Source: a phage. From it: 64,000 nucleotides of DNA. Under the pieces are notes generated by a model. It saw only the letters and a list, made by a program, of their open reading frames with translations. It was not told the origin of the DNA and made no database searches. The position numbers were made by a program, and so were the translations under genes. This document shows, piece by piece, positions 1 through 64,000 of the stretch (position 1 is its first letter; every line of letters begins with the position of its first letter). The stretch lies in sequence record NC_042307.1, one strand, 5' to 3'.

Positions 1-297
1 ACTAGGATATATGTTATGTATAGCCCCTCACATGGGGTTAAAATAGGTAGGTCTAACAATCCAGAGCGTAGACTTCTACATATTAGATCTAGTAGCCACC
101 TTATTGATTTGGAAATAATTAAAGTATTTGAAATTGGGGAATATAGTAGTGCAGTTCGAATAGAAAAATTAGCCCATAACTACTTTAAAGAGCAGAATTG
201 CCAGTACAAAGATTTTGACGGCGCTACGGAATTCTTCAATATTGAACCAAAAGTAGCTATAAAGTTTATCGAGGAAATAATCAATGACAGAGAATGA
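1..297 (+). CDS. T5orf172/GIY-YIG-like domain protein, C-terminal part; reading frame is open to the window start so the gene is probably 5'-truncated by the window edge
   Basis: Frame open from nt 1 with no stop; motif KIGRSNNPERRL and C-terminal TEFFNIEPKVAIKFIEEI closely parallel the C-terminus of the 51683..52357 ORF (TEFFNVAPEDIVIFLNSF), a T5orf172-like domain by recollection. Confidence 0.5.
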   Translation, partial: TRIYVMYSPSHGVKIGRSNNPERRLLHIRSSSHLIDLEIIKVFEIGEYSSAVRIEKLAHNYFKEQNCQYKDFDGATEFFNIEPKVAIKFIEEIINDRE

Positions 298-2110
298 ATT
301 AATTGAGAATTGCAAAGGTCTGCTCACTCTAACTGCGGATAAGGACTTACAGCATAATAATGCTAATAAGCCTAGTGAGATGTTCCATACTCAAAGAGAC
401 TTATTGGCCGGAGAAATCAACAAATATTTAGTATCGCAGGAATTACCCAAACATCTATTAGACGCCCATAATCTAGGTAAGATACACATTCATGATATGG
501 ATTACAGGGCGCAGGGGTACACTAACTGTTGCTTAGTAGACCTTGGTGGCATGCTGAAGAATGGTACTAAAATTGGTAATGCAAATATTGAAACTCCTAA
601 ATCCATAACTACTGCATGTGCAATCACTGCTCAGATTATTGCCCAAGTATCTGGTGCTCAGTATGGTGGCACCTCTATTGATCGTATCGACGAGGTTCTA
701 GCCCCGTATGTCAGAAAGTCTTACAATAAACATCTGGGTCGTGGGCTACGTTGGCTCAAGGATGAAAGAAAAGCTGCTGTGTATGCTACTGAGCTTACTG
801 AAAAAGAGTGTTATGATGCATTCCAAGCTCTAGAGTATGAAACTAATTCATTATTTAACTCTAATGGGCAGACCCCTTTTGTTACGCTTGGCTTTGGATT
901 AGGTCAGGAGTGGGAGGAAAGGATGATTCAGAAAGCCATCCTCCAAAATCGTATTAAAGGTTTAGGTGCTGCTGAGTCAACCCCTATCTTCCCTAAACTA
1001 GTATTCTCAGTTAAAGAAGGGTTAAATAAAAATCCAGGCGATCCTAACTACGATATAAAACAGCTAGCACTTGAGTGTTCTGCTACCCGTATGTACCCAG
1101 ACTATTTAAGCTATGAGAAAGTTGTAGCTGTTACTGGTGATTTTAAAGCCCCTATGGGTTGTCGTAGCTTTTTATCTGCTATCCCCTCCGGAGAAATTGC
1201 AGGGCGCAATAATTTAGGTGTAGTGTCTATTAATCTACCTATGGTTGCTGCTGAGGCAGATGGGGTTTTTGAAGATTTCTGGGATATTCTGGACAAATAT
1301 GTGGATGAGGCTTTTGAAGCTCATGATTTTTTCTTGGATAGACTTAAGAAAGTGAAGGCTAAACAAGCCCCTATTCTTTATATGCACGGTGGTTTTGGTG
1401 TGCGTTTAGATGGGGAAGAGTATGTATGGCCTATTTTTGAGGGTAGATCTTCTGTATCTCTTGGATACATTGGGGTCTATGAGATGTGCCAAATAATGTT
1501 TAGTCTACCACAAACCCATAGGGATTGTATTGAATTTACAGAAGAAGTTCTTACTCACCTAAAAAATCGTTGCGAAGTTAAAGCTAATGAGACTAATCTT
1601 GGATTTAGCTTATACGCTACCCCTAGTGAGTCTCTATGTAATCGTTTTAATAAATTACTAGAACGTAGATTCCCAGAGTATTCTTGGTTAACAGACAAAG
1701 GCTATCTTACTAATAGTCACCATTTGGACGTAAGAGAGAAGGTAGCCCCAGATACTAAATTTGAGTACGAAGCTCATTTTACCAAAATAGCTAATGGTGG
1801 TAATATATCGTTTGTGGAATTACCACAAATGAAAAAATTCCATAAAGCTCTTGAATACGTAGTAGATAAGGGACTAGAGTGTAGCCATTATATCGGTGTT
1901 AATATACCGATTGACGAGTGTTTCAACTGTGGATATATGGGTGAATCTATTGCCTCTGAGCGTGGGTTTGTATGTCCAAGTTGTGGGTCTGAAGAAATAG
2001 AGGTTACACGTAGGGTTTGCGGGTACCTGGGATCCCCGGGCAGTAGGCCTTTCAATTCTGGGAAACAAAAAGAAGTGCTTGGTAGAGTAAAACACTTAAA
2101 TCTTAAGTAA
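284..2110 (+). CDS. nrdD: anaerobic ribonucleoside-triphosphate reductase (class III RNR, NrdD)
   Basis: 608 aa; C-terminal Zn-ribbon CFNCGYMGES...CPSCGSEE followed by glycyl-radical motif RVCGYLG, both typical of NrdD; start overlaps stop of upstream ORF. Confidence 0.88.
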   Translation: MTENELIENCKGLLTLTADKDLQHNNANKPSEMFHTQRDLLAGEINKYLVSQELPKHLLDAHNLGKIHIHDMDYRAQGYTNCCLVDLGGMLKNGTKIGNANIETPKSITTACAITAQIIAQVSGAQYGGTSIDRIDEVLAPYVRKSYNKHLGRGLRWLKDERKAAVYATELTEKECYDAFQALEYETNSLFNSNGQTPFVTLGFGLGQEWEERMIQKAILQNRIKGLGAAESTPIFPKLVFSVKEGLNKNPGDPNYDIKQLALECSATRMYPDYLSYEKVVAVTGDFKAPMGCRSFLSAIPSGEIAGRNNLGVVSINLPMVAAEADGVFEDFWDILDKYVDEAFEAHDFFLDRLKKVKAKQAPILYMHGGFGVRLDGEEYVWPIFEGRSSVSLGYIGVYEMCQIMFSLPQTHRDCIEFTEEVLTHLKNRCEVKANETNLGFSLYATPSESLCNRFNKLLERRFPEYSWLTDKGYLTNSHHLDVREKVAPDTKFEYEAHFTKIANGGNISFVELPQMKKFHKALEYVVDKGLECSHYIGVNIPIDECFNCGYMGESIASERGFVCPSCGSEEIEVTRRVCGYLGSPGSRPFNSGKQKEVLGRVKHLNLK

Positions 2111-2117
2111 GCTAATC

Positions 2118-2150
2118 AGCCAGGTTGCTAGTCGACCTGGCTTTTATTTT
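2118..2150 (+). terminator. rho-independent terminator downstream of nrdD
   Basis: Stem agccaggt/acctggct with 9-nt loop followed by tttatttt. Confidence 0.6.
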
Positions 2151-2200
2151 ATTTGCTTTCAGCTAAAAATTTATGTATAATAGATTTATAAATTTGAGAG
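2151..2200 (+). promoter_or_regulatory. T5 early-type sigma70 promoter (TTGCTT -35, 17-bp spacer, TATAAT -10, conserved ATAAATTTGAGAG downstream box)
   Basis: -35 ttgctt at 2153-2158, -10 tataat at 2176-2181, then agatttataaatttgagagg; same architecture as promoters at 9887, 10913 and 12130. Confidence 0.65.
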
Positions 2201-2209
2201 GAAAAGACT

Positions 2210-2587
2210 ATGAAAGTAAAACCCTATATCATTGTTTCAACCTGTGGGAGCTACCAATTAGCGGTAGAAACCATAGAAGAAGCTATTTTTGCTGCTACTG
2301 GTGATTATTCTCATCTTGAGGGGGTTGGTTATCCTACCATTATTGGTAATTGGGTGGAAACTAATTTAGATGTTAATCCATATAATTCTGATTATGAAGA
2401 TGAAGAAGAGGTACAGGATAACATTGAATTTGTATATAAAAGAATCTTAAGTATCTATGAGCATCAGGGCAGCCCTATTGAGTATGTGGATATTACTGAA
2501 GTAGCTAAGAAGCGCCTTAAATACGTTTATGCCAATTTTTCAAATGAAGACCTGGAAACAGTTGCAGTGGAGTTTAATAATGACTAA
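2210..2587 (+). CDS. hypothetical protein
   Basis: 125-aa ORF immediately downstream of promoter with GAGAGG RBS; acidic middle region; no recognisable motif (not NrdG: no CxxxCxxC). Confidence 0.6.
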   Translation: MKVKPYIIVSTCGSYQLAVETIEEAIFAATGDYSHLEGVGYPTIIGNWVETNLDVNPYNSDYEDEEEVQDNIEFVYKRILSIYEHQGSPIEYVDITEVAKKRLKYVYANFSNEDLETVAVEFNND

Positions 2588-2786
2588 GAATGTAAAACAC
2601 CTTAAATATCGCTTAATTTACAACGGACGTATGGAAACAGAAGACCTAGCTCAATTAGCTATTAATTCTAATGAGGTCACGGTACGTGCGTTAGCTATTG
2701 AAAAGTTGCGGGCTTCTTATGAAAGTCGTATTATGGAACTAGAGGAGAAACTTTATGGCATTCTCGAAGCCGATGCTACCCGATAA
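2580..2786 (+). CDS. hypothetical protein
   Basis: ORF track 2529..2786; start moved to in-frame ATG at 2580 that overlaps the stop of the upstream gene (ATGA-type junction). Confidence 0.4.
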   Translation: MTKNVKHLKYRLIYNGRMETEDLAQLAINSNEVTVRALAIEKLRASYESRIMELEEKLYGILEADATR

Positions 2787-2976
2787 TGGCTTAAATGCTG
2801 CGCTGGAAAATGCATTGATGCAGCAGTGGGAGGCTGGATATAAGGATGGGGTTGAATCTTGTGCAAAAATAATGGATATTATGGCTAATTCTGTAGTTGG
2901 GAAAGCCCATCCAGAAGTATCTGATATACTCCATAACCTTAGTAAAAACTTCAGAGAGCAGGTGAAAAATGCGTAG
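2755..2976 (+). CDS. hypothetical protein
   Basis: 73-aa ORF in operon context; start uncertain (overlaps upstream ORF). Confidence 0.4.
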   Translation: MAFSKPMLPDNGLNAALENALMQQWEAGYKDGVESCAKIMDIMANSVVGKAHPEVSDILHNLSKNFREQVKNA

Positions 2977-3793
2977 ATTAATTATTATTAGTGGTGCAGG
3001 TTTGAGCGTTGAAAGTGGTGTACGAGCCTTCCGTACTGATACTGCTAGTGGTAAAGCATTGTGGGATGATTATGACTTAGAAGAGGTATGTAATATTCAT
3101 GCCTTTCGTGGTAGCTTTTACCACAAAACTCACGAGTTCTACAACAAACGTCGTGAAGAGTTAGAAACTGTTGAACCCAATCTTGCACACTTGCGTATTG
3201 GTGAGTGGTATAAACAATACCCAGGTCAAGTAGTAAACTTGACTACCAACGTTGATGACCTTATTGAGCGTGCTGGTGTTCCGCATAGTGACATTCTACA
3301 TATTCATGGGTATTTAAAAGAGGTTGTTGTAGCTGACAGCTACAATAGCAGTAATAAACGAGTTATTGATGTTGGGTATAGCTCTATTGACCCGGATGAT
3401 TATAAATGGGTTAAACCTAATGTAATCTTCTTTGGGGAGCATGCTCCAGCGTACGCAGAAATGTACAATATTTTTGATGGTATTACTAGTCAAGATATGA
3501 TAGTTGTAGTTGGTTGCTCTAACCAAGTAATTAATTTCTACTGGGAATTATTTCCTATTCTTAACCGTACTGCTGCGAAACTTATGGTAGTTAACTACTA
3601 TGATAGTGCCCTAGCGGCAGAACCAGGCTATCAAGGTATGACTCGTAGTGATATGTACCAACTGGAAGATCGTGGTATTCCTTACTGGAGTAAAGGTGCG
3701 GTAGATGCTTTCAGTGACCCTGGTTTTATCGCTCGTGTAGAAGCTCATCTAGAGGGTAGACCTTATATGCCGGGGAAACAGACATGTCCATAG
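2969..3793 (+). CDS. Sir2-family (CobB-like sirtuin) protein lacking the Zn-ribbon cysteines
   Basis: Motifs SGAGLSVESGVRAFR (cf. sirtuin GAGIS.ESGI..FR), TTNVDDLIERAG, ILHIHGYL (catalytic HG), NVIFFGE, VVVGCS; no Cys between HG and FGE motifs. Confidence 0.75.
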   Translation: MRRLIIISGAGLSVESGVRAFRTDTASGKALWDDYDLEEVCNIHAFRGSFYHKTHEFYNKRREELETVEPNLAHLRIGEWYKQYPGQVVNLTTNVDDLIERAGVPHSDILHIHGYLKEVVVADSYNSSNKRVIDVGYSSIDPDDYKWVKPNVIFFGEHAPAYAEMYNIFDGITSQDMIVVVGCSNQVINFYWELFPILNRTAAKLMVVNYYDSALAAEPGYQGMTRSDMYQLEDRGIPYWSKGAVDAFSDPGFIARVEAHLEGRPYMPGKQTCP

Positions 3794-3966
3794 TTAAATC
3801 TGTGTATACACATCCTGATGATATATTTGTATGGGCGGATGGTAGTTGGTGTTATCGATGTGAGCTATGGGAAATGGACTATAAATCTGATGACTATGGT
3901 GTCATATATGTTGATACGGTTGAGTATGATACGTTCTTAGCAAGGGACAAAAATGGAAATAAGTAA
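3784..3966 (+). CDS. hypothetical protein
   Basis: 60-aa ORF with overlapping start/stop junctions to neighbours. Confidence 0.4.
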   Translation: MSIVKSVYTHPDDIFVWADGSWCYRCELWEMDYKSDDYGVIYVDTVEYDTFLARDKNGNK

Positions 3967-4459
3967 TACTCCAATTATTTTTCTAGATATTGATGGGGTG
4001 CTCAACTCGAGCATCTCTCATCACCATGCACCTAATGATGAAAAGATTTTCTTTGGAAGTGACTGGGTTTTTAAACCGCTTCTCAAGGCTTTTCAGGACT
4101 TTATTCGTCCTTCTCCAATAATGATTGTTGGGGTATCTTCATGGTTCTCTGTCAGGAATGAGATGGAGAACGTTCAGATTATGACCGGATTAGATCTTAT
4201 CGATCGTTTTCTTGGTACAACGGATTTTACTGGTGGTGGGCTATCTAGGGGTAATTCTGTTCTTCGCTTCGTTGAAAAGTATAAGCTCAAACATTGGTGT
4301 GTGCTGGATGACGCTGGTGCTATGATGTATCAGTATCCAACGGTTATAGTCAATGGTAGAACTGGAATAAATCTTCAAGATTTAAGAGCTGTTAGCTATA
4401 TGTTAGAATTTAGTCCAGATCTTGAAATGTGTAAAGCCCTACAACAATTTAAGGTGTAA
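3953..4459 (+). CDS. HAD-superfamily hydrolase/phosphatase-like protein
   Basis: N-terminal IIFLDIDGVLN (HAD motif I DxDG) and downstream LDDAG. Confidence 0.55.
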   Translation: MEISNTPIIFLDIDGVLNSSISHHHAPNDEKIFFGSDWVFKPLLKAFQDFIRPSPIMIVGVSSWFSVRNEMENVQIMTGLDLIDRFLGTTDFTGGGLSRGNSVLRFVEKYKLKHWCVLDDAGAMMYQYPTVIVNGRTGINLQDLRAVSYMLEFSPDLEMCKALQQFKV

Positions 4460-4461
4460 AT

Positions 4462-4890
4462 ATGTTTAATAATGTATTCTCTAAAGAAGCTAACCCAATA
4501 TTGGTTAATTTTTGGCGTACTCTTCCAGACAACCTGTACAATGAGGCTATTAATGCCCTGAAAATATGGTGTGATAATAATGAAATCTCCTTTGCTTTTA
4601 GAGGTGAGGTTGAAGAATCTCCCTGTATTGGTTTAATTGTGCAGGTAGAGGATGGTTTTGAAGAGATTGTCGGCTGGAAAGAGTTAGATGAAATGGGCTT
4701 GGTTTTTGCATTAAACTATAAGCTATTTATGCCCAATAAACACCGTATTGTTGTTAACTATAAAACCGGTGAATCTCCTGGTTTTCAAGTTAACGAACAT
4801 TACGGTTGGTCTTACTCACCGGAAGAGGTAAATGATGGTATCCAGAAACTTCGTCGTTTTGGTTATCAAATTCCGGGTTTAACTGCCTAA
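4462..4890 (+). CDS. hypothetical protein, tandem paralog 1
   Basis: 142 aa; shares conserved blocks with next ORF (FAFRGEVEESPCIGL vs FTFPEQQIDDPCVGV; C-terminal YQIPGL vs IYVPGL). Confidence 0.6.
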   Translation: MFNNVFSKEANPILVNFWRTLPDNLYNEAINALKIWCDNNEISFAFRGEVEESPCIGLIVQVEDGFEEIVGWKELDEMGLVFALNYKLFMPNKHRIVVNYKTGESPGFQVNEHYGWSYSPEEVNDGIQKLRRFGYQIPGLTA

Positions 4891-4899
4891 GGAGGCACA

Positions 4900-5292
4900 A
4901 TGGAACAAGTATACTGGCGTCAGATAGACCCTAGTTTGGTGAAGCGTGCGGAGAAGCTGCTACAACGTTGGTTGGGGGTAAGACAAGCCTCCTTCACTTT
5001 TCCGGAGCAGCAAATAGACGATCCCTGTGTTGGTGTTTTTCTATCAGGCTACGCTGGGGAATGGGAATTGGATTGGAATGAATTGTCTGCTATAGGTCTA
5101 ATTGTTGCCCTAAATTTCTCTTTGTTCCATCCACGTGGTTTGGCCATATGTCGTGTGCCTGAGGACGGTTGTTCGCCCCATCTTTTACAGGTGGAAGATG
5201 ATATTTGGGAGTACACTCCAGATATTCTCAAAGAAGCCAAAGAACAATTAAACCGTGTTGGGATTTATGTTCCAGGCCTGAATGATGAATGA
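4900..5292 (+). CDS. hypothetical protein, tandem paralog 2
   Basis: 130 aa; paralogous to 4462..4890; GGAG RBS upstream. Confidence 0.6.
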   Translation: MEQVYWRQIDPSLVKRAEKLLQRWLGVRQASFTFPEQQIDDPCVGVFLSGYAGEWELDWNELSAIGLIVALNFSLFHPRGLAICRVPEDGCSPHLLQVEDDIWEYTPDILKEAKEQLNRVGIYVPGLNDE

Positions 5293-5431
5293 TTTTTATT
5301 AGCTGAACTTTGTAATCCGGGCTATTAGTGCTCGGATTATTACATAATCTTTTCAGTCGATTGATAGTCAAAATAAATTGTCGTTGACAATTTGGATGGA
5401 TTATGTAATAATATATGTATTGGAGGTGAGG

Positions 5432-5884
5432 ATGTCATTCACACAGCAAGAACTTTTAGATAACTTCCGGTATGAAGAGGGTAAGTTATTTAGAACTACA
5501 GGAAGAAATGCAGGGAAAGAATGTTGTGTTTCTACGGGTAACGGATATTATCGTATATCTCTAGGGAATAGGACTATGCTTCGGCATAGAGCAATATTTT
5601 TAATGCATCATGGATACTTACCTGATTTAGTAGACCATGTGAATACTATAAAAGGTGATGATCGTATTGAAAATCTTAGAGAGCAGACAGTATCCGGTAA
5701 TCTAAGAAATATCAAATATAAGAAAGGAATGCATGTTTACCCTTCTGGTAGTAAGAACTGGCAAGTGGTATTTACTATTAACCGTAAACGTATAGTTAAA
5801 GGAACATATGACAACTATGAGGTTGCATGTTCTATGGCCAAGATGTTTAGAGGTCAATTATACGGTAGGGAATCAATCCAGTAA
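5432..5884 (+). CDS. HNH homing endonuclease
   Basis: N-terminus MSFTQQELLDNFRYEEGKLF parallels MITQERLKELFDYSPETGEF of other HNH copies; HNH core HRAIFLMHHGYLP...DHVN; start set at ATG 5432 preceded by GGAGGTGAGG. Confidence 0.7.
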   Translation: MSFTQQELLDNFRYEEGKLFRTTGRNAGKECCVSTGNGYYRISLGNRTMLRHRAIFLMHHGYLPDLVDHVNTIKGDDRIENLREQTVSGNLRNIKYKKGMHVYPSGSKNWQVVFTINRKRIVKGTYDNYEVACSMAKMFRGQLYGRESIQ

Positions 5885-5892
5885 AATTTCAT

Positions 5893-5935
5893 TTGCAAGG
5901 GAGTATTATTTTATAGTATAATATTCCCATAAATG
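5893..5935 (+). promoter_or_regulatory. T5 early-type promoter upstream of long leader
   Basis: ttgcaa (5893-5898), 18-bp spacer, tataat (5917-5922), then cataaatgagagac downstream box. Confidence 0.5.
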
Positions 5936-6417
5936 AGAGACATTAGTAAAAATTGATTTTGCTAATTTTTCTTGTTTACAATCCGCGATACGGAACAGTT
6001 AGGCTGCCCCATTAAGGGTTGTTTTAACTATTACTAGTGTTTATATTGCATTAGTTAATCTTCAATTAAGTGATCTGTGTACCCTGAATTCGGAAAGGTA
6101 AATCCAAACCGTGCATATTTAGCTCGTTATATAGGCAGAGTTTTATATGGGGGTGCGAACGAAAAGAGCAGCGAATGGCGGCACGTACAGTAGTCACCTA
6201 CCAATAGGATAGTGAGGACAAATAGAATCGGCTTAGCGGCCAATGACCTAGGTTCTATTCTGTATATGAGCGAAGAGAGCACAGCACTGAGATATGATAA
6301 CTTATTCATATTGTTTGATGATAATTGATGTTTACGTAAATAGTAGTAATAGTTGTTCTATTCTTTCTGAATAGTCCTAAAGAAAAGATTTCGATTAACC
6401 AACACAGGAGTATTGTT

Positions 6418-9207
6418 GTGTTTTCTATCCTCCAAGGTCACGCCGGATTTTCTCGTGATTTAGCAACAGGTATTTGGCGAGAAATCAAAGCGGAAGATTA
6501 TACCTTTGCCAAGCGATTCTCGAAAGAGCATCCAGAAGGTAAACCAGCTTCTATGCCCTTCAAATTTGATGTAATAGAAGAGCACGACCCACAAAGCCTT
6601 GCCGAAATGTTACCCCTTATGAGACGTTTAACGTCTGATCCTCATATCGTTGCGGTACGAGGTCGATGTCTTGCACCAAAAAATAATGTGCGACGTAAGA
6701 AAGGTAACTTTAATGTATCTAATCCTAGTAATATTATTGCTATGGACGTGGATGGTATCCTAGATACCGGTGGGTACGACAAATTTAATCTTGTTGGTAT
6801 GGCCCGCCACATTATTAAGATGTTGAATAGTATTAGTGAGGATATGTTTCCTCTTGATGCAGGCTTTATAGCTCATGCATCGTCTTCGGCTGGGCTAAAA
6901 CCAGGTATCCGAATGCACTTAATGCTAGAATCTAACGTCAAGGTAACTCAGGGTCAGCTAAAGTTCTTATTTACATCTATCAACGATAGCAGTAAGCAAA
7001 AATTTGGTTTTGATATTGCCGACCTAGCTTATTATTCATCTGTCCAGCTCCACTATTTTGCCGACCCCTTATTTAGCGATGGTATTGTTGATCCGTTTAA
7101 AGCGGAGAGTAAGCCACGTCTGGTGTATGTTAAAGGTTCGAAAGTAAATTTGCCCAATAATCTGGTTGACTATGAAACAACTAGAGGGGAGTTTAAGGAA
7201 GAGTTTTATTCCTTACTTGATCAAATTAAAGGCAAAAAGATTGCTTCTGATAAAGTAGAAGAAACCATCAGCGAGTTAGAAGAGGCTGATGATGGAGTGT
7301 ATTTGCGTATTATCCCCAAACTATATCATAGAGCATTAGAGGATGGGGTTGATTTTGCATGGCTAGAACGTGAGATTAAACCAGCTTTATCTGAATATAT
7401 TGCAACTAAAGATAACAGTCGTAATATTCAAGATTACTTTAATAACGGTCGTAAGCAGGCTCTCAAAGCGTTTGTGAATAACTCCAAACGTGAGATTCCA
7501 TTAAATCTGAAAGGTGTTCCACTTAAGAAATTAGAAGTGGATTCTCCACCAGAAGTTCCATACCTGAAGATTAACATTGTGCCCCCAAAAGGCCATATAA
7601 CATTTGTTAAGGCAAGTCTTGGTACTGGTAAAACTACGGCAGTAACTAAATGGCTGGACGCAGGTGTTCTTCCTGGCAACTTTTTAGCAGTTACAAATAC
7701 TAGAGCACTAGTGTCTTCAAATGCTAAGAAATTTAGTGCAGGACAATATGATAAGTCTGTAGATATGCTTAATTTCAAGCGTGGTGCTATTGACCGTATG
7801 TCCACAACTATTCACTCTTTGCACAAGTTTAAGAGTTTTATTGGTCAAATTGATGCAATCTTTATCGATGAATGTGATGCAGTAATGAATGACTTATTAT
7901 TCGCCCCCGTTGTTAAACAACGTCGTGAATGTATTCAGGTTCTTCGGGATATTCTTGCAACTGCAAAAATAATTATATTATCTGATGGTGATATTAGTGC
8001 AGAAACAATTGAAGCCTATGGTTCTTTGATTGATTTTGATAAACCAGTAGCATTTTATAATCATCATCGTAAGATGCTGTCAAAAGCTCACGCTTATGAG
8101 TTTCCTGATGAATCCAGTATTTGGGTTGCACTTCAGACTTCTCTAGAAATGGGTGAGAAGTCCATTCTAGTATCTGATTGTGGGCCTGATGAGCTGAATG
8201 AGAAGGGTATGGCACTACGTCGTAATACTGGTGCGTTAGTTAAGGAAATCCATTCAAACTCTACCTCAGATGTGGATATTCGACGTATTCTGGATTATAC
8301 AACTAATGAGCTAATTGATCAACAAATTGATTGCTTATTATGTAGTCCATCCGTAACGAGTGGCGTTGACTTCAACTATTTCGATAATGTATTTGTTATT
8401 ACTAGAACCAGTAATCAGGCGCCGAACATGCGTTTCCAAGCAATCAGGCGCGACCGTGGTGCTCAGAACATCTATTATTTTATTGATAAATCCACTAGTG
8501 GGTTCTCCGCAGGTTCTGAACAATATAATATTGATGAAGGTTGGCTGGAGTTAGCACAGCAATTATACGCACGTCGTAGAGAGCTGGAATCTAGAAACTA
8601 TACTAGTACCTTACGTTATTATTTGCTTGATCAGGGCGCAACTATTGATATTTTCAGCGAAAGCTGGGGAACTATTGAAGGTGCTGGTAAAGAATATACA
8701 GAAGAGCGAATCAAAGCTATTCTGCATTCAACTCCAGATTATTGTGCCCCACGTCATGCAGATGCATATGAAGCTAAACTACTTCTTGTTCGCTATTATC
8801 ATCTTGAGTCTATTAAAGATGTAACAGTTGAGCATGTTGAACAATATATCAAAGATAAACCGAATGATCGAGCTGCATTCTTCCATAAGATGCACGAGAT
8901 GTTCTGGGAAGATATTAAGAAGTGTTCAAATGTAACCATTAAACCATTCATAGAAGCTCTGAAAGGTAAGAAGAAAGACTTCTTCCTTAAAACAGGTCAG
9001 AGTGCTAACCCAAAATATGCTAGAATGTATCTTGGTATGATGGGTATTGGTAAGGATATGAACACTGAAAATATCGTAGACTGGTACAGAACCTATTGTA
9101 AAATCGAGTGTATGCCGATTCCTTTCAAATTCATGACTGACGAGGAAAAACATATGCATGATGAAGCAATGTCAGAGCTAGGTGCTAGAAATGACAGTGA
9201 AGAATAA
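6418..9207 (+). CDS. putative replication primase-helicase / origin-binding-like protein (P-loop NTPase)
   Basis: 929 aa, GTG start with AGGAG RBS; N-terminal acidic DxD (IIAMDVDGI) and MHLMLE motifs suggestive of primase-polymerase fold; Walker A ASLGTGKTTAV and Walker B FIDECDAV. Confidence 0.6.
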   Translation: MFSILQGHAGFSRDLATGIWREIKAEDYTFAKRFSKEHPEGKPASMPFKFDVIEEHDPQSLAEMLPLMRRLTSDPHIVAVRGRCLAPKNNVRRKKGNFNVSNPSNIIAMDVDGILDTGGYDKFNLVGMARHIIKMLNSISEDMFPLDAGFIAHASSSAGLKPGIRMHLMLESNVKVTQGQLKFLFTSINDSSKQKFGFDIADLAYYSSVQLHYFADPLFSDGIVDPFKAESKPRLVYVKGSKVNLPNNLVDYETTRGEFKEEFYSLLDQIKGKKIASDKVEETISELEEADDGVYLRIIPKLYHRALEDGVDFAWLEREIKPALSEYIATKDNSRNIQDYFNNGRKQALKAFVNNSKREIPLNLKGVPLKKLEVDSPPEVPYLKINIVPPKGHITFVKASLGTGKTTAVTKWLDAGVLPGNFLAVTNTRALVSSNAKKFSAGQYDKSVDMLNFKRGAIDRMSTTIHSLHKFKSFIGQIDAIFIDECDAVMNDLLFAPVVKQRRECIQVLRDILATAKIIILSDGDISAETIEAYGSLIDFDKPVAFYNHHRKMLSKAHAYEFPDESSIWVALQTSLEMGEKSILVSDCGPDELNEKGMALRRNTGALVKEIHSNSTSDVDIRRILDYTTNELIDQQIDCLLCSPSVTSGVDFNYFDNVFVITRTSNQAPNMRFQAIRRDRGAQNIYYFIDKSTSGFSAGSEQYNIDEGWLELAQQLYARRRELESRNYTSTLRYYLLDQGATIDIFSESWGTIEGAGKEYTEERIKAILHSTPDYCAPRHADAYEAKLLLVRYYHLESIKDVTVEHVEQYIKDKPNDRAAFFHKMHEMFWEDIKKCSNVTIKPFIEALKGKKKDFFLKTGQSANPKYARMYLGMMGIGKDMNTENIVDWYRTYCKIECMPIPFKFMTDEEKHMHDEAMSELGARNDSEE

Positions 9208-9442
9208 AAAATGGGAAACAAGGAAGTTTCCAGTAAAAGAACGTAAAGTTCCTGTTTATGATACTTCGGAGAAGCTATGTAGGGTGGTTCCTGCTAGACT
9301 AGCATCCATAAATGGCATAGGCGCATGGTTGCTAAAGCAGAGAAAGCAAAGCATATCATTACGTATATCTTTTGAGTTAGACCAAATCTATAGAGAATTG
9401 GGAGAATTGATTAAAGAAAATGATAACACAGGAAGAGGTTAG
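9191..9442 (+). CDS. hypothetical protein
   Basis: ORF track 9182..9442; likely start at ATG 9191 overlapping upstream gene end. Confidence 0.4.
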   Translation: MTVKNKKWETRKFPVKERKVPVYDTSEKLCRVVPARLASINGIGAWLLKQRKQSISLRISFELDQIYRELGELIKENDNTGRG

Positions 9443-9878
9443 AGAGGCTTTTGAGTATGATCCTGAAACAGGCCATCTTAAATGGAAGAAAACAAGACAG
9501 AAGAGTCTAGTAGGTAAGTTTGCCGGTGGTAAACATAAAGGGTATATAAGAATAGGGTTTAAGCGTAGGCACTGGGGAGAACATCAGCTGGTATTCTTAT
9601 ATCATAAGGGGTACATACCAGAAGAGATAGACCACAAAAACAGGATTAAAGATTGCAACTTTATAGAGAATTTAGAAGACTCCAATAGATCTAAGCAAAT
9701 GCACAATATTAATGTACGTAAAGACAATAAGTTGGGTGAGCCTAATATCTACATGAGGGGCGATAAATATTGTGTGCTAATGCAGAAAGGATCTATTCGT
9801 AAGTACCAGCAGTGCAATACTATAGAAGAGGCTAAAAAAGTTAGGGCTAATTTTAAGTCCGAACTCTATCCAAATTAA
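9420..9878 (+). CDS. HNH homing endonuclease
   Basis: MITQEEVREAFEYDPETGHLKWKK N-terminus and HNH core LVFLYHKGYIPEEIDHKN. Confidence 0.75.
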   Translation: MITQEEVREAFEYDPETGHLKWKKTRQKSLVGKFAGGKHKGYIRIGFKRRHWGEHQLVFLYHKGYIPEEIDHKNRIKDCNFIENLEDSNRSKQMHNINVRKDNKLGEPNIYMRGDKYCVLMQKGSIRKYQQCNTIEEAKKVRANFKSELYPN

Positions 9879-9879
9879 A

Positions 9880-9925
9880 AATTTATTTGCTTTCAGGAAA
9901 AATTTTCTGTATAATAGATTCATAA
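9880..9925 (+). promoter_or_regulatory. strong T5 early promoter (PN25-like)
   Basis: aaatttatttgctttcaggaaaaattttctgtataatagattcataaatttgagagaggag; -35 ttgctt 9887-9892, 17-bp spacer, -10 tataat 9910-9915; matches my recollection of the T5 PN25 promoter. Confidence 0.8.
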
Positions 9926-9946
9926 ATTTGAGAGAGGAGTTTAAAT

Positions 9947-10651
9947 ATGGCTGGTTCTCGCAGAAAGAAACATATCCATGAAATCCCGGATGAAGTCTTT
10001 AAAAAAGTTATAGAGCATCTGGAAAACGGTGGTACTAAGAAAGCAGCATGCGAAATGCTCGGCGTATCATCCAACCCAACTATGGAAAGGATGATAGAAG
10101 AGTGGCAAGACCGTCAGATCCAAGTTGCCGAGATGAAGAAAAAGAAACGTGGTACACTCATTGAAGGTATTGAGTTGGCCAACGTTATTGAACAGTATCT
10201 ATCTGGTGATTCTTTTGAAGAGATTGCCGATCGTAATTACCGCTCCGTAGCAATGGTTAAATCTGTTCTGGAACGCTATGGTGCTCTGCTTCGTTTGAAT
10301 GATATTGTAGATCCATTGAATCCACCAATTATTCCTGATGATGCTGTGGCAGAAGAATTTGAGGTTGGAGAACTAGTTTGGGTTCCTGGATACCAGTGTA
10401 TCGGTGAAATCAAAAAAGCAATGGATAATCCTGTTGGTTGTTACCGTGTCTGGCTTCTATCAGAAGGCAAACAACAGAACGTTCATTATATGAATTACGA
10501 GCTGGCTTCTGTTAAACATCTGGAAAAGTTAGGGGTTGACGTAAAATCCCTGGGGTACAAGTGGACTCGTGAAGAAGTTATTACGTTGATTAACGAAGCT
10601 GTTAAGGCTGCCTTGAAACTTGATAAAGAAAAAGGAAAACGCCGTGAGTAG
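9947..10651 (+). CDS. putative HTH DNA-binding protein
   Basis: 234 aa directly downstream of PN25-like promoter; helix-turn-helix-like segment TKKAACEMLGVSSNPTMERM. Confidence 0.6.
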   Translation: MAGSRRKKHIHEIPDEVFKKVIEHLENGGTKKAACEMLGVSSNPTMERMIEEWQDRQIQVAEMKKKKRGTLIEGIELANVIEQYLSGDSFEEIADRNYRSVAMVKSVLERYGALLRLNDIVDPLNPPIIPDDAVAEEFEVGELVWVPGYQCIGEIKKAMDNPVGCYRVWLLSEGKQQNVHYMNYELASVKHLEKLGVDVKSLGYKWTREEVITLINEAVKAALKLDKEKGKRRE

Positions 10652-10895
10652 ACTAACTGATTTACTTAAAGATGGGGAAGTAAAAACACTATATCGTAGA
10701 AGCTGGGATAACGATAATAACGGCTTAGTGTTACTAACTTTAGATGCTGACTCGGATGTAGCTACTCAGCATACCTGGGTAGCCGGTAACTATCCATATA
10801 GCGAGGTTGTTTCATTAACAGTATGCGAAGCTATTGCAGATGATTGGGAGGTTGCCAGCATCGAGGATATGCTCGCTGTTGGCCTGGTGGAGTAA
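10644..10895 (+). CDS. hypothetical protein
   Basis: ORF track 10620..10895; probable GTG start at 10644 preceded by AAAGGAAAA. Confidence 0.45.
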   Translation: MSRLTDLLKDGEVKTLYRRSWDNDNNGLVLLTLDADSDVATQHTWVAGNYPYSEVVSLTVCEAIADDWEVASIEDMLAVGLVE

Positions 10896-10904
10896 CTACT
10901 TAAA

Positions 10905-10950
10905 AATTTCAGTTGCTTAATCCTACAATTCTTGATATAATATTCTCATA
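10905..10950 (+). promoter_or_regulatory. T5 early-type promoter
   Basis: ttgctt 10913-10918, 17-bp spacer, tataat 10936-10941. Confidence 0.6.
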
Positions 10951-10998
10951 GTTTGAAAGAACTATTCTGTTTAATTCTTAATTAAGGAAATATAAAAT

Positions 10999-11409
10999 AT
11001 GACTACTCCAACTCAGTGGACTGATGAACTGTTCGAAAAAATGTCTTCCGAATACGTTGCTCGTATGGAGCAATTCCCAGAGGATGAACGTCCGGGTGTT
11101 AGCATGGAAATTGTTAGCGAAATTGCCCAGGAAAATGGTGTAACTCCGAACGGTTTTCGTATGAAGCTGACTAAAGCAGGTTTGTATATTAAGAAAGCTG
11201 CTGGTTCTACTTCTAAATCTAGCGCATCTACTGGAGAAAAAGCTTCCGGTGGTTCTCGTACCTCCAAAGCTCAAGCCCATGCCGACCTTCGCGCAGCATT
11301 CTCTGACGCTGGCTTAGCACCAGATTTTATGGATGATGCAATTATCGACAAACTGACTGGTAAAGCGGCCGCTCATCTGGCAGAAGCAATTCGAGCTATC
11401 ACTAAGTAA
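10999..11409 (+). CDS. small highly expressed protein with HeH/Rho_N-like DNA-binding motif
   Basis: 136 aa; host-optimal codons (cgt, ctg, ggt, gct); motif EIVSEIAQENGVTPNGFRMKLTKAGL resembles repeats in 14136..14903. Confidence 0.65.
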   Translation: MTTPTQWTDELFEKMSSEYVARMEQFPEDERPGVSMEIVSEIAQENGVTPNGFRMKLTKAGLYIKKAAGSTSKSSASTGEKASGGSRTSKAQAHADLRAAFSDAGLAPDFMDDAIIDKLTGKAAAHLAEAIRAITK

Positions 11410-11445
11410 TTTTAGATAAATCCACCAACAAAAGGAACTACAGTT

Positions 11446-11601
11446 ATGACCAAAGCTGAAATTATCGCACAATGTGAAAAATTTGGTGAGTTTTATCTTC
11501 ATTACGAGAAACTTCGTCAGAAAGGAACCACGTACCTTCAGGGTACGATGGAATTTGATCCAGCTCAGGATAAATACCTGGCTGAGCGTATTAAACAGTG
11601 A
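11446..11601 (+). CDS. small protein (51 aa), possibly 5' part of a frame-interrupted gene
   Basis: ATG 11446 preceded by AAAAGGAAC; coding-like codon usage; ends ...AERIKQ-TGA; coding-like sequence continues in +1 frame to 11743. Confidence 0.4.
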   Translation: MTKAEIIAQCEKFGEFYLHYEKLRQKGTTYLQGTMEFDPAQDKYLAERIKQ

Positions 11602-11602
11602 A

Positions 11603-11743
11603 CGTATTCGTAAAGCGAAAGATGATGAAATCCTTGTCTTCTCTCGTACTAATGATAGCTTCCGTTTTATTCCTGTCGAGAAAGTTCGTCGTGTGACTAG
11701 CCTCCAATCAGAGTTAGATCGTGCTTCTCCAGTAGGCCGATAA
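11603..11743 (+). other. coding-like segment in +1 frame relative to 11446..11601 (ERIRKAKDDEILVFSRTNDSFRFIPVEKVRRVTSLQSELDRASPVGR), no start codon
   Basis: Strong codon bias, open frame lacking ATG/RBS, immediately after the TGA of the upstream small ORF. Confidence 0.35.
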
Positions 11744-11753
11744 GAAAACAATT

Positions 11754-11776
11754 AGCCCCTATATGGGGCTTTTTGT
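11754..11776 (+). terminator. rho-independent terminator
   Basis: agcccc-tatat-ggggct followed by ttttt. Confidence 0.6.
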
Positions 11777-11793
11777 GTATTTGGGATGTGTAA

Positions 11794-12102
11794 ATGAGCG
11801 AACAGGTAAATCAAAACTATGAAGGACACGTTGATGACCAGTCCATCATACTTTGGGAGAAGGAGGGGGAACAAGTAAGATTAACAGTATCTGAATTTCG
11901 TGGGAATCTATACATGGGTATTCGTTACTGGCTTCTTGATATTAATGATGAATGGTTTCCAACGAAATCTGGCTTCTCTTTTCCTTACACCCTAGAAACA
12001 ACATCACAGCTTTTCTATGCGTTTACACAGATTCTTAGCGAATCTGAGGTTTTACATGAAGTACAGAAACGAGCTGAAGAACTAAAAGCCAAGAATGCCT
12101 AG
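11794..12102 (+). CDS. hypothetical protein
   Basis: 102-aa ORF; stop lies in loop of downstream terminator. Confidence 0.6.
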   Translation: MSEQVNQNYEGHVDDQSIILWEKEGEQVRLTVSEFRGNLYMGIRYWLLDINDEWFPTKSGFSFPYTLETTSQLFYAFTQILSESEVLHEVQKRAEELKAKNA

Positions 12103-12116
12103 TTCTTGGCTTTTTC
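12088..12116 (+). terminator. rho-independent terminator
   Basis: gccaagaa-tgcctag-ttcttggc followed by ttttt. Confidence 0.6.
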
Positions 12117-12124
12117 TTTATAAA

Positions 12125-12170
12125 TGTATTTGCTTTCAACTCAGTTTTGTTATATAATATTTATATAAAT
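12125..12170 (+). promoter_or_regulatory. T5 early-type promoter
   Basis: ttgctt 12130-12135, 17-bp spacer, tataat 12153-12158, then taaattaatgagag. Confidence 0.6.
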
Positions 12171-12189
12171 TAATGAGAGATATAAATAA

Positions 12190-13161
12190 ATGACTAATGT
12201 AAAAGAATTTATTAAACGCTGTCAAGAAGCATATTATCAAGGCATGTCTTTAATCTCAGATGAAGAATATGATCGCCTGGTAAAACGCTTCCCGTTAGAG
12301 GAAGAGATCGGGCCTAAGGGTGATATTCCACATCTATATCGTATGTATTCTTTACAGAAAGTTTACTATAACCGCGGTGATAAACCACCATTCAATCCGT
12401 TAGGTCAAGTAGAAACTGATAAGTTAGATGGTTGTGCAATTTCTCTGCTATATATTAATGGCGAATTTGTTCAAGCACTAACTCGTGGTAATGGTATTCT
12501 GGGGAATGATGTCACAAGCAACGTAAGATTGCTGAACATTCCTAAAAAGATTTCCCAAAAAGTACCTACTCAAATCACTGGTGAAGTTCTAATTACAAAA
12601 GAAGTAGAAAATAAACGTAACTTTGCCTCTGGTGCTATTAACCTCAAAGATAGCGATGATTTCGTACAACGTATCGGGGAAGGTGGTTTAATCTTCGTTG
12701 CATATGGTATCCAGTGTTCTGCTGAATCTGTAGGTATTACAGAAGCATATTTAAAAGATATGCTTTGGCTAGAGAATGAGAACTTCTTAACAGTTGTTAA
12801 TGTGCGTTCCTTCTTTAAATGGATTCCGACGGACGGTAAAGTTGTTCGTATTAATGACAACAACAAATTCTTCCGCGAAGGCTGGACTAATAAATTTCCT
12901 CGTGGAGCATTCGCTGTTAAAGAGGATGAAGAAGGCGAGATTACAACTCTTACTAAAGTTGAATGGCAGGTAGGGGCTTCTGGTAAAGTAACTCCAGTTG
13001 GTTATTTCGAACCGGTAATTATTGATGATGCTACAATTGTTAAGGCGACTCTTAATAACGTTGATTATATTAACTCTCTCGATCTAGAGATCGGTTGCCA
13101 GATTCGAGTGATTCGTGCTGGTGGTGTAATCCCATGCATAGTAGAGCGAGTATACGATTAA
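12190..13161 (+). CDS. NAD-dependent DNA ligase, N-terminal fragment (adenylation + OB domains; 'subunit A')
   Basis: KxDG adenylation motif KLDGCAIS; 323 aa ends before the Zn-finger/HhH/BRCT region, which is encoded by the next ORF. Confidence 0.8.
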   Translation: MTNVKEFIKRCQEAYYQGMSLISDEEYDRLVKRFPLEEEIGPKGDIPHLYRMYSLQKVYYNRGDKPPFNPLGQVETDKLDGCAISLLYINGEFVQALTRGNGILGNDVTSNVRLLNIPKKISQKVPTQITGEVLITKEVENKRNFASGAINLKDSDDFVQRIGEGGLIFVAYGIQCSAESVGITEAYLKDMLWLENENFLTVVNVRSFFKWIPTDGKVVRINDNNKFFREGWTNKFPRGAFAVKEDEEGEITTLTKVEWQVGASGKVTPVGYFEPVIIDDATIVKATLNNVDYINSLDLEIGCQIRVIRAGGVIPCIVERVYD

Positions 13162-13211
13162 TACATAACCCTTTGCTACCCATCTACCATATCGGAATTA
13201 TAAAGTGGTTA

Positions 13212-13240
13212 TTGACATTTTCGCCGCTTAGGTATATACT
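13212..13240 (+). promoter_or_regulatory. consensus-like sigma70 promoter inside the ligase inter-ORF spacer
   Basis: TTGACA (13212-13217), 17-bp spacer, TATACT (13235-13240). Confidence 0.5.
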
Positions 13241-13304
13241 ATTATCATTCAGTTGAGGGATAGAAAGTTATGGCGAGGGTAAGCAAAGTTAGTTAAAATT
13301 GTAG

Positions 13305-13333
13305 TTGCTAAATGCTTAAATACTTGCTATAAT
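13305..13333 (+). promoter_or_regulatory. T5 early-type promoter upstream of ligase C-terminal ORF
   Basis: ttgcta 13305-13310, 17-bp spacer, tataat 13328-13333, then atttatataaattgataagg. Confidence 0.6.
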
Positions 13334-13363
13334 ATTTATATAAATTGATAAGGAAGAAATTTG

Positions 13364-14143
13364 ATGAAAATCGAAATTCCAACACAATGTCCCTCTTGTG
13401 GTTCTAAGCTAGATCTTGTCAACGGACAATTATTCTGTCGTAATAAGTCCAACTGTCCAGCGCAATCAAGTAAGTTAATTGAGAACTTCTGTACAAAAAT
13501 GAAGTTAAAGGGCTTTGGCCCAAAAACTATTGAGAAGCTGGAGCTGACGAAGATTTCAGAACTATTTTACCTAACCGAAGAAGATTTGGTTAGAGCCGTG
13601 GGTAGCAAGGTTGCCGCTAAGTTAATTAGCGAATTAAATACTAAAGTTCGCGGAGACATTGACTTTGGTTCAGTTCTCGGTTCTTTAGGAATCACTCTAA
13701 TTGGAGAGGTTGCAGCAAAGAAATTATCCCAAAATTGCACTAGCTTCCATGATGTGAAGGCTGACGGCAAGGCTGGAGAAAATTACAAAGCCTGGCTAAA
13801 TTCCCCACAAGGCAAGGATGTTATTGAACTACCGTGGAAATTTTCAACTGGTATTAAGGGCACTAAAGCTGACGTCATCATTACAGATGAATTAGTTGCC
13901 CAGCCAAATGGAATCGCGGTATGTATTACCGGATCTTTGCAAGATTTTGCAAATAGAACGGATGCAACAAACTATTTAGAAAGTCTAGGGTATACGGTTA
14001 AGAAATCCGTTACCAAAGACGTCAAATACCTAATCTGTGAGGATGAATCGAAGCGTTCCTCCTCATCTTATAAGAAAGCCGAAACGAATGGGATAGAAAT
14101 CCTGTCGATTAAAGAACTATTGGAGAAAAATAATAATGTCTAA
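13364..14143 (+). CDS. NAD-dependent DNA ligase, C-terminal fragment (Zn-finger, HhH, BRCT-like; 'subunit B')
   Basis: C4 Zn-finger CPSCGSKLDLVNGQLFCRNKSNCPAQ near N-terminus, then helix-hairpin-helix-like GFGPKTIEKL; ATG 13364 with AAGGAAG RBS. Confidence 0.8.
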   Translation: MKIEIPTQCPSCGSKLDLVNGQLFCRNKSNCPAQSSKLIENFCTKMKLKGFGPKTIEKLELTKISELFYLTEEDLVRAVGSKVAAKLISELNTKVRGDIDFGSVLGSLGITLIGEVAAKKLSQNCTSFHDVKADGKAGENYKAWLNSPQGKDVIELPWKFSTGIKGTKADVIITDELVAQPNGIAVCITGSLQDFANRTDATNYLESLGYTVKKSVTKDVKYLICEDESKRSSSSYKKAETNGIEILSIKELLEKNNNV

Positions 14144-14903
14144 ACTGAACTGGAACGTAGAAGGTGTAACCGAGTCTCTGAAAGCAAAAGCCACTGCTCT
14201 GGGTGTTGCTGTAATCTCTCAAGAACAAGTAGCTGCTATCGCTGCTGAACTGGCTGCTGAAACTGGCAAAGATGTTACTGCTCGCTCTGTTGGCTCTAAG
14301 CTGCGTAAAGAAGGTTTTGAAGTACAAAAAGCTAACGAAGTACAGAAATCCCCGTGGACTCCTGAGCAGGAAGCTGAACTGGTTGATTTCCTGAACGCTC
14401 ATGCTGGTCAGTATACCTATGCTGAAATCGCTGCTGCTGTAGCTGGTGGTCAGTTCGGTGCTAAACAGGTACAGGGTAAGATCCTGAGTCTGGAAATGAC
14501 CGCTTCTGTTAAACCAACTGAAAAAGCTGCTGCTGTTCGTTCCTTCACTCCGGATGAAGAAACTGATTTTGTTAATCAGGTTGTTGCTGGAGCTACTATT
14601 GAAGCTATCGCTGCTCACTTCGGTCGCAATATTAAGCAGATCCGTGGTAAAGCTCTGAGCCTGCTTCGTGAAGGTCGTATCGCCGCTATGCCGGTACAGG
14701 AAACTTCAAGTGCTAAAACTCGTGAAGATCTGTTAGAAGGTCTGGATCTGGCTAACATGACTGTTGCTGAGATCGCTGAGAAAACTGGTAAGTCTGAGCG
14801 CGGTGTTAAATCTATGCTGTCTCGTCGTGGTCTGGTTGCTAAGGACTATGATGGTGCCGCTAAGCGTGCTAAACTGGATGCAAAAGCTGCGGCTGCTGAA
14901 TAA
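14136..14903 (+). CDS. highly expressed Ala-rich protein with four tandem HeH/Rho_N-like repeats (putative DNA-binding protein)
   Basis: Four repeats of ~40 aa (e.g. IAAELAAETGKDVTARSVGSKLRKEGF; MTVAEIAEKTGKSERGVKSMLSRRGL); strongly host-optimal codon usage. Confidence 0.7.
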   Translation: MSKLNWNVEGVTESLKAKATALGVAVISQEQVAAIAAELAAETGKDVTARSVGSKLRKEGFEVQKANEVQKSPWTPEQEAELVDFLNAHAGQYTYAEIAAAVAGGQFGAKQVQGKILSLEMTASVKPTEKAAAVRSFTPDEETDFVNQVVAGATIEAIAAHFGRNIKQIRGKALSLLREGRIAAMPVQETSSAKTREDLLEGLDLANMTVAEIAEKTGKSERGVKSMLSRRGLVAKDYDGAAKRAKLDAKAAAAE

Positions 14904-14920
14904 TCTGGTAAATTAAACCT

Positions 14921-14953
14921 AAGGGGAGGGGGCTATGCTCCTTCCCCTTTTTG
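14921..14953 (+). terminator. rho-independent terminator
   Basis: aaggggagg / ccttcccctt hairpin (one G-U position) followed by ttttt. Confidence 0.55.
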
Positions 14954-14985
14954 CATTTAGAAGGCACGAAAGCGTGCAAAGGAGA

Positions 14986-16458
14986 ATGACCTTGTTTAAC
15001 GTGCAAGCTGTAGTGTTGAAGATGCTTCTAGCTTCCGAACAGAAGCAAATAGCATTGGAAACATTCTCAAAACTGCATAAAGATCATTTTAATGACGCTT
15101 TCTCCTCAATTTACCAAGCCGTCCAGAATTATTATAAAAAATATAACACAATGCCGTCCATTGACGCACTGATGCTTGAGGCTAATAGGAACGCCCGCCT
15201 TTCTCAAGCTCTAGTCGTTTTAGCTAACACTCAAATTCCAGAAGTTAGCATGGAACAGGCACTTGAAGTCCTAGAGGCCGAGTATACGCAGGATTTATTC
15301 CTGAAGCTTCTAGAAACAGACGTGCTTCAAGATTTAACAATGCTGGATCAGGGAGAAATTCTTAACCGAGTTGCCTCCCTTCACTTAAAATTAGAAGAGA
15401 AAGTAACGAATACTGGAAAAGTATTCAACGCAGATAACATGCGTATTTTCCAGAGAGAAGAAGATACCAAACTGAACTTAATCGCTCTTGGTATTTGTAA
15501 TGAGTTCGACGCTCAAATTGGTTTAGCTCGCACAGAAACGTTACTGCTTGGTGGTTGGCGTGGTACTGGTAAATCCATTATCTGTTCAAACATACAGGTT
15601 CAGCAATATTTGAATGGAGATATTGCTCCATACTTCTCAATTGAGATGAAAGAACATGAAGTATTTAGACGTAATCTAGCCATGTTAGCTGGTGTATCAG
15701 CACTAGCAATGCGTAATAATACTCTAGAAGGTGCAGCTCTGTTGAGATTAGCCAGAACTAGAGCTAGAATGTTTAACGGTGGTGAAGAGCTTTTCGATAA
15801 CTTCGTTAAACAATACACAATGGCTAAGATGAGTGATTTCTACGATATGGAAAGTAAGCTAATAGAAGGATATGAGCTACATACTCCTATGATTATTGTT
15901 TATGATCCTGAGCTGTCTATTACAACAGTTGACGTAGAATTAAATAAATTAGTTGCTAGATATGGGGATAAAGTTACAGTAGCTTTACTTGACTATATTA
16001 ACCAAACCCGACTTCCAGATTCTAAAACCATTGATATGTATGACTGGAAAGAACAGATGGTTGTTAGCTCGTCTTTCAAATCCCTCTGCCAGAAACATAA
16101 CGTGGCTGGTGTAGCTCCTTACCAGATTGATCAAGATGGTAGAACACGTATGTCAAAAGGGATTCTTGATTCCGCAGACATGGCTGCTAATCTTAATGCT
16201 GCAAAAGCTGATAATGGTCAAGGTGCTATTATGTTTGACTTCGTTAAGACCCGTTCTTCTGATAGCGTGAAGTTTATGCCTAAAATGAACTGGGAAACCC
16301 TGCGGATGGATAACACTACCAACCTAGCAATGGAAGATATATCTCAAATGGAAGCTGAGTTCGTTATCCCTATTGAGAAGGATAAGCCAGCTCAATCTAA
16401 ACGTGCTAAGAAAGACAAAGCTGAAAATTCAACAGGTGAACAGGCCAGCGATATATGA
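14986..16458 (+). CDS. replicative DNA helicase (DnaB-like P-loop ATPase)
   Basis: Walker A LLLGGWRGTGKS; start moved from track 14935 (inside terminator hairpin) to ATG 14986 preceded by AAAGGAGA. Confidence 0.6.
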   Translation: MTLFNVQAVVLKMLLASEQKQIALETFSKLHKDHFNDAFSSIYQAVQNYYKKYNTMPSIDALMLEANRNARLSQALVVLANTQIPEVSMEQALEVLEAEYTQDLFLKLLETDVLQDLTMLDQGEILNRVASLHLKLEEKVTNTGKVFNADNMRIFQREEDTKLNLIALGICNEFDAQIGLARTETLLLGGWRGTGKSIICSNIQVQQYLNGDIAPYFSIEMKEHEVFRRNLAMLAGVSALAMRNNTLEGAALLRLARTRARMFNGGEELFDNFVKQYTMAKMSDFYDMESKLIEGYELHTPMIIVYDPELSITTVDVELNKLVARYGDKVTVALLDYINQTRLPDSKTIDMYDWKEQMVVSSSFKSLCQKHNVAGVAPYQIDQDGRTRMSKGILDSADMAANLNAAKADNGQGAIMFDFVKTRSSDSVKFMPKMNWETLRMDNTTNLAMEDISQMEAEFVIPIEKDKPAQSKRAKKDKAENSTGEQASDI

Positions 16459-16988
16459 TAACACAGGAACGACTAAAAGAACTGTTTGACTACTCCCCAG
16501 AGACTGGGGAGTTTATTAGAAAAGTATCTAGAGGCAACCAGAAAGCCGGGAGTATAGTAACTAGAAAGGATTCAAACGGTTATATAATTATCGGTATAGA
16601 TGGTAGGGATTATAAAGCCCATCGTATGGCCTTCCTATTTATGGAAAACACGTTACCTGAAAAAGTAGACCATATAAACCGTATACGAAGTGATAATCGA
16701 TGGTGTAATCTAAGAGACGCCACAGCCCAGGAAAATAGTAGAAATAAAACCGCATGTAGTAAGTCTGGATATTTGGGAGTTGCTTGGGATATAGAAAAAC
16801 AAAGATGGAGAGTTCAAGTAAGAGACTCTAATAGCACTCTTAAAAATGGTGGCAGATTTAAGTATGAAGAGCTAGAGCTAGCTGTAAATTCAGCAAATAT
16901 ATTAAGGACTAAGTTACATGGAGAACGTGCTGTTATAGAATTTTTTGATACATCTAATTATCCTTCACTGGAGGAGTTAAATTCATGA
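16455..16988 (+). CDS. HNH homing endonuclease
   Basis: MITQERLKELFDYSPETGEF..., HNH core YKAHRMAFLFMENTLPEKVDHINR; ATGA overlap with flanking genes. Confidence 0.8.
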   Translation: MITQERLKELFDYSPETGEFIRKVSRGNQKAGSIVTRKDSNGYIIIGIDGRDYKAHRMAFLFMENTLPEKVDHINRIRSDNRWCNLRDATAQENSRNKTACSKSGYLGVAWDIEKQRWRVQVRDSNSTLKNGGRFKYEELELAVNSANILRTKLHGERAVIEFFDTSNYPSLEELNS

Positions 16989-17875
16989 GTAGAATAACAG
17001 AGTTACTTGATCTAAAAGGAATTGAGTACAAGGATACAGGCGGGGATATTCTTATATGCTGCCTGAATCCTGAACACGAGGATAAACACCCAAGTTTGCG
17101 TATTGATCCTGAAACCGGGATTATGCACTGCTTGAGTTGCGGTTTTGGCAAAGGTATACCTAGTATTTATCATTATTTTAATGAGACTCAATATAGACAA
17201 TCTCCAAGACTATCCCAAGTACGTAAAAAAATTTCTGAGATTAGAAATGGATCTACGAATCTTGCAATCCCAGAATCTGCTTTTCTTTTTGAAGGTGATT
17301 TCCGAGGTATCAGTTCTAAGACCTTAAAGAAATATTTTGCTTTCCAACACCAAGAGGACTGGGAAGGCAGAATTGTATTCCCAATCACAGATGCTGTTGG
17401 ACGCAATATCCTATTTTTGGGTCGTTCTATAAACAGTTCTGCCCCTCCTAAATACTTAGTAAAACCAAAACAAGTTTCACCGCCAATTTTTCCTGTACGA
17501 TATAATACTCCAGTTCTTATTCTAGTTGAAGGCATCTTTGATATGCTGAACCTAGAGGATAATGGTATAGACTATGCTTCTTGCTGCTTTGGTACACATC
17601 AGTTTACATCTGATAACATTGCTGATAAGTTCAGTCCTTACATTATTGCTGGAGTAAGAGTAGTTGTTATCTTGCTAGATAATGATGCCTCTGGTAATAA
17701 AGCTGCTCAAGCACTAGCGAAGCTAATTCGTACAAAAACACGTTTAACACCTGTAGTTGGTAACTTCCTTCTTCCAGAAGGTAAAGACCCAGGTGATTTA
17801 AATAAAGAAGAGATCGATATGTTGGCTCAACGTATTGAAATTTTAGTTGCCGAATCGCTCAAAGATTTGGTATAA
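16985..17875 (+). CDS. DNA primase (DnaG-like, Zn-finger + Toprim)
   Basis: Zn-binding CLNPEHEDKHPSLRIDPETGIMHCLSCGFGKG; Toprim acidic motifs LVEGIFDM and ILLDNDASGNKAA. Confidence 0.8.
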   Translation: MSRITELLDLKGIEYKDTGGDILICCLNPEHEDKHPSLRIDPETGIMHCLSCGFGKGIPSIYHYFNETQYRQSPRLSQVRKKISEIRNGSTNLAIPESAFLFEGDFRGISSKTLKKYFAFQHQEDWEGRIVFPITDAVGRNILFLGRSINSSAPPKYLVKPKQVSPPIFPVRYNTPVLILVEGIFDMLNLEDNGIDYASCCFGTHQFTSDNIADKFSPYIIAGVRVVVILLDNDASGNKAAQALAKLIRTKTRLTPVVGNFLLPEGKDPGDLNKEEIDMLAQRIEILVAESLKDLV

Positions 17876-17937
17876 TATATTGGTAAGTTAGAGAAGAAAC
17901 ACTGAAGTTATACTTACTTACCAAAAGGAGACTAAAT

Positions 17938-20505
17938 TTGAAAATTGCAGTAGTTGATAAAGCTCTAAATAACACTCGTTATGATAAACACTTCCAGCTT
18001 TATGGTGAGGAAGTTGATGTATTCCATATGTGTAACGAGAAGTTATCTGGTCGTTTGCTGAAAAAGCATATTACAATCGGAACTCCAGATAACCCGTTCG
18101 ATCCGAACGATTACGATTTTGTTGTGCTAGTCGGTGCTGAACCTTTCCTGTATTTCGCAGGTAAGAAAGGTATCGGTGATTATACTGGTAAACGTGTAGA
18201 GCATGGTGGCTATGCCAACTGGATTGCAAGTATTAGTCCAGCTCAGCTACACTTTAAACCTGAAATGAAACCAGTTTTCGATGCTACTGTTGAAAGTATT
18301 CACGACATTATTAATGGTCGTGAGAAGATTGCAAAAGCTGGTGATTATCGTCCTATTACTGATCCAGACGAAGCTGAAGAATACATCAAGATGGTGTATA
18401 ACATGGTTATCGGACCTATCGCATTCGACTCCGAAACCTCAGCTCTGTATGCTCGTGATGGTTATCTTCTTGGTGTTTCTATGTCTCACCAAGAGTATCA
18501 GGGTGTCTATATTGACTCTGACAGCATCACCGAAGTAGCTGTACATTATCTCCAGAAAATTCTGGATAGTGAAAACCACACTATTGTTTTTCACAACTTG
18601 AAGTTTGATATGCACTTTTATAAGTACCATCTGGGACTTTCCTTTGAGAAAGCGCATAAAGAGCGTAGACTTCACGATACCATGTTACAACACTATGTTC
18701 TCGATGAACGTCGTGGTACTCACGGCTTGAAATCTCTAGCAATGAAGTATACCGATATGGGTGACTATGACTTCGAACTAGATAAGTTCAAGGATGATTA
18801 TTGCAAGGCACATAAGATCAAAAAAGAGGATTTCAGCTATGATCTGATTCCTTTTGATATTATGTGGCCATATGCTGCAAAAGATACCGATGCTACTCTG
18901 CGTCTGCATAACTTCTTCTTACCAAAAATTGAGAAGAACGAAAAGCTTTGCAGTCTATACTACGAAGTTCTGATGCCTGGTTGTGTATTCCTGCAACGTG
19001 TTGAAGATCGTGGTGTACCGATTTCCGTTGATCGCTTGAAAGAAGCTCAGTATCAGTTGACTCATAATTTGAATAAAGCCCGGGAGAAACTGTACACTTA
19101 TCCAGAAGTCGTTCAGCTGGAGAAGGATCAGAACGAAGCGTTTAACCCGAACTCTGTTAAGCAACTCCGTGTTCTTCTGTTTGATTATGTTGGTTTGACT
19201 CCAACTGGTAAACTGACGGATACAGGTGCAGATTCTACAAATGCAGAAGCTCTGAATGAACTGGCTACTCAGCACCCGATTGCTAAAACTCTGCTAGAGA
19301 TTCGTAAGCTGACTAAGCTGATTTCTACTTATGTTGAGAAGATTCTTCTGAGCATCGATGCAGATGGTTGCATTCGTACAGGTTTCCACGAACACATGAC
19401 TACTTCTGGTCGTCTGAGTTCTTCTGGTAAGCTGAACCTGCAACAGTTACCACGTGATGAATCTATTATCAAGGGTTGTGTAGTAGCTCCTCCTGGATAT
19501 CGTGTAATCGCATGGGACTTAACAACTGCGGAAGTTTACTATGCTGCTGTTCTATCTGGTGACAGAAATATGCAACAAGTATTTATCAACATGAAGAATG
19601 AGCCTGATAAATACCCTGACTTCCACTCAAACATCGCACACATGGTATTTAAACTGACTTGTGAACCACGTGATGTTAAGAAGCTGTTCCCAGCTCTGCG
19701 TCAGGCTGCTAAGGCAATTACCTTCGGTATTCTGTATGGTTCTGGCCCAGCGAAAGTAGCTCATTCTGTTAACGAAGCTCTTCTGGAACAGGCTGCTAAG
19801 ACAGGCGAACCGTTTGTTGAATGTACCGTTGCAGATGCGAAGGACTATATCGAAACTTACTTCGGTCAGTTCCCTCAGCTTAAGCGTTGGATTGATAAGT
19901 GCCACGATCAGATCAAGAATCATGGATTTATCTATAGTCACTTTGGTCGTAAACGTCGTCTGCATAATATCCATTCCGAAGACCGTGGCGTTCAGGGTGA
20001 AGAAATTCGTTCTGGATTTAATGCAATCATTCAGTCTGCTTCTTCTGATAGTCTCCTTTTAGGTGCTGTAGATGCAGATAATGAGATCATTTCTCTTGGC
20101 TTAGAACAAGAGATGAAGATTGTTATGTTGGTTCATGACTCCGTAGTTGCTATTGTTCGTGAAGACTTGATTGATCAATACAATGAAATTCTGATTCGTA
20201 ATATTCAGAAAGACCGTGGTATCAGTATTCCTGGCTGTCCGATTGGTATTGATTCAGATTCTGAAGCTGGAGGTTCTCGTGACTATTCTTGTGGTAAGAT
20301 GAAGAAACAGCACCCATCAATCGCTTGTATTGATGATGATGAATATACTCGTTACGTTAAAGAAATGTTACTTGACGCAGATTTCGAGTATAAGAAATTA
20401 GCTGCAATGGATAAAGAGCATCCAGACCACAGCAAGTACAAGGATGATAAGTTTATTGCTGTATGTAAAGATTTGGATAATGTAAGAAGGATTCTCGGTG
20501 CTTAA
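17938..20505 (+). CDS. DNA polymerase, family A, with 3'-5' exonuclease domain
   Basis: 855 aa; TTG start with AAGGAG RBS; exo motif AFDSETSALY; Pol A motif B RQAAKAITFGILYG; motif C LVHDSVV. Confidence 0.9.
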   Translation: MKIAVVDKALNNTRYDKHFQLYGEEVDVFHMCNEKLSGRLLKKHITIGTPDNPFDPNDYDFVVLVGAEPFLYFAGKKGIGDYTGKRVEHGGYANWIASISPAQLHFKPEMKPVFDATVESIHDIINGREKIAKAGDYRPITDPDEAEEYIKMVYNMVIGPIAFDSETSALYARDGYLLGVSMSHQEYQGVYIDSDSITEVAVHYLQKILDSENHTIVFHNLKFDMHFYKYHLGLSFEKAHKERRLHDTMLQHYVLDERRGTHGLKSLAMKYTDMGDYDFELDKFKDDYCKAHKIKKEDFSYDLIPFDIMWPYAAKDTDATLRLHNFFLPKIEKNEKLCSLYYEVLMPGCVFLQRVEDRGVPISVDRLKEAQYQLTHNLNKAREKLYTYPEVVQLEKDQNEAFNPNSVKQLRVLLFDYVGLTPTGKLTDTGADSTNAEALNELATQHPIAKTLLEIRKLTKLISTYVEKILLSIDADGCIRTGFHEHMTTSGRLSSSGKLNLQQLPRDESIIKGCVVAPPGYRVIAWDLTTAEVYYAAVLSGDRNMQQVFINMKNEPDKYPDFHSNIAHMVFKLTCEPRDVKKLFPALRQAAKAITFGILYGSGPAKVAHSVNEALLEQAAKTGEPFVECTVADAKDYIETYFGQFPQLKRWIDKCHDQIKNHGFIYSHFGRKRRLHNIHSEDRGVQGEEIRSGFNAIIQSASSDSLLLGAVDADNEIISLGLEQEMKIVMLVHDSVVAIVREDLIDQYNEILIRNIQKDRGISIPGCPIGIDSDSEAGGSRDYSCGKMKKQHPSIACIDDDEYTRYVKEMLLDADFEYKKLAAMDKEHPDHSKYKDDKFIAVCKDLDNVRRILGA

Positions 20506-20995
20506 TTTCAAATTGCCCGTCTATGCGTTACGGGCGTTTGTATCAATTGAGCAGGAAGGTGATTATTCCATAATTACAACAAGATATAATAAATATGTGT
20601 TAGATAACAGGGAGTTGCCTGGCACATTCTCTCAACGTAGGTTAGCCTTATTTGAGAAGCGGAAAGAATTACCGTACAAGCTCTATCCTATTAGAGGTAG
20701 AATATCAATGTTGTCTCAATTAGTTGGGTCAAAGCGTAGCCAATTTATAGATTCTGATGGAAATCTTATTAACTGGAAGAAAACTACGTTCTATGATGTT
20801 GTCACCGCTAAAGTTTTGCATTCAGCTAGAATTTATAACGGAAAATACCAATGCTATGTAGCTAAAGTTCCATATCCATTTGTATTATCCTATGTTCCAG
20901 CTTATATAAGCTATATTCTGGTAAATAATAGCCCTGTTATTTATCAAGTCCATCAAGAGGAGCCTGAAATTCCTAGACTTAGAATAAAATTATGA
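20498..20995 (+). CDS. hypothetical protein
   Basis: 165-aa ORF overlapping polymerase stop and helicase start. Confidence 0.5.
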   Translation: MLNFKLPVYALRAFVSIEQEGDYSIITTRYNKYVLDNRELPGTFSQRRLALFEKRKELPYKLYPIRGRISMLSQLVGSKRSQFIDSDGNLINWKKTTFYDVVTAKVLHSARIYNGKYQCYVAKVPYPFVLSYVPAYISYILVNNSPVIYQVHQEEPEIPRLRIKL

Positions 20996-22338
20996 AGGTT
21001 GTTATATCTAATAAAGCCTATTTCAAGCCCGATGATGAACTTTGGGATTATTGTAGTAAGCAAACCACTTATCACATAGAGACAATGACTAGTAAATACC
21101 CTATTATGTATAAGAATAGTGGTGTTGTTGCCAAAGAGATTAAGTGGATTCCTATTACGCGTCTGGACTTATTAGATGCTAAAGGAATAAAATACGAATT
21201 AGTCGATAAACGCACATTAGCTCCGGTAGATATACCAGAACCGTCGTTTAAACTGCGTGAAGAAGATCAGCTTCCAATATACGAAGAATGCGATGATACC
21301 TGTATTATTAATGGTAAGCCTGGGTTTGGTAAAACTATCCTAGCACTTGCACTTGCGTATAAATTTGGCCAGAAAACTTTGGTAATCTGTACGAATACAT
21401 CCATTCGTGAAATGTGGGCGGCAGAAGTTCGTAAATGGTTTGGGTTTGAACCAGGCATCATAGGTTCTGGAAAGTACAATATTGATCCACCCATTGTGGT
21501 CAGTAATATTCAAACAGTGAATAAACATGCGAATAATCTTTCTAAAGTATTCGGTACTGTTATAGTTGATGAAGTTCACCATTGTGTGGCTACAACTTTC
21601 ACTAACTTCCTAGAAATATCATGTGCTCGCTATAAAATTGGACTATCCGGTACACTAAAACGAAAAGATGGTCTACAAGTTATGTTCAAAGATTTCTTTG
21701 GATATAAGATATTTAGCCCACCGGTTAATAATACTGTTGCACCTACAATCCATAGGTACTCCGTGCCTGTTGAGCTATCAGGAAACCAAAACGTACCGTG
21801 GGCATTACGTGCTAACGATGTGTATAACCATCCTGAATACCGAGAGACTATTATAAACCTAGCACATCTATATGTGAATATGGGGCATAAAGTACTCATT
21901 CTAAGTGATAGAACAGAGTTAATCCAAACAGTACTAGAAGCTCTTGCACAGCGTGGTGTTACAACCTATGAGATTATAGGTGCAACCCACTTAGATGACA
22001 GATTAAAAATTCAGGAAGATATAGCAAAAGGTGGGCCGTGTGTGCTTGCAGCAGCTCAAAGCATCTTCTCCGAAGGTATTTCACTTAACGAGCTGTCTTG
22101 TTTAATAATGGGGAGCCTCATTAATAATGAATCTCTCATTGAACAGCTTGCAGGCCGTGTTCAACGTATTGTCGAGGGTAAACTCGACCCAATCGTTGTA
22201 GATCTAATTATGAAAGGTGGCACTGGGTTAAGGCAGGCTTCTGGACGTATGGCCGTGTATCGCAATAACGCGTGGAAAGTAATCACAATGACCCCTGAGA
22301 AAGCTGTGAGATTAGCACAAGAAATATTTAAAACTTGA
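20992..22338 (+). CDS. SF2 DNA helicase (DEAH-like; T5 D10-like)
   Basis: Walker A GKPGFGKT, Walker B IVDEVHH, helicase C-terminal motifs (QLAGRVQR). Confidence 0.8.
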   Translation: MKVVISNKAYFKPDDELWDYCSKQTTYHIETMTSKYPIMYKNSGVVAKEIKWIPITRLDLLDAKGIKYELVDKRTLAPVDIPEPSFKLREEDQLPIYEECDDTCIINGKPGFGKTILALALAYKFGQKTLVICTNTSIREMWAAEVRKWFGFEPGIIGSGKYNIDPPIVVSNIQTVNKHANNLSKVFGTVIVDEVHHCVATTFTNFLEISCARYKIGLSGTLKRKDGLQVMFKDFFGYKIFSPPVNNTVAPTIHRYSVPVELSGNQNVPWALRANDVYNHPEYRETIINLAHLYVNMGHKVLILSDRTELIQTVLEALAQRGVTTYEIIGATHLDDRLKIQEDIAKGGPCVLAAAQSIFSEGISLNELSCLIMGSLINNESLIEQLAGRVQRIVEGKLDPIVVDLIMKGGTGLRQASGRMAVYRNNAWKVITMTPEKAVRLAQEIFKT

Positions 22339-22339
22339 C

Positions 22340-22873
22340 ATGATAACTCAACAAAGATTAAAAGAATTACTAATATATGATCCAGATTCTGGCCACTTTA
22401 TTAACAAGGTGTCCAGGGGCAGAGGAGGTAAAATTGGGGCTATTGCTGGAAGTCCTGATAAAGATGGATATATAATCATAGGTATAGATAGGAAATCTTA
22501 TAAAGCCCATCGCTTAGCCTTCTTGTACATGGAAGGCTATATGCCTACTGAAGTAGACCACGATAATAGAATACCTTATGATAATAAATGGAGTAACTTA
22601 AAAGATTCTTCTCATTCGGAAAATATGAAAAACCGTAACCCTTATAGTAAATCTGGTTATAAAGGAGTTACGTGGAATAAGGTTAAGAAGAAATGGCAAG
22701 TACAAGTGTGTAGGTCAGATGGTTCTACAGTTTATGGTGGGTTATTCCCTTATGAAGAATTAGAGTTAGCTATAAATAAAGCTAATGAACTTAGAGTACA
22801 GCATCTAGGTATGGATTCCAGGCAAGAACTATTTAAAGGATATATTTGCCGACGTGAGGACTTAGATAAGTAA
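22340..22873 (+). CDS. HNH homing endonuclease
   Basis: MITQQRLKELLIYDPDSGHF..., YKAHRLAFLYMEGYMPTEVDHDNR. Confidence 0.8.
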   Translation: MITQQRLKELLIYDPDSGHFINKVSRGRGGKIGAIAGSPDKDGYIIIGIDRKSYKAHRLAFLYMEGYMPTEVDHDNRIPYDNKWSNLKDSSHSENMKNRNPYSKSGYKGVTWNKVKKKWQVQVCRSDGSTVYGGLFPYEELELAINKANELRVQHLGMDSRQELFKGYICRREDLDK

Positions 22874-22881
22874 AATTGCAT

Positions 22882-22910
22882 TTGGCAACTGCTCATAATT
22901 ATTGTATAAT
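22882..22910 (+). promoter_or_regulatory. T5 early-type promoter (first of tandem pair)
   Basis: ttggca 22882-22887, 17-bp spacer, tataat 22905-22910, then cataaatttgagagag. Confidence 0.55.
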
Positions 22911-22981
22911 ATACACATAAATTTGAGAGAGAAAGTTTCGGATTGATAAGAAAGTCCGAAGCAGAAAAATAAAAATTGTAC

Positions 22982-23011
22982 TTGTCAAATCCTCCCGATT
23001 TAATGTATAAT
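22982..23011 (+). promoter_or_regulatory. T5 early-type promoter (second of tandem pair)
   Basis: ttgtca 22982-22987, 18-bp spacer, tataat 23006-23011, then cataaattgatgagagac. Confidence 0.55.
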
Positions 23012-23038
23012 ATATACATAAATTGATGAGAGACAAAA

Positions 23039-23401
23039 ATGAAATTCTTTGATTACGAGAGAATTTACCTCTTAGCTAGAGGAAACTCCGACCTGATTGT
23101 CAAGCTATTTAATAGAATGCTTGCAGAGCCTGATGCTCACCAACTACTGGTCGGTTATTCATTCATCTTGAATGAATCAACTATTGTTGATAACCCTTAC
23201 AAATTGTCTAATAGACAACTGGCAGAATATCTAGGAATTCTAAGTCTACGAAATTATGCCGAATATAAGTTTACAAACGATCCGAGTTTGGACATGCAAT
23301 ATGTTCCCATATGGATACCACGTTCTGTAATCGACACTAACCCACTAATTGCAATCAATAAATCGAAGATAATCTTTAAAGAGGAAATAAAATATGGCTA
23401 A
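23039..23401 (+). CDS. hypothetical protein
   Basis: 120-aa ORF downstream of tandem promoters. Confidence 0.55.
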   Translation: MKFFDYERIYLLARGNSDLIVKLFNRMLAEPDAHQLLVGYSFILNESTIVDNPYKLSNRQLAEYLGILSLRNYAEYKFTNDPSLDMQYVPIWIPRSVIDTNPLIAINKSKIIFKEEIKYG

Positions 23402-24167
23402 GTCTTGGGGCGAAACTACTGGCGGTTCTAACGATAAAATCGACTTCCTGAAATTCAACAACGGTGTAACTCGCGTTCGTATCGTTTCTGGTGTTCTTCC
23501 ACGTTATGTCTACTGGCTGACTAACAAAGATGGTAATGCAGCTCCATTTGAGTGCCTGCGTTTCAACCGTACTAAAGAGAGCTTCGTTCGCGGTAAAGCT
23601 GACCCGATTCACGAAATGGGCTTCTTCGAAAAAGAGCTGGACAAAGATGGTAATCGTGTTCCGCTGAAACCGAAGAAAAACTACATTGCTTTCGTTATCG
23701 ACCGTTCCGATAACAAACTGAAAGTTATGGAAGTTAAAGCTACTATCCTGAAAGGCATCCAGTCTATCATGAAGCAGCTTGAACTGGCAGATCCATTCGA
23801 TATCGATATTTCTATCGAGAAGAAAGGTAAAGGCTTCGATACTGAGTACGATGTACAGCAGATCGCAGCAATGCAGTTCCAGATGAAACTAAAAGATCCT
23901 ACCAGTGCTGAGTCTAAACTGCACGCCGCTGATGTTGATATCCTCGGTGAAGCTATGTGTGATGATACTGGTGAGTTCATCAAGTTCGAAAAGGTTCCTT
24001 CTCTGGAAGAAACCTACCCGGTTCCGTCCTACGAAGAGCAGAAAGAAGCTATTCTCGCCTTCATGGAAGGTCGTGAGAAGCAAGACGGCGGTGACGCTAA
24101 GTCTGGTGGAGATGCTGGTTCTCAGAAAGGCATCGACGCTGAAGCTGCTAGCGATCTGGACGACTAA
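23394..24167 (+). CDS. highly expressed protein with acidic C-terminal tail (putative ssDNA-binding / replication accessory protein)
   Basis: 257 aa; host-optimal codon usage; C-terminus GDAGSQKGIDAEAASDLDD resembles SSB acidic tails; function inferred. Confidence 0.45.
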   Translation: MAKSWGETTGGSNDKIDFLKFNNGVTRVRIVSGVLPRYVYWLTNKDGNAAPFECLRFNRTKESFVRGKADPIHEMGFFEKELDKDGNRVPLKPKKNYIAFVIDRSDNKLKVMEVKATILKGIQSIMKQLELADPFDIDISIEKKGKGFDTEYDVQQIAAMQFQMKLKDPTSAESKLHAADVDILGEAMCDDTGEFIKFEKVPSLEETYPVPSYEEQKEAILAFMEGREKQDGGDAKSGGDAGSQKGIDAEAASDLDD

Positions 24168-24174
24168 TAAACCA

Positions 24175-24201
24175 AGGGGAGCTACGGCTCCCTTTCTTTT
24201 T
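24175..24201 (+). terminator. rho-independent terminator
   Basis: gggagc-tacg-gctccc followed by tttcttttt. Confidence 0.6.
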
Positions 24202-24206
24202 AACTT

Positions 24207-24737
24207 ATGAGAAATAAGCTATATTCCTTATTTTTGGAAGACCCTAAAAAATTCATTTTATTAGTAAATAAATTCAGAGAAAGATTTTCCTATGATCCTG
24301 AGTCCGGGCTACTCTCTAGGAAAATAGGAACGGGTGGTCAGTTACCAGGATCTATAGTAGGCACGGATAATGGAAAAGGATATTTAAGAACCTCATTTAA
24401 TAAGGAGCAGTATCTTGTACATTTAATTATTTATGCCATGCAGACTAATGAAATGGCAGAAGTAGTAGATCACAAAGACTTAGATAAGAAGAATAATAGA
24501 TGGAGTAATCTAAGACCAACTAATAAATCAGGTAATGAAAGAAACACAAGCGTAAGATCTAATAGTACCACAGGTGTTAAAAATGTATATTGGATACCTG
24601 GGAGACATAAGTATAGGGTTCAGTTTAAAATCCACGGAGAAACAAAATACTTTGGATATTATGATACTATTCAAGAAGCAGAAGTAGTAGCTGATAGGGA
24701 ACGTAGGCGACTACACGGAGAATTTGCCAGATCATGA
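24207..24737 (+). CDS. HNH homing endonuclease
   Basis: N-terminal FSYDPESGLLSRK and HNH core YLVHLIIYAMQTNEMAEVVDHKD; ATGA overlap with downstream nuclease gene. Confidence 0.75.
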   Translation: MRNKLYSLFLEDPKKFILLVNKFRERFSYDPESGLLSRKIGTGGQLPGSIVGTDNGKGYLRTSFNKEQYLVHLIIYAMQTNEMAEVVDHKDLDKKNNRWSNLRPTNKSGNERNTSVRSNSTTGVKNVYWIPGRHKYRVQFKIHGETKYFGYYDTIQEAEVVADRERRRLHGEFARS

Positions 24738-25711
24738 AAATACTATTTAGTGCTGATCACCATATAAAACTTGGGCAAGATAAAATTCCCAAAGAATGGC
24801 AGAAGAAAAGATTCTTAATGCTGGGAGACCGTCTAAATGATATATTCCATAATCATAACTGTGATTTGCATATTATTGGTGGTGATTTATTTGATCATTC
24901 CGACCCGTCGTCGGAAGAAGTAGAACTTCTAGAAAAATTTATGTCTAGGCTAGATCATATAGGAATGGTATTTACAGGTAATCATGAATTAATAACTAAA
25001 ACCATTTCATGTCTATACCATTATGCGGGAGTTATTAATAAAGTAACTAGTGGGAAGTGGGAAGTAATTACCAAACCATATCGTTCCCCTGAATTTGATA
25101 TTGTTCCGTATGATGAGATTCATAAACCCAAGTGGAAACCTGCTGAATCAAAACTATGTTTCACGCATGTTCGTGGTGAAATCCCTCCACATGTAAAACC
25201 AGAAATTGATCTAACTAAGTACAACTGTTATGATACTGTAATTGCTGGCGATTTACATTCTTATACTAATAGCCAGACTATCGGATCTACTAGACTCCTC
25301 TATCCAGGGTCTCCATTAACTACATCGTTCCATAGAGAACGCACAAAAGGTACAAATGGTTGCTTTATCATTGATACCGACACATTAAAAGTAGAATGGA
25401 TTGAACTAGGTGATTTACCACAACTGATTCGTAAAACAATCGGAGCAGGTGAAGAGATGGAACCTAGTGATTATGATCGTGTAGTCTACGAAGTTACTGG
25501 TGACGTTGTTCAATTAAAGTCTATCAAAGACTCTGATTTATTAGATAAGAAGATTAACCATCGAGTTACTAAAGACGCTAAGTTAAATCTTGTTGATCTT
25601 GATATGTTAGGTGAACTTGAACTTTACTTCCGTGAAGTCGAGAAGTTATCTCAAGGCGACATTGATAGAATCTTGGCTAGAGCTGCGAAATATGTCAAAG
25701 ATTACAATTAA
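24734..25711 (+). CDS. Mre11/SbcD-like nuclease (calcineurin-like phosphoesterase; T5 D12-like)
   Basis: Motifs SADHH, GGDLFD, GNHE, GDLH in canonical order. Confidence 0.8.
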   Translation: MKILFSADHHIKLGQDKIPKEWQKKRFLMLGDRLNDIFHNHNCDLHIIGGDLFDHSDPSSEEVELLEKFMSRLDHIGMVFTGNHELITKTISCLYHYAGVINKVTSGKWEVITKPYRSPEFDIVPYDEIHKPKWKPAESKLCFTHVRGEIPPHVKPEIDLTKYNCYDTVIAGDLHSYTNSQTIGSTRLLYPGSPLTTSFHRERTKGTNGCFIIDTDTLKVEWIELGDLPQLIRKTIGAGEEMEPSDYDRVVYEVTGDVVQLKSIKDSDLLDKKINHRVTKDAKLNLVDLDMLGELELYFREVEKLSQGDIDRILARAAKYVKDYN

Positions 25712-27530
25712 GACACTAAAATTTAGTAACGTTATGTCTTACGGTAAGGACATCGTAATTCATTTCGATAAGAATCCAGTTACTCAACTAATTGGGGGCA
25801 ATGGGCTAGGGAAGTCCACTATTGCTACGGTTATCGAGGAGTTGTTTTATAACAAGAACTCTCGAGGTATCAAGAAGGATGCATTGTTCTCTTGGAATGC
25901 CCCTAAGAAAGAATACGATATGCACGCTTACTTCTCAAAAGATGAAGATGAGTATGAACTGCATAAAGTAGTTAAATCAACTGCTAAAGTTACACTCATT
26001 AAGAATGGAGAAGATATTAGTGGGCATACGGCAACCCAAACATATAAGATGATTGAAGAGATTATGGGTGGTGACTTTCAAACATTCACCAAACTAATTT
26101 ATCAATCAGTGGGTTCCAACCTAGATTTTCTAAAAGCAACGGATGCAACACGTAAGGCTTTTCTTGTTAACTTGTTCAATCAAGAGCAATACAAAGAAAT
26201 GTCGGAAACTATTAAGGCTGACCGTAAAGAAATAGCAAATACCCTAAATAATTTGCAGGGTCAGATGGCTGTAATTACGAAAATCCTTAATGGGAAAAAT
26301 AATCTAGGAACTTTGCAGGAACCTGTAGAAGTACCGGAGTTTGATGAAGAGCCATTAGCACAAGAACTTACTGAATCGAAAATTAAGGCGGCATTAGCCA
26401 AGTCACAAGAGGCTAATATTACTAAACTCCGTAATTTGGACAAAGCTGTACAAGTTGCCGAACAATCTTTCGAGCCTTTCAAAAATTTCCCTGCGCCCAC
26501 TGACCAATCTGAAGAGATCTCAAGTGTTACGCGTGACTTAACGATTGTTACCTCACGTGCGGGAGAAGTCAAGAAACGTTATCAGAAGTTTAAGCAAGAG
26601 GCTTCAAATACTGAATGTCCTACTTGTGGTACGCATCTTGATACAACTGCTGCTCAAAAAGCAATGGATATGGCTAGAACAGAATATGATCCTCTGTTTA
26701 AAGAGAAACAATCTCTCGAAGCTACATTGGAGCAGTTAAAGAAAGAACAACTCGAGTACGCTGCGTATACTAGAGCTAAGGATGCTTTAGATAAGGCAGT
26801 AGCAGCTAGAGACGAGTTCAAAAATTCAATGAGTGATGCTTCTTTTGAAGAACTCAATGTGCAAATCCTACAGGTGCAAATACGACAATTAGAACAGGAA
26901 ATCGCTGATGGACGTTCTAAAGTTGCAATTGCCAAAGAGCATAATGCAAATGTCGAATTAGCCAATGCAAAATATAAAGCAAAGCTAGAACAGATTGAGA
27001 AAGCAGAAGCAGAAATGACTGAGATTACTTCCAAACTTGATGGAGTAGCCGAAGCTGTAGCTGATCTTGATATTCTGATCGCTGCATTGAAAAATCTGGT
27101 AGGATATAAACTAGAGCATAGTGTGAAAGTATTTGAGGAATTGATTAATAAATATCTTTCTATTATGACTGGTGGTAAGTTCGCACTTGGATTTGAACTT
27201 GATGAAACTAAATTACAAGTAGTAATCTTCAATGATGGAAACCGTACCAGTATGGAGAACTGCTCTACTGGTCAGCAAAGTAGAATTAACCTAGCAACTC
27301 TGTTAGCAATTCGAATGCTGTTAACATCTATTAGTAAAGTTAATATTAATCTTCTGTTCCTTGACGAAGTTATTAGCTTTATTGATACGAAAGGACTTGA
27401 TACTCTCGTTGAATTATTAAATGAGGAAGATAGTCTGAATTCTATCATTGTTTCTCATGGGCACTCCCATCCGCTGGCACATAAGATTACTGTCAAAAAA
27501 GATGCAGAAGGATTTTCCTATTTAGAATAA
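25692..27530 (+). CDS. Rad50/SbcC-like ATPase (T5 D13-like)
   Basis: Walker A GGNGLGKST, long coiled-coil, zinc-hook CPTCG, D-loop/Walker B LLFLDEVISFID; start set at ATG 25692. Confidence 0.8.
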   Translation: MSKITIKTLKFSNVMSYGKDIVIHFDKNPVTQLIGGNGLGKSTIATVIEELFYNKNSRGIKKDALFSWNAPKKEYDMHAYFSKDEDEYELHKVVKSTAKVTLIKNGEDISGHTATQTYKMIEEIMGGDFQTFTKLIYQSVGSNLDFLKATDATRKAFLVNLFNQEQYKEMSETIKADRKEIANTLNNLQGQMAVITKILNGKNNLGTLQEPVEVPEFDEEPLAQELTESKIKAALAKSQEANITKLRNLDKAVQVAEQSFEPFKNFPAPTDQSEEISSVTRDLTIVTSRAGEVKKRYQKFKQEASNTECPTCGTHLDTTAAQKAMDMARTEYDPLFKEKQSLEATLEQLKKEQLEYAAYTRAKDALDKAVAARDEFKNSMSDASFEELNVQILQVQIRQLEQEIADGRSKVAIAKEHNANVELANAKYKAKLEQIEKAEAEMTEITSKLDGVAEAVADLDILIAALKNLVGYKLEHSVKVFEELINKYLSIMTGGKFALGFELDETKLQVVIFNDGNRTSMENCSTGQQSRINLATLLAIRMLLTSISKVNINLLFLDEVISFIDTKGLDTLVELLNEEDSLNSIIVSHGHSHPLAHKITVKKDAEGFSYLE

Positions 27531-27533
27531 AAC

Positions 27534-28016
27534 ATGGCCGTAGATAGTAGAGAGAAAGGTAAACGTGGTGAATATCAGGTAAGAGATATACTACGTGAAC
27601 GTACAGGTCTTGAGTGGGAACGTGTTCCAGGTTCTGGTGCTTTTGGCCAGAGCCATGGACTGAAGGGTGACATCTACCTTCCACCACAAAGCGGACACAT
27701 TAGTAAATACTGCTTCGAAGTTAAGTGGTATAAAGATGATAACATATCAAGTAATTTATTTAACGTTGGTGAATCCACTCTAGAGAAGTGGTGGCAGCAG
27801 TGTTCCCGTGAAGGTGAACAGATGAACTCCAAACCAGCCTTAATATTCAAGAAAGACAGAGGACAGTGGTTAATTGCTTTGGATAGCTCAGACCCTATGG
27901 TCGACAACTTAATGAGTCGTACCCATATGGTGTTAAATAAGAAAGACATGGAAATCGTAATCGGGTTATTCGAACCGTGGTTACATCACGCATCTGTTGA
28001 GGACTTAATTAAATAA
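27534..28016 (+). CDS. Hjc-like Holliday-junction resolvase / PD-(D/E)xK nuclease-like protein (T5 D14-like)
   Basis: KGKRGEYQVRDILRERTG...GSG...GDIY...YCFEVKW pattern resembles archaeal Hjc/RecB-family nuclease core. Confidence 0.5.
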   Translation: MAVDSREKGKRGEYQVRDILRERTGLEWERVPGSGAFGQSHGLKGDIYLPPQSGHISKYCFEVKWYKDDNISSNLFNVGESTLEKWWQQCSREGEQMNSKPALIFKKDRGQWLIALDSSDPMVDNLMSRTHMVLNKKDMEIVIGLFEPWLHHASVEDLIK

Positions 28017-28891
28017 TGAGTAAATCCTGGGGAAAATTTATTGAAGAGGAAGAAGCTGAGCTGGCTTCTCGTCGCAACCTAATGATTGTTGATGGAACTA
28101 ACTTAGGCTTCCGCTTCAAACATAATAATAGTAAGAAACCCTTCGCTTCAAGTTATGTTTCTACAATTCAATCTCTCGCAAAATCCTACTCAGCTAGAAC
28201 TACAATCGTTCTTGGTGATAAAGGAAAGTCTGTATTCCGTTTAGAGCACCTTCCTGATTATAAGGGCAACCGTGATGAAAAGTATGCTCAACGTACAGAA
28301 GAAGAGAAAGCACTAGATGAACAGTTCTTTGAGTATCTTCGTGATGCTTTCGAGTTGTGTGAAACCACATTCCCAACTTTCACTATTCGTGGTGTAGAAG
28401 CAGACGATATGGCAGCTTATATTGTTAAGCTCATAGGGCATTTATATGATCATGTTTGGTTGATTTCTACCGATGGTGACTGGGATACTCTATTAACTGA
28501 TCGAGTTTCTCGCTTCTCCTTCACCACACGTCGTGAGTACCATCTTCGTGATATGTATGAACATCATAACGTTGACGATGTAGATCAGTTTATCTCTCTG
28601 AAAGCAATTATGGGAGATCTTGGTGATAACATCCGTGGTGTTGAAGGCATCGGTGCAAAACGTGGTTATAATATTATCCGTGAATTTGGTAATGTTCTGG
28701 ATATTATTGATCAGCTCCCTCTGCCTGGGAAACAGAAATATATGCAGAATCTAAATGCATCGGAGGAGTTGCTTTTCCGAAATCTGATTCTGGTTGATTT
28801 ACCGACCTATTGTGTAGATGCTATTGCTGCTGTGGGTCAAGACGTATTAAATAAGTTTACGAAAGATATTTTGGAGATCGCGGGACAATGA
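28016..28891 (+). CDS. 5'-3' exonuclease / flap endonuclease (T5 D15-like)
   Basis: 291 aa; N-terminal NLMIVDGTNLGFRF and C-terminal H3TH region AIMGDLGDNIRGVEGIGAKRG; closely matches my recollection of T5 exonuclease. Confidence 0.9.
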   Translation: MSKSWGKFIEEEEAELASRRNLMIVDGTNLGFRFKHNNSKKPFASSYVSTIQSLAKSYSARTTIVLGDKGKSVFRLEHLPDYKGNRDEKYAQRTEEEKALDEQFFEYLRDAFELCETTFPTFTIRGVEADDMAAYIVKLIGHLYDHVWLISTDGDWDTLLTDRVSRFSFTTRREYHLRDMYEHHNVDDVDQFISLKAIMGDLGDNIRGVEGIGAKRGYNIIREFGNVLDIIDQLPLPGKQKYMQNLNASEELLFRNLILVDLPTYCVDAIAAVGQDVLNKFTKDILEIAGQ

Positions 28892-29334
28892 TTAAAATTA
28901 AACTAACTCATCCAGATTGCATGCCAAAGATTGGTTCTAATGATGCCGCAGGTATGGATCTGCGTGCATTCTTTGGTACTAACCTTGCAGCAGATTTACG
29001 TGCTATTGCACCAGGCAAATCCCTTATGATTGACACCGGTGTCGCGGTGGAAATTCCGCGAGGTTGGTTTGGTTTGGTAGTTCCTCGCAGCTCTTTAGGT
29101 AAGCGTAAACTGATGATCGCAAATACCGCAGGAGTGATCGACTCAGACTACCGTGGTACTATTAAGATGAACCTGTTTAACTACGGTTCTGAAATGCAAA
29201 CTCTGGAGAATTTCGAGAGACTTTGTCAGCTAGTGATACTACCATACTACTCAACACATCATTTTGAAATCGTTGACGAACTAGAGGAGACTGATCGTGG
29301 AGAAGGCGGCTTTGGAAGCTCAGGAAGTAAGTAA
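28888..29334 (+). CDS. dut: dUTP diphosphatase
   Basis: 148 aa; dUTPase motifs AAGMDLRA, RSSLG, GVIDSDYRG, RGEGGFGSSG. Confidence 0.9.
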   Translation: MIKIKLTHPDCMPKIGSNDAAGMDLRAFFGTNLAADLRAIAPGKSLMIDTGVAVEIPRGWFGLVVPRSSLGKRKLMIANTAGVIDSDYRGTIKMNLFNYGSEMQTLENFERLCQLVILPYYSTHHFEIVDELEETDRGEGGFGSSGSK

Positions 29335-29586
29335 TTTTGTTGATCCTAATCAAATAGAGATTGATGCTAATCAACACCCTAATTTCTATGGTGTGATTGT
29401 AGCACCCCCCTACCCTTGATAAGGTAGTACTAAAAGTGGATATGTTTGGCAATATGGAGCAATGGAAAGAAGAAGGGTTTATTAAACTGTGTTCTTAGTC
29501 TCAAGATCCTACCCTTAGGGCTATGCTTGCCGTGTATAACTTAGGTATTATCGCAGGTAGTAAAGAGTAATAAAACCCCCCCCCCT

Positions 29587-29616
29587 CCAGTGGACAATCC
29601 ACTGGGGTTTTCTCTT
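29587..29616 (+). terminator. rho-independent terminator closing the plus-strand early operons
   Basis: ccagtgg-acaat-ccactgg followed by ggttttctcttattt; preceded by a C-run. Confidence 0.5.
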
Positions 29617-29782
29617 ATTTAGTAAGGAGTTGTTTTACTAATTCCTTTAGTTTAGTAATCTTTTGTACTGAGAGGGTGCAAAACGAACCTCTTGCATTTT
29701 GTGTTTTCATATGTACATAAGAACAGCCTAAGAATCAGCGAACTGTTAATACAGTAGAACATGCATTGCGTTGCTAGGATAA

Positions 29783-29962
29783 TCAAAATTCAGGCTTGTT
29801 TCGCAGCAATATTTTTTCAGTGGCAAGTTGCTCCTGGAATGCTGTACGCTGTTGATCAAACGACTGAGCAGAGATCGCGCCAGCGATGGTACTAGTGCTA
29901 GAGGTGATCGCAGTGTTCAGCTCTGCAAAACCCTGGACAGACGCCAATAGGTTTTGAGTATT
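29783..29962 (-). other. in-frame coding-like continuation beyond the TAG (59 codons to TGA at 29783-29785), no start codon
   Basis: Same frame as upstream ORF; translation NTQNLLASVQGFAELNTAITSSTSTIAGAISAQSFDQQRTAFQEQLATEKILLRNKPEF with coding-like codon usage. Confidence 0.5.
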
Positions 29963-30292
29963 CTATTGGGTAATAGCGTTCAGGTTCATTGCGCCTGTGT
30001 TAGCGATTGCCAGATTGGTTGCACCCTGACCCTGTACAACAGTTAGGCCCAGATTGTTCAGTCCGCTCTGAATGGATTCGATATCGCTTACCAGTGAAGT
30101 AGTCAGCATGTTTGCAGCAGTACCAGCAACGGAAACCGCGCCATCCACACCACCAACGCCAACACCACGACCACCCACACCATTACCTAACCAGGAATCA
30201 ATCAGCGCACCACTAAAAGCAGCGATACCAGGCATAGCACCGTCACCACCGAGACCGCCCATGTTGGTCGGTAAAAGAGTCCTGTCAGACAT
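29963..30292 (-). CDS. Gly-rich hypothetical protein ending at an in-frame TAG (amber) codon
   Basis: ATG at 30290-30292 with AGGAG RBS 8 nt upstream; MSDRTLLPTNMGGLGGDGAMPG...NLNAITQ then TAG at 29963-29965. Confidence 0.55.
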   Translation of the reverse strand: MSDRTLLPTNMGGLGGDGAMPGIAAFSGALIDSWLGNGVGGRGVGVGGVDGAVSVAGTAANMLTTSLVSDIESIQSGLNNLGLTVVQGQGATNLAIANTGAMNLNAITQ

Positions 30293-30412
30293 AGTAAACA
30301 CTCCTGAGAGTTGATTGTTAAACACATGTAACACGCACATTACGAGTTAAGCATAGTGCATAACAAAAAGTTTACCTGGCATCTGATGTAAAGTTTTGTA
30401 AAGTTAAAAGTG

Positions 30413-30444
30413 ATAAAAATACGCAGCCGAAGCCGCGTATTTTA
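30413..30444 (-). terminator. bidirectional-looking rho-independent terminator downstream of tail fiber gene
   Basis: Near-perfect 12-bp stem aaaauacgcagc/gccgcguauuuu with cgaa tetraloop, flanked by A-run and T-run. Confidence 0.6.
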
Positions 30445-30447
30445 GGA

Positions 30448-32715
30448 TTAAGGAAGGTCTTGATTTGGAGCGGGGTCTTCAGGTAGAGTGGTTGGTTTAT
30501 CTTCTAACAAAGACTCTAACTTACTGACACGGGCGCTTAGCACCTGGATAGCAGCAAGCGCATCCAGTAACAGCACGTTAGTATCAAGCGAAAGAATTGT
30601 ATTTCCCTCCTTGTCCTCGCTTGAGTGTGTGTATTCAGGGTCTATGGTTGCCGCTTGCTGTGCAATGATTCCACGACGTACCCGACGCTTTATATCATCT
30701 TTGAAGATAAACGTCACGAGCTCTAACTGATTGATGTTGTTTAACGCACTCTTACCGTCCCATGGCTCAACCTGTTCTTTATAATCAATGTCGCTTGTAG
30801 GATCCAGCGTTACTCGCCCAATACGAGTACTATCAATCCATACATCGACTCCCGGATTTTCCCACGAGAAAGAATAGCTATTTGCTTGGAAATTACCACC
30901 AATACCTCTACGGCAAATGACACCTGCCGAGGGTAAGAGAGTTGTTAAGCGAGTAGCATCGTAGGTATCTAAAACAGATCGTGCAGTTCCATCGTAAAAA
31001 TCTACACGAGCGGCGTACTGTGTCACCTGCCCCGCCCCATAACTCAACTCCATGTTACCGGACGCCTCTCCTGGCGCACCTGTGTTACGACTAATAATCA
31101 GGCTTCTAATATTAGACATTTCGCCAAAGTCGCTAAAAAGATACTCCCAGCTTTCACCGGACACTCGAGTAGGCTTAATGCAGGCATATGTGACGCTTCC
31201 TACTGTGTGGTTTACGTAAAAATCAGCAGTCGCCGTTCCGATACCATAGCCTTCTACAATTGATCGCCACGACCAACCCAAAATTTGACCTGTTGAGCCA
31301 GCAGGATAATAATGTTTAGTAGCAATCATGGCGGTCGCAGTGTCACCACCTTTGGACAGCGCCCCGATGTTGTTGCGAGCACCCTCTGCGTCCCAAGCTC
31401 CAGTGCCGCCCTGTCCTACTCCTAAAGGTTTAAATACATTACTAGTATCGTCATAGACACCCCAAGACCCTGTATCCATTACAACTAAGTTGTAGCGGTT
31501 TGTCGGGTCATAAATGCGGGAACTATCAGCGCTCTGTTTAAGACGATCCACACTTAGGTTTATACGAGCCTGTACCTTGTCACTTAAGTCTGCAAGGTTC
31601 TGATCCTTTAACAAAGATATGCTCAAAGTTTGTTCAGCTTTGTTTGCTGCGGTCTCAGCTCGAGTTGCGGAACTGGATGCTGCTACGGCTTGTTCTCCTG
31701 CGGTTGTAGCGCTTCCAGCCGCGGCTGTAGCCTGTTCTGTAGCCGTTACTGCCTTTTGTCCAGCTAAGGTGGCAGCGTCTTCCGCAGCTTGTTTTAACGG
31801 GGTGATTTCAGCAATTGCGTTTGCCTTAGCTGTGTCAATTGCTCCTACTGCGTCCGTCTTAGCTGCTCCAATCTCTGTCGCCGCACCTTCTTTAATGGTC
31901 TGAGTGTCCGCTTTAAGCTGTTCAACATCGGACTTAAGACCCTGTATTGTGGTCATAGCTTGCGTAGCTATGTTCGCGCTATCTGATGCACCTTGCTGAG
32001 CTAGCTTAGCAGCGTCTTCACTAGCTTTTGAGTTAATTTCGCTAGTCTTTGTATTAGTTTCTGAGTTTTTTGCTGCTAATGCTGATGTGGAGGCTTGTGC
32101 AGCGAATGCTTCTGCTTCATCCCTGAATCCTTTGGAGTCAGAAGCAGAGGCAGCGGAATCAGCAGCATTAGTCTCGCTAGTTTTTGCTGCTGCTGCATAT
32201 GCTGCTGCATTAGTCTCGCTAGTTTTTGCGTTAGTCTCACTAGTTTTTGCATTAGTCTCACTAGTTTTTGCTGCAGCTGATGATTCTAGAGCGTTAGTTT
32301 CACTAGTTTTTGCTGCAGCTGATGATTCTGCAGCTTTAGTAGCGGACGCAGCAGATTGAGAAGCAGAAATAGCAGAGGCATCGGCACTATCTTTAGATAA
32401 ACCAGCTTGTCTCTCCGCTTCAGTAGCAGAAGTAGCAGATTGAGTTGCAGAAGCTTCTGAAGAGTTAGCATAATTTGCAGATAGGTTCTCAGAGTCCTTA
32501 GCATTTATTTCAGATTCTTTTGCTGCAATTTCAGAATCTTTTGCAGCCGCAGCAGACTTAGCTGCTGCCTCAATAGAAGATACTAACTCACTTGCAGTAA
32601 TAGAGCTAATAGAATTACCTAGAGTTACTGTATATCTAGGAAACTTACTAGCAGTAGCTTTAGTATCGTCAATATTTAATATCTGTTGTACAATAATTTT
32701 AGTAGTTACTGACAT
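30448..32715 (-). CDS. L-shaped tail fibre protein with C-terminal intramolecular chaperone (peptidase S74-like) domain
   Basis: 755 aa; Ala/Ser/Thr-rich N-terminal repeats (AKTSETNA); C-terminal SDIDYKEQVEP...RGIIAQQAATIDPEYT...KLESLLEDK matches the auto-cleaving chaperone domain of endosialidases and T5 pb1. Confidence 0.8.
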   Translation of the reverse strand: MSVTTKIIVQQILNIDDTKATASKFPRYTVTLGNSISSITASELVSSIEAAAKSAAAAKDSEIAAKESEINAKDSENLSANYANSSEASATQSATSATEAERQAGLSKDSADASAISASQSAASATKAAESSAAAKTSETNALESSAAAKTSETNAKTSETNAKTSETNAAAYAAAAKTSETNAADSAASASDSKGFRDEAEAFAAQASTSALAAKNSETNTKTSEINSKASEDAAKLAQQGASDSANIATQAMTTIQGLKSDVEQLKADTQTIKEGAATEIGAAKTDAVGAIDTAKANAIAEITPLKQAAEDAATLAGQKAVTATEQATAAAGSATTAGEQAVAASSSATRAETAANKAEQTLSISLLKDQNLADLSDKVQARINLSVDRLKQSADSSRIYDPTNRYNLVVMDTGSWGVYDDTSNVFKPLGVGQGGTGAWDAEGARNNIGALSKGGDTATAMIATKHYYPAGSTGQILGWSWRSIVEGYGIGTATADFYVNHTVGSVTYACIKPTRVSGESWEYLFSDFGEMSNIRSLIISRNTGAPGEASGNMELSYGAGQVTQYAARVDFYDGTARSVLDTYDATRLTTLLPSAGVICRRGIGGNFQANSYSFSWENPGVDVWIDSTRIGRVTLDPTSDIDYKEQVEPWDGKSALNNINQLELVTFIFKDDIKRRVRRGIIAQQAATIDPEYTHSSEDKEGNTILSLDTNVLLLDALAAIQVLSARVSKLESLLEDKPTTLPEDPAPNQDLP
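32160..32330. repeat. imperfect tandem repeats of a ~24-nt unit (gcattagtctcgctagtttttgc) inside the tail fibre gene
   Basis: At least five copies visible between 32160 and 32330; encode AKTSETNA-type repeats on the minus strand. Confidence 0.7.
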
Positions 32716-33137
32716 TATTTAGTTACCCCATCACTGATAAATACTTTACCCTCCATTATACGAAAAGAGCTAATTGCAGATCCTATAACATCTCGTGTCA
32801 TAATTATATCATAGTATCCTGCAAAACGTTGGCGAGGATTATATTTATCTCTTTCTTTGGTGGCTTTTTCACCAATATTCTCTACCGCCTCTACGGGTAA
32901 ACTTATAGCTATAGCACCTTGAGCAGCATCAATAATTTTAGTAGTAAAAGATGCCAAAGTTTCCGCATTCTCGTCAAGCCCGGCCTTTATAGTACCCCTT
33001 AGGGAATACCCTGTTAAGTTAACAGGGGTATTTGTAGGTGGATAAGTACTATCATCAACATCTAAGAATTGCATCATTAGACCATAAGGTACTTTCTCAG
33101 CTATTACTAAGTCTATAACTCTATTTTCAGTACTCAT
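32715..33137 (-). CDS. small tail/baseplate protein (T5 p132-like by size and position)
   Basis: 140 aa, immediately downstream of pb4-like gene and upstream of tail fibre gene; start overlaps fibre stop. Confidence 0.45.
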
Positions 33138-33143
33138 TATTTA

Positions 33144-35216
33144 TTACCTTATATGGATATACCCACTATTTAGGTCTATCTTCATCTTGTAGTATGCCTC
33201 AGGGTTTCCTGATAATGCAGCATTCCTATCATAAATGATGTTAACACCGATCTGAGATAAGAAAGCATTTCCTGCTACAATTTTATCTGCCGTCACCGTT
33301 CCATTAACAATCATGTTTCCGTGGAGAACCATTGCTGGACTAACCCAACCGGAACCATTCCACTGACGAGTAAATGCGGATTGCGGAGCATTACTATTAA
33401 ACTCAGTCAATACATCATATCTAACAGGAGGACTACCAAAGTTATTCTGGAAGAAGGCGTTAGCTTGTCCATCATCCCAGCCTCCAAGACCAGGAATACC
33501 TAAGGAGTACATTCCAGGACCACGTTGTCCATCATGTCCTATAGTACCTTCAGTACCACTCCACTGAACTACATCTGACCAGCTAGTACCCTCTAATAAT
33601 CTATTAGTAACTGGATCAAGTGTACCAGTAGTCGCATAGATATTTTGAGTCATATCTGTACGATTAGGTGGAGTTTTTGACCAACCAGGAGGTGGATAAT
33701 CTTGTTCTAGTGGTTTAGCTGGTAGAGATGTTGCTAACTTATAAACAAATACTGTCTGTTTACCTTGTAATCCAGTTCCAATATCTACGTCACCATTTGG
33801 TGTTCCAATGACTACACCACTAGAGATACGCAAAGTAGTACCATCATAACGTATCCATTGTGTAGCATTACCAATGTCTAATTTAGCTTTGGCAGAGGTA
33901 TTATCCATACCCATCCAAATACCAGAGTTATTATCCCCCCAAGATTTACCTTGAGTGTAGATTGCTGGATTATCCTTACCAGATAAATTAGTCATGATAA
34001 AATTCGCAGCATTAATATCTCTAGTAATTACTTTACCATCAACGTTAACAACACGGTTTATAGGGTCAAAAGAAATAGGTGCTTTTCCTTCTTCATCTAG
34101 CAGACCAATGTTAATAGCACCAGTAGCTGCGTCGATTAAGAATGTCTGTCTCCAGATTTCTCCATCTTTCATGCTGCCCTTAATAAAGGCATAATTAACA
34201 TCAATACCCGTCTCATTGACAAAGCTGTTGTCTAGAGGAGTATCTTCATTCAATATAAATGTTACAGGAGCTGATTCTGTTATATCTTGCTTATTTGGTC
34301 CCCAGGCAATTGATGATACCTTAAAAGTATGCTCAACTTTCCATGGGAATGATATAATCGTTGCAGCTCTAGCAGCACCAACGTTTATCTTTTGAGCTTT
34401 AGCCCAGCCAGTCTTAGCGTATTCTTCAGAGTTTATATAAGTAACCAGAAATTCACGGACATTAGCACCAGCACCACGTTCCCAGTCCCACTCTATTCTA
34501 ACATCATATCGTTCCTTACCATCTGCGATTCGTGCAGCTTTAAAGGCAATGTTAGTAGGTGCAGTAGGTGGTACGAAATTATAAGCTACAGTGAAAACGC
34601 TAGGATATTCATAATAGCCAGATGAGTCAACTGTAACACCATCTGGCATCGTAACTTGACCAGATATTCTGATCTTATAGTCGCCAACAGGAACACCACC
34701 AAATTTGATAGTAGGTCCCAGCGCGCCTATATAATACTTAACCCATTCACTATCTTCTGATGCAGTACTTTTTAATTCAATAGTGCAGTAACTAGCTTCA
34801 CCAGTAGTATCTACAACAACTATTGGAGCACCAACACCTACGTCGACGGGCTCTGATTCAGATCTTGCTGCAACAATTGTTGGCTTTTCTTTTGTCTTAA
34901 AGTTAGTTTCATTAGAGAGGTTGATACCAATTTTTGCATTTAAAAGCTCTGAGTCAATAATTGAGTCATAGAAAGCCCCCTGAATCTCATAGGAAGTAGA
35001 GGGGGTTAGATTATTAATCATTACGAAGAAAGTATCTATACCGGTGTAATCACGTCTATCTATACTTTCTCCTATTTTTAACCAAAAAGATCTACCAATA
35101 ACATCATAATCAGTATAAATGGAGTGCTGGACATAAGCCAAAGTATATCCAGTCATTATACTATTTAAGACCATTTTGGCTGGTGCATTATTTGAAATCA
35201 TTAAATGGATGCCCAC
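33144..35216 (-). CDS. baseplate/central fibre protein (T5 pb4-like)
   Basis: 690 aa between hub-like and collar-like genes; assignment by synteny and size. Confidence 0.5.
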   Translation of the reverse strand: MGIHLMISNNAPAKMVLNSIMTGYTLAYVQHSIYTDYDVIGRSFWLKIGESIDRRDYTGIDTFFVMINNLTPSTSYEIQGAFYDSIIDSELLNAKIGINLSNETNFKTKEKPTIVAARSESEPVDVGVGAPIVVVDTTGEASYCTIELKSTASEDSEWVKYYIGALGPTIKFGGVPVGDYKIRISGQVTMPDGVTVDSSGYYEYPSVFTVAYNFVPPTAPTNIAFKAARIADGKERYDVRIEWDWERGAGANVREFLVTYINSEEYAKTGWAKAQKINVGAARAATIISFPWKVEHTFKVSSIAWGPNKQDITESAPVTFILNEDTPLDNSFVNETGIDVNYAFIKGSMKDGEIWRQTFLIDAATGAINIGLLDEEGKAPISFDPINRVVNVDGKVITRDINAANFIMTNLSGKDNPAIYTQGKSWGDNNSGIWMGMDNTSAKAKLDIGNATQWIRYDGTTLRISSGVVIGTPNGDVDIGTGLQGKQTVFVYKLATSLPAKPLEQDYPPPGWSKTPPNRTDMTQNIYATTGTLDPVTNRLLEGTSWSDVVQWSGTEGTIGHDGQRGPGMYSLGIPGLGGWDDGQANAFFQNNFGSPPVRYDVLTEFNSNAPQSAFTRQWNGSGWVSPAMVLHGNMIVNGTVTADKIVAGNAFLSQIGVNIIYDRNAALSGNPEAYYKMKIDLNSGYIHIR

Positions 35217-38050
35217 TCCACAGACTGTTCTCCATCATCCCCTTCAGCTCTAATACGAAAATACAATTTTCTATTTATACCTAGAGCACCGCTGTTCTGG
35301 AGAGCAAAATCTGCCTTATTATATGTTAATAAATAGTCATAAGTATACTGATTTTCAATACGTACACTTCTTAACATCCTATTTTGCGAATCGTGTATTT
35401 CAAGGGTATAAAATATACTCTCTATTATATCTTCTTCAGGTATTCTATCCCAGGCTAGTTTCACATCTGGGCCAACAAACTCAGTTACATCTCCAGAGGC
35501 AGTATTAGTTACTCTAAAATTAGATACTACGCTTAGGTTTTTAGCAGAGTTAAGTTCTATAGATAATGTTACTGGAGAACTTCTTCTACCATTAATATCT
35601 ACTGCCCTTATTTCAAATATTGCTAAACCTGCAGGCTCTCCAATTATCTCTTGGATCATGCGTTCATTGGGATTTGTTTCTAGTTGCTGCACAATATAAG
35701 GTTCAGCATGACCGGAATGCACGATAGAGTAATAAACTACGTTATTAGTTAAGCTTGGAAGCCAAGATAACTCACCATTTTTTCCTATAGAACCTACTAA
35801 ACCGCCAGGAGTAGGGGTATACTTAAAGTCTCTAGGAGGAAGGACATTGTTACTAATATCAGGAATATCATTACCGCTATTATCAACCTGCTCAGAGTTG
35901 ATGAACACATCCTCTCCATACTCTTGTAGGGTAACATTTATCTTTCCTTCCCTAGAGTTTTCCACTTCGTCTACTAGGAAGTACTTCTTATCCCATCCGT
36001 AACGGTCGTATGTAAATGCAATAGCATCATTAGGCTCAATACCGATGAATTGATATGGCAATGAGAAAGAAAGTGTTCTTGAGTATCTAGATTTCTTAAG
36101 TTCCCTATCAGCAAAACTTCTTGCAGTATAATAATTAGTAATATTAGCAAAAGATAGTTGTAGTTTTTTATCCAGGTTCTTGTCTTGTTCCTTATACTTG
36201 GAGTTATAGAATGTAATGGCATTAGTTTTCCAACTAAGGGCAGGATCCACAATAGATGCTTGAACTGAGTTGAATTTATTTCTACCAGTAGTATCAGATA
36301 GCTCCAAATCACCGTAAGTATCTAGAAAATTAATCTCTAATGGAGTATTAGAGTATTTTTCTACAGTAACCCTATACTGGCCAGATAAATTGTTAATAGC
36401 CCCACCATAGGACTCTAACAAACCTTGCACATTTTTAAATACTGATTCAGATGTATCCAGAATAGTATTCATTTGTACTATTTGTCTATTTTCTGCTAGT
36501 GGATCAGTCCACCCAACGTATCTCCAATATGGCTGCCAAGATACCTGATAGGATTCATCTATAATATCTAAAATAGCTGCTTCCTGTATTAGTTGCTGAA
36601 GGGGGAACTGATCAATGGTAATATTAGCGCCGTATCTATCAGAGGTTAAGTAATCAAGTGTTTGCCAAATACCATTTAAACTAGTACTATTAGCAGTTAC
36701 TCTACCATCAGAATGATAGACTTTTACTTTTTTACCTTGAATTTCAGCACTAACTTCAGGAATCTCAGTCCTATTTTCATTAATAGTGAAGCGCACCACT
36801 GCGTATGCAGTATCTAGTAGTTTATACCTAGCATCCCAGTACTCCGGTCCATTGCCATTCATATTCTGGAGGTAGAACCCACGTTCTTTAGCTATATCTA
36901 CTAGTACTTCAGAAGCCGTTTGATCAGATTTTCCATGATACGTCCAAATTCTTATGTCCCCGTTACCATCATTATACTTATATTCCTGACCGTGCATGGA
37001 AGGGCTACTAGAGGGTGTCCCTGATGCTATTCTTTGCATGGTGTCCCCAGCCACTTTTTTAACACCAAAGCAGGTTCTGGAAGAACTATCATTATCATTC
37101 ATACAAATCATAGGGTTATCGCCAAAGGAAAAATCAAGAAAACCGTCTATCTCCCCTTCAGCAAAAGCATATACTACATAAACTATATTAGGATTATGTA
37201 GTTCTGTATCCGCAAAAATAGGTATTCCTGGTATTTTCTGCACGCCATAAACTACTGGTATATATTTAGCAGCAAGATTAAAATCTATATCTACTTCCTT
37301 AGTAACAGTTTCATAGTACTTTTTAAGGCTGTAGCTTCTAGATAAGCCAAATAGTTTTTTCTTTGATTTTAGCTTATACCTTTCTTCCTGTACTTGGTAC
37401 TTTGCTAGTATAGATATACTTTTATTAGCATGAAAGAACCCATAATCTTCTTGGTACTCAGGTCTTTTAGCCCCATTAGATGGAACTAATTGTCCTGCTA
37501 CAACTTCAAGTCCCCTATGGGAAGCGTCATCAGTATATCTACCATTAACTCTATCAAAGTCATAGAATTGGTTAGAACAATTCCAGGTAATTGTAGAGGT
37601 TCCTACTCCAGAGGTACTAATGTTATCTTTAATACCACCACCAGTAATCCTCCCCCTAAAATATAGTAAAGGACCATTTGTATCTGGGTCTACTGGTAGA
37701 ATAGAACCATCTTCAGTAATAATAGCTTGATGGATTGATACTGTCCTGTCTAAAAAGGATACACCATTTTGTACTAGTTTTAGTACTTCATCCTGTGCTG
37801 TACCAGTAATAGTAAAAGATAGACTACCAATAGATAAATCTCTATTTTGTTTGTGTGAGCTAATAGACTTAACTTTACCTGCCTGGTATAGGATGCCATT
37901 ATATAGTACATCCCTAAAATAATCAGTTAAATAAATAAAAGCAGTACTAGTACCAGTAGAGCCAGGTAACTCTAGGGAAATTAGACTAGCAGTTTTTATT
38001 CTGCTATTATTTTTTAAGTAGTTTCTAGCACTATCTAGTATTTTTTTCAT
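35201..38050 (-). CDS. baseplate hub protein (T5 pb3-like)
   Basis: 949 aa, directly downstream of distal tail protein gene; assignment by synteny and size. Confidence 0.55.
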   Translation of the reverse strand: MKKILDSARNYLKNNSRIKTASLISLELPGSTGTSTAFIYLTDYFRDVLYNGILYQAGKVKSISSHKQNRDLSIGSLSFTITGTAQDEVLKLVQNGVSFLDRTVSIHQAIITEDGSILPVDPDTNGPLLYFRGRITGGGIKDNISTSGVGTSTITWNCSNQFYDFDRVNGRYTDDASHRGLEVVAGQLVPSNGAKRPEYQEDYGFFHANKSISILAKYQVQEERYKLKSKKKLFGLSRSYSLKKYYETVTKEVDIDFNLAAKYIPVVYGVQKIPGIPIFADTELHNPNIVYVVYAFAEGEIDGFLDFSFGDNPMICMNDNDSSSRTCFGVKKVAGDTMQRIASGTPSSSPSMHGQEYKYNDGNGDIRIWTYHGKSDQTASEVLVDIAKERGFYLQNMNGNGPEYWDARYKLLDTAYAVVRFTINENRTEIPEVSAEIQGKKVKVYHSDGRVTANSTSLNGIWQTLDYLTSDRYGANITIDQFPLQQLIQEAAILDIIDESYQVSWQPYWRYVGWTDPLAENRQIVQMNTILDTSESVFKNVQGLLESYGGAINNLSGQYRVTVEKYSNTPLEINFLDTYGDLELSDTTGRNKFNSVQASIVDPALSWKTNAITFYNSKYKEQDKNLDKKLQLSFANITNYYTARSFADRELKKSRYSRTLSFSLPYQFIGIEPNDAIAFTYDRYGWDKKYFLVDEVENSREGKINVTLQEYGEDVFINSEQVDNSGNDIPDISNNVLPPRDFKYTPTPGGLVGSIGKNGELSWLPSLTNNVVYYSIVHSGHAEPYIVQQLETNPNERMIQEIIGEPAGLAIFEIRAVDINGRRSSPVTLSIELNSAKNLSVVSNFRVTNTASGDVTEFVGPDVKLAWDRIPEEDIIESIFYTLEIHDSQNRMLRSVRIENQYTYDYLLTYNKADFALQNSGALGINRKLYFRIRAEGDDGEQSVEWASI

Positions 38051-38661
38051 AAACTTTCCCGTAAATTTAATGAGATGCCGGAATATGTTCCGTTATTATT
38101 TAATGTAGATCCGAAAGCATCACCATTCATGAGTTTTGTTCTAAATAGTATCCCATTAAATACTGGTTTTTCAGCTCCAGTAGTAGTTACAAATAAATCA
38201 GGGTATAAATTTATAGACCATATATTGCCTGATTTGTTAAATGATGTTATTTTATATACTTTTGGGTGGTTAGACAGCTTAAATAGATCCCCCGGTTTTG
38301 GAGTACCCGTTAGGAGCCCTTTTGTATCCATAGTAATATTGGAACCTTTTTGTCCTGCTGGTATATTTACTGAGTTAGTATTACCCCTAACCCTAAAAGC
38401 CTCATACTGAGGTAATATAACATCAATGTAGCCTCCTGTCCTCTTATACTCTAGAATAAAGGAATCTAGAACACTATATTCATCTGGAAACAATTCTGGG
38501 TAAGAAATGTTTATACCCCAGTACTGAGCAGATACCTTAACTTCGTTAACTTTACCATTAGGTAACTCATCACGAATTACTGGGTCATTATCAATCAGGT
38601 TAACACTTTCGAATCCTAATCCTGAAAGTTCTGGATTCGTGTATGGGTCTGGTAATCTCAT
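38047..38661 (-). CDS. distal tail protein (Dit; T5 pb9-like)
   Basis: 204 aa, immediately downstream of tape-measure gene; AGGAG RBS; synteny. Confidence 0.55.
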   Translation of the reverse strand: MRLPDPYTNPELSGLGFESVNLIDNDPVIRDELPNGKVNEVKVSAQYWGINISYPELFPDEYSVLDSFILEYKRTGGYIDVILPQYEAFRVRGNTNSVNIPAGQKGSNITMDTKGLLTGTPKPGDLFKLSNHPKVYKITSFNKSGNIWSINLYPDLFVTTTGAEKPVFNGILFRTKLMNGDAFGSTLNNNGTYSGISLNLRESL

Positions 38662-38736
38662 AGTTAATTTCTCCTCTTAGATACAATTATTATAATAGTA
38701 TTAGAAAATTTTATCAAGAAATTTTTATTTTTCCAT

Positions 38737-38765
38737 AAAGAAAAGGAGGACTCAAAGTCCTCCTC
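38737..38765 (-). terminator. possible intra-operon terminator/attenuator between tape-measure and Dit genes
   Basis: aggaggact-caa-agtcctcct hairpin followed on minus strand by ttttcttt. Confidence 0.35.
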
Positions 38766-38770
38766 CAGTT

Positions 38771-41700
38771 TTAAGAATTTCCTAGTGTTTTTAGGCTAGC
38801 ACCATTCTCATTCAGAGCTAATTCTACTGCATCCCTCAGAGCACCGCTATTACTAGAGGCGAACTCTCTAAAACTAGCGGCATCCATAGCACTAATATTC
38901 AGGATGATAGGTCTTCCTGAGGTTGAATTAGAGGAATTTTTTAACTCATCATTAGGCGTAGCTTTCATAGGAATCATAGGTGTAATTACTTCTGTACCAT
39001 GTTCTCCCATCTGGTAGCTAACCCCTGGGTACATATTACCACCTTCGGCACGCGGCACAAATGAATTAGCATTACCAATACCTTGATCACCACGTACATA
39101 AGATAGTTCTCCAGCATTAGCAGACATAGATACATCAATGTTCTTCTGACGCTCTCCAAGAGTTAAATAACTAGTAGTATCCGCTCCAGAATCTGCAATA
39201 CTTGACATACTAGAGGCAGAGGATGCCTGCGCTAATGCCAGAGCACCTGCTAATCCTGCCGCTACCATCAGAGGGATAGAGAACGGGTATGGTACAGCTG
39301 TTGCTGCCTGCATAACTGCTACTGCAGTTTGGATGATAATCTGCTTCTTAGCTGCATCTTGTTGAATCTTCAGCTTTTCAGCTTCTAGCTTCTTCAATTT
39401 AGCTTTAGATGCTTCTGATTTACCATCACGTTTCTGCTCCGCTGCGATAGCTGCATCAATAGCACTAACCTGTTGACTAGTACTATACTGAATCATAGAA
39501 GATACAGTTTGCATGCCAGAAGCAATCAAGGAGGTAGTATCTAGGGATCCCTGAGAGAACTGAATCATAGCGTTAGTTAAGTTACCCATACTTTGAGCCA
39601 CAGCGGTTGCTTCAGAATTTAATTCAGATAGCTTAGAGATTGCCTGATCATAAGAAGCCATTCTATTTTGCATATCTGCAAAATCTTTGTCTTCCCCAGA
39701 TAGTCCAGTTGTAGGAGTGTACACAGCACCCACAGAAGATCCTACCTGTTGCTGCATTTGGCCTTCTCTTTGCTTTCTAAGTTGCTCTAGAGCAGCAGCA
39801 GTTTTATAGATCTCATTACGATACTTGATCTCTTCTTCGGTATTGCCCTTAGATAGTTCTAGCTGTTCTTGCAAAACAGATAATCTTTCCGTAAGAATCT
39901 GAGCTTGGCCAGTAACATTTCTTTGTGTTTGGCTGACTTCTAGTGCATCCATGAGAGCTGATACATGTGAGGCAGTTGCCTGCTTCTCCGCCTCCCATAA
40001 CTCCCGGCTTATTTGTGCTTGCGCACGTCTAGACTGTTCCGCCTCTTTCTGTTTGTCCGCTTGTTTTGTATACCATTCGTACTTCTCTTTCTCTACAGTT
40101 AGTTCTAGTTTTAGCTGAGCTAATCTATATTGAGTAGTAGTCATAGTACGGTCATTCAGAAGAGCTATCTCACGATCTACACCAAGAATTTTATCTGTGT
40201 AATCCTTGACCTTCTTCTGGGCTTCCATACCCTGATTGGTAAGTTTAAGTTTCTCCAGCTGAATTTTTTCAATTTCTTTCTCAACAGCTTTATTTCCCTG
40301 GTTTGTTTGAAGAACACGGCGTAAAGCAGCTTCTTGCTCTTCTAACTGTTGCAACTCTAAACGTCTACCAGCTTCCTGAGCCTTTTCCTTATCCTTAGTT
40401 TGATTATACACATCTGCTATCTTCTGATGAACAGCCAACTGATTCTTAGTCTCATTACCAGTTAGCTTAACGTATTCAGACAAGGCTTGAGAAGCAGTTT
40501 TCATCTCAGATAGTGTGTTATAACCTAGGTTAAGGTTTTTAACATACTCATCTGCGCTTTTACCGGTACCTTGAGATAGAGATTCTATGTTTTTTATAGC
40601 ATCTGCTAAAGTAGCACTAGTTTTAGCTGCAGTATCTGTATTCTGAGCAACGTTTTGTATATCATTAGCTAAGTCACTAGCAGTTTTCTTAGTTTGATTA
40701 TATGCTTTCTGTTGTTCAGTTAGTCCTTTTAATACTGTGGAGTTAAAGTCATATACAGCACCAGGATCAGTAGTATCCCTCTGTAGATTAATCTGTTTTT
40801 GGAATTCTGGATTAGCTTTTGCAGCAGCAGCACCCGCAGCTTGATAGGCTGACTTCCAAGCATTAAGGTTTTCAGTAGAATCTTCTACCTCCTTACCTAG
40901 TCTGGTTACTTGTAGACCCATAGCCGCAGTTTCTTCTACGAATTTTTTATTAGCTTCGGAAGCACCGGCAGCAGCAAGACCAACAGGAATACCTTCACCA
41001 ACTTGACGTATGGCTAATCTTGTATAGAAATCCGCTTGCTCCATTCGTTTATCGAATTCGGATTTTAGCTTATTACGCTTATCAAGAGATTCCTTATACA
41101 TATCTAGAGCTTTATTATAGCCTTCTTCAGAAGCGGCCAAACTTAAAGCAACAGCACCAACGTTGGTAGGATCTATCTGTCTATTAGTTTTTTCTTGAGC
41201 TCTAGCTGCTTCAGCAGATACAGAAGCCTGAGAAGTATAAAATACTGTGTTGATAGCATCAATTACTGGCCCTAAGTACTTAGCAGCAGCCTGCTGAATC
41301 TTTCTCAGTGCGGCATCAGCATTAGCGGCAAACTGCTCCCACGGGGTAGCACGTAAAACTTCATCTAAGTAACCAAAACGTTTAGTAGACTCTGCTATAA
41401 CAGCATTAGCATACGCTTGCTGTTTCTGGAAGGTAGTAAGGCTATTAATATTATATGTTATACCTGTGTTTGCAGCATTTAACTGTTTAACGTAATCAGC
41501 ATAAGCATCGTTAAGACGAATAGTAACACCAAGCTCATCCAGAAGTTCGATTTCCTGTTTAGATACACCCTTAATTACACGGTTAAGTGCATCAGTCATA
41601 TCAACGCCAAGAACAGCAGCAGCACGACGAGCTACTAGACCAAATTTATTAAGTTGTTCAGCATCAAAACCGTATGCAGAAGCAGAGGATGCTTGTCTCA

Positions 41701-42451
41701 TAGCTTCTTCAAAGGAAATAGCGTACCCGGCTGCTTCTTGTAGGGATCTAGCAAGGGACTGAACAGGAGTACCTGTCTGAGTACCCACTATAACACCAAA
41801 TTTTTCTAGACGATTTAGCTGATCACCTAGTTTAAGTTGTTCGAATGCAGATTGCAAAACGAAGATGTTGGAAGCAAGAGCTGCATACATAATAGGTAAA
41901 CTACCACCGATCTTAGCCATTGCTGCAAAGTCACGGGTAGCCCCACGTGCCGAACCAGAAGTATTACCAATAGCTCTAGAAGCTCTACCAGCAGCACCAG
42001 TAGTATCATTAAAGCCTTTAGCCGTACCTCCTAAAGCCCTATTAGTGTCGTATAACCTATCTTGAACTTTCTCTGTTGCAGCTGCAACATCATTGCCCAT
42101 TGTTTTAACAGATCTAGAAACTCCATCGAATCCAACTTCTAGCTTATCAGCTACCTCGATCATTGTAATAGCAAGGTCGTCCAGCTTAGCTCCTATATCA
42201 TTAATAGATTTAGTAACACTAAGCATACCCCTACTAGCCTGCATTTTAGTAAGACTTTTTGCTGCTCTATCTGCTGCCCTCTCAATGGAGTATAGAGTTT
42301 TGGGCATTTTACCTAACTGTTCATTCGTTAGCTCAGAAGCCGCAGCAGCATTCTCTAATGCATCAGATACGTTTTCAATAGACTTTGCAGTACGAGTTGC
42401 CCCCTTCTGTTTAACGTCTATTAGTAATTCTCGTATTAGCTTATCAGTCAT
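38771..42451 (-). CDS. tail tape-measure protein (T5 pb2-like)
   Basis: 1226 aa, extensive coiled-coil, C-terminal hydrophobic segment (IIIQTAVAVMQAATAVPYPFSIPLMVAAGLAGALALAQ); downstream of chaperone pair. Confidence 0.8.
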   Translation of the reverse strand: MTDKLIRELLIDVKQKGATRTAKSIENVSDALENAAAASELTNEQLGKMPKTLYSIERAADRAAKSLTKMQASRGMLSVTKSINDIGAKLDDLAITMIEVADKLEVGFDGVSRSVKTMGNDVAAATEKVQDRLYDTNRALGGTAKGFNDTTGAAGRASRAIGNTSGSARGATRDFAAMAKIGGSLPIMYAALASNIFVLQSAFEQLKLGDQLNRLEKFGVIVGTQTGTPVQSLARSLQEAAGYAISFEEAMRQASSASAYGFDAEQLNKFGLVARRAAAVLGVDMTDALNRVIKGVSKQEIELLDELGVTIRLNDAYADYVKQLNAANTGITYNINSLTTFQKQQAYANAVIAESTKRFGYLDEVLRATPWEQFAANADAALRKIQQAAAKYLGPVIDAINTVFYTSQASVSAEAARAQEKTNRQIDPTNVGAVALSLAASEEGYNKALDMYKESLDKRNKLKSEFDKRMEQADFYTRLAIRQVGEGIPVGLAAAGASEANKKFVEETAAMGLQVTRLGKEVEDSTENLNAWKSAYQAAGAAAAKANPEFQKQINLQRDTTDPGAVYDFNSTVLKGLTEQQKAYNQTKKTASDLANDIQNVAQNTDTAAKTSATLADAIKNIESLSQGTGKSADEYVKNLNLGYNTLSEMKTASQALSEYVKLTGNETKNQLAVHQKIADVYNQTKDKEKAQEAGRRLELQQLEEQEAALRRVLQTNQGNKAVEKEIEKIQLEKLKLTNQGMEAQKKVKDYTDKILGVDREIALLNDRTMTTTQYRLAQLKLELTVEKEKYEWYTKQADKQKEAEQSRRAQAQISRELWEAEKQATASHVSALMDALEVSQTQRNVTGQAQILTERLSVLQEQLELSKGNTEEEIKYRNEIYKTAAALEQLRKQREGQMQQQVGSSVGAVYTPTTGLSGEDKDFADMQNRMASYDQAISKLSELNSEATAVAQSMGNLTNAMIQFSQGSLDTTSLIASGMQTVSSMIQYSTSQQVSAIDAAIAAEQKRDGKSEASKAKLKKLEAEKLKIQQDAAKKQIIIQTAVAVMQAATAVPYPFSIPLMVAAGLAGALALAQASSASSMSSIADSGADTTSYLTLGERQKNIDVSMSANAGELSYVRGDQGIGNANSFVPRAEGGNMYPGVSYQMGEHGTEVITPMIPMKATPNDELKNSSNSTSGRPIILNISAMDAASFREFASSNSGALRDAVELALNENGASLKTLGNS

Positions 42452-42465
42452 ATTTTATTTTTCCC

Positions 42466-42498
42466 AATAAAAAGGCTCTGGGCATATCACCCAGAGCC
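42466..42498 (-). terminator. rho-independent terminator directly upstream of tape-measure start
   Basis: ggctctggg-catatca-cccagagcc followed on minus strand by tttttattgggaaaaataaaatATG. Confidence 0.6.
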
Positions 42499-42534
42499 AA
42501 GCCTCATCGTGGAACGCCCCATTGGAGGAAACTT

Positions 42535-42903
42535 TTACCGTGCACGAGATCTAGCATGTGGCTTAACGTTAGGTATTCTACCGTTTTGCGGCTTATGCTT
42601 CTCAGCACGTTTACGTGCAGCGTCTACAGCTTTAGCATCAAATATATTGATGATGTGTAGAACAAATTCTTTTTCTATAGGATCGGTAATCCCATAAATA
42701 TCGAATAAAACACCTAGGGCAGCCTTGTCTTTACCTATAAAGATAGGGAAGTCACCAGGTATGAAACAGTCAACTAGACTATTATAAATATTCATACTAA
42801 TAGCTACAATAGGTGGAAAATCTTCAAGTTCAACAGGCATAGCCTTAGGATCAGGTTCTATACCCATTGACTCACAAAGTATTAAATATTGTTGTTTAGT
42901 CAT
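42535..42903 (-). CDS. tail assembly chaperone, downstream ORF (candidate T-like extension)
   Basis: 122 aa; no Shine-Dalgarno upstream of ATG; frame stays open upstream into the end of the preceding ORF (42968-42990). Confidence 0.45.
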   Translation of the reverse strand: MTKQQYLILCESMGIEPDPKAMPVELEDFPPIVAISMNIYNSLVDCFIPGDFPIFIGKDKAALGVLFDIYGITDPIEKEFVLHIINIFDAKAVDAARKRAEKHKPQNGRIPNVKPHARSRAR

Positions 42904-42964
42904 TTTAGATGCTGAGCTTTTAATACACTTATCTGCAAAATCAGCAACAGCATCTAGTAGTTCT

Positions 42965-43369
42965 TTACGCTTTTGAGCTACGAAAAGTGTCTAAGTGGAA
43001 CACTGTCTGGTTGATCCAAGAATCAAACGCAGCAGAGTTCTGCATAAGCATTACAGCATTATCACGACTAAATGAAACTTCAGTAGCAGGATCAGCATCT
43101 GTTTCAATCAGCATCAGTTTTTCAACATCGCCTACAGTCAAACCAGTCCAACCTTTAATCGCAGCATCAACGAAAGCCTCAATAAACTTATCGTCATCCT
43201 GTACTTGAATTAGAGTACCATTAACCCATTCATCGCGTTTGGCAGAAGAGACAACACGCTTAGAAGTAGCACGAGACATGTAGTTAAGCTCTAGCTTAAA
43301 GTTTGGCATACCTGGGTATGAAAGAGTAATAGTACGGGTATCAAGAGTAATATCTTTTAAGTTAATCAT
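42965..43369 (-). CDS. tail assembly chaperone, upstream ORF (G-like)
   Basis: Start moved to ATG 43367-43369 (GGAGA RBS 8 nt upstream); position immediately upstream of tape-measure gene. Confidence 0.5.
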   Translation of the reverse strand: MINLKDITLDTRTITLSYPGMPNFKLELNYMSRATSKRVVSSAKRDEWVNGTLIQVQDDDKFIEAFVDAAIKGWTGLTVGDVEKLMLIETDADPATEVSFSRDNAVMLMQNSAAFDSWINQTVFHLDTFRSSKA

Positions 43370-44264
43370 TTTTAATTTCTCCAAAGAAATCTATTCTCAC
43401 AGGGTCTGAAGAAGCAGTAGGTATAATATCCCACTCAACTTTATACACATCTGAGAAATTTAGGCGTTTTGTAATACGTGCTAAAGGAAAATCTATAGAA
43501 ATATTATTATTTCTTATATTTAAAGGTACATCGGTTTCTGGTTCAATATTGTAAACCATATCTCCAGCAAAACGTTTTAAGTAATATAGAGAAATGGTTG
43601 CTGAAGCATTCATTTCATTTACATAGGCTCTTTTATTATTATAGACTTTATTTATATCAAAAACACTCTTATCTTCTCTCCAAGAGCATTGCTGTTGAAA
43701 AGATAAAGAAGCGGAAATAAGACCAGGTAAGATGCTACCGTTAGTAGAAACTATTACCGGGCTATAAGACATTGCTTCACCCTGTATAATAGAAGCTGCT
43801 TCTCTATATGTAGATACTTCGGAGAATTTCCCTGATTCGATACCAACGTTAAGAATTGGTATATTCTTATCCAAAGAAAAATCTACAGTAGATACATAGC
43901 AGTTCTCAAAATATACACAGTTATTATCTTTATTTACTATATAGATATTAAACATAATAGGTTCAATATTGTTACTATATAGTGGTAGTAAGAAAGTATT
44001 ACCTTTTCTATCAAAACCTAGCCATTCAAAAAAGTTAGCTTCAGTAAGTGTATTACTAAAATTTATTGCTAATGATATGGAAGAAGGAGTTTGAGCATTT
44101 ATAATAGAGTCTGCATAGTTAGTTCTACGATGAATAGTCCTACGAAGAGTCTTAAATTCTTCGTAGGAGGTTTGTACATCATAGTTTGTTAGGGCATCAA
44201 AATGAAATGCCCTACCATCATACTCAACTAAAACTTTTGACTCTCGCATTAGAGAGTAGTACAT
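43362..44264 (-). CDS. tail protein (T5 p140-like by size and position)
   Basis: 300 aa between tail tube gene and chaperone genes. Confidence 0.45.
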   Translation of the reverse strand: MYYSLMRESKVLVEYDGRAFHFDALTNYDVQTSYEEFKTLRRTIHRRTNYADSIINAQTPSSISLAINFSNTLTEANFFEWLGFDRKGNTFLLPLYSNNIEPIMFNIYIVNKDNNCVYFENCYVSTVDFSLDKNIPILNVGIESGKFSEVSTYREAASIIQGEAMSYSPVIVSTNGSILPGLISASLSFQQQCSWREDKSVFDINKVYNNKRAYVNEMNASATISLYYLKRFAGDMVYNIEPETDVPLNIRNNNISIDFPLARITKRLNFSDVYKVEWDIIPTASSDPVRIDFFGEIKND

Positions 44265-44268
44265 TTAT

Positions 44269-45675
44269 TTAACCACCAGCACTAACTGTGATAGTTTTAG
44301 TACCTTCTACACCAGAACCGTCTTTAGCTACAGCCTTCACAGTAACTTCACCAGTTCTAGAAGCATCGGCTGTTAATAGTCCAGATTCGGCATCAATCGT
44401 AGCGGCGTCACCACTAGAGATAGACCAAGTCACAGCCTTATTAGTAGCTTCTGGAGGTGTTACCTCAACAGACATCTGTAAAGTATTACTATTTGTTACA
44501 GAAGTAGCATCAGCAGCAGATTTAACTGTGATTGATTCGACTAGTTTTGGTGGAGTTTTAGCACCATCCCCCGTAGCAATCAGATTAGCCACAGTAGTTT
44601 TTGTATACTTGTTAGAAAATCCAAGATAACCTTCGTCACCAGTATCCAAATCTGTAGGAATAGCCTTAAACTCTACTGAAGTACCAAGTACATCATCAGT
44701 CTCAATAGTAGGAATGTTAACGTGTGCCTGTTTAGCAACTAACACAGCTGCCGGACGTTCATCATCATATTCACCACCGAGGATAAGTGCGATTTCAAAA
44801 CGGTTAACTACCTTAAGGGTTTTAATTAGATCTTTATATAATTCCATAGATCCTAGAGCTTTATCGTTAAGGTATGCCGTTAGAGAACCCGTTAACTCAA
44901 ATGCACCTGTAAATGAGCCAATTGAAATATTTACACGTGACATAATATCCGGGGTTAGGTACGTGATGTTGTTATTAATGGTAAAAGTACCACCAGTAAT
45001 AGGAATATCATATGCCTTATCAGAATCCATATCCTTAATTTTCAGGATAGTTAACTTGTTCTTAATGTAAGAACTCTGAATAGTCATATAGGTTTCATCA
45101 TCAATACCTAATGCATCCGGATCAAATGGTTGCGCATCCAGAGGAATAAGCTGATTACCATTACCAGACCAAGTTACACGACCAATATCCTCAATATCAA
45201 CGTTAACTTCTGCCTGATTAATCTGACAGGAATCGATATAACTCCATGCTTTATCAGTCAGAATATAAATATGTAACATTGCTAACTCATGATAAGAGTT
45301 ATCTTTAAAGTTAACCATGAAGTTAGCTTCATTATTATGCGCACCTGTGTCTCCCTCAAGGTTTAATGCTTTACCACTAGAAAGAGCGTGCCATAACATA
45401 TAGTCAGGAACAATCTGTTTGTTAGTAGTTTTATCTTTATATGGCAGGATATAAGTAGAGAAACTCCACTCAGCCGCGTTTAAAGAGTCATTAAAACGTT
45501 TAGAACCACGAGTTGGACGCGGACCAGCTTCATTAACAGTAATATCTGTTGAGTTACTGTCCTGACCCCAAGAAATATCATCCTGAACTAGAATCTCTTG
45601 CGTGTTGGTCTTATCATGACCAGTCTTAACCGTAGACACGAAGATTCGAGTATTACGTAATAGTTGTAAAGACAT
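44269..45675 (-). CDS. major tail tube protein with C-terminal Ig-like (Big_2-type) domain (T5 pb6-like)
   Basis: 468 aa; C-terminal AVTWSISSGDAATIDAESGLLTADASRTGEVTVKAVAKDGSGVEGTKTITV typical of Big_2 decoration domains. Confidence 0.75.
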   Translation of the reverse strand: MSLQLLRNTRIFVSTVKTGHDKTNTQEILVQDDISWGQDSNSTDITVNEAGPRPTRGSKRFNDSLNAAEWSFSTYILPYKDKTTNKQIVPDYMLWHALSSGKALNLEGDTGAHNNEANFMVNFKDNSYHELAMLHIYILTDKAWSYIDSCQINQAEVNVDIEDIGRVTWSGNGNQLIPLDAQPFDPDALGIDDETYMTIQSSYIKNKLTILKIKDMDSDKAYDIPITGGTFTINNNITYLTPDIMSRVNISIGSFTGAFELTGSLTAYLNDKALGSMELYKDLIKTLKVVNRFEIALILGGEYDDERPAAVLVAKQAHVNIPTIETDDVLGTSVEFKAIPTDLDTGDEGYLGFSNKYTKTTVANLIATGDGAKTPPKLVESITVKSAADATSVTNSNTLQMSVEVTPPEATNKAVTWSISSGDAATIDAESGLLTADASRTGEVTVKAVAKDGSGVEGTKTITVSAGG

Positions 45676-45701
45676 TTAATTATTTTCTCCTAATCTGTAA
45701 C

Positions 45702-46187
45702 TTATCTGCGAAGTGACCTACGTGGAGGCTGATACCTCACTGTTACATTTATTTCTGCTAAACCATATGGGGCCAGTAGACCCTCATCTGTACTAACTGA
45801 TGTAATGCTCATATCAGTCGCCTCACATGGGAAGGTCGATCCATTAGGTTTACTAACAGTATATTCTAAATTTCCACCTGTGTCAATAACGGTTTTTATA
45901 TCCGCTACGAGTTTTTCAAGTTGCTCTTGAATGTCTGTTTTCTCTTTATCGTACACCAGGATTGGAAGTTCTAAAAACATCCACTGTTGACCTGAAGGAA
46001 GATACTGCCCAGTTTCAGTTCCGATATGAACTGCAACATAAGGAAACTCTCGTATCTCCTCAAACTTATAAGTTTGACGTGAGACGTTTCCATACAAGTT
46101 ATTAAAATATTCATCTGGTCGGGAGCCATCCATTTGTTTGGCTATTCGATCAACCAGAGCTTGTGCTATACTTGTTCTGTGATCCAT
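45702..46187 (-). CDS. tail terminator-like protein
   Basis: 161 aa directly upstream of tail tube gene; synteny only. Confidence 0.4.
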   Translation of the reverse strand: MDHRTSIAQALVDRIAKQMDGSRPDEYFNNLYGNVSRQTYKFEEIREFPYVAVHIGTETGQYLPSGQQWMFLELPILVYDKEKTDIQEQLEKLVADIKTVIDTGGNLEYTVSKPNGSTFPCEATDMSITSVSTDEGLLAPYGLAEINVTVRYQPPRRSLRR

Positions 46188-46190
46188 TTA

Positions 46191-46958
46191 TTAGGTTCCT
46201 TGATTAACCTTAATTTTGTATCTGGAGTGAATTAAGTCTCTTGCAGCTTTAGCTATAGCCTCTCCAATTAGTCTTTGAGGGTTTCTAGCACCTGGGTAGG
46301 GTCGTAATGACAATCTTCGATATGTAGATACTGCAGGATTAAATACTGAATATGGACGTACCATATAATTATATGTAACATTTAATTCAGGAGCACCTTT
46401 GCTAGTTCCAGCATCTCTAAGCATAACATCTTTAACTTTTAGAGAATTTGCAAAACGACCTGTTCTAAATTTAAGTGGAGCTCCTGCTTTTTTCATATCC
46501 TTTATTAAGTATTCTTTAGCAACCAACTCCAGAATAACCTTCATATTACTGTTTGATACAAAACGACCAGAAGCACCTGTTACTGCGCCGGAATACCCAC
46601 CCTCAACATCACTAGGATCACCAAAGTTTACCTGTACCCTACCAGTAGAACGTTTTTTACCTACAGAGGATTTTTTACCAGCGGTTGCTTGAATAAGGCT
46701 TTCTAAAGCCCCTAAGTCTCCTGTTAGATCTAAGCTAGAAGATACAGCTTTTAGAATAGAAGCGGTCCTAACATTAAGGAGATCTTGGGATACAGGTTTT
46801 GAGAACTTAAAAGATACCTGAGCAACAGTACCATCCCTAGTAGGATCTTTTAGTCCTGTTTCAATAGAATATACAACAGTATTCTTATTGTTCTCGGAAC
46901 GCCCAACATTATCTAGCTGCTCCTTAATAATTTGTGTAGCTAAGTCAGAAAGAGACAT
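46191..46958 (-). CDS. head-tail joining / tail completion protein (hypothetical)
   Basis: 255 aa in neck-gene position; synteny only. Confidence 0.4.
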   Translation of the reverse strand: MSLSDLATQIIKEQLDNVGRSENNKNTVVYSIETGLKDPTRDGTVAQVSFKFSKPVSQDLLNVRTASILKAVSSSLDLTGDLGALESLIQATAGKKSSVGKKRSTGRVQVNFGDPSDVEGGYSGAVTGASGRFVSNSNMKVILELVAKEYLIKDMKKAGAPLKFRTGRFANSLKVKDVMLRDAGTSKGAPELNVTYNYMVRPYSVFNPAVSTYRRLSLRPYPGARNPQRLIGEAIAKAARDLIHSRYKIKVNQGT

Positions 46959-47470
46959 TATACTCTCCTGTAAACTTCAATAATAGTACGAATATGCTCT
47001 GGAATACCAGACTTAGTATTATTAAAAGTAACTGTTTCTCCGCCAATTGTTTTAGCTTGACGGTAATCCTGTTTATGCCAATGATCTACTAGCATACATG
47101 CTGCAAGTTTGAGATCCTCAGGTATTGGATTAAATCCACCTTGTGTGTATTCTACATCCATATAACCTTCCGGAGGATTAAATTTAAGAAGTATAACCCC
47201 ATCAGAGTACAACTTATACTGTTCGGGATCTATCTCCTTATCATTAATAGTCATTTTGGTTACTGAAGTAGCTGAGGGAGAACTTAAAAAGTATTTTTTA
47301 CGAGTAGGTTTTGTATTGATTAACTGGTCTACCGCATCAGCATCATCCATACCTAAAAGGCTAGTAATCAGCGCATTGGCAGCAGTAATCATCATCTCTA
47401 TTCCAGATTCTAGTTCAGGTCGTTTTAAACCACCGTATAATCTATAGTCTTCAGCTGTGATTATTTGCAT
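46958..47470 (-). CDS. head completion / adaptor-like protein (hypothetical)
   Basis: 170 aa; ATG preceded by conserved tttttattgggaaaaataa element. Confidence 0.4.
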   Translation of the reverse strand: MQIITAEDYRLYGGLKRPELESGIEMMITAANALITSLLGMDDADAVDQLINTKPTRKKYFLSSPSATSVTKMTINDKEIDPEQYKLYSDGVILLKFNPPEGYMDVEYTQGGFNPIPEDLKLAACMLVDHWHKQDYRQAKTIGGETVTFNNTKSGIPEHIRTIIEVYRRV

Positions 47471-47482
47471 TTATTTTTCCCA

Positions 47483-47510
47483 ATAAAAAAGGAGAGCCGA
47501 AGCTCTCCTT
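47483..47510 (-). terminator. rho-independent terminator downstream of major capsid gene
   Basis: aaggagagc-cgaa-gctctcctt followed on minus strand by ttttttattggg. Confidence 0.65.
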
Positions 47511-47529
47511 ATCGGCTGAAAAGCCTGTA

Positions 47530-48906
47530 TTAAGCGGTAGCGTAAGCACCGGATACAACACCATTACTAAAGTAACGTTGCAGGTTAACACGCTGAGTAA
47601 CGTAGTATGCATCACGCTGTTTACCAGCTTGGCGCTCACGTTCAACAGTAACAGCACGCTGACGTGGCATTACGAAGTTATCTTTATAAACAATAACTGC
47701 GAACTCTTTCTCAGCTGCTTTAGCTGGGAAGTACTCAGAAACCACAACCGGCAGACCATAAATACGACCAACCTGACCTTGCAGTTTAACAGCATCGTTA
47801 CCAACCTGTGCAACATCCTGCCATTCTTCATCTTCCAGAAGATCATAGTAAGCATCCATAGATACGATAAGTACCAGTTTGCTCAGTTTCAGACCATGAC
47901 GGCCCAGTTTACGACGCAGTTTAGAGATAGTTTTAGCAGTTACCAGAACAGAACCATCAGCTTTAGCTTCAGTAGTAACTTTAGCACCATCATCTTCAGC
48001 CAGTTTCAACAGACCTTTCGGCTTACCAGTACCATCACCAGTCATAAAAGCTTCTTCGATAGAAACAGCGTGTGCTTCAATCAGACGCTTACGCAGCAGC
48101 GGCAGCAGGGAGAAGATTGCATCTTCTTCAGTTTCATCAGTAATGAAGGACTTAGCAGCCAGTTTGTAAGTACTGAAGTGAATTTCTTTAAGAGCACCTT
48201 TAACTTCATCACCGGTAGTAGTATCAGTACCATAAGTAGAAGCAGCAACCCAAGTAGCTTTACCAGCATCCGGTTCAACCAGCATAGTAAGAATCTTACT
48301 GGACATCGGCAGTTCTTCAAACAGTGCGCCAACTACCAGCTCTTTCTGCAGGTCACGGATAATACGCTGAGAGAAAATAGTTTCATAGCTTTCACTAGAA
48401 ACTTCTACAGAAGAAGACTGATTCACTGCTTTCAGGTGTTTTTGACCGTGTTCGGTTTCGAATACACCTTTTTCCATTACGTAAGACAACAGAACCAGTT
48501 TTTCTACTTCGTCTTCAAAGTTTTCCTGAGTACCATACAGTGCTTTAGCAACACTATCACCAACGAAGGAACGACCTTCACGAGCTGTTAGCAGAGATTT
48601 AATTTCGTCCTGAAGACCAACAATAGTTTCCTGTTGTTTTTCTACAGTTTGTGCAAACAGTTCTGCGCTCTTCTTAGATTTCTCATCCAGAGACTTAACC
48701 AAATCCAGAGCCTCTTCCAGACGCTTACGGTCTTCACCAACAGCTTTAGAAACTAGGTCATTCATACGAGCCAGTTCTTTTTCTTCCTGCTCTTTACGCA
48801 TACGTTCAGCTTCCTGAGCTTTCTGAGCAGCGGTCAGACCTTCCAGAGATTTAGCCAGATCACCCAGACCAAGTTCTTCTTTCAGCTTATTAATATCAAT
48901 AGTCAT
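47530..48906 (-). CDS. major capsid protein precursor with N-terminal scaffold-like delta domain (T5 pb8-like)
   Basis: 458 aa; N-terminal ~150 aa coiled-coil (EELGLGDLAKSLEGLTAAQKAQEAERMRKEQEEKELARM); strong RBS; upstream of protease gene. Confidence 0.8.
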   Translation of the reverse strand: MTIDINKLKEELGLGDLAKSLEGLTAAQKAQEAERMRKEQEEKELARMNDLVSKAVGEDRKRLEEALDLVKSLDEKSKKSAELFAQTVEKQQETIVGLQDEIKSLLTAREGRSFVGDSVAKALYGTQENFEDEVEKLVLLSYVMEKGVFETEHGQKHLKAVNQSSSVEVSSESYETIFSQRIIRDLQKELVVGALFEELPMSSKILTMLVEPDAGKATWVAASTYGTDTTTGDEVKGALKEIHFSTYKLAAKSFITDETEEDAIFSLLPLLRKRLIEAHAVSIEEAFMTGDGTGKPKGLLKLAEDDGAKVTTEAKADGSVLVTAKTISKLRRKLGRHGLKLSKLVLIVSMDAYYDLLEDEEWQDVAQVGNDAVKLQGQVGRIYGLPVVVSEYFPAKAAEKEFAVIVYKDNFVMPRQRAVTVERERQAGKQRDAYYVTQRVNLQRYFSNGVVSGAYATA

Positions 48907-48923
48907 TTTTAAATAATTCTCCG

Positions 48924-49556
48924 TTATTCTTTAACGTAGCCTAAAGCTATCGCAAGTTTTTCTAGTTCAGAAAGATTACGTTCTTGAGCTGGGACAGCTT
49001 TAGAACTTATTGCAGTAAAAGATTTACGCCATTCAGTATAATCATGACCATTCATGCTCTTAGCGAGATTGAATGTTGAGTCCTGATTACAAGGTACAGA
49101 AACTACCGAGACTTCGTATAGTTCTAAATCTTTAATAATAAATATATCAGTAGCTTCATCCCACTCTGCATCTAGGCAGCGGAATCCGATACTAAAAGTT
49201 TTCAGTACACCGTTTTTAATTAGTGAAAAGATAGCCGGATCAGAACTTTCATAGATCTCGCATTCGATTTCGAGACCCATTTCAGTAGGGTTAAGATCAA
49301 TACACTTACCGATTGGACGACGATGATCGTGTCCGAAAAGAATAATCGGGTTTTTCATGTAGTTAGTAAGTGCATTAGACGTTTTCCACGCAGAAGCAGG
49401 AATTACATCACCAGCGCGATCTTTACTAATTGTATTAGCGAATCCACGGATTTTTACAACACCTTCTTTGGATTCGCTATCAATAGATTTAATATAAGCA
49501 TCTAAATGAACGGGTGCTGATTTTAACTTGTTATAGTCAATAGCAGCTTGTGTCAT
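48924..49556 (-). CDS. prohead maturation protease
   Basis: 210 aa between decoration and capsid genes; synteny and size. Confidence 0.55.
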   Translation of the reverse strand: MTQAAIDYNKLKSAPVHLDAYIKSIDSESKEGVVKIRGFANTISKDRAGDVIPASAWKTSNALTNYMKNPIILFGHDHRRPIGKCIDLNPTEMGLEIECEIYESSDPAIFSLIKNGVLKTFSIGFRCLDAEWDEATDIFIIKDLELYEVSVVSVPCNQDSTFNLAKSMNGHDYTEWRKSFTAISSKAVPAQERNLSELEKLAIALGYVKE

Positions 49557-49559
49557 TTA

Positions 49560-50042
49560 TTAGCCTCCAACACCAAGGTTAACTGTCACAGTACACGCAG
49601 TAGAATCCTTACTTACTCGCTTACTATCTGTTACAGTTACTTTATAAGAGCCTGCATCCTCAGCTGCTGCTGTAGGCTTAGTATAGGTAGCTCCTGAAGC
49701 ACCAGGAATAGGAGAACCATTTTTAGTCCATGCATAGGTATATGGACCAGTACCACCAGTTGCAGTAACAGAAAGTGTTAAAGCTGCTCCAGTATCAACG
49801 GACATGCTAGCAGTTAAATCTTTAGAAAGAGTTAATGGTGGAGCTGGAGGAATTGCTTTACCATAAGCCTCTACAAATTTCTTCCATACTTTACGGTTAG
49901 TATGCGCAGATGAAAGTCCTAGTTCTCTACGCAGAAAAGCATAGCTAGGAACATATTTATGCGCAGCAACCGTAGCAAAGAAGATATGAGATTCTGGTAG
50001 TTTTTCACCAAAAATGGTCCTTAGACCACTATAATCAATCAT
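49560..50042 (-). CDS. capsid decoration protein with C-terminal Ig-like domain (T5 pb10-like)
   Basis: 160 aa; C-terminal TGGTGPYTYAWTKNGSPIPGASGATYTKPTAAAEDAGSYKVTVTD is a typical I-set/Ig-like domain. Confidence 0.6.
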   Translation of the reverse strand: MIDYSGLRTIFGEKLPESHIFFATVAAHKYVPSYAFLRRELGLSSAHTNRKVWKKFVEAYGKAIPPAPPLTLSKDLTASMSVDTGAALTLSVTATGGTGPYTYAWTKNGSPIPGASGATYTKPTAAAEDAGSYKVTVTDSKRVSKDSTACTVTVNLGVGG

Positions 50043-50044
50043 TC

Positions 50045-51256
50045 TTAATCTCCCTCGGTGGAACCTTTAGGTCTACCACCTTCTTGACCAGATACACCTG
50101 TTGCAGAACCAGCGACGTTAGCAGGAATACGGATCTTATTCATCTGCTCATCATCTAAAGGCTCAAGGTTCAGCTCTGAACGAGCTTCGTTACCGGTTAT
50201 AATACCATTATTAACCAATGAGGTTAAATGTTTAGCCTCTGCTTCTTTATCTGGTGTTAATGCTGCGACTTCCTTAGTATTAGGAGTGATCTTATAACCA
50301 AAAAAGAAAGTAAGAGAACTAGTCAGTTTGTTCAGCATAGGAATGATAGTCATATAATAGAACAATTCGATGTTTGGTCGAATGTTCGCATTATTACCAC
50401 CATCAAGCAGTACTTGCGGAACTCCAAAGGCTAGACAAATAGATTTATTAAATCCTTCGATGTCTTCCTTAAAGTCTAGATCTTTAAAAGAGGATATTTG
50501 GGAGTACGGTTTAGCTTTCATACCACCATCTAGAATCAGGACAGAAGACTGACCCGTACTAGGATTATAATCGAGTTGTAATTCTTCTTGTTTACGCTCA
50601 CGCAATTTCTTGTTCAGGATTTCATCCGTCTCAAGAATAAGACCAATCACGGTTCCGTTATCGAGGAATTTCTCTTTAAAGTTAAGCATCTTAGAACGCT
50701 TCTCAAGAGAATCAATAACAGTAGCAACACGAGATTGTCCAGAAATTTGAGAGTTTGTGCCACACACGTAACTGTTATCCTTTATAAAGATAATCTCATC
50801 TACGCGATAGTCTATCTGATTATTAAATGTAAATTTTTTGATAAACTTATTGGCATCTGCCTCGACCTGCATAAGAGCAGCCGGGACGTGGTAAAGCGAT
50901 GTGCCATCCCAATAGATGTATGCACAACCTTCAAAAAGTAGGTCAGTGACTACAAGTCTACGGAATGTGCTTATATCCATGAATGGATTAGGTCGTACAT
51001 TTAAGAGAGTGTCTAGAGTCTTTGTTTTGACGCCATTAGCGTACGTAACAATATTATATTTATCTCCGACAGTATAAGAACACTCCGCCGCACTATCTAT
51101 AACCATATTAGCAGTTCGATTGAGAATCTCAATCTTGCTATAGGCTTGTCCAGTGGTAAAAGGCTTACGGTTAGTGCGATGACTAACTGGTTCCATGTCT
51201 CTTATAATACGTTGACCCGGATTTAGCTTTTCAGTAATCCAGCTTTTAAAACCCAT
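50045..51256 (-). CDS. portal protein
   Basis: 403 aa between terminase region and decoration/protease genes; synteny and size. Confidence 0.65.
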   Translation of the reverse strand: MGFKSWITEKLNPGQRIIRDMEPVSHRTNRKPFTTGQAYSKIEILNRTANMVIDSAAECSYTVGDKYNIVTYANGVKTKTLDTLLNVRPNPFMDISTFRRLVVTDLLFEGCAYIYWDGTSLYHVPAALMQVEADANKFIKKFTFNNQIDYRVDEIIFIKDNSYVCGTNSQISGQSRVATVIDSLEKRSKMLNFKEKFLDNGTVIGLILETDEILNKKLRERKQEELQLDYNPSTGQSSVLILDGGMKAKPYSQISSFKDLDFKEDIEGFNKSICLAFGVPQVLLDGGNNANIRPNIELFYYMTIIPMLNKLTSSLTFFFGYKITPNTKEVAALTPDKEAEAKHLTSLVNNGIITGNEARSELNLEPLDDEQMNKIRIPANVAGSATGVSGQEGGRPKGSTEGD

Positions 51257-51708
51257 TATAAGAACCTTGCGAATCCTGATTTTGTTTCAGTCTTGACTTG
51301 TGTCTTTTCTTGAGGATTCTGTATTTTGTCTTTCTGCTTTTGAACCCACACTTTTTGCTTATTAGCAGAAAATAAAGGAGGTTCTTTTGTGTAAACCTTA
51401 TGTAATAGTTGGTGATGGTGCTGGCACAATGTTACCACGTCCCTAACTAACTCATGCTCATATTTCTTGTAGAATGCTTCCCTATTTGAAAGGACGATAT
51501 TCTCATCAGTGAAATCCAGCTGGAGTTCTTTAGCAAATTTTTTTATTAGCTGAGATATAGTATGATAGTGATGAAGTTCTAGGTCTTCACTACTACCACA
51601 TATAGCACAGCAACCATCCTTACTATACCTAGATTTTATACCATCCCTCATTATGGAAATGGCATCACGTTTGTACTTAGTATTAGTGGCCATACTCCTC
51701 CAATCCAA
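51256..51708 (-). CDS. HNH endonuclease (terminase-associated type)
   Basis: 150 aa; CAICGSSEDLELHHYH...CQHHHQLLHKV HNH/Zn motif. Confidence 0.7.
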   Translation of the reverse strand: MDWRSMATNTKYKRDAISIMRDGIKSRYSKDGCCAICGSSEDLELHHYHTISQLIKKFAKELQLDFTDENIVLSNREAFYKKYEHELVRDVVTLCQHHHQLLHKVYTKEPPLFSANKQKVWVQKQKDKIQNPQEKTQVKTETKSGFARFL

Positions 51709-52357
51709 AGCTATTTAGAAAGATTACTATATCCTCAGGAGCAACATTAAAAAATTCCGTGCTTCCTGTAAAATTAGAAAACCCACAGTTTTTATTATAA
51801 TATTCTCTGTGAACTTCCTTTTCTAAATCTAAAGCAGTCTCTCTATCTGGCAGATGATACATGGTGAACAAGTACAGGTCAGAAAATCCAGATTCTCTTT
51901 TAACTTCATTCAACCGTTTCTCGGGATATAAGCTTATGCCTACTTTAGTACCGCTAGAGAAGGACATGATATAGAGGAATCCACCATTCTCCCACTTAAG
52001 AGAACAATAAGGACATCTCTTACCTTGAGTCAATCCATCTAAGGTAATGAAACAGTCATGCCCATTATTGCAGCGTAGATGTAGTTTTGTTTTAGCATTA
52101 GTATAGCTGCTTAACAGAGTATACCCTATATTAGATATTCTGTTACTAACTTCATCTAACGATATTGTATTATTGGAGCAGTGTGGACAACCTCTCCTCA
52201 TATGGAGTATAGAATGTGGTGTTGCTTCCCAAACGTGTGCTCTCTGGCATTTAAATACTGTTTTTGTACGTTGGTTTACATATTCACCGACAATTTGGAT
52301 TCCACGATCAGCTAATCTAATATTTATATCTTTTATTGTTAGCTTTTGTCGACCCAT
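51683..52357 (-). CDS. T5orf172/GIY-YIG-like domain protein with duplicated Zn-ribbon-like motifs
   Basis: Start moved to ATG (MGRQKLTIKD) with AGGAG RBS; RGCPHCSNN and RCPYCS motifs; C-terminal FLYIMSFSSGTKVGIS...TEFFNVAP homologous to ORF at 1..297. Confidence 0.55.
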   Translation of the reverse strand: MGRQKLTIKDINIRLADRGIQIVGEYVNQRTKTVFKCQRAHVWEATPHSILHMRRGCPHCSNNTISLDEVSNRISNIGYTLLSSYTNAKTKLHLRCNNGHDCFITLDGLTQGKRCPYCSLKWENGGFLYIMSFSSGTKVGISLYPEKRLNEVKRESGFSDLYLFTMYHLPDRETALDLEKEVHREYYNKNCGFSNFTGSTEFFNVAPEDIVIFLNSFGLEEYGH

Positions 52358-52473
52358 AGAATCTCCTACACCCATGTAGAGCATTAATTTTTCTTGTTTA
52401 CGTTCTATTATGGGAGAAGTTCTCCCGATCAATGAATATAGTATACATAATCGTATCGAATTTGTAAAGGGGA

Positions 52474-52514
52474 TTTTAAAATACAGGAATGGGATACCAA
52501 CTGAGTAGTATCCC
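52474..52514 (-). terminator. hairpin downstream of terminase large subunit gene (possible terminator)
   Basis: gggatac-N10-gtatccc stem followed on minus strand by auuccuguauuuu. Confidence 0.35.
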
Positions 52515-52527
52515 ATCCTATACTTAT

Positions 52528-53844
52528 TTATTTACCACGGGAAATAGAGTAAATTCCATAGCGGAGCGCGTCACAAAGGTGAGAGTTTGCATCATGACGT
52601 GGTTTTTCACGTGATAATTTCTCTTCGCCTTCCTGGAAGTCCCACTTATAGTTCTGCAATGCATGAATTAAGGAGGAACATGAGGCATCCACAATAATTT
52701 TCCCTTGCTGGAATAACGCTTGCAAACATGCTAGGCCATCTAGAACAGATTTTTTAGCTGGAGCTGATGCAATTTCGTGCTCGTAAGCTAAGTCCTGGCG
52801 GAATTGGGCTGCTGCGGAGTCCACAAAGATACGATCAACGTTGTAACGATCTATACAGTGCTGAATATATGCTGCATGTTGAGCCGTGGTCTTCTCAGCT
52901 TGCTGGTATTCCTCCAATACATAGTAGATATCGGTATCGTAATGATATTTAATAGTAAGAACTGCGGTAGGATCTCGATAACCAACGTCAATACCAAGTA
53001 AGGTTTCGAATGCTTCATCATCTTTAAAGAAGTGACGCATACCTTTAAGGTCTTTAACATGCTCAATGGCGTTGAAGGTATCAAAGATCTGTCCTTCGAA
53101 CACAGAGAAGTCAGCCTCATATTCTTGTCGGAAGTAGTTTTTACTAACAGTACGACGAGCTTCCTCGATATCGTTAAGGTCAGCACGTGGGTTGTCACGA
53201 TACGTCCCATGGATAGATACCCAGTTAGGTAGTGTCTCGTTAAATCCTTTCTCATAAAACTCTTTGAACCAGTTACCACCACGAGGGGTAGAAATGAAAA
53301 GAGCCTTAGAGTTTGGTTTATCTAGGGTTGGACGAAGCTGAATATCGAATGCAGCACCACCAACGTCAGAGATTGCGGCTTCATCAAAGATGATGAAATC
53401 ATAGGAACGACCAACTGCGGAGTCAGCCTGAGCAGCAGAAGCTAATTTGAACAGAGAACCGTTGGCCAGCTCAATTTCTTTATCTTTGGCATTCTCACGC
53501 TCAGTCTGCAATCCATATTTTTTAATTAGACCACGAATCTGTGACCAACCGATGTTTGCTAGTGAGTAGTTAGGTGCAACTACCAGCACTTTTACATTAG
53601 GTTCTAGCAGTTTTAGGAACCCAAGTGTATATGCGATAAATGACTTACCTACACGACGTGATACACAAGCAGTTACGAAACGATGTCTAGGATCTTCCAG
53701 TGCGTTAATAATAGCTACCTGAGGGGCATTAGGCGTAATCCCCTCTTGAGCTAGAATACTGGAAACTGGTAAACGAAAGAAACGTTTATCAATCCCAAAG
53801 TCTATGACGTCTGTTGTGTTAATATAGGGTCTTGAGACCTCCAT
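52528..53844 (-). CDS. terminase large subunit
   Basis: 438 aa; Walker A-like ACVSRRVGKSF, Walker B-like DFIIFDEAA, C-terminal nuclease-like acidic motifs. Confidence 0.8.
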   Translation of the reverse strand: MEVSRPYINTTDVIDFGIDKRFFRLPVSSILAQEGITPNAPQVAIINALEDPRHRFVTACVSRRVGKSFIAYTLGFLKLLEPNVKVLVVAPNYSLANIGWSQIRGLIKKYGLQTERENAKDKEIELANGSLFKLASAAQADSAVGRSYDFIIFDEAAISDVGGAAFDIQLRPTLDKPNSKALFISTPRGGNWFKEFYEKGFNETLPNWVSIHGTYRDNPRADLNDIEEARRTVSKNYFRQEYEADFSVFEGQIFDTFNAIEHVKDLKGMRHFFKDDEAFETLLGIDVGYRDPTAVLTIKYHYDTDIYYVLEEYQQAEKTTAQHAAYIQHCIDRYNVDRIFVDSAAAQFRQDLAYEHEIASAPAKKSVLDGLACLQALFQQGKIIVDASCSSLIHALQNYKWDFQEGEEKLSREKPRHDANSHLCDALRYGIYSISRGK

Positions 53845-54326
53845 TACCTTTTACCTCCCGTTGCTAGCGAGGTAATTAAGTCCATGTAGTTCTGATCACC
53901 GGAGCCAGCAATAATATTGTTCTGAATATTAGTCTGATTAGTAGGAGCACGAGTGGCAGCTCTTGCCTTCTCCAGCTCTACCATCATCTTCATTTCTTCC
54001 ATCTTCATTTTATGGGCTTTCCACAGAATATCCATGATATCCTGGTCAGATCCCATACCCGTTTCTTCAAGTTCTTCCAGCTTACGCTTGATAACCTCAT
54101 CAAGAACTCCAAACAACTTGTCACGGTTGCGGAACCCACTTTCCATAAAGATATCATTGAGGTAGTTCTTAACTTCCCCACGATTCATAATATCCCTGAA
54201 TGCAATTTCCGACATACCAAGACTACGGGCAGCCATGCGTACATCGCTACCGCACTGTAAATAAGCCTCGATTACATCCATGCCTTCAGGGGACATAAGA
54301 TCCGGTACTAAAACATCATTTGCCAT
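53844..54326 (-). CDS. putative terminase small subunit
   Basis: 160 aa immediately upstream of and overlapping large terminase start; HTH-like N-terminus; synteny. Confidence 0.4.
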
Positions 54327-56239
54327 TATGTTAACCTCTGAATATTAAGTCTTAGTTTGTGGTATTGAACCCACGGAGTATATGAAACAGGCAGACCGCT
54401 CATTGGCAATGCCCTAGAAGTTACCCAGAATTCTAGGATATTGGAGGCGTTCTTTCTGATATAGTATTGGAATTTGTTTCGAGGAGCACCAGCAGCACCT
54501 CCAGCATACGAGATAGTATTAGTAGTTAGAATAGGTACAAAAGTATTTGTATGTAATACTACAATTTGGTGAGAAACACCATCACCAGCGTCATAGTCAT
54601 ACTTAGTCAAACGTCTGGCAGCCCCCACATATGGACCACTACCTGCACCGCTACCAGCATTGTTACCAATACGCTGCATGTTTACGTCACCATCAGTATC
54701 ACATAGAGAGTTACCCATCCATTCAATACTTAGGAGAATCGTGGAAGGTTCTGGACTACCACCTAAACCAACATCAACTGTGTTTATTAATCTGGTTTCA
54801 CCATATGCCATAGGATACAGCCTACCATTATCTCCAAGAATAATATTGTTGGCTTTATTCTGCGTAAATAAATGTAGAGGTCTTACATTGGGACTCCAGA
54901 TATCCACACCGTTAATAGCTATCTTATTCTGTGGGGAGTTAATCTCGATATTACTATTTTGTGGAAGTCTGTACAATCCGATATTCCATGGTGTTGAGTT
55001 ACCCACTGTACTACCTGTGTTACTTCCAGTAAATCCTTTCAAACCGCCCCAGGCATTAGCACCAAAGAATCTGAAAGCACCACCATCATCCATCTCTGTA
55101 GAGGACCAAGCAAACACGTTACTAGAGAAGTAAGTATTACTAATGCTAGGAGTACCGGTACTCACAGCTGCTAACATTTCGTAGTTGGTATTTCTTAGAT
55201 CAACTCCTTTAATTATGAAGGAATCTTTTGCAATCTTAATGTCATTACCAGTAAACAGGTTTTCAGCTGAGTAACCCCAGTAGTTATCAAACGTAACGTT
55301 TAACCATAGGTACTCCATACGAACTGGGGTGAATGGGTAGTAAACCTCACTGAATCCAGACATACGCGCATTAGCCACATGACGTTCAGCACCAGCAGTT
55401 AGATAAGCGGAACTAGAGTTAGCCATTGGAATCTGATAGGGGAAATCCAGGTTACGAACCTTAGTATAAGCTGTATTACCATAGGCATTAGGATCACCCA
55501 TACCAGTAGCACATCTAGCACCACCTGCTCTAACATACACAGCATCGTAAACACTGCTAGAAGGTCCAAGTGGATGCATGTAATCAGGATTTACCAGGTT
55601 CTGACTGTCTTCATAGTTCATGATAGGACGGCTTTGAGCACGTGGTATCCAGTTAGTATACATATACCAGTCCTGTGGATCACGCCATTGGTACATAATC
55701 CAACCACCCGCTAAATCATAATAGGCATCAGCAGCGTAGTCTTCACCACCTTCATGGTCAAATATAGTATGCCCACCAGTACCATAGTTACCAATCTGAT
55801 CCCAGACAGCACCACCCTGTTTCCAGTACCCCCATTCAAGGTTCAAGTCAAACTGAATAGATCCGGTATATTGACCCCAGATACTAATATTCTCATAAAG
55901 GTTACGCCATCTATACGTACTGTTCCTCTGAATACCTGTCATCTGGTGGTAATATTCTGTACCATCAGCATTATCTCGTACCACTAGGACTGGAAGAATC
56001 ACATTTGCCCTATTTGCTAGAAGATAGCTGAGGTCGGATGGTAAGGCTCCGGTAAAGTATCCATTACCTGCGTTCCCTAAACCCACCTGAAAACGGCGTT
56101 TAACAAACATGTGAGGCATGTCTGAATGGAAGATGGAGTTTGTGTTGGGACTGTAATGAACGTTGATGTCTCCTCCACTAGCCCTATTTAAAGATAGGAC
56201 TGTTTTTCCATCTGTATATTTTCCTGCGAAGAAGCTCAT
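54326..56239 (-). CDS. putative receptor-binding tail protein (T5 pb5-like by size and position)
   Basis: 637 aa, Gly/Asn/Tyr-rich, last late gene before the early-promoter cassette; synteny only. Confidence 0.45.
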
Positions 56240-56257
56240 AAAATCTCAAAATTTCAC

Positions 56258-56290
56258 TTGTCAACAAGTCTTTATTTTTATATAATATAA
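56258..56290 (+). promoter_or_regulatory. sigma70 promoter (TTGTCA-17-TATAAT) driving plus-strand cassette
   Basis: ttgtca 56258-56263, 17-bp spacer, tataat 56281-56286. Confidence 0.6.
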
Positions 56291-56361
56291 GTATAAATTA
56301 AAAAGGCATCCAAGTAAACAAATTTTTTTATTTTCTGGATGGGTCACTGGTAGCAAACACT

Positions 56362-56688
56362 ATGCAAGAAGATGATAAGCCCTTTCAGGAACCTCTACCA
56401 CTAGAAATGAATCCTAGGGCTAAAGCAGTTCATGATGCAGTTAACGAAATCATTCAAGACGTCATAGAAGATACAATGGAAGATGTGATGGGTACATCCT
56501 TCATACTAGAAGAATCCGGCTTTGATGAAGTAATGGATATTATTGGGACAGTCGTTATGGTTCGTGCAATATGTAGAATTTTTCAAATACCAGGCTTACA
56601 GGAGAAGCAGCGTGCTAACGCAAGAAAGATTAAAAGAAGTGCTAAGGTACGACCCGAATACCGGTATATTTGTAAATTTACAAAGTAG
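56362..56688 (+). CDS. hypothetical acidic protein
   Basis: 108-aa ORF with no obvious RBS; C-terminal part overlaps HNH start in another frame. Confidence 0.35.
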   Translation: MQEDDKPFQEPLPLEMNPRAKAVHDAVNEIIQDVIEDTMEDVMGTSFILEESGFDEVMDIIGTVVMVRAICRIFQIPGLQEKQRANARKIKRSAKVRPEYRYICKFTK

Positions 56689-57146
56689 AGGAAACAAAAA
56701 AGCAGGTAGTATAGCAGGTACATCGAGATAAAGATGGCTATATAGTAATTCGTATTGACAGACTACCTTATAGAGCACATAGACTGGCCTTCTTATACAT
56801 GGAAGGATATATGCCCGTAGAAGTGGACCATGATAATAGAGTTAGAGATGATAATAGGTGGGATAATCTATTTGATGCATCTAGGCAGGAAAATATGCGT
56901 AATAGACCTTCTTGGGGTATATCTGGTTACCTAGGAGTATCCTGGAATAAATTAAAACAAAAATGGCAAGTTAGAGTACAAGATAGTAAAGGTAATCAAA
57001 TATCTGGAGGATTCTTTCCCTACCAAGATCTAAAGTTAGCGGTGGAGAAGGCTAATACGATGCGCGTACAGTTTCATGGACCACGTGCAGTTCAGGAGTT
57101 ATTTAAGGGATACAAAGTTTCTAGTGTGGAGGAGTTAAATAAATGA
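56612..57146 (+). pseudogene. HNH homing endonuclease gene interrupted by a +1 frame change near 56715-56730
   Basis: GTG 56612 (GGAGAAG RBS) encodes VLTQERLKEVLRYDPNTGIF...AGSIAGTSR-stop (56729-56731); HNH core continues in next frame from 56727 (RDKDGYIVIRIDRLPYRAHRLAFLYMEGYMPVEVDHDNR...) to 57146. Confidence 0.7.
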
Positions 57147-57262
57147 GTAAAAATAAAAGAGGGGAAGTATATGAAAGTTGGATAAATTCTTTCGGATTCG
57201 GGACTGTGTTATTCTTTATCTTTGTACTCTTTTGGTTAGCAGCTATGGCGGGGTGGTTATAA
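57143..57262 (+). CDS. small membrane protein (39 aa)
   Basis: MSKNKRGEVYESWINSFGFGTVLFFIFVLFWLAAMAGWL; ATG overlaps HNH stop; one predicted TM helix; not in ORF track (below 60 aa). Confidence 0.4.
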   Translation: MSKNKRGEVYESWINSFGFGTVLFFIFVLFWLAAMAGWL

Positions 57263-57366
57263 TGGAAGTAGTAATTATTGCTTTACTAGTTGTGGTAATT
57301 ATAGGGCAGTGCATCTTAGATAACCACTTAGCTCGTATCGAACGTAAGCTGCGGGGAGACAAGTAA
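57262..57366 (+). CDS. small membrane protein (34 aa)
   Basis: MEVVIIALLVVVIIGQCILDNHLARIERKLRGDK; internal ATG of track ORF 57178..57366; overlaps upstream stop. Confidence 0.4.
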   Translation: MEVVIIALLVVVIIGQCILDNHLARIERKLRGDK

Positions 57367-57611
57367 TGTTTAGTTTTGTAGCTATCTTCATTATCGGGGT
57401 ACTTGCGGGAATCTTCGGAACACTCGGGGCTATTAACAAACATCGTGAATATATTGCGGGGGTATCGCGAGAGCTTTCGGAAAGAGAGCGGAGGTTTGCG
57501 GAGAAACGTGCGGAGTTTGAACGAGAAGGGTCTGAGGGATCTCGGGCGTCGCGGAGGAGATTTCGTATGTCAGAATCAGGAGACAAGCCGGTAGACCGGT
57601 GTTCCTCCTAA
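57366..57611 (+). CDS. small membrane-anchored protein (81 aa)
   Basis: N-terminal TM helix MFSFVAIFIIGVLAGIFGTLGAI followed by charged Arg/Glu-rich tail; TAATG overlap with upstream ORF. Confidence 0.5.
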   Translation: MFSFVAIFIIGVLAGIFGTLGAINKHREYIAGVSRELSERERRFAEKRAEFEREGSEGSRASRRRFRMSESGDKPVDRCSS

Positions 57612-57722
57612 GTTAGCGCTAATTACCAATTCTCGAAATCTCATAAGATTACACATGCGGATGGGCCCAGTGGTTCCCCAGATGAGAATGAGTCTCATTA
57701 CCGCCCCCTTACTTAGCAAGCT

Positions 57723-57770
57723 AATAGTCACACCATGTTATCATTACACAGTGTGACTATTTTATTTTTA
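57723..57770 (+). terminator. rho-independent terminator between convergent plus-strand cassette and minus-strand dmp-like gene
   Basis: 11-bp inverted repeat aatagtcacac/gtgtgactatt with 17-nt loop, followed by ttttatttttaa. Confidence 0.55.
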
Positions 57771-57774
57771 ATTA

Positions 57775-58509
57775 TTATGCAACTTTTAGTTTCTCAATAT
57801 ATTGTTGCGGGCTGCAACTATATTCTGCGCGTTCTTCCTCGGTCATACCTTCCCAACATAATTGCAGGCGGTCGGCTAGGAACTGATAATCATTATCATC
57901 CTCAAGAGATTCATCAATAAAGGTTTCACCTATCAATGTAACCCCAATCGATAGAATATCGTTTATAGCTTGCGCGTCCAGCGTTTTAAACCCATATGAT
58001 GCCGCCGCCGCCAATACTCCTTTATGATCGTCGATCATCGTGAAATCAGCGTTCGGATATAGTTGTTTAAATAACTCAAAGTAATGGCTTTTATAAATAG
58101 CGTCCTTACTGTGGTATATTTCGCTAACCTTATCAGCCTCAAAATATTTGTGTAGTGTATCGCGGGAAAATACACGGATATTACTATCACCACGACCGCG
58201 CAACCCTTGTTTACGCAAATAATAATAGTCCGACTTGCTCATTAGTCGAGCGGTGCAAATAATGTTTAAAGTATTTGCGTCATTCATGCACTGGCGCATA
58301 TATTCAACTAATGGTAATAATGAATCCTGCATTATTAAATGATGTTTACACGCTTCATTTTTATACTTATTTAAATCTAAATTCCCGTTATCATCAAAGC
58401 AAGGCGCTACACGATGGAAAGAATTTATAATCGTTCCGTCTAAATCCCAAATCATAACGCGGGAAATATGCGGGAAAGCGCGGGTAATATTCATATTGAC
58501 TTTATTCAT
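57775..58509 (-). CDS. dmp: HAD-family 5'-deoxyribonucleotidase (T5 Dmp-like)
   Basis: 244 aa; HAD motif I VMIWDLDGTIINSF; size and location next to A1-like gene match T5 pre-early dmp by recollection. Confidence 0.6.
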   Translation of the reverse strand: MNKVNMNITRAFPHISRVMIWDLDGTIINSFHRVAPCFDDNGNLDLNKYKNEACKHHLIMQDSLLPLVEYMRQCMNDANTLNIICTARLMSKSDYYYLRKQGLRGRGDSNIRVFSRDTLHKYFEADKVSEIYHSKDAIYKSHYFELFKQLYPNADFTMIDDHKGVLAAAASYGFKTLDAQAINDILSIGVTLIGETFIDESLEDDNDYQFLADRLQLCWEGMTEEERAEYSCSPQQYIEKLKVA

Positions 58510-58589
58510 TTTGTTACGTTCTCCATTTAAGGGATTAGATTAATTCAGCATTACCCGCTATTTATAAGCGGGTAATAATAAATTAACTA

Positions 58590-58982
58590 TTAAAGACCAT
58601 AAGCCAACGCATCAGCGATAAAACTAACATCTTCACCCGATACACTGGAACGAATCCCCGCACAAGTATATACTTTTGCGCTGATCAATTGATCATCAAG
58701 ACAAGCGGGGCAAGGCGCGACAACTGCAAAGGCTAGGCCGGATTTTACGGCGTCGATGATAATCGTTTCTTGTTTCACCGTGTCAACATAAACGCCTGCG
58801 GCCTTAATGTAACTACTTGCGCGGCCTTGCGTATAGGCAAAGGTAGTAACCTGCAAAGCGTCATTAAAGTCTAGTAGTTCATCAATAACGTGCCCTGCCT
58901 CAACGTGATACCGCTCACCATTAGAATAAACCAGAACAATTGAGGACTGAGCGCGATCGAATGGAATATTTTGCTTTTTCAT
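58590..58982 (-). CDS. hypothetical pre-early-module protein
   Basis: 130-aa ORF with GC-richer codon usage. Confidence 0.5.
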   Translation of the reverse strand: MKKQNIPFDRAQSSIVLVYSNGERYHVEAGHVIDELLDFNDALQVTTFAYTQGRASSYIKAAGVYVDTVKQETIIIDAVKSGLAFAVVAPCPACLDDQLISAKVYTCAGIRSSVSGEDVSFIADALAYGL

Positions 58983-59003
58983 ATTTATATAACTCCAATT
59001 AAT

Positions 59004-59513
59004 TTAATAAGGGATATTAAATTCTTTACACTTTGATTTAACCCATTCTAAAAGAATAGATAAATCATAATTGCCTTTTGAAACATATTTATTTGTTATA
59101 GGGTTTTTAATTTTTGCCCTGTAATATTCTCCCGCTATGGGATCAACTTTATCAAGATAAATATATTTCGGTAGTTTATTACGCCTTTTATAATCACTCT
59201 TATTTGTCATATTAACAGCATGAGTAACTAGGCGTAAATTATTTATATCGTTGTTAACGGGGTAAGAAATTATTTTATGATCTATATCTAAATCAGGGTT
59301 AATTTCTTTATTAAATAAAACCCAAATTAAACGATGAGCTTTATATAATTCACCATTAATCATTACATCATAATAGCCTGTCTGATTTAATGTTCCCGCT
59401 ACACTTCCAGCTTTCACACCGGGCTTACTTATTTTCCATCGTAAAAATGATGGGCTAGATTCATCATAATAAACATTCTCGTTAACTTCATTAAAATCTA
59501 TTTCTTTTGCCAT
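59004..59513 (-). CDS. HNH homing endonuclease
   Basis: YKAHRLIWVLF...DIDHKI...INNLRLVTHAVN HNH motif; C-terminus homologous to decayed copy at 63500..63960. Confidence 0.7.
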   Translation of the reverse strand: MAKEIDFNEVNENVYYDESSPSFLRWKISKPGVKAGSVAGTLNQTGYYDVMINGELYKAHRLIWVLFNKEINPDLDIDHKIISYPVNNDINNLRLVTHAVNMTNKSDYKRRNKLPKYIYLDKVDPIAGEYYRAKIKNPITNKYVSKGNYDLSILLEWVKSKCKEFNIPY

Positions 59514-59583
59514 TTATAATCCTCCAATTAATATTGTCTCACTAATTGGAGGATTTAGGCAAATAAGATTTTAATTTATTGGC

Positions 59584-61308
59584 TTACTGTACAAAAAATT
59601 TACCGTTTTTAAAGTCGATCAAAGTACGTTGCCCGTTTGCATAGGTAATTAAATGCGTTTGCGTCCAGCTTGACGCGCCCACGTTGTAGCCCATATCAAG
59701 CGACCCCGCCACGCCAGCGGTATAAACGCCGCCGTAAATGCTAGCCGTATGAGTATGACCAGTGTTAAGGCGTCCCAACTTTTTAAACTGCTTAGGATTG
59801 CCCCGACTGCCGTTAATGCCATTGTGACCGTGTACGCCGCATTCAATGCCAGCGATTTTAAATGATTGGTCTGTCGTCAGGAAAATAGCGTTAAATTCGC
59901 AACCTGCGACATTACGCAAGGCGTAATCTAGAACGTTAAAGGTATCATCCTTTTCAGCAATAGCGGCGTAAATCGCAGCGTTTAGACGGTGATACAATTC
60001 CGCGTTTGCGGGATCGTCTTTAATGTTTGCGTTACGATCATCTAGCCAGCGTGAAAGAGCTAAATCATGGTTAGATTCCACAATGATTGTTTGAGAGAAA
60101 TCACGCTCCATAGACTCTAAAACGCGTCCAGTATCGATAAGATCATCTAGAACCTTGTCACGTCCGGCGGCGTACTGTTTAGCAAGGAATACACCACTTG
60201 CGCGGTTATGATGATTGCGCGATGTAAAATCATGCACATCATGAATAAACTGATATTTCGGTTTAAGAATATCAAGCAAGCTGTTTTCACTAGCCCATGA
60301 TGCAACGGCGCAATCATCATCTAATTTTTCGGCGTGAATATCGCCATATTGCAAGCCTAGAACATGATCGGATGTTTCAAAACATCCGGTAGGCATAGCG
60401 CAAACATTCAAATCGTAGAACATGCCGCTTTCGTCCATTGTTTCAAGCTGGCGGCAATAAAATTCTCCGTCGTCGTCAAATTCTACTAGCAAAGCGCCGA
60501 AATTATGTAAAGCCTCGGCTTTTTGACCTGCTTTCTGCTGAATGTAGTTTTTAAGCGTAGCCGTTCCGGTTGAATACATACGGCGCACTACTTCACCTTT
60601 TAACGCTGGCACACTTTCAGCGGTGATTTTAGCATGACCGATTGCCAAACCTTCGATATTTAAAGCCGTGGCGGTTTCTGCGAATCCTGAAAGCGGATAA
60701 TCTGCCGTTGGTAAAACGTTAATTTCAGCCATGAAAGCGAAACGGCGGTTATTTAAAAACACGTTTTTGCTGCAAATATATTTGTCAAATGCAGAATCAT
60801 ATTTGATTCCGTCGGCGCCCTCGCCATTTTGAAAACCGTTTTTATTATAAATATATTTTGAAACGAGCAAATCAGCGCCGATAAACTGGGCATATTGTTC
60901 AAGCGCGGCCAAAAAGTTTTTATGCGGGAACGTATTATTCTGAATCGACGTAATAATGAAGCGGTTGCCCTGCTTTACTTCCCAGCTTTCTACCGTGCTA
61001 GAAATAACTCCAGCGGCTTCAGGGCGTTCGTCGTTTTTGATAGCTTTTACAGCTTTCGCCGTTTTTGGTTTCGCTGGTTTATTTGCTTCCAACCAATCAC
61101 AAATAGCGGTGGAATGTTTTGCAGTATCGTAAACCATTTTTGAGATGTCGTCGCATACTTCCAGCTTAGTAGCGCGCAGACGTTTACCGTAGAAATTGAA
61201 ATCAGCGGCAAGGTTGAGGATCTGGGTTTGTTTTTCTGCGGAAATAACCATAGTAATAAACTCCATTAAAGGGATTAAAAAACGTTTGTTATTGGCAAAT
61301 ATTGCCAA
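59584..61308 (-). CDS. A1-like pre-early protein with calcineurin-like metallophosphoesterase motifs
   Basis: 574 aa; motifs GDIHAE, SNHDLA, GVHGHNG, NTGHTH in the order expected for metallophosphatase active site. Confidence 0.6.
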   Translation of the reverse strand: MAIFANNKRFLIPLMEFITMVISAEKQTQILNLAADFNFYGKRLRATKLEVCDDISKMVYDTAKHSTAICDWLEANKPAKPKTAKAVKAIKNDERPEAAGVISSTVESWEVKQGNRFIITSIQNNTFPHKNFLAALEQYAQFIGADLLVSKYIYNKNGFQNGEGADGIKYDSAFDKYICSKNVFLNNRRFAFMAEINVLPTADYPLSGFAETATALNIEGLAIGHAKITAESVPALKGEVVRRMYSTGTATLKNYIQQKAGQKAEALHNFGALLVEFDDDGEFYCRQLETMDESGMFYDLNVCAMPTGCFETSDHVLGLQYGDIHAEKLDDDCAVASWASENSLLDILKPKYQFIHDVHDFTSRNHHNRASGVFLAKQYAAGRDKVLDDLIDTGRVLESMERDFSQTIIVESNHDLALSRWLDDRNANIKDDPANAELYHRLNAAIYAAIAEKDDTFNVLDYALRNVAGCEFNAIFLTTDQSFKIAGIECGVHGHNGINGSRGNPKQFKKLGRLNTGHTHTASIYGGVYTAGVAGSLDMGYNVGASSWTQTHLITYANGQRTLIDFKNGKFFVQ

Positions 61309-61348
61309 ATATAACGCCGTTTATTTACAGCGTTATAATTTGCAACAT

Positions 61349-61546
61349 TTAACTAATTGGCATTAGGCTAGAACTAACACCACAAACAACGGCGGCAATA
61401 AAACAAAGTAAGCCCAAACGCTTAGCTAATTTAGATTTACGTTTAAAATAATATGAATCTAAATCATTTTGAAAATAAGCAAACAATAATGAGGCCGCCA
61501 TAATAAATAAGCCTAGAATTAAAGATTCAGTAGGAAAGAAAATCAT
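61349..61546 (-). CDS. small membrane protein
   Basis: 65 aa with two hydrophobic segments. Confidence 0.4.
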   Translation of the reverse strand: MIFFPTESLILGLFIMAASLLFAYFQNDLDSYYFKRKSKLAKRLGLLCFIAAVVCGVSSSLMPIS

Positions 61547-61635
61547 TTTTAAAACTCCTGATTTAAGGGAAGAAAATAACTATCGCTAAACAGTTATATT
61601 ATTGCCCTCCCACTAGGAAGGGCAAGGTATAACTA

Positions 61636-62052
61636 TTATTCACCTGCGGCTTGTTTTACTTCATCGGCAACGCCTAACAGTTGCGCCACGGCGTCCAGCG
61701 TTTCCAATTTTGCACTTTCCAGTGATGCCAAATCGTCGGCGTCTTTGATAATGCCTGAATCGATGGCATGTTTTGCAATAACACGCACATAATGCGCTTT
61801 ACGGATGGAACTACCGCCGCCAACTTTACGCGGTTTATCACTTTTCTGGTACGCTTTTGCGCTTGTCAGTTTAGAACGTACAGAAACAGGGCTTGCAGCG
61901 CCAACGGCGGCGGCAATTTCTTTCAGGCCGTCACTGTTAGCAAATTCAATTCCGCTTTTAGCGACCATTTCAGAATACATAGAAACAGCCTTTTCGGTGT
62001 TTTCTTCGTTCCAAGAGAATTTTGCGGTTTTTTCGGTTTTAACGTTAGACAT
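61636..62052 (-). CDS. hypothetical pre-early-module protein
   Basis: 138-aa ORF, GC-richer codon usage; upstream AT-rich intergenic region. Confidence 0.55.
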   Translation of the reverse strand: MSNVKTEKTAKFSWNEENTEKAVSMYSEMVAKSGIEFANSDGLKEIAAAVGAASPVSVRSKLTSAKAYQKSDKPRKVGGGSSIRKAHYVRVIAKHAIDSGIIKDADDLASLESAKLETLDAVAQLLGVADEVKQAAGE

Positions 62053-62111
62053 AATTTAATACTCCATTCAATTATTAATTAAGGGATTATGATTAACTAA
62101 ATGTTAATCGC

Positions 62112-62138
62112 TATATATTCTATTAGCTAGAATATATA
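62112..62138. repeat. AT-rich perfect 10-bp inverted repeat (tatatattct / agaatatata, 7-nt spacer)
   Basis: Located in the 285-bp AT-rich intergenic region upstream of the 61636..62052 gene; operator/terminator-like. Confidence 0.5.
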
Positions 62139-62338
62139 ACGGAAACATTTTATTTTTATTTCCAGTTTCAAGCGGTTTATTAATTCCCGAATATATTTAT
62201 ATTCTCACCTTATCCGGCTTGCCAGAGAATTAATAAGGCAACATTGTATTTATACGCTGTTTATTATTCCGTTCACGCTAGGAATATTTCGAGTTATCTT
62301 TATTGCCTAACTAAGCATGATATGTAAGGCGCATTAAT

Positions 62339-62590
62339 TTATGCGATAGCTTGCCATTTATCATCTTTCTGAATGATTTTTACAACGTCGCCAGATTTAA
62401 CACGGACGTTATAAATAGGCTTGCCGTGGTTACTGCGTTCCGTTTCCGCATAGACCGCTTCAATCTTATCAAAGGGATCAAGCGCCGCACCTTTAATACG
62501 TTCGGCTTTTCCGGTTAATTCATCCGTTTTAGTTACAAAAGGAATGAATACAGATTGACCTACTTTCGGCGCGGTAATAACGTTTTGCAT
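62339..62590 (-). CDS. hypothetical protein
   Basis: 83-aa ORF. Confidence 0.5.
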   Translation of the reverse strand: MQNVITAPKVGQSVFIPFVTKTDELTGKAERIKGAALDPFDKIEAVYAETERSNHGKPIYNVRVKSGDVVKIIQKDDKWQAIA

Positions 62591-62754
62591 TTTTAATACT
62601 CCGGTTTATTGGGGATTATTCCACAATAGCGCCTCGATACTTTGAAACGCTATTAGATTATAATCCGCTAGGAGTTAGCCTAAACATTACCGTTATCCAA
62701 ATTGTTAAAGAGCAGTTACTACGGGGAACATCTTAAAACCTATCGGCTAGCGTG

Positions 62755-62973
62755 TCAAGCGTTTTTTAAACTTTTTTCGATTTGATGTGAGTTATATAAA
62801 TCAATCATTATATTACGCCACACCATTTCCAGACCTTGCTGCTTACCTTTCTTGTATTGCTTGAATCTGTATTTTACAGATCTTTGCGCTACTGTCAACA
62901 AATTTTTTGTTCTGCTATCCAGTGGGCTAGCAGGTTTTGCACTAATCACTAAAGCGTTTTTTGATTTGATCAT
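62755..62973 (-). CDS. hypothetical basic protein
   Basis: 72-aa Lys/Arg-rich ORF. Confidence 0.4.
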   Translation of the reverse strand: MIKSKNALVISAKPASPLDSRTKNLLTVAQRSVKYRFKQYKKGKQQGLEMVWRNIMIDLYNSHQIEKSLKNA

Positions 62974-63431
62974 TATCGTCGATTCCTTATAATGTATAAG
63001 TTTACCGCCGATAGGCTTTAAGATGTTCCCTAGTTTTTAAAGAGCATGGCGGTAAACTTCCCCGCCGTTGTAGTCTGGCCTTTCGTTTCCGTCTTGCCGT
63101 CCTACGAGATAAATAATAGGTTATTCCCGAAAATGGCGCAAGCGTATTTTTGTAAAGAAACGTAAAGAAAACCACTACCCGCAAACGTCCAGCGACTGCC
63201 TAAAATTTAATGAAACGGGCGCGAATACCATAAAACCTAGCAGGTTGGCAAGTAATTTTTTCATTTATATCTGCTCTAGGGTACTTGATTTTTCTAGAAT
63301 CCATCAGGTGAGGCGATCGGCATAGTGGCAATGCACTTGCCTAGCTTTTCCTTTGAGGCGCTTAGAATGCGTTCTAGACGCCTTAAATTGGACTTAACAA
63401 ATATTTAACAAAAGCAAAAATGAAATAAATA

Positions 63432-63464
63432 CGAAAAACCCCTTGACTTATAAAAATCAAGGGG
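63432..63464 (-). terminator. rho-independent terminator downstream of decayed HNH gene
   Basis: ccccttga-N10-tcaagggg hairpin followed on minus strand by ttttt. Confidence 0.6.
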
Positions 63465-63499
63465 CATTGCGTTAATTTATTAAATAAAATATTTGACTT

Positions 63500-63960
63500 T
63501 TAAATATTATACTGAATGCCATGCTCTGCACATTTTTTGATCACCCAATCTAGTAACGTAGGTAAATCATAACCAGACTTACTAATGCGCCGCTTACTAT
63601 TAGGAATCCTAATTTGAGCCAGCAAATAATCACGTCCGTTACTATCACGCTTGCCATTACTACTACGATAAATAAAACGAGGTAAATCATTATCACGCTT
63701 ACTATTAACACGATTATTATTATTCTGCATATGATCAACTAAACGTAAGTTTTTAATGTTATTATTTAGCCGGTTATTATCTATATGATCAATTAATAAG
63801 GCGCTATCTATTTCACCATTGAAATATTACCCATATGATTCGAATTCCACTGTAAACAGCGGTAACCATAACCCTAAGGGCATAATAACCAACTGGTAAT
63901 TAATACATTCCCGGCCAATTTTTAACGCGGCCTTTTTAATTTTCCTCCGCGGGTTATTTT
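63500..63960 (-). pseudogene. decayed HNH homing endonuclease paralog (multiple frameshifts/stop)
   Basis: Track ORF 63500..63730 is only the C-terminus (SGYDLPTLLDWVIKKCAEHGIQYNI, cf. NYDLSILLEWVKSKCKEFNIPY of 59004..59513); HNH core (IDHIDNNRLNNNIKNLRLVDH) continues upstream without Met; GYYALRVMVTAVYSGIRIIWVIF lies in another frame ending in a stop. Confidence 0.6.
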
Positions 63961-64000
63961 TCCCACTCTTAAAAAAAATGTATTGGCGGAATGCACTCCC

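Follow-up and report, generated by a model that had tools for sequence, protein, structure and literature searches.

In phage T5, the gene for the receptor-binding protein (RBP) adjoins llp, which encodes a receptor-blocking lipoprotein, and the distal portion of the transcription unit to which llp belongs (positions 110826-111490 of NC_005859) is made up of the small genes T5.159, T5.160, T5.161 and T5.162, each annotated 'contains single transmembrane domain'. The position of llp, to which the original prediction for the locus described here had appealed, is thus correctly given. The expression of Llp is described as early in the title of Decker et al. 1994 (cited in PMC10783031). No paper was found in the literature on the function of T5.159-T5.162, for which the only data are scores from the CRISPRi-ART knockdown screen of T5: all four genes were 'Not Fit' and annotated unknown (PMC11879866, supplementary files 8 and 16). 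Because the precision of this screen is reduced outside the pre-early region, according to its authors (PMC11879866), these scores, which come from a screen without competition or superinfection conditions, are weak evidence of dispensability. Comparison and literature together suggest that the four genes are accessory. Phage H8 uses FepA, and needs TonB according to the title of Rabsch et al. 2007.

A 64-kb stretch of the H8 genome (NC_042307.1; 64,000 nucleotides, hereafter the window) contains, at positions 56258-57770, a small early operon that is common to almost all T5-like phages. It consists of a promoter, an acidic open reading frame (ORF), a broken HNH gene, three small ORFs (57143-57611) and a hairpin terminator. 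On one side lies the gene for the receptor-binding tail protein of the pb5 family, FepA type (54326..56239, minus strand; phrog_4815, E 1.6e-186), an exact match to YP_009966103.1 of H8 that is 96.2% identical to its counterpart in S124 and 24-33% identical to the BtuB and FhuA types. On the other side, also on the minus strand, lies dmp (57775..58509), which encodes deoxynucleoside-5'-monophosphatase and is the first gene of the terminal repeat. The cassette stands back to back with the late genes for the RBP and terminase, and converges with dmp; the claim that it is convergent with the late genes was therefore wrong. In all but this detail of orientation, the overall observation was confirmed in the sequence. 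An Rfam scan of the region from 54 to 60 kb at E <= 1 gave no match, and no tRNA genes were found in the window.

The early sigma-70 promoter (56258..56300, plus strand) combines the -35 hexamer TTGTCA (56258-56263) and the -10 hexamer TATAAT (56281-56286) with a ATAAATTA box at 56293-56300. The plus-strand TTGTCA-17-TATAAT site (56258-56286) is present as predicted, matches the consensus at 11 of 12 positions, and is the top-scoring site across 54-60 kb. Sites of 17-nt spacing with at most one mismatch occur seven times in the window (0.87 expected), and the composite TATAAT-N6-ATAAATTA occurs eight times, always on the plus strand (0.27 expected). The other seven composite sites, with which the cassette promoter shares the signature TATAAT-N6-ATAAATT, lie upstream of plus-strand ORFs in the early replication block. 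Near-consensus -35 and -10 hexamers spaced by 17 nt, followed by an A/T-rich ATAAATT box, are features of the T5 early promoters that are read by host sigma-70, and the cassette promoter appears to be of the early class. Side-by-side comparison revealed the same arrangement of TATAAT and ATAAATTA upstream of llp in T5, STyj5-1 and DT57C, and the T5 record annotates the site upstream of llp as a promoter; its sequence marks the cassette promoter as homologous to T5 P_llp. A weak candidate for a promoter facing the RBP gene, TTTACT-17-TATACT (56290..56318, minus strand; 9 of 12 matches), overlaps the region of the plus-strand promoter, and its T5 equivalent is an annotated minus-strand promoter that scans at 11 of 12. 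A possible hairpin in the 5' untranslated region (CATCCAAG...CTGGATG, approximately 56308-56341) folded no better than shuffled sequences (z = 0.07) and was dropped.

The cassette ends, 5 nt short of the stop codon of dmp, in an intrinsic terminator (57723..57770, plus strand), in which an 11-bp stem (57723-57733 paired with 57751-57761) is followed by TTATTTTT. With a folding energy of -17.3 kcal/mol (z = -4.2), it is matched by none of 200 shuffled sequences. The hairpin is kept at the equivalent place in relatives with compensatory changes, such as the replacement of CACAC/GTGTG by CACGG/CCGTG in S124. A stable hairpin, a U-tract and a structure conserved in relatives are all found here, and the terminator that had been proposed at these positions is real. 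By homology to T5, it would lie approximately 60 nt inside the terminal repeat. The T5 operon also ends in a strong hairpin (z = -5.4), and the interval between llp and T5.159 is devoid of significant structure (z = +0.70), as befits a single transcription unit. In H8, a single mRNA would extend from approximately position 56293, downstream of an early promoter used by host RNA polymerase, to the conserved intrinsic terminator a short way into the terminal repeat, and would carry the message for an acidic cytoplasmic helical protein, a dead homing endonuclease gene, and three translationally coupled orthologs of T5.159, T5.160 and T5.162. The predicted series of an early-type promoter, a polycistronic cassette and a genuine terminator was borne out.

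ORF coordinates and alignment to relatives located both the acidic ORF and the frameshifted HNH gene of the original prediction. The acidic ORF (56362..56688, plus strand; phrog_16810) is an exact match to YP_009966104.1 of H8, and belongs to a family with 237 phage records and a dN/dS ratio of 0.10-0.25. Its conserved core comprises residues 1-84 with a pI of 4.2, and the inserted HNH gene supplies its last 24 residues or so. The product, in which a signal peptide and a lipobox were looked for and neither was present, is by prediction soluble and helical: its AF2 model is all-helical (pLDDT 68), and Foldseek matches in BFVD and PDB were limited to its own family. The database records of H8, S124 and BB1 label this ORF 'receptor blocking protein', a label that its sequence does not support. 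An association of the intact acidic ORF with Llp-less phages of the FepA type, considered on the basis of the first 16 loci, was rejected because many phages of the BtuB type also have it intact.

The HNH homing endonuclease pseudogene (56612..57146, plus strand) is split over two frames (56543/56612-56731 and 56799-57146) by a +1 frameshift, due to a single extra T at 56723 in alignment with the intact 200-aa gene of Shivani and with locus L006, so that no intact frame runs through the HNH motif. It is likely to start with GTG at 56612, behind AGGAG at 56600-56604. Matches to phrog_99 and Pfam HNH_3 cover both halves, with the HNH_3 domain itself in the second fragment only. The two halves have 90-99% amino acid identity to the intact Shivani gp081 (phrog_99, HNH_3), from which the H8 copy differs in being inactivated by the one-base insertion. 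Homing endonuclease genes are typically found between two conserved genes, and so is this one: when its junctions were mapped against HNH-free S124, the insertion point fell exactly between the ribosome-binding site (RBS) and the start codon of the first small gene, tm39, and the inserted gene has regenerated both the RBS and the start codon.

The three small ORFs, all on the plus strand, have full-length matches to families of T5: tm39 (57143..57262) is the ortholog of T5.159 (phrog_8596, E = 1.2e-25; 447 phage records), tm34 (57262..57366) of T5.160 (phrog_6369, E = 1.4e-23), and tm81 (57366..57611) of T5.162 (phrog_6447, 'membrane protein', E = 1.8e-43; 394 records). The last is an exact match to YP_009966106.1 of H8. 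By tblastn, their amino acid identities to the T5 proteins are 81%, 87% and 72%, respectively, over the aligned parts. Stop and start codons overlap at each boundary, because the junctions are ATGA (HNH/tm39), TAATG (tm39/tm34) and TAATG (tm34/tm81), and both the overlaps and the Shine-Dalgarno sequences are conserved in relatives. The dN/dS ratios are 0.145 for tm39, 0.169 for tm34 and 0.325 for tm81, with an excess of third-position changes (15-16 loci), and some 400-450 T5-like genomes carry the genes. In sequence terms, the three ORFs are real genes that are under selection and, as had been proposed, translationally coupled. They are also genes already known, part of the ordinary T5-like backbone: they are annotated in T5, have PHROGs families, and come from a phage, H8, that has already been published.

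In H8, as in its relatives, these genes lie between the RBP (or RBP and llp) genes and the terminal repeat, and the gene order is matched in T5, DT57C, SP15, Shivani, STyj5-1 and Gostya9, and also in a tblastn map of 16 loci. T5.161 is absent from H8, L003, L005, L006 and L011, and T5.160 is absent from S124. T5 and H8 are alike in gene order, overlapping stops and starts, single transmembrane (TM) helices, location between the RBP gene and the right terminal repeat, the early promoter, which is homologous, and a hairpin terminator at an equivalent place. However, H8 lacks llp and T5.161, has an extra acidic ORF (of the Epseptimavirus-type backbone) and the dead HNH gene before its T5.159 ortholog, and ends its tm81 in 14 residues of the 'MSESGDKPVDR' type, where T5 has a type of its own. 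The data did not support paralogy among T5.160, T5.161 and T5.162. In the one genome of the Klebsiella T5-like phage vB_Kpn9-P3, proteins of 74 aa and 151 aa with an N-terminal TM helix and a coiled coil are encoded at the same position, but they have no significant sequence similarity to the small proteins and are an analogy only. A search for homologues of tm81 returned 36 proteins, all at least 66% identical and named 'hypothetical' or 'membrane protein', almost all of them from T5-like phages, metagenomes or unnamed contigs. Searches of the cassette proteins against NCBIfam and PADLOC gave nothing meaningful, and no remote homologue of the small proteins was found in Pfam, NCBIfam, PADLOC or by profile search.

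Each small protein has one hydrophobic window, with Kyte-Doolittle maxima over 19 residues of 2.33 (tm39), 2.83 (tm34) and 2.48 (tm81), in agreement with the single TM helix foreseen for each; none has a lipobox, as had also been stated. In topology prediction, the flanking charges fit the positive-inside rule, with just 0-2 residues (plus helix ends) on the periplasmic side. The predicted arrangements are a basic N-terminus in the cytoplasm and a C-terminal TM helix for tm39, which would be tail-anchored; an N-terminal TM helix and a basic C-tail, N-out/C-in, for tm34; and an N-terminal TM helix followed by a long charged helix, also N-out/C-in, for tm81. All three may accordingly be viewed as putative single-pass inner-membrane proteins, for which contact with an outer-membrane receptor is unlikely because so little of them is predicted to be exposed to the periplasm. 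Invariant positions account for 9 of 21 TM residues in tm39, 8 of 17 in tm34 and 11 of 22 in tm81, among them G11, G15 and G18 of tm81. Since the TM helices are no less conserved than the soluble parts and contain invariant small residues, it is probable that they pack among themselves or onto a membrane protein of the host. AF2 models tm81 as one extended helix, with good confidence in the TM part only and low confidence beyond, and this model adds little information. In H8, tm81 has Gly in place of a Trp that is conserved in at least 90% of the family (W55G), and this copy may therefore be impaired.

Members of the tm81 family have weak matches to the Pfam families LapA_dom (21 of 21), ZapG-like (6 of 21) and UPF0154 (12 of 21), small bitopic proteins of bacteria (ZapG-like including YhcB) that share with tm81 the architecture of a TM helix and a charged helix. 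The scores are under the gathering thresholds (14 bits for H8 tm81 against a curated cut-off of 28), and a tm81 profile search of 1.84 billion representative proteins returned five matches, all from its own family. Homology to LapA_dom or ZapG-like proteins, which the profile search did not reciprocate, was rejected; the resemblance is likely to be compositional, given that only family members were returned, and is taken as an analogy of shape for all three families.

From the operon neighbourhood (Llp), the timing and the topology, the cassette can be tentatively assigned a putative function as an accessory, receptor-independent, early inner-membrane module. As a best guess, it would contribute to an early conversion of the envelope, acting within the inner membrane plane or at the cytoplasmic surface of that membrane, and its likeliest role would be to shield the infected cell from the entry of competing phage DNA or from membrane-acting functions of the host or of competitors. 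T4 Imm and Sp, P22 SieA and HK97 gp15 are likewise small, early or constitutive, membrane-embedded, and dispensable in single infections. However, they have no homology to the H8 and T5 proteins detectable with Pfam, NCBIfam, PADLOC or exhaustive profile search, and the small proteins differ from them in having almost no predicted periplasmic portion.

Among the alternatives, a role in host takeover or anti-defence is rather unlikely, although several observations point that way. The proteins would inhibit a host inner-membrane machine, such as TonB-ExbBD, a division or envelope-biogenesis factor or a transporter, or would neutralise membrane-embedded abortive infection effectors. The genes are early and accessory, the PHROGs category of T5.162 is 'moron, auxiliary metabolic gene and host takeover', and the sequence-specific conservation of the TM helices, with their invariant glycines, is the pattern anticipated for helices that bind a partner through helix-helix contacts. 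The receptors known for T5-like phages are all TonB-dependent transporters, and TonB is needed by H8 as well. Against these points, no partner is known, PADLOC and NCBIfam gave no matches, and the LapA_dom and ZapG-like matches that could be cited in favour of a host machine are below the cut-off and likely to be compositional. This alternative overlaps with the shielding role, from which it differs mainly in its target.

Receptor masking at the outer membrane and lysis, by comparison, are disfavoured as functions of the small proteins; of the roles that location had suggested (superinfection exclusion, receptor masking or lysis timing), these two were weakened. That the proteins are holin-like or antiholin-like regulators of the timing of inner-membrane permeabilisation is improbable. 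The general look of tm81, small with one TM helix and a highly charged C-terminal cytoplasmic tail, is that of a holin, and tiny hydrophobic peptides such as tm34 can perturb membranes. However, the holin (T5.041), endolysin (T5.040) and Rz-like spanins (T5.044/045) of T5 are encoded approximately 90 kb away, no muralytic gene adjoins the cassette, no holin family was matched in Pfam, PHROGs or NCBIfam, and the promoter is of early rather than late type as far as its sequence indicates.

It is very unlikely that H8, in which Llp is missing, relies on the small membrane proteins or on the acidic protein to block FepA and so keep infected cells and debris from binding phage. The cassette does occupy the position of T5 llp, divergent from the RBP gene and behind the same early promoter, and the acidic ORF bears its database label. 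Furthermore, tblastn of the window with llp of the T5, Epseptimavirus and DT57C/BF23 types found no homologue below E = 0.1, a simple scan found no lipobox-bearing ORF of 40-200 aa, and llp is also absent from Gostya9 and from all FepA-type relatives. As the search covered 64 kb of the H8 genome, an unrelated blocker could be encoded elsewhere. In T5, DT57C, SP15, STyj5-1 and saus132, a genuine llp/cor lipoprotein gene precedes the small genes, which are therefore no substitute for it; they coexist with llp in phages of the FhuA and BtuB types. Comparison of the locus across receptor types, which the original prediction had called for, showed that the cassette assorts independently of RBP type. 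The H8 small proteins are 95-100% identical to those of a BtuB-type phage with an RBP identity of 27%, whereas their identity to the Shivani counterparts is just 67-92%, with an RBP identity of 99.5%. In contrast, the type of Llp co-varies with that of the RBP, as expected of co-inheritance with its cognate. The small genes thus appear to belong to the conserved genome backbone and not to the swappable RBP/llp module. [quoted passage not shown] The minimal periplasmic exposure of the small proteins argues against masking, as do the predicted soluble helical nature of the acidic protein, which has neither export signal, and the presence of its ORF in many BtuB-type phages that also carry llp.

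It is scarcely credible that the small ORFs lack a function, whether as products of chance or as relics in decay: their shortness (34-81 aa), the lack of individual members in some genomes, the absence of a measurable cost in T5 knockdowns and W55G in H8 tm81 could be so read, but purifying dN/dS ratios of 0.15-0.33 with third-position excess, presence in hundreds of genomes, conserved junctions and Shine-Dalgarno sequences, and the regeneration of the tm39 RBS and start codon by an inserted homing endonuclease all speak against it.

These results link four near-universal membrane protein genes of T5-like phages to the early operon of Llp, and show their independence of the receptor. Llp-less phages of the H8 type offer a clean natural background for the question of exclusion, or alteration of the envelope, that does not depend on Llp. 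A bolder and improbable extension of the preferred reading, as an accessory inner-membrane module, is that T5.159-T5.162 constitute a receptor-independent 'second layer' of lytic conversion, common to all T5-like phages, which closes the cell from the inner-membrane side. Such a layer would disable the energy-transduction complex TonB-ExbBD, on which colicins and TonB-dependent phages rely, or would bar DNA from crossing the inner membrane. If this is true, it would be the only exclusion function in phages that lack Llp and depend on TonB, such as H8.

Escherichia phage H8 is T5-like and has been described as depending on FepA and TonB (Rabsch et al. 2007, cited in PMC8594841). Its receptor-binding tail protein (RBP; 54326-56239, minus strand; exact match to YP_009966103.1 of H8) shares 99.5% identity with the RBP of Salmonella phage Shivani and 96.2% with the RBP of S124; against RBPs of the BtuB and FhuA types, identity falls to 24-33%. 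The adjoining plus-strand cassette (56258-57770) is, in identity and operon structure, very probably the H8 copy of the T5.159-T5.162-type operon, with five reading frames between promoter and terminator: an acidic ORF, an HNH gene in two frames, and three small ORFs. The original prediction described it accurately overall, except that it called the cassette convergent with the late genes; it lies back to back with the RBP and terminase genes and is convergent with dmp, the first gene of the terminal repeat.

The three small plus-strand ORFs, tm39 (57143-57262; phrog_8596), tm34 (57262-57366; phrog_6369) and tm81 (57366-57611; phrog_6447; 81 aa, exact match to YP_009966106.1 of H8), have full-length PHROG matches, and tblastn mapping across 16 loci identifies them as orthologs of T5.159, T5.160 and T5.162, respectively. 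As predicted from the sequence, their stops and starts overlap (ATGA, TAATG and TAATG) and each contains one strongly hydrophobic stretch. The gene order in T5 is oad (T5.157), llp (T5.158, encoding the receptor-blocking lipoprotein), the overlapping genes T5.159-T5.162 (42, 35, 64 and 81 aa, each annotated as 'contains single transmembrane domain'), and then the right terminal repeat. An ortholog of T5.161 is missing from H8 and from four of the relatives' loci compared (L003, L005, L006 and L011), and S124 lacks T5.160 while keeping a divergent T5.161 (L008, 2387-2611). Phage SP01 has an additional T5.160-like ORF in its cluster (L010, 3555-3707). A Klebsiella T5-like phage, at an equivalent position in a locus without a lipoprotein, has unrelated proteins of 74 aa and 151 aa with an N-terminal transmembrane helix and a coiled coil (L016, 3191-3873). 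The exact tm39 sequence is recorded only from a JGI/IMG contig, and so seems to be unannotated in the NCBI record of H8.

With 447 and 394 phage records, respectively, the T5.159 and T5.162 families cover practically every T5-like phage of Escherichia and Salmonella. Judging from codon alignments, the three ORFs are real genes under purifying selection (pooled dN/dS of 0.145 for tm39, 0.169 for tm34 and 0.325 for tm81), with variable sites mostly at third codon positions. The transmembrane helices of all three proteins are conserved to the same degree as the soluble parts and that of tm81 has invariant glycines, which suggests that the helices may make specific helix-helix contacts. Searches of Pfam, NCBIfam and PADLOC returned nothing above threshold. 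A resemblance to LapA_dom, weak in 21 of 21 members, was not reciprocated and was rejected; an exhaustive profile search recovered only the proteins' own family.

The near-consensus promoter that had been proposed is present on the plus strand at 56258-56286 (TTGTCA-17-TATAAT, agreeing with the consensus at 11 of 12 positions), and no site within 54-60 kb scores better. Loose promoter-like matches are not in excess in this AT-rich DNA (17, compared with 18.8 expected from shuffles); near-perfect matches are enriched (7 in the window, 0.87 expected). Directly 3' of the -10 element is ATAAATTA, and the composite TATAAT-N6-ATAAATTA, allowing at most one mismatch, has eight occurrences in the window (0.27 expected), none of them on the minus strand. 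Each of the other seven sites lies just 5' of an ORF on the plus strand, within the block of replication genes at 1-29 kb. Because of this enrichment and placement, the cassette promoter would belong to the phage's own early-promoter class, and the seven further copies of TATAAT-N6-ATAAATT (2176, 5917, 9910, 12153, 13328, 22905 and 23006) constitute a ready-made map of H8 early promoters. The upstream regions of llp in T5, STyj5-1 and DT57C have the same layout of -35 element, 17 nt, TATAAT and ATAAATTA, and the T5 sequence is annotated as a promoter in its record; this common architecture makes the cassette promoter the P_llp homologue. Llp itself has been described as expressed early (Decker et al. 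1994, as cited in PMC10783031).

The transcript would end, as proposed, at a clear terminator, an 11-bp stem (57723-57733 and 57751-57761, plus strand) followed by TTATTTTT, with a folding energy of -17.3 kcal/mol (z = -4.2) that no shuffled sequence equalled. Relatives have two sequence versions of it at the identical position, related by compensatory changes (CACAC/GTGTG in H8 versus CACGG/CCGTG in S124). In T5, the spacer between llp and T5.159 has no significant structure (z = +0.70) and the end of the operon has a strong hairpin (z = -5.4), which fits a single transcription unit from llp through T5.162. Alignment with the annotated repeat start of T5 puts the junction of unique and repeat sequence at approximately 57664, which would place the terminator within the terminal repeat, some 60 nt from its edge. 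Just outside the annotated start of the T5 right terminal repeat sits the conserved block GCGCTAAT...TCTCGAAAT(T/C)TCATAAGATTACACATG (approximately 57616-57664 in the window; L004, 6486-6532). It is common to H8, T5, DT57C, STyj5-1, S124 and Gostya9, between flanks that differ, and includes the GCGC that forms the core of the nick consensus in T5; it is a candidate genome-end recognition site for terminase or nickase.

Both HNH fragments have HNH-family matches and align with an intact 200-aa gene of Shivani; the frameshift reported originally is due to one extra T at 56723, outside any homopolymer run. Compared with the HNH-free S124, the element has precisely separated the start codon of the T5.159 ortholog from its ribosome-binding site, AGGAGAA. 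The resident AGGAGAA now serves the HNH GTG at 56612 (56600-56614), and the 3' end of the element provides a new GGAGGAG and ATG for tm39 (57125-57165), which is why tm39 has 39 aa rather than 42-45 aa. Codon 55 of tm81 (57528-57530) encodes Gly in H8, at a position that is Trp in at least 90% of the family (EREWSDGS to EREGSEGS); this substitution and the HNH frameshift could be real decay or errors in an older genome sequence. Another HNH homing endonuclease ORF (169 aa; 59004-59513, minus strand), apparently intact, is located in the pre-early region between a dmp-proximal ORF and A1, as is Shivani gp073.

The acidic protein (108 aa; 56362-56688, plus strand; exact match to YP_009966104.1 of H8) has a conserved core (residues 1-84, pI 4.2), and its last 24 or so residues are encoded by the HNH insert. 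The core is under purifying selection where the ORF is intact (dN/dS of 0.10-0.25); in a substantial minority of records the ORF is frameshifted or truncated. The family has members in 237 phage records, the majority from Epseptimavirus; many BtuB-type phages that also carry llp are among them. The protein is predicted to be soluble, and its AlphaFold2 model is helical (pLDDT 68), with no structural neighbours beyond its own family. The records of H8, S124 and BB1 name it 'receptor blocking protein'. Its sequence lacks both a signal peptide and a lipobox, and it is found alongside genuine Llp genes; the label appears to be positional only and unsupported. A 41-kb record, PQ773600.1 ('Corynebacterium phage CPphiVTCCBPA_418'), carries this FepA-type RBP at 95.6% identity, together with the acidic ORF; it is probably T5-like sequence that was mislabelled or is a contaminant.

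Location beside the RBP gene, where T5 has its receptor-blocking lipoprotein gene, had made the small proteins candidates for receptor masking. FhuA- and BtuB-type relatives carry llp/cor there; H8 and all of its FepA-type relatives (Shivani, S124, GSW6 and UTK0009), as well as Gostya9 (RBP 53% identical), lack an llp-like gene here (window 56240-56361; L001, L008, L018, L019 and L020), and no llp homologue or lipobox ORF is present anywhere in the 64-kb window. Masking by the small proteins is nevertheless unlikely, for their genes occur together with true llp in FhuA- and BtuB-type phages, and whereas each llp type travels with its RBP type, the small genes vary independently of it. When the locus is compared among relatives with other receptors, tm39, tm34 and tm81 are nearer to those of the BtuB-type phage L006 (100%, 100% and 95% identical; RBP 27% identical) than to those of RBP-matched Shivani (only 92%, 80% and 67%). 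Moreover, the positive-inside rule predicts tm39 to be N-in and tm34 and tm81 to be C-in, with only 0-2 residues on the periplasmic side. Lysis timing had also been suggested originally; evidence against a core role in lysis comes from the early class of the promoter and from the location of the T5 holin, endolysin and spanin genes at T5.040-T5.045.

In the supplement of a CRISPRi-ART screen (PMC11879866), whose authors caution about precision in T5, T5.159-T5.162 are annotated as unknown and all scored 'Not Fit', which is evidence for accessory status. That the small proteins provide exclusion or protection at the inner membrane is the preferred but tentative guess, drawn only from neighbourhood, timing and topology. 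The cassette is real, already known, and ordinary for the T5-like phage group; the best-supported reading is that it encodes an inner-membrane module that is conserved, early, accessory and independent of the receptor, and that T5 co-transcribes with Llp.

Follow-up and report, generated by a model that had tools for sequence, protein, structure and literature searches.

Dinucleotide and codon usage, not GC content, mark the predicted start of a T5-type right terminal repeat in phage record NC_042307.1

The DNA of bacteriophage T5 enters the cell in two steps: the first-step DNA enters alone, and the remaining 92% of the genome follows after Dmp, A1 and A2 have been made. First-step DNA has very strong promoters, from which the RNA polymerase of the host transcribes it; one of its products, A1, is a hallmark of the Demerecviridae. 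Davison and Brunel reportedly found in 1979 that T5 is insensitive to restriction outside the first-step-transfer (FST) DNA. The T5 terminal repeat occupies positions 1-10,219 and 111,532-121,750 of NC_005859, with the injection stop signal and major nick at 9,140-10,149. It has been described that A2 and A1 are the two essential genes (bioRxiv 10.64898/2026.04.02.716235), that sites in the FST are the only ones through which type I and II restriction systems can attack T5-like phages (PMC10644984), and that phage genes of different stages use different synonymous codons, a difference ascribed in part to adaptation to the tRNAs on hand at each stage (Mioduser et al. 2017, PMC5683454). T5 does not occur in the text of the latter paper. 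A description of the T5-type repeat as a compositional compartment was not found in the searchable literature; while the locus discussed below is itself already known, this aspect of it appears to be unreported.

The window analysed here is a stretch of 64,000 nucleotides of NC_042307.1, for which the best database genome is that of phage Shivani (approximately 91% nucleotide identity). A sequence-only reading of the window had proposed that it might cross into the terminal-repeat/FST region of a T5-like phage with Dmp and A1. That proposal, and its suggested check by alignment to T5-like genomes, were borne out, as genome ends, synteny and promoters agree. The starts of the right repeat in T5 (111,532) and of the repeat in Shivani (108,976), as well as position 1 of T5 and of Sepoy (left genome ends, the Sepoy repeat being PhageTerm-predicted), all align to 57,664-57,666 of the window. 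The annotation of phage saus132 places the boundary approximately 100 nt further in. The gene order is that of T5-like phages, with terminase, receptor-binding protein and small + strand genes followed by dmp through hdi; in T5, the repeat likewise follows the genes for the receptor-binding protein and small membrane proteins. Because the annotated ends coincide, the promoters are conserved and T5 has counterparts of Dmp, A1 and A2 with 91-94% identity, the data support the assignment of 57,664-64,000 as the start of a T5-type right terminal repeat (Demerecviridae, Markadamsvirinae), present in a single copy within the window. Repeats in the relatives are approximately 8.7-11 kb long, and the window covers the first 6.3 kb or so. 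By analogy with the T5-like relatives, the left-end copy would be the FST DNA that enters the cell first. The features of the region are as follows.

57664..64000, no strand: right terminal repeat, partial (first ~6.3 kb), from the annotated ends of relatives and a change point at 57,758
57724..57770, + strand: conserved hairpin with trailing T-run; follows the dmp stop codon directly on its 3' side, where the dmp operon ends convergently
57775..58509, - strand: dmp, deoxynucleoside-5'-monophosphatase, 244 aa; 94% aa identity to T5.001; PHROG 415, E = 4e-58
58590..58982, - strand: T5.002-like pre-early protein, 130 aa; PHROG 4576, E = 5e-81; syntenic with Shivani156 and T5.002
59004..59513, - strand: HNH homing endonuclease, 169 aa; PF13392, 26.8 bits (cut-off 24.8); PHROG 99, E = 8e-37
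59584..61251, - strand: A1, DNA transfer/host-DNA-degradation protein, 555 aa; 92% aa identity to T5 A1 over the full length; PHROG 1745, E = 3e-243
61349..61546, - strand: T5.005-like small membrane protein, 65 aa; PHROG 4820, E = 2e-32; syntenic with T5.005
61636..62052, - strand: A2, DNA-binding protein needed for second-step transfer, 138 aa; 91% aa identity to T5 A2; PHROG 1725, E = 6e-51
62339..62590, - strand: T5.007-like protein, 83 aa, DUF7177; PF23801, E = 2e-44; PHROG 3747
62730..62758, - strand: predicted pre-early sigma-70 promoter, homologue of a promoter of the T5 P-D/E20 region; TTGACA, 17-nt spacer, TAAGAT; 10/12 consensus matches
62755..62973, - strand: hdi (T5.008) homologue, host division inhibitor, 72 aa, DUF7416; 68% aa identity to T5.008; PF24188, E = 3e-39
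62871..62898, - strand: predicted pre-early sigma-70 promoter, homologue of T5 P-H22; TTGACA, 16-nt spacer, TAAAAT; 11/12 consensus matches
63438..63465, - strand: terminator-like hairpin, 12-bp stem then T-run, from a consensus scan only
63509..63823, - strand: N-terminally truncated HNH-endonuclease-like frame; tblastn against residues 67-169 of the 169-aa HNH protein, 44% identity, E = 4e-16

It is apparent that the T5 repeat has the same gene order (dmp, 002 homologue, A1, 005 homologue, A2, 007 homologue, hdi), promoters, end sequence and terminator hairpin position, with protein identities of 68-94% where measured. A2 and Dmp share one operon orientation, and their order matches that of T5, Shivani and Sepoy. 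The P-H22 homologue is conserved in an alignment with T5 4799-4873, and the other promoter is nearly the same in sequence as its T5 counterpart. In T5, hdi is the gene overlapped by P-H22 (bioRxiv 10.64898/2026.04.02.716235). T5 gene 003 is replaced in the window by the HNH homing endonuclease, and the truncated HNH-like frame, with an ATG-delimited ORF at 63,500-63,730, lies near the position of T5 hegG. A counterpart of the injection stop signal and major nick would fall beyond the end of the window, as does the + strand pre-early operon.

The 5'-nucleotidase gene, which Shivani and saus132 annotations call dmp, was correctly recognized in the sequence-only reading, and its product is, by sequence, certainly orthologous to T5 Dmp. 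PHROG 415 is labelled 'polynucleotide kinase'; searches for a HAD match gave no Pfam hit and no PDB hit, and a WDLDGT string, of the form DxDxT expected of a HAD nucleophile motif, is visible in the sequence. The proposed 574-aa metallophosphoesterase-motif protein is indeed A1; its length is not sustained, as translation most likely starts at the ATG at 61,251, the start used in T5 and in Shivani, giving 555 aa. A1 is predicted in the literature to be a metallo-phosphatase, and the motif-like strings GDIH, SNHD and GHTH are visible in it; searches for a metallophosphoesterase match gave no Pfam family at E ≤ 0.01 and no PDB sequence at E ≤ 1. An HNH gene had been counted as part of the module. 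Its identity holds, with PF13392 above the cut-off. It is a mobile insertion with the codon usage of non-repeat genes (LLR -0.37; GC 0.284), and not a core member of the pre-early module. At the boundary, where a convergent terminator had been noted, there is a hairpin at 57,724-57,762 with a T-run behind it on the + strand. Its MFE is -17.3 kcal/mol for the + strand and -26.8 for the - strand, with z scores of -4.2 and -5.5. It resembles an intrinsic terminator that would stop read-through on the + strand; at this position the stem is of another sequence in T5 and Shivani. The short direct repeats also reported there are 9-14-nt two-copy matches, of a type flagged as chance.

A shift in composition from about 57.8 kb had been proposed as well, comprising higher GC, higher CpG and frequent gcg, cgc and ccg codons. 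Analysis of sliding windows upheld the CpG shift and not the GC shift. The GC content of the repeat part is 0.385 versus 0.394 for the rest, at the 25th percentile of 6.3-kb windows. The observed/expected (o/e) ratios in 57,700-64,000 are 1.50 versus 0.72 for CpG and 1.64 versus 1.10 for GpC, both exceeding all other 6.3-kb windows; with 57,664 as the border, the values are 1.48 versus 0.71 and 1.62 versus 1.10. AA/TT is also raised in the repeat, and AG/CT, GA/TC and AC/GT are lowered. CGC/GCG trinucleotides occur at 36.5 per kb versus 10.2, and CCG/CGG at 25.1 versus 10.8; the RSCU (relative synonymous codon usage) of CGC is 2.12 versus 0.43, that of GCG 0.80 versus 0.30, and that of CCG 0.90 versus 0.54. 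A two-segment CpG model beats a single segment by 69 nats, and a dinucleotide Markov classifier trained only on Klebsiella, Proteus and Vibrio phages places the change point at 57,758, with 267-290 bits gained 3' of it and only 8-12 bits for the best segment elsewhere (1-57,000). The repeat is marked by its dinucleotides and codons and not by GC, which peaks in the window as a whole at 30-32 kb. Just outside the repeat there is an 81-aa gene that is CpG-rich, with an Arg/Glu-rich product and a GpC o/e of only 0.85.

The same shift is observed in T5, where CpG and GpC o/e are 1.31 and 1.52 in the repeat versus 0.76 and 1.11 elsewhere, with a flip at both borders, called at 10,439 and 110,897 by the classifier trained on Klebsiella, Proteus and Vibrio phages. 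The CpG o/e of T5 non-coding DNA is 1.08 in the repeat versus 0.67 elsewhere. Karlin delta* values are 185-232 between repeat and unique DNA, but 18-40 when the repeats of three phages are compared with one another. Across A2-A1-dmp, CpG goes up in each of the Klebsiella, Proteus, Vibrio and Aeromonas phages, and GpC as well in the first three. Vectors of RSCU difference (pre-early minus rest) correlate among six phages at r = 0.48-0.84, and the pattern, with the same GC and different dinucleotide and codon usage in the repeat, is common to the six phages of the family tested. The A1 proteins of the phages sharing the shift are only 33-42% identical, and their hosts come from five genera. PhiJL001, which has an A1 homologue and is not a member of the Demerecviridae, served as a control, and the shift is absent over 22.9 kb around its gene.

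Codon usage was compared with that of the host, using one 50-kb piece of E. coli K-12 as the sole host reference. RSCU correlates with that of E. coli at r = 0.56-0.64 in the repeat, 0.30 in early genes and 0.16-0.18 in late genes (about 0.25 for the rest overall); early and late genes are nearly the same (r = 0.96-0.97). Codon usage in the repeat moves about one third of the distance to that of the host, and A2 and A1 are among its most host-like genes. AGA, AGG, ATA and CTA together amount to 25-28 per 1000 codons in the repeat, whereas early genes have 45-49, late genes 55.5 and E. coli 12. Usage of AGA, ATA and CTA, for which the phage has tRNA genes elsewhere than in the repeat, is about half that of the rest; the T5 tRNA genes, including Arg-UCU, Leu-UAG and Ile-CAU (the last as annotated), all lie at 28-41.5 kb. 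Several codons shift in a direction that the host does not favour: TTC and TAC become less frequent, and TTA more frequent, as do CGG and CCC, which are rare in the host. Of the synonymous shift, a host-directed predictor and a non-coding-dinucleotide predictor account for 52-59% each and for 72-76% when combined, but they are collinear (r = 0.51-0.53), so their contributions are not cleanly separable.

It was also determined whether defence targets are depleted, with an author-compiled panel of 20 restriction/defence motifs, drawn from known recognition sites and not from a database. In six phages these motifs reach 0.42-0.63 of the frequency expected under a Markov-1 model in the pre-early region versus 0.76-1.17 in unique DNA, and letter-permuted control motifs give 0.89-0.99. 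CCWGG is absent from the repeat of the window, where about 8 would be expected at the density of the rest, and T5 FST DNA is without EcoRI and EcoRV sites.

Taken together, these data suggest that the distinctive usage of the repeat is probably the footprint of selection on a host-facing compartment, exerted by way of both translation and defence. We infer the selective forces as the cause of the shift, together with their relative weights. First-step genes would be expressed, and exposed, before the phage tRNA genes and protective functions arrive. In translation, the pre-early genes would be served by the host tRNA pool alone, and codons of the phage tRNAs (AGA, ATA, CTA, CCA and others) would be avoided because all phage tRNA genes sit on second-step DNA. 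In defence, restriction and other DNA-targeting systems would meet no phage DNA but the first-step DNA, and for that reason the target motifs, and the mixed purine steps composing them, may have been purged. Neither simple adaptation to the host nor tRNA supply accounts for the whole of the shift. The delta* to E. coli is 139-171 for the repeat and 124-134 for the unique region, so that the repeat is no closer to the host; this, like the overshoot of the host's CpG and GpC, counts against the favoured reading. The fall of TTC and TAC and the rise of TTA, CGG and CCC are not predicted by tRNA supply alone, which, given the shift in non-coding DNA, is insufficient as an explanation. In contrast to the early/late split of Mioduser et al. 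(PMC5683454), the split here is between step-one and step-two DNA, coincides with the terminal repeat, and reaches non-coding DNA and all codon frames. Published work on restriction-site avoidance counts single sites per phage (PMC10644984), whereas the depletion described here is a compartment-wide statistic with permuted controls in six phages; a global dinucleotide shift is not obviously predicted by site avoidance alone, CpG and GpC being enriched.

Terminal repeats recombine into concatemers and are re-duplicated at packaging, and for this reason they might have a neutral dinucleotide equilibrium of their own, set by region-specific mutation or recombination bias (biased gene conversion, special repair or replication). 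The shift is independent of frame, is found in non-coding DNA, and tracks the repeat borders within a few hundred bases, as a mutational signature would; codon frames 1-2, 2-3 and 3-1 as well as non-coding DNA share one 16-dinucleotide pattern (r = 0.64-0.89), and the repeat has a slightly raised GC3 (0.355-0.39 versus 0.305-0.314). Such a bias is nevertheless unlikely, since overall GC is unchanged, AA/TT rises along with CpG and GpC, and C-ending codons rise only after G or C while TTC and TAC fall, which is not GC-biased conversion. Moreover, HNH genes inserted in the repeat retain non-repeat codon usage, the same phage polymerase copies repeat and unique DNA, and both the motif depletion relative to permuted controls and the order of host-likeness (pre-early, then early, then late) point to selection. 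Horizontal acquisition of the pre-early module, with retention of a donor signature, would fit the delta* of 185-232, which is on the scale between unrelated genomes, and the nature of the module as a discrete block with its own promoters. It is very improbable, however, in that the same codons are shifted despite the divergence of A1 and the five host genera, and synonymous sites at such divergence would equilibrate unless the bias were maintained; non-coding repeat DNA is shifted too.

The possibility that CpG and GpC are simply inflated by Ala/Arg-rich proteins, or by a mixture of GC-rich genes and AT-rich inserts, can scarcely be entertained. Alanine is somewhat more frequent in the repeat (9.2-9.5% versus 7.1-7.8%), the GC content of genes within it spans 0.28-0.46 (values of 0.44-0.46 are confined to A1, A2 and the 130-aa gene), and the CpG richness of the 81-aa gene outside it is explained in this manner. 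The artefact is largely refuted, however, by the o/e ratios corrected for composition at each codon position (1.3-1.9 in every frame), the strong RSCU change and the shift in non-coding DNA; individual 600-nt windows in the repeat also mostly give o/e ratios of 1.2-1.9. It is improbable, finally, that the signature functions on the DNA itself, as a mark for A2, in escape from A1-driven degradation, or in the mechanics of the ejection pause. Consistent with such a function, the signature is strand-symmetric, does not depend on frame and extends to non-coding DNA, the host's CpG and GpC values (1.11 and 1.21) are exceeded rather than converged on, and the evasion of A1 by unmodified T5 DNA is stated in the literature to be an open question. 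On the other hand, no motif is enriched beyond dinucleotide expectation (GCGC, 36 observed versus about 38 expected under a higher-order Markov model), modest differences in dinucleotides are unlikely to guide a nuclease capable of breaking the host chromosome down to nucleotides, and second-step DNA survives without the signature.

Selection on a host-facing compartment therefore remains the favoured reading. It is decidedly improbable that the usage of the repeat, beyond being a by-product of translation and restriction avoidance, is a functional self-mark, by which composition-dependent binding (e.g. of A2) or nuclease preference would spare first-step DNA from A1. A weaker and more likely corollary of the self-mark reading is that the signature may predict, from sequence alone, which part of a genome enters first. 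If the self-mark were real, it would explain how T5 DNA, though unmodified, is spared by the phage's own nuclease during the destruction of the host chromosome.

The best database match to window positions 56,000-64,000 was Salmonella phage Shivani, at 91% identity (megablast, 480 phage records matched). By homology, the locus is a terminal repeat of the T5 type that carries pre-early genes, a textbook structure and a further example of a well-known kind. The dmp and A1 genes that the sequence-only reading had placed here are borne out by their identity to those of T5 (NC_005859). Searches of Pfam and PDB sequences with A1 and Dmp gave no informative match.

Predicted features of the repeat and its upstream flank in the window (strand in parentheses; aa, amino acid).
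57,366-57,611 (+), T5.162-like 81-aa membrane protein, the final gene ahead of the repeat; Arg/Glu-rich
57,775-58,509 (-), dmp, 94% aa identity to T5
Between dmp and the HNH gene (-), T5.002-like gene, assigned by profile and synteny
59,004-59,513 (-), HNH endonuclease; G+C 0.284, codon usage of 'unique-region' type inside the repeat
59,584-61,251 (-), A1, 92% aa identity to T5
Between A1 and A2 (-), T5.005-like membrane protein
61,636-62,052 (-), A2, 91% aa identity to T5
Between A2 and the hdi homologue (-), T5.007-like gene
62,755-62,973 (-), hdi (T5.008) homologue, 68% aa identity to T5
62,758-62,730 (-), predicted sigma-70 promoter, aligning with T5 pre-early P-D/E20
62,898-62,871 (-), predicted sigma-70 promoter, aligning with T5 pre-early P-H22
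63,509-63,823 (-), truncated HNH-like frame, matching residues 67-169 of the 169-aa HNH protein (44% identity, E = 4e-16)

The slot between the T5.002-like gene and A1 is variable, since it is occupied by the HNH gene in the window, by gene 003 in T5 and by a 162-nt ORF in saus132. The HNH-like frame at 63,509-63,823 is missing its N-terminal third and looks like a decayed homing endonuclease within the repeat. Distant HNH-endonuclease paralogues (28-30% identity) were also observed in the early region, at 16,491-16,829 (+) and 22,343-22,651 (+).

The annotated right repeat starts at 111,532 in T5 and at 108,976 in Shivani, and the Sepoy record begins at the left genome end, where PhageTerm had predicted the repeat. 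When aligned, the ends of all three genomes fall at window 57,664-57,666, approximately 110 nt past the dmp stop codon; the border annotated in saus132 lies about 100 nt deeper into the repeat than the other annotated ends. The suggestion that the window crosses into the terminal-repeat/first-step-transfer region is therefore supported, as is the reading of 57,664-64,000 as putative terminal repeat, present in a single copy within the window. A hairpin at 57,724-57,762 with a plus-strand T-run is conserved in position, with a different stem sequence in T5. The short direct repeats noted at the boundary proved to be short two-copy matches at chance level, and were rejected as a border feature. 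Upstream of the border, a homing endonuclease gene (HNH/AP2 domain; 56,543-57,146, +) that is whole in Shivani (200 aa) is broken near 56,723 by a one-base insertion (GGTACATCGAGAT versus GGTACACGAGAT), leaving two frames that share 90 and 99% identity with the Shivani product; either the gene is a pseudogene or the insertion is a sequencing error.

A rise in both G+C and CpG content from about 57.8 kb had been proposed. The G+C content of the repeat is 0.385 versus 0.394 for the rest of the window, so that the first of these is not seen and G+C content was discarded as a compartment marker. The second is pronounced: the observed/expected ratio (o/e) of CpG increases from 0.72 to 1.50 in the repeat, and that of GpC from 1.10 to 1.64, both exceeding the values of all other 6.3-kb windows. 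The impression of frequent gcg, cgc and ccg codons was likewise correct, with a CGC/GCG density of 36.5 per kb in the repeat versus 10.2 elsewhere. In symmetrised counts, AA/TT is raised to 1.21 in the repeat, and AG/CT, GA/TC and AC/GT are lowered to 0.76-0.79. The maximum G+C content of the window (0.46-0.495) occurs at 30,001-32,000, so G+C peaks exist outside the repeat; T5 likewise reaches 0.45-0.49 at 82-86 kb, the location of its L-shaped tail fibre gene.

Position-specific expectations give CpG and GpC o/e of 1.3-1.9 at all three codon junctions (1-2, 2-3 and 3-1), and both dinucleotides are enriched in non-coding DNA as well. In T5, with genes delimited as annotated, the CpG o/e of non-coding DNA is 1.08 within the repeat and 0.67 outside it. 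The log-ratio pattern of the 16 dinucleotides is the same across the three codon frames and non-coding DNA (r = 0.64-0.89). The shift is therefore neither purely a codon-usage nor an amino acid effect, and codon usage was rejected as its sole cause.

It is apparent from other phages that the shift is a property of the repeat, and not of the window's phage alone. Composition in 2-kb windows of T5 switches at both repeat borders, with CpG and GpC o/e of 1.31 and 1.52 within the repeat versus 0.76 and 1.11 outside. The Karlin dinucleotide distance (delta*) separates repeat from unique DNA by 185-232, whereas the repeats of the window, T5 and Shivani lie only 18-40 from one another. CpG o/e is also elevated over the A2-A1-dmp block in Klebsiella VAC35, Proteus PM135, Vibrio Chester and Aeromonas Akh-2, whose A1 proteins are 73, 42, 33 and 34% identical, respectively, to that of the window, and GpC is raised in the first three. 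In the pre-early block of Akh-2 (1-4,000), the G+C content itself rises (0.49-0.56 versus approximately 0.39), in contrast to the E. coli, Salmonella, Klebsiella, Proteus and Vibrio phages. No shift was found across the 22.9 kb surrounding the A1 homologue of PhiJL001, a phage of another family, and a general trait of A1 genes was thus rejected.

A first-order Markov classifier whose training set was limited to the Klebsiella, Proteus and Vibrio phages placed the change point in the window at 57,758, with +290 bits beyond it and at most 12 bits in other segments; the same classifier put the T5 borders at 10,439 and 110,897. This full dinucleotide model was preferred to CpG alone, which gives 57,040-57,334 and so sets the border roughly 400-600 nt too far upstream, because the Arg/Glu-rich 81-aa gene adjoining the repeat is CpG-rich and GpC-poor (CpG 1.49, GpC only 0.85, G+C 0.50).

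Relative synonymous codon usage (RSCU) differs markedly between the repeat and elsewhere: 0.28-0.50 versus 1.44-1.70 for AGA, 2.1-2.3 versus 0.43-0.58 for CGC, 1.4-1.6 versus 0.46-0.56 for GGC, and 0.8-1.07 versus 0.30-0.34 for GCG, with ATA, CTA, CCA, ACT and TCT all reduced in the repeat. Pairwise correlations of the difference vectors (pre-early minus rest) among six phages were 0.48-0.84. RSCU resembles that of E. coli most in the repeat (r = 0.56-0.64), less in early genes (0.30) and least in late genes (0.16-0.18). The latter two classes are near-identical to each other (RSCU r = 0.96-0.97), and the boundary between them was rejected as the dividing line. Both essential pre-early genes, A2 and A1 (bioRxiv 10.64898/2026.04.02.716235), rank among the most host-like of the repeat, and HNH insertions there keep non-repeat codon usage. 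AGA, AGG, ATA and CTA together number 25-28 per 1000 codons in the repeat, 45-49 in early genes, 55.5 in late genes and 12 in E. coli. All T5 tRNA genes, among them Arg-UCU, Leu-UAG and (by annotation) Ile-CAU, are situated outside the repeat, at 28-41.5 kb; on the established course of T5 infection, they have not yet entered the cell during pre-early translation. BF23 reportedly has no tRNA-Arg (PMC10644984).

Recognition sequences were examined with a hand-picked panel of 20 restriction/defence motifs, as observed over analytic Markov-1 expected counts, with letter-permuted motifs as controls; a swap-based dinucleotide shuffle mixed poorly, and its replacement by Markov-1 left the conclusion unchanged. 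Motif o/e in pre-early DNA was 0.42 in T5, 0.62 in the window, 0.49 in Shivani, 0.59 in the Klebsiella phage, 0.42 in the Proteus phage and 0.63 in the Vibrio phage. Unique DNA gave 0.76-1.17 and the controls 0.89-0.99. The repeat of the window has no CCWGG site, versus about eight expected from the density of the rest, and palindrome avoidance is slightly stronger in the repeat than elsewhere. This depletion agrees with the finding that T5-like phages can be targeted by Type I and II restriction only via sites in the first-step region (PMC10644984).

Taken together, delivery of the DNA in two steps appears to divide a single genome into two compartments of distinct composition and equal G+C content. 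The dinucleotide distance between them is comparable to that between unrelated genomes, and all six Demerecviridae tested share the split. The explanation that we consider probable is a composite one, in which first-step DNA would be the host-facing compartment of the genome, shaped by translation without phage tRNAs and also by exposure to DNA-targeting defences. It is favoured because both predictors of the synonymous shift contribute, codons follow different trends and delta* places the repeat no nearer the host. A host-directed and a non-coding-dinucleotide predictor, which are partly collinear, each explain 52-59% of the shift, and jointly 72-76%. TTC, TAC, TTA, CGG and CCC follow the dinucleotide trend against host preference; ATA and CCA behave as tRNA supply would predict and depart from the dinucleotide trend. 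The delta* of the repeat to E. coli is no smaller than that of unique DNA, and mimicry of the host at the dinucleotide level was rejected.

A mutation or recombination bias specific to the region, of which a frame-independent pattern would be expected, is a rather unlikely source of the shift. Still less likely is a direct function at the DNA level, e.g. escape from A1. The T5 nick consensus quoted in its record is Pu-GCGC, and the core GCGC is six- to seven-fold denser in the repeat (5.4-5.7 versus 0.8-0.9 per kb; window 57,664-64,000 and T5 1-10,219); RGCGC is also denser there (3.5 versus 0.4 per kb). The observed GCGC counts, 36 and 55, match Markov expectations of 38 and 62; the density therefore follows from the dinucleotide shift, with no separate signal, and GCGC as a selected motif was rejected. 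Foreign origin of the module is very improbable, and a compositional artefact is scarcely credible.

Stage-specific codon usage in phages is a known general idea (PMC5683454). A literature search covering T5 and BF23 papers, 2020 and 2026 T5 preprints and phage codon-usage studies, with key subscription literature outside its reach, turned up no account of repeat and unique DNA differing in composition; provisionally, the split is unreported and the quantitative picture may be new. Were the split a family-wide feature, first-step DNA and the repeat borders could be located from sequence alone in collapsed assemblies. It would also offer a natural test of codon compensation by phage tRNAs, with dependence on phage-tRNA codons increasing from pre-early to early to late genes, and defined sequence features to set against the puzzle of what lets first-step DNA withstand host defences and A1.
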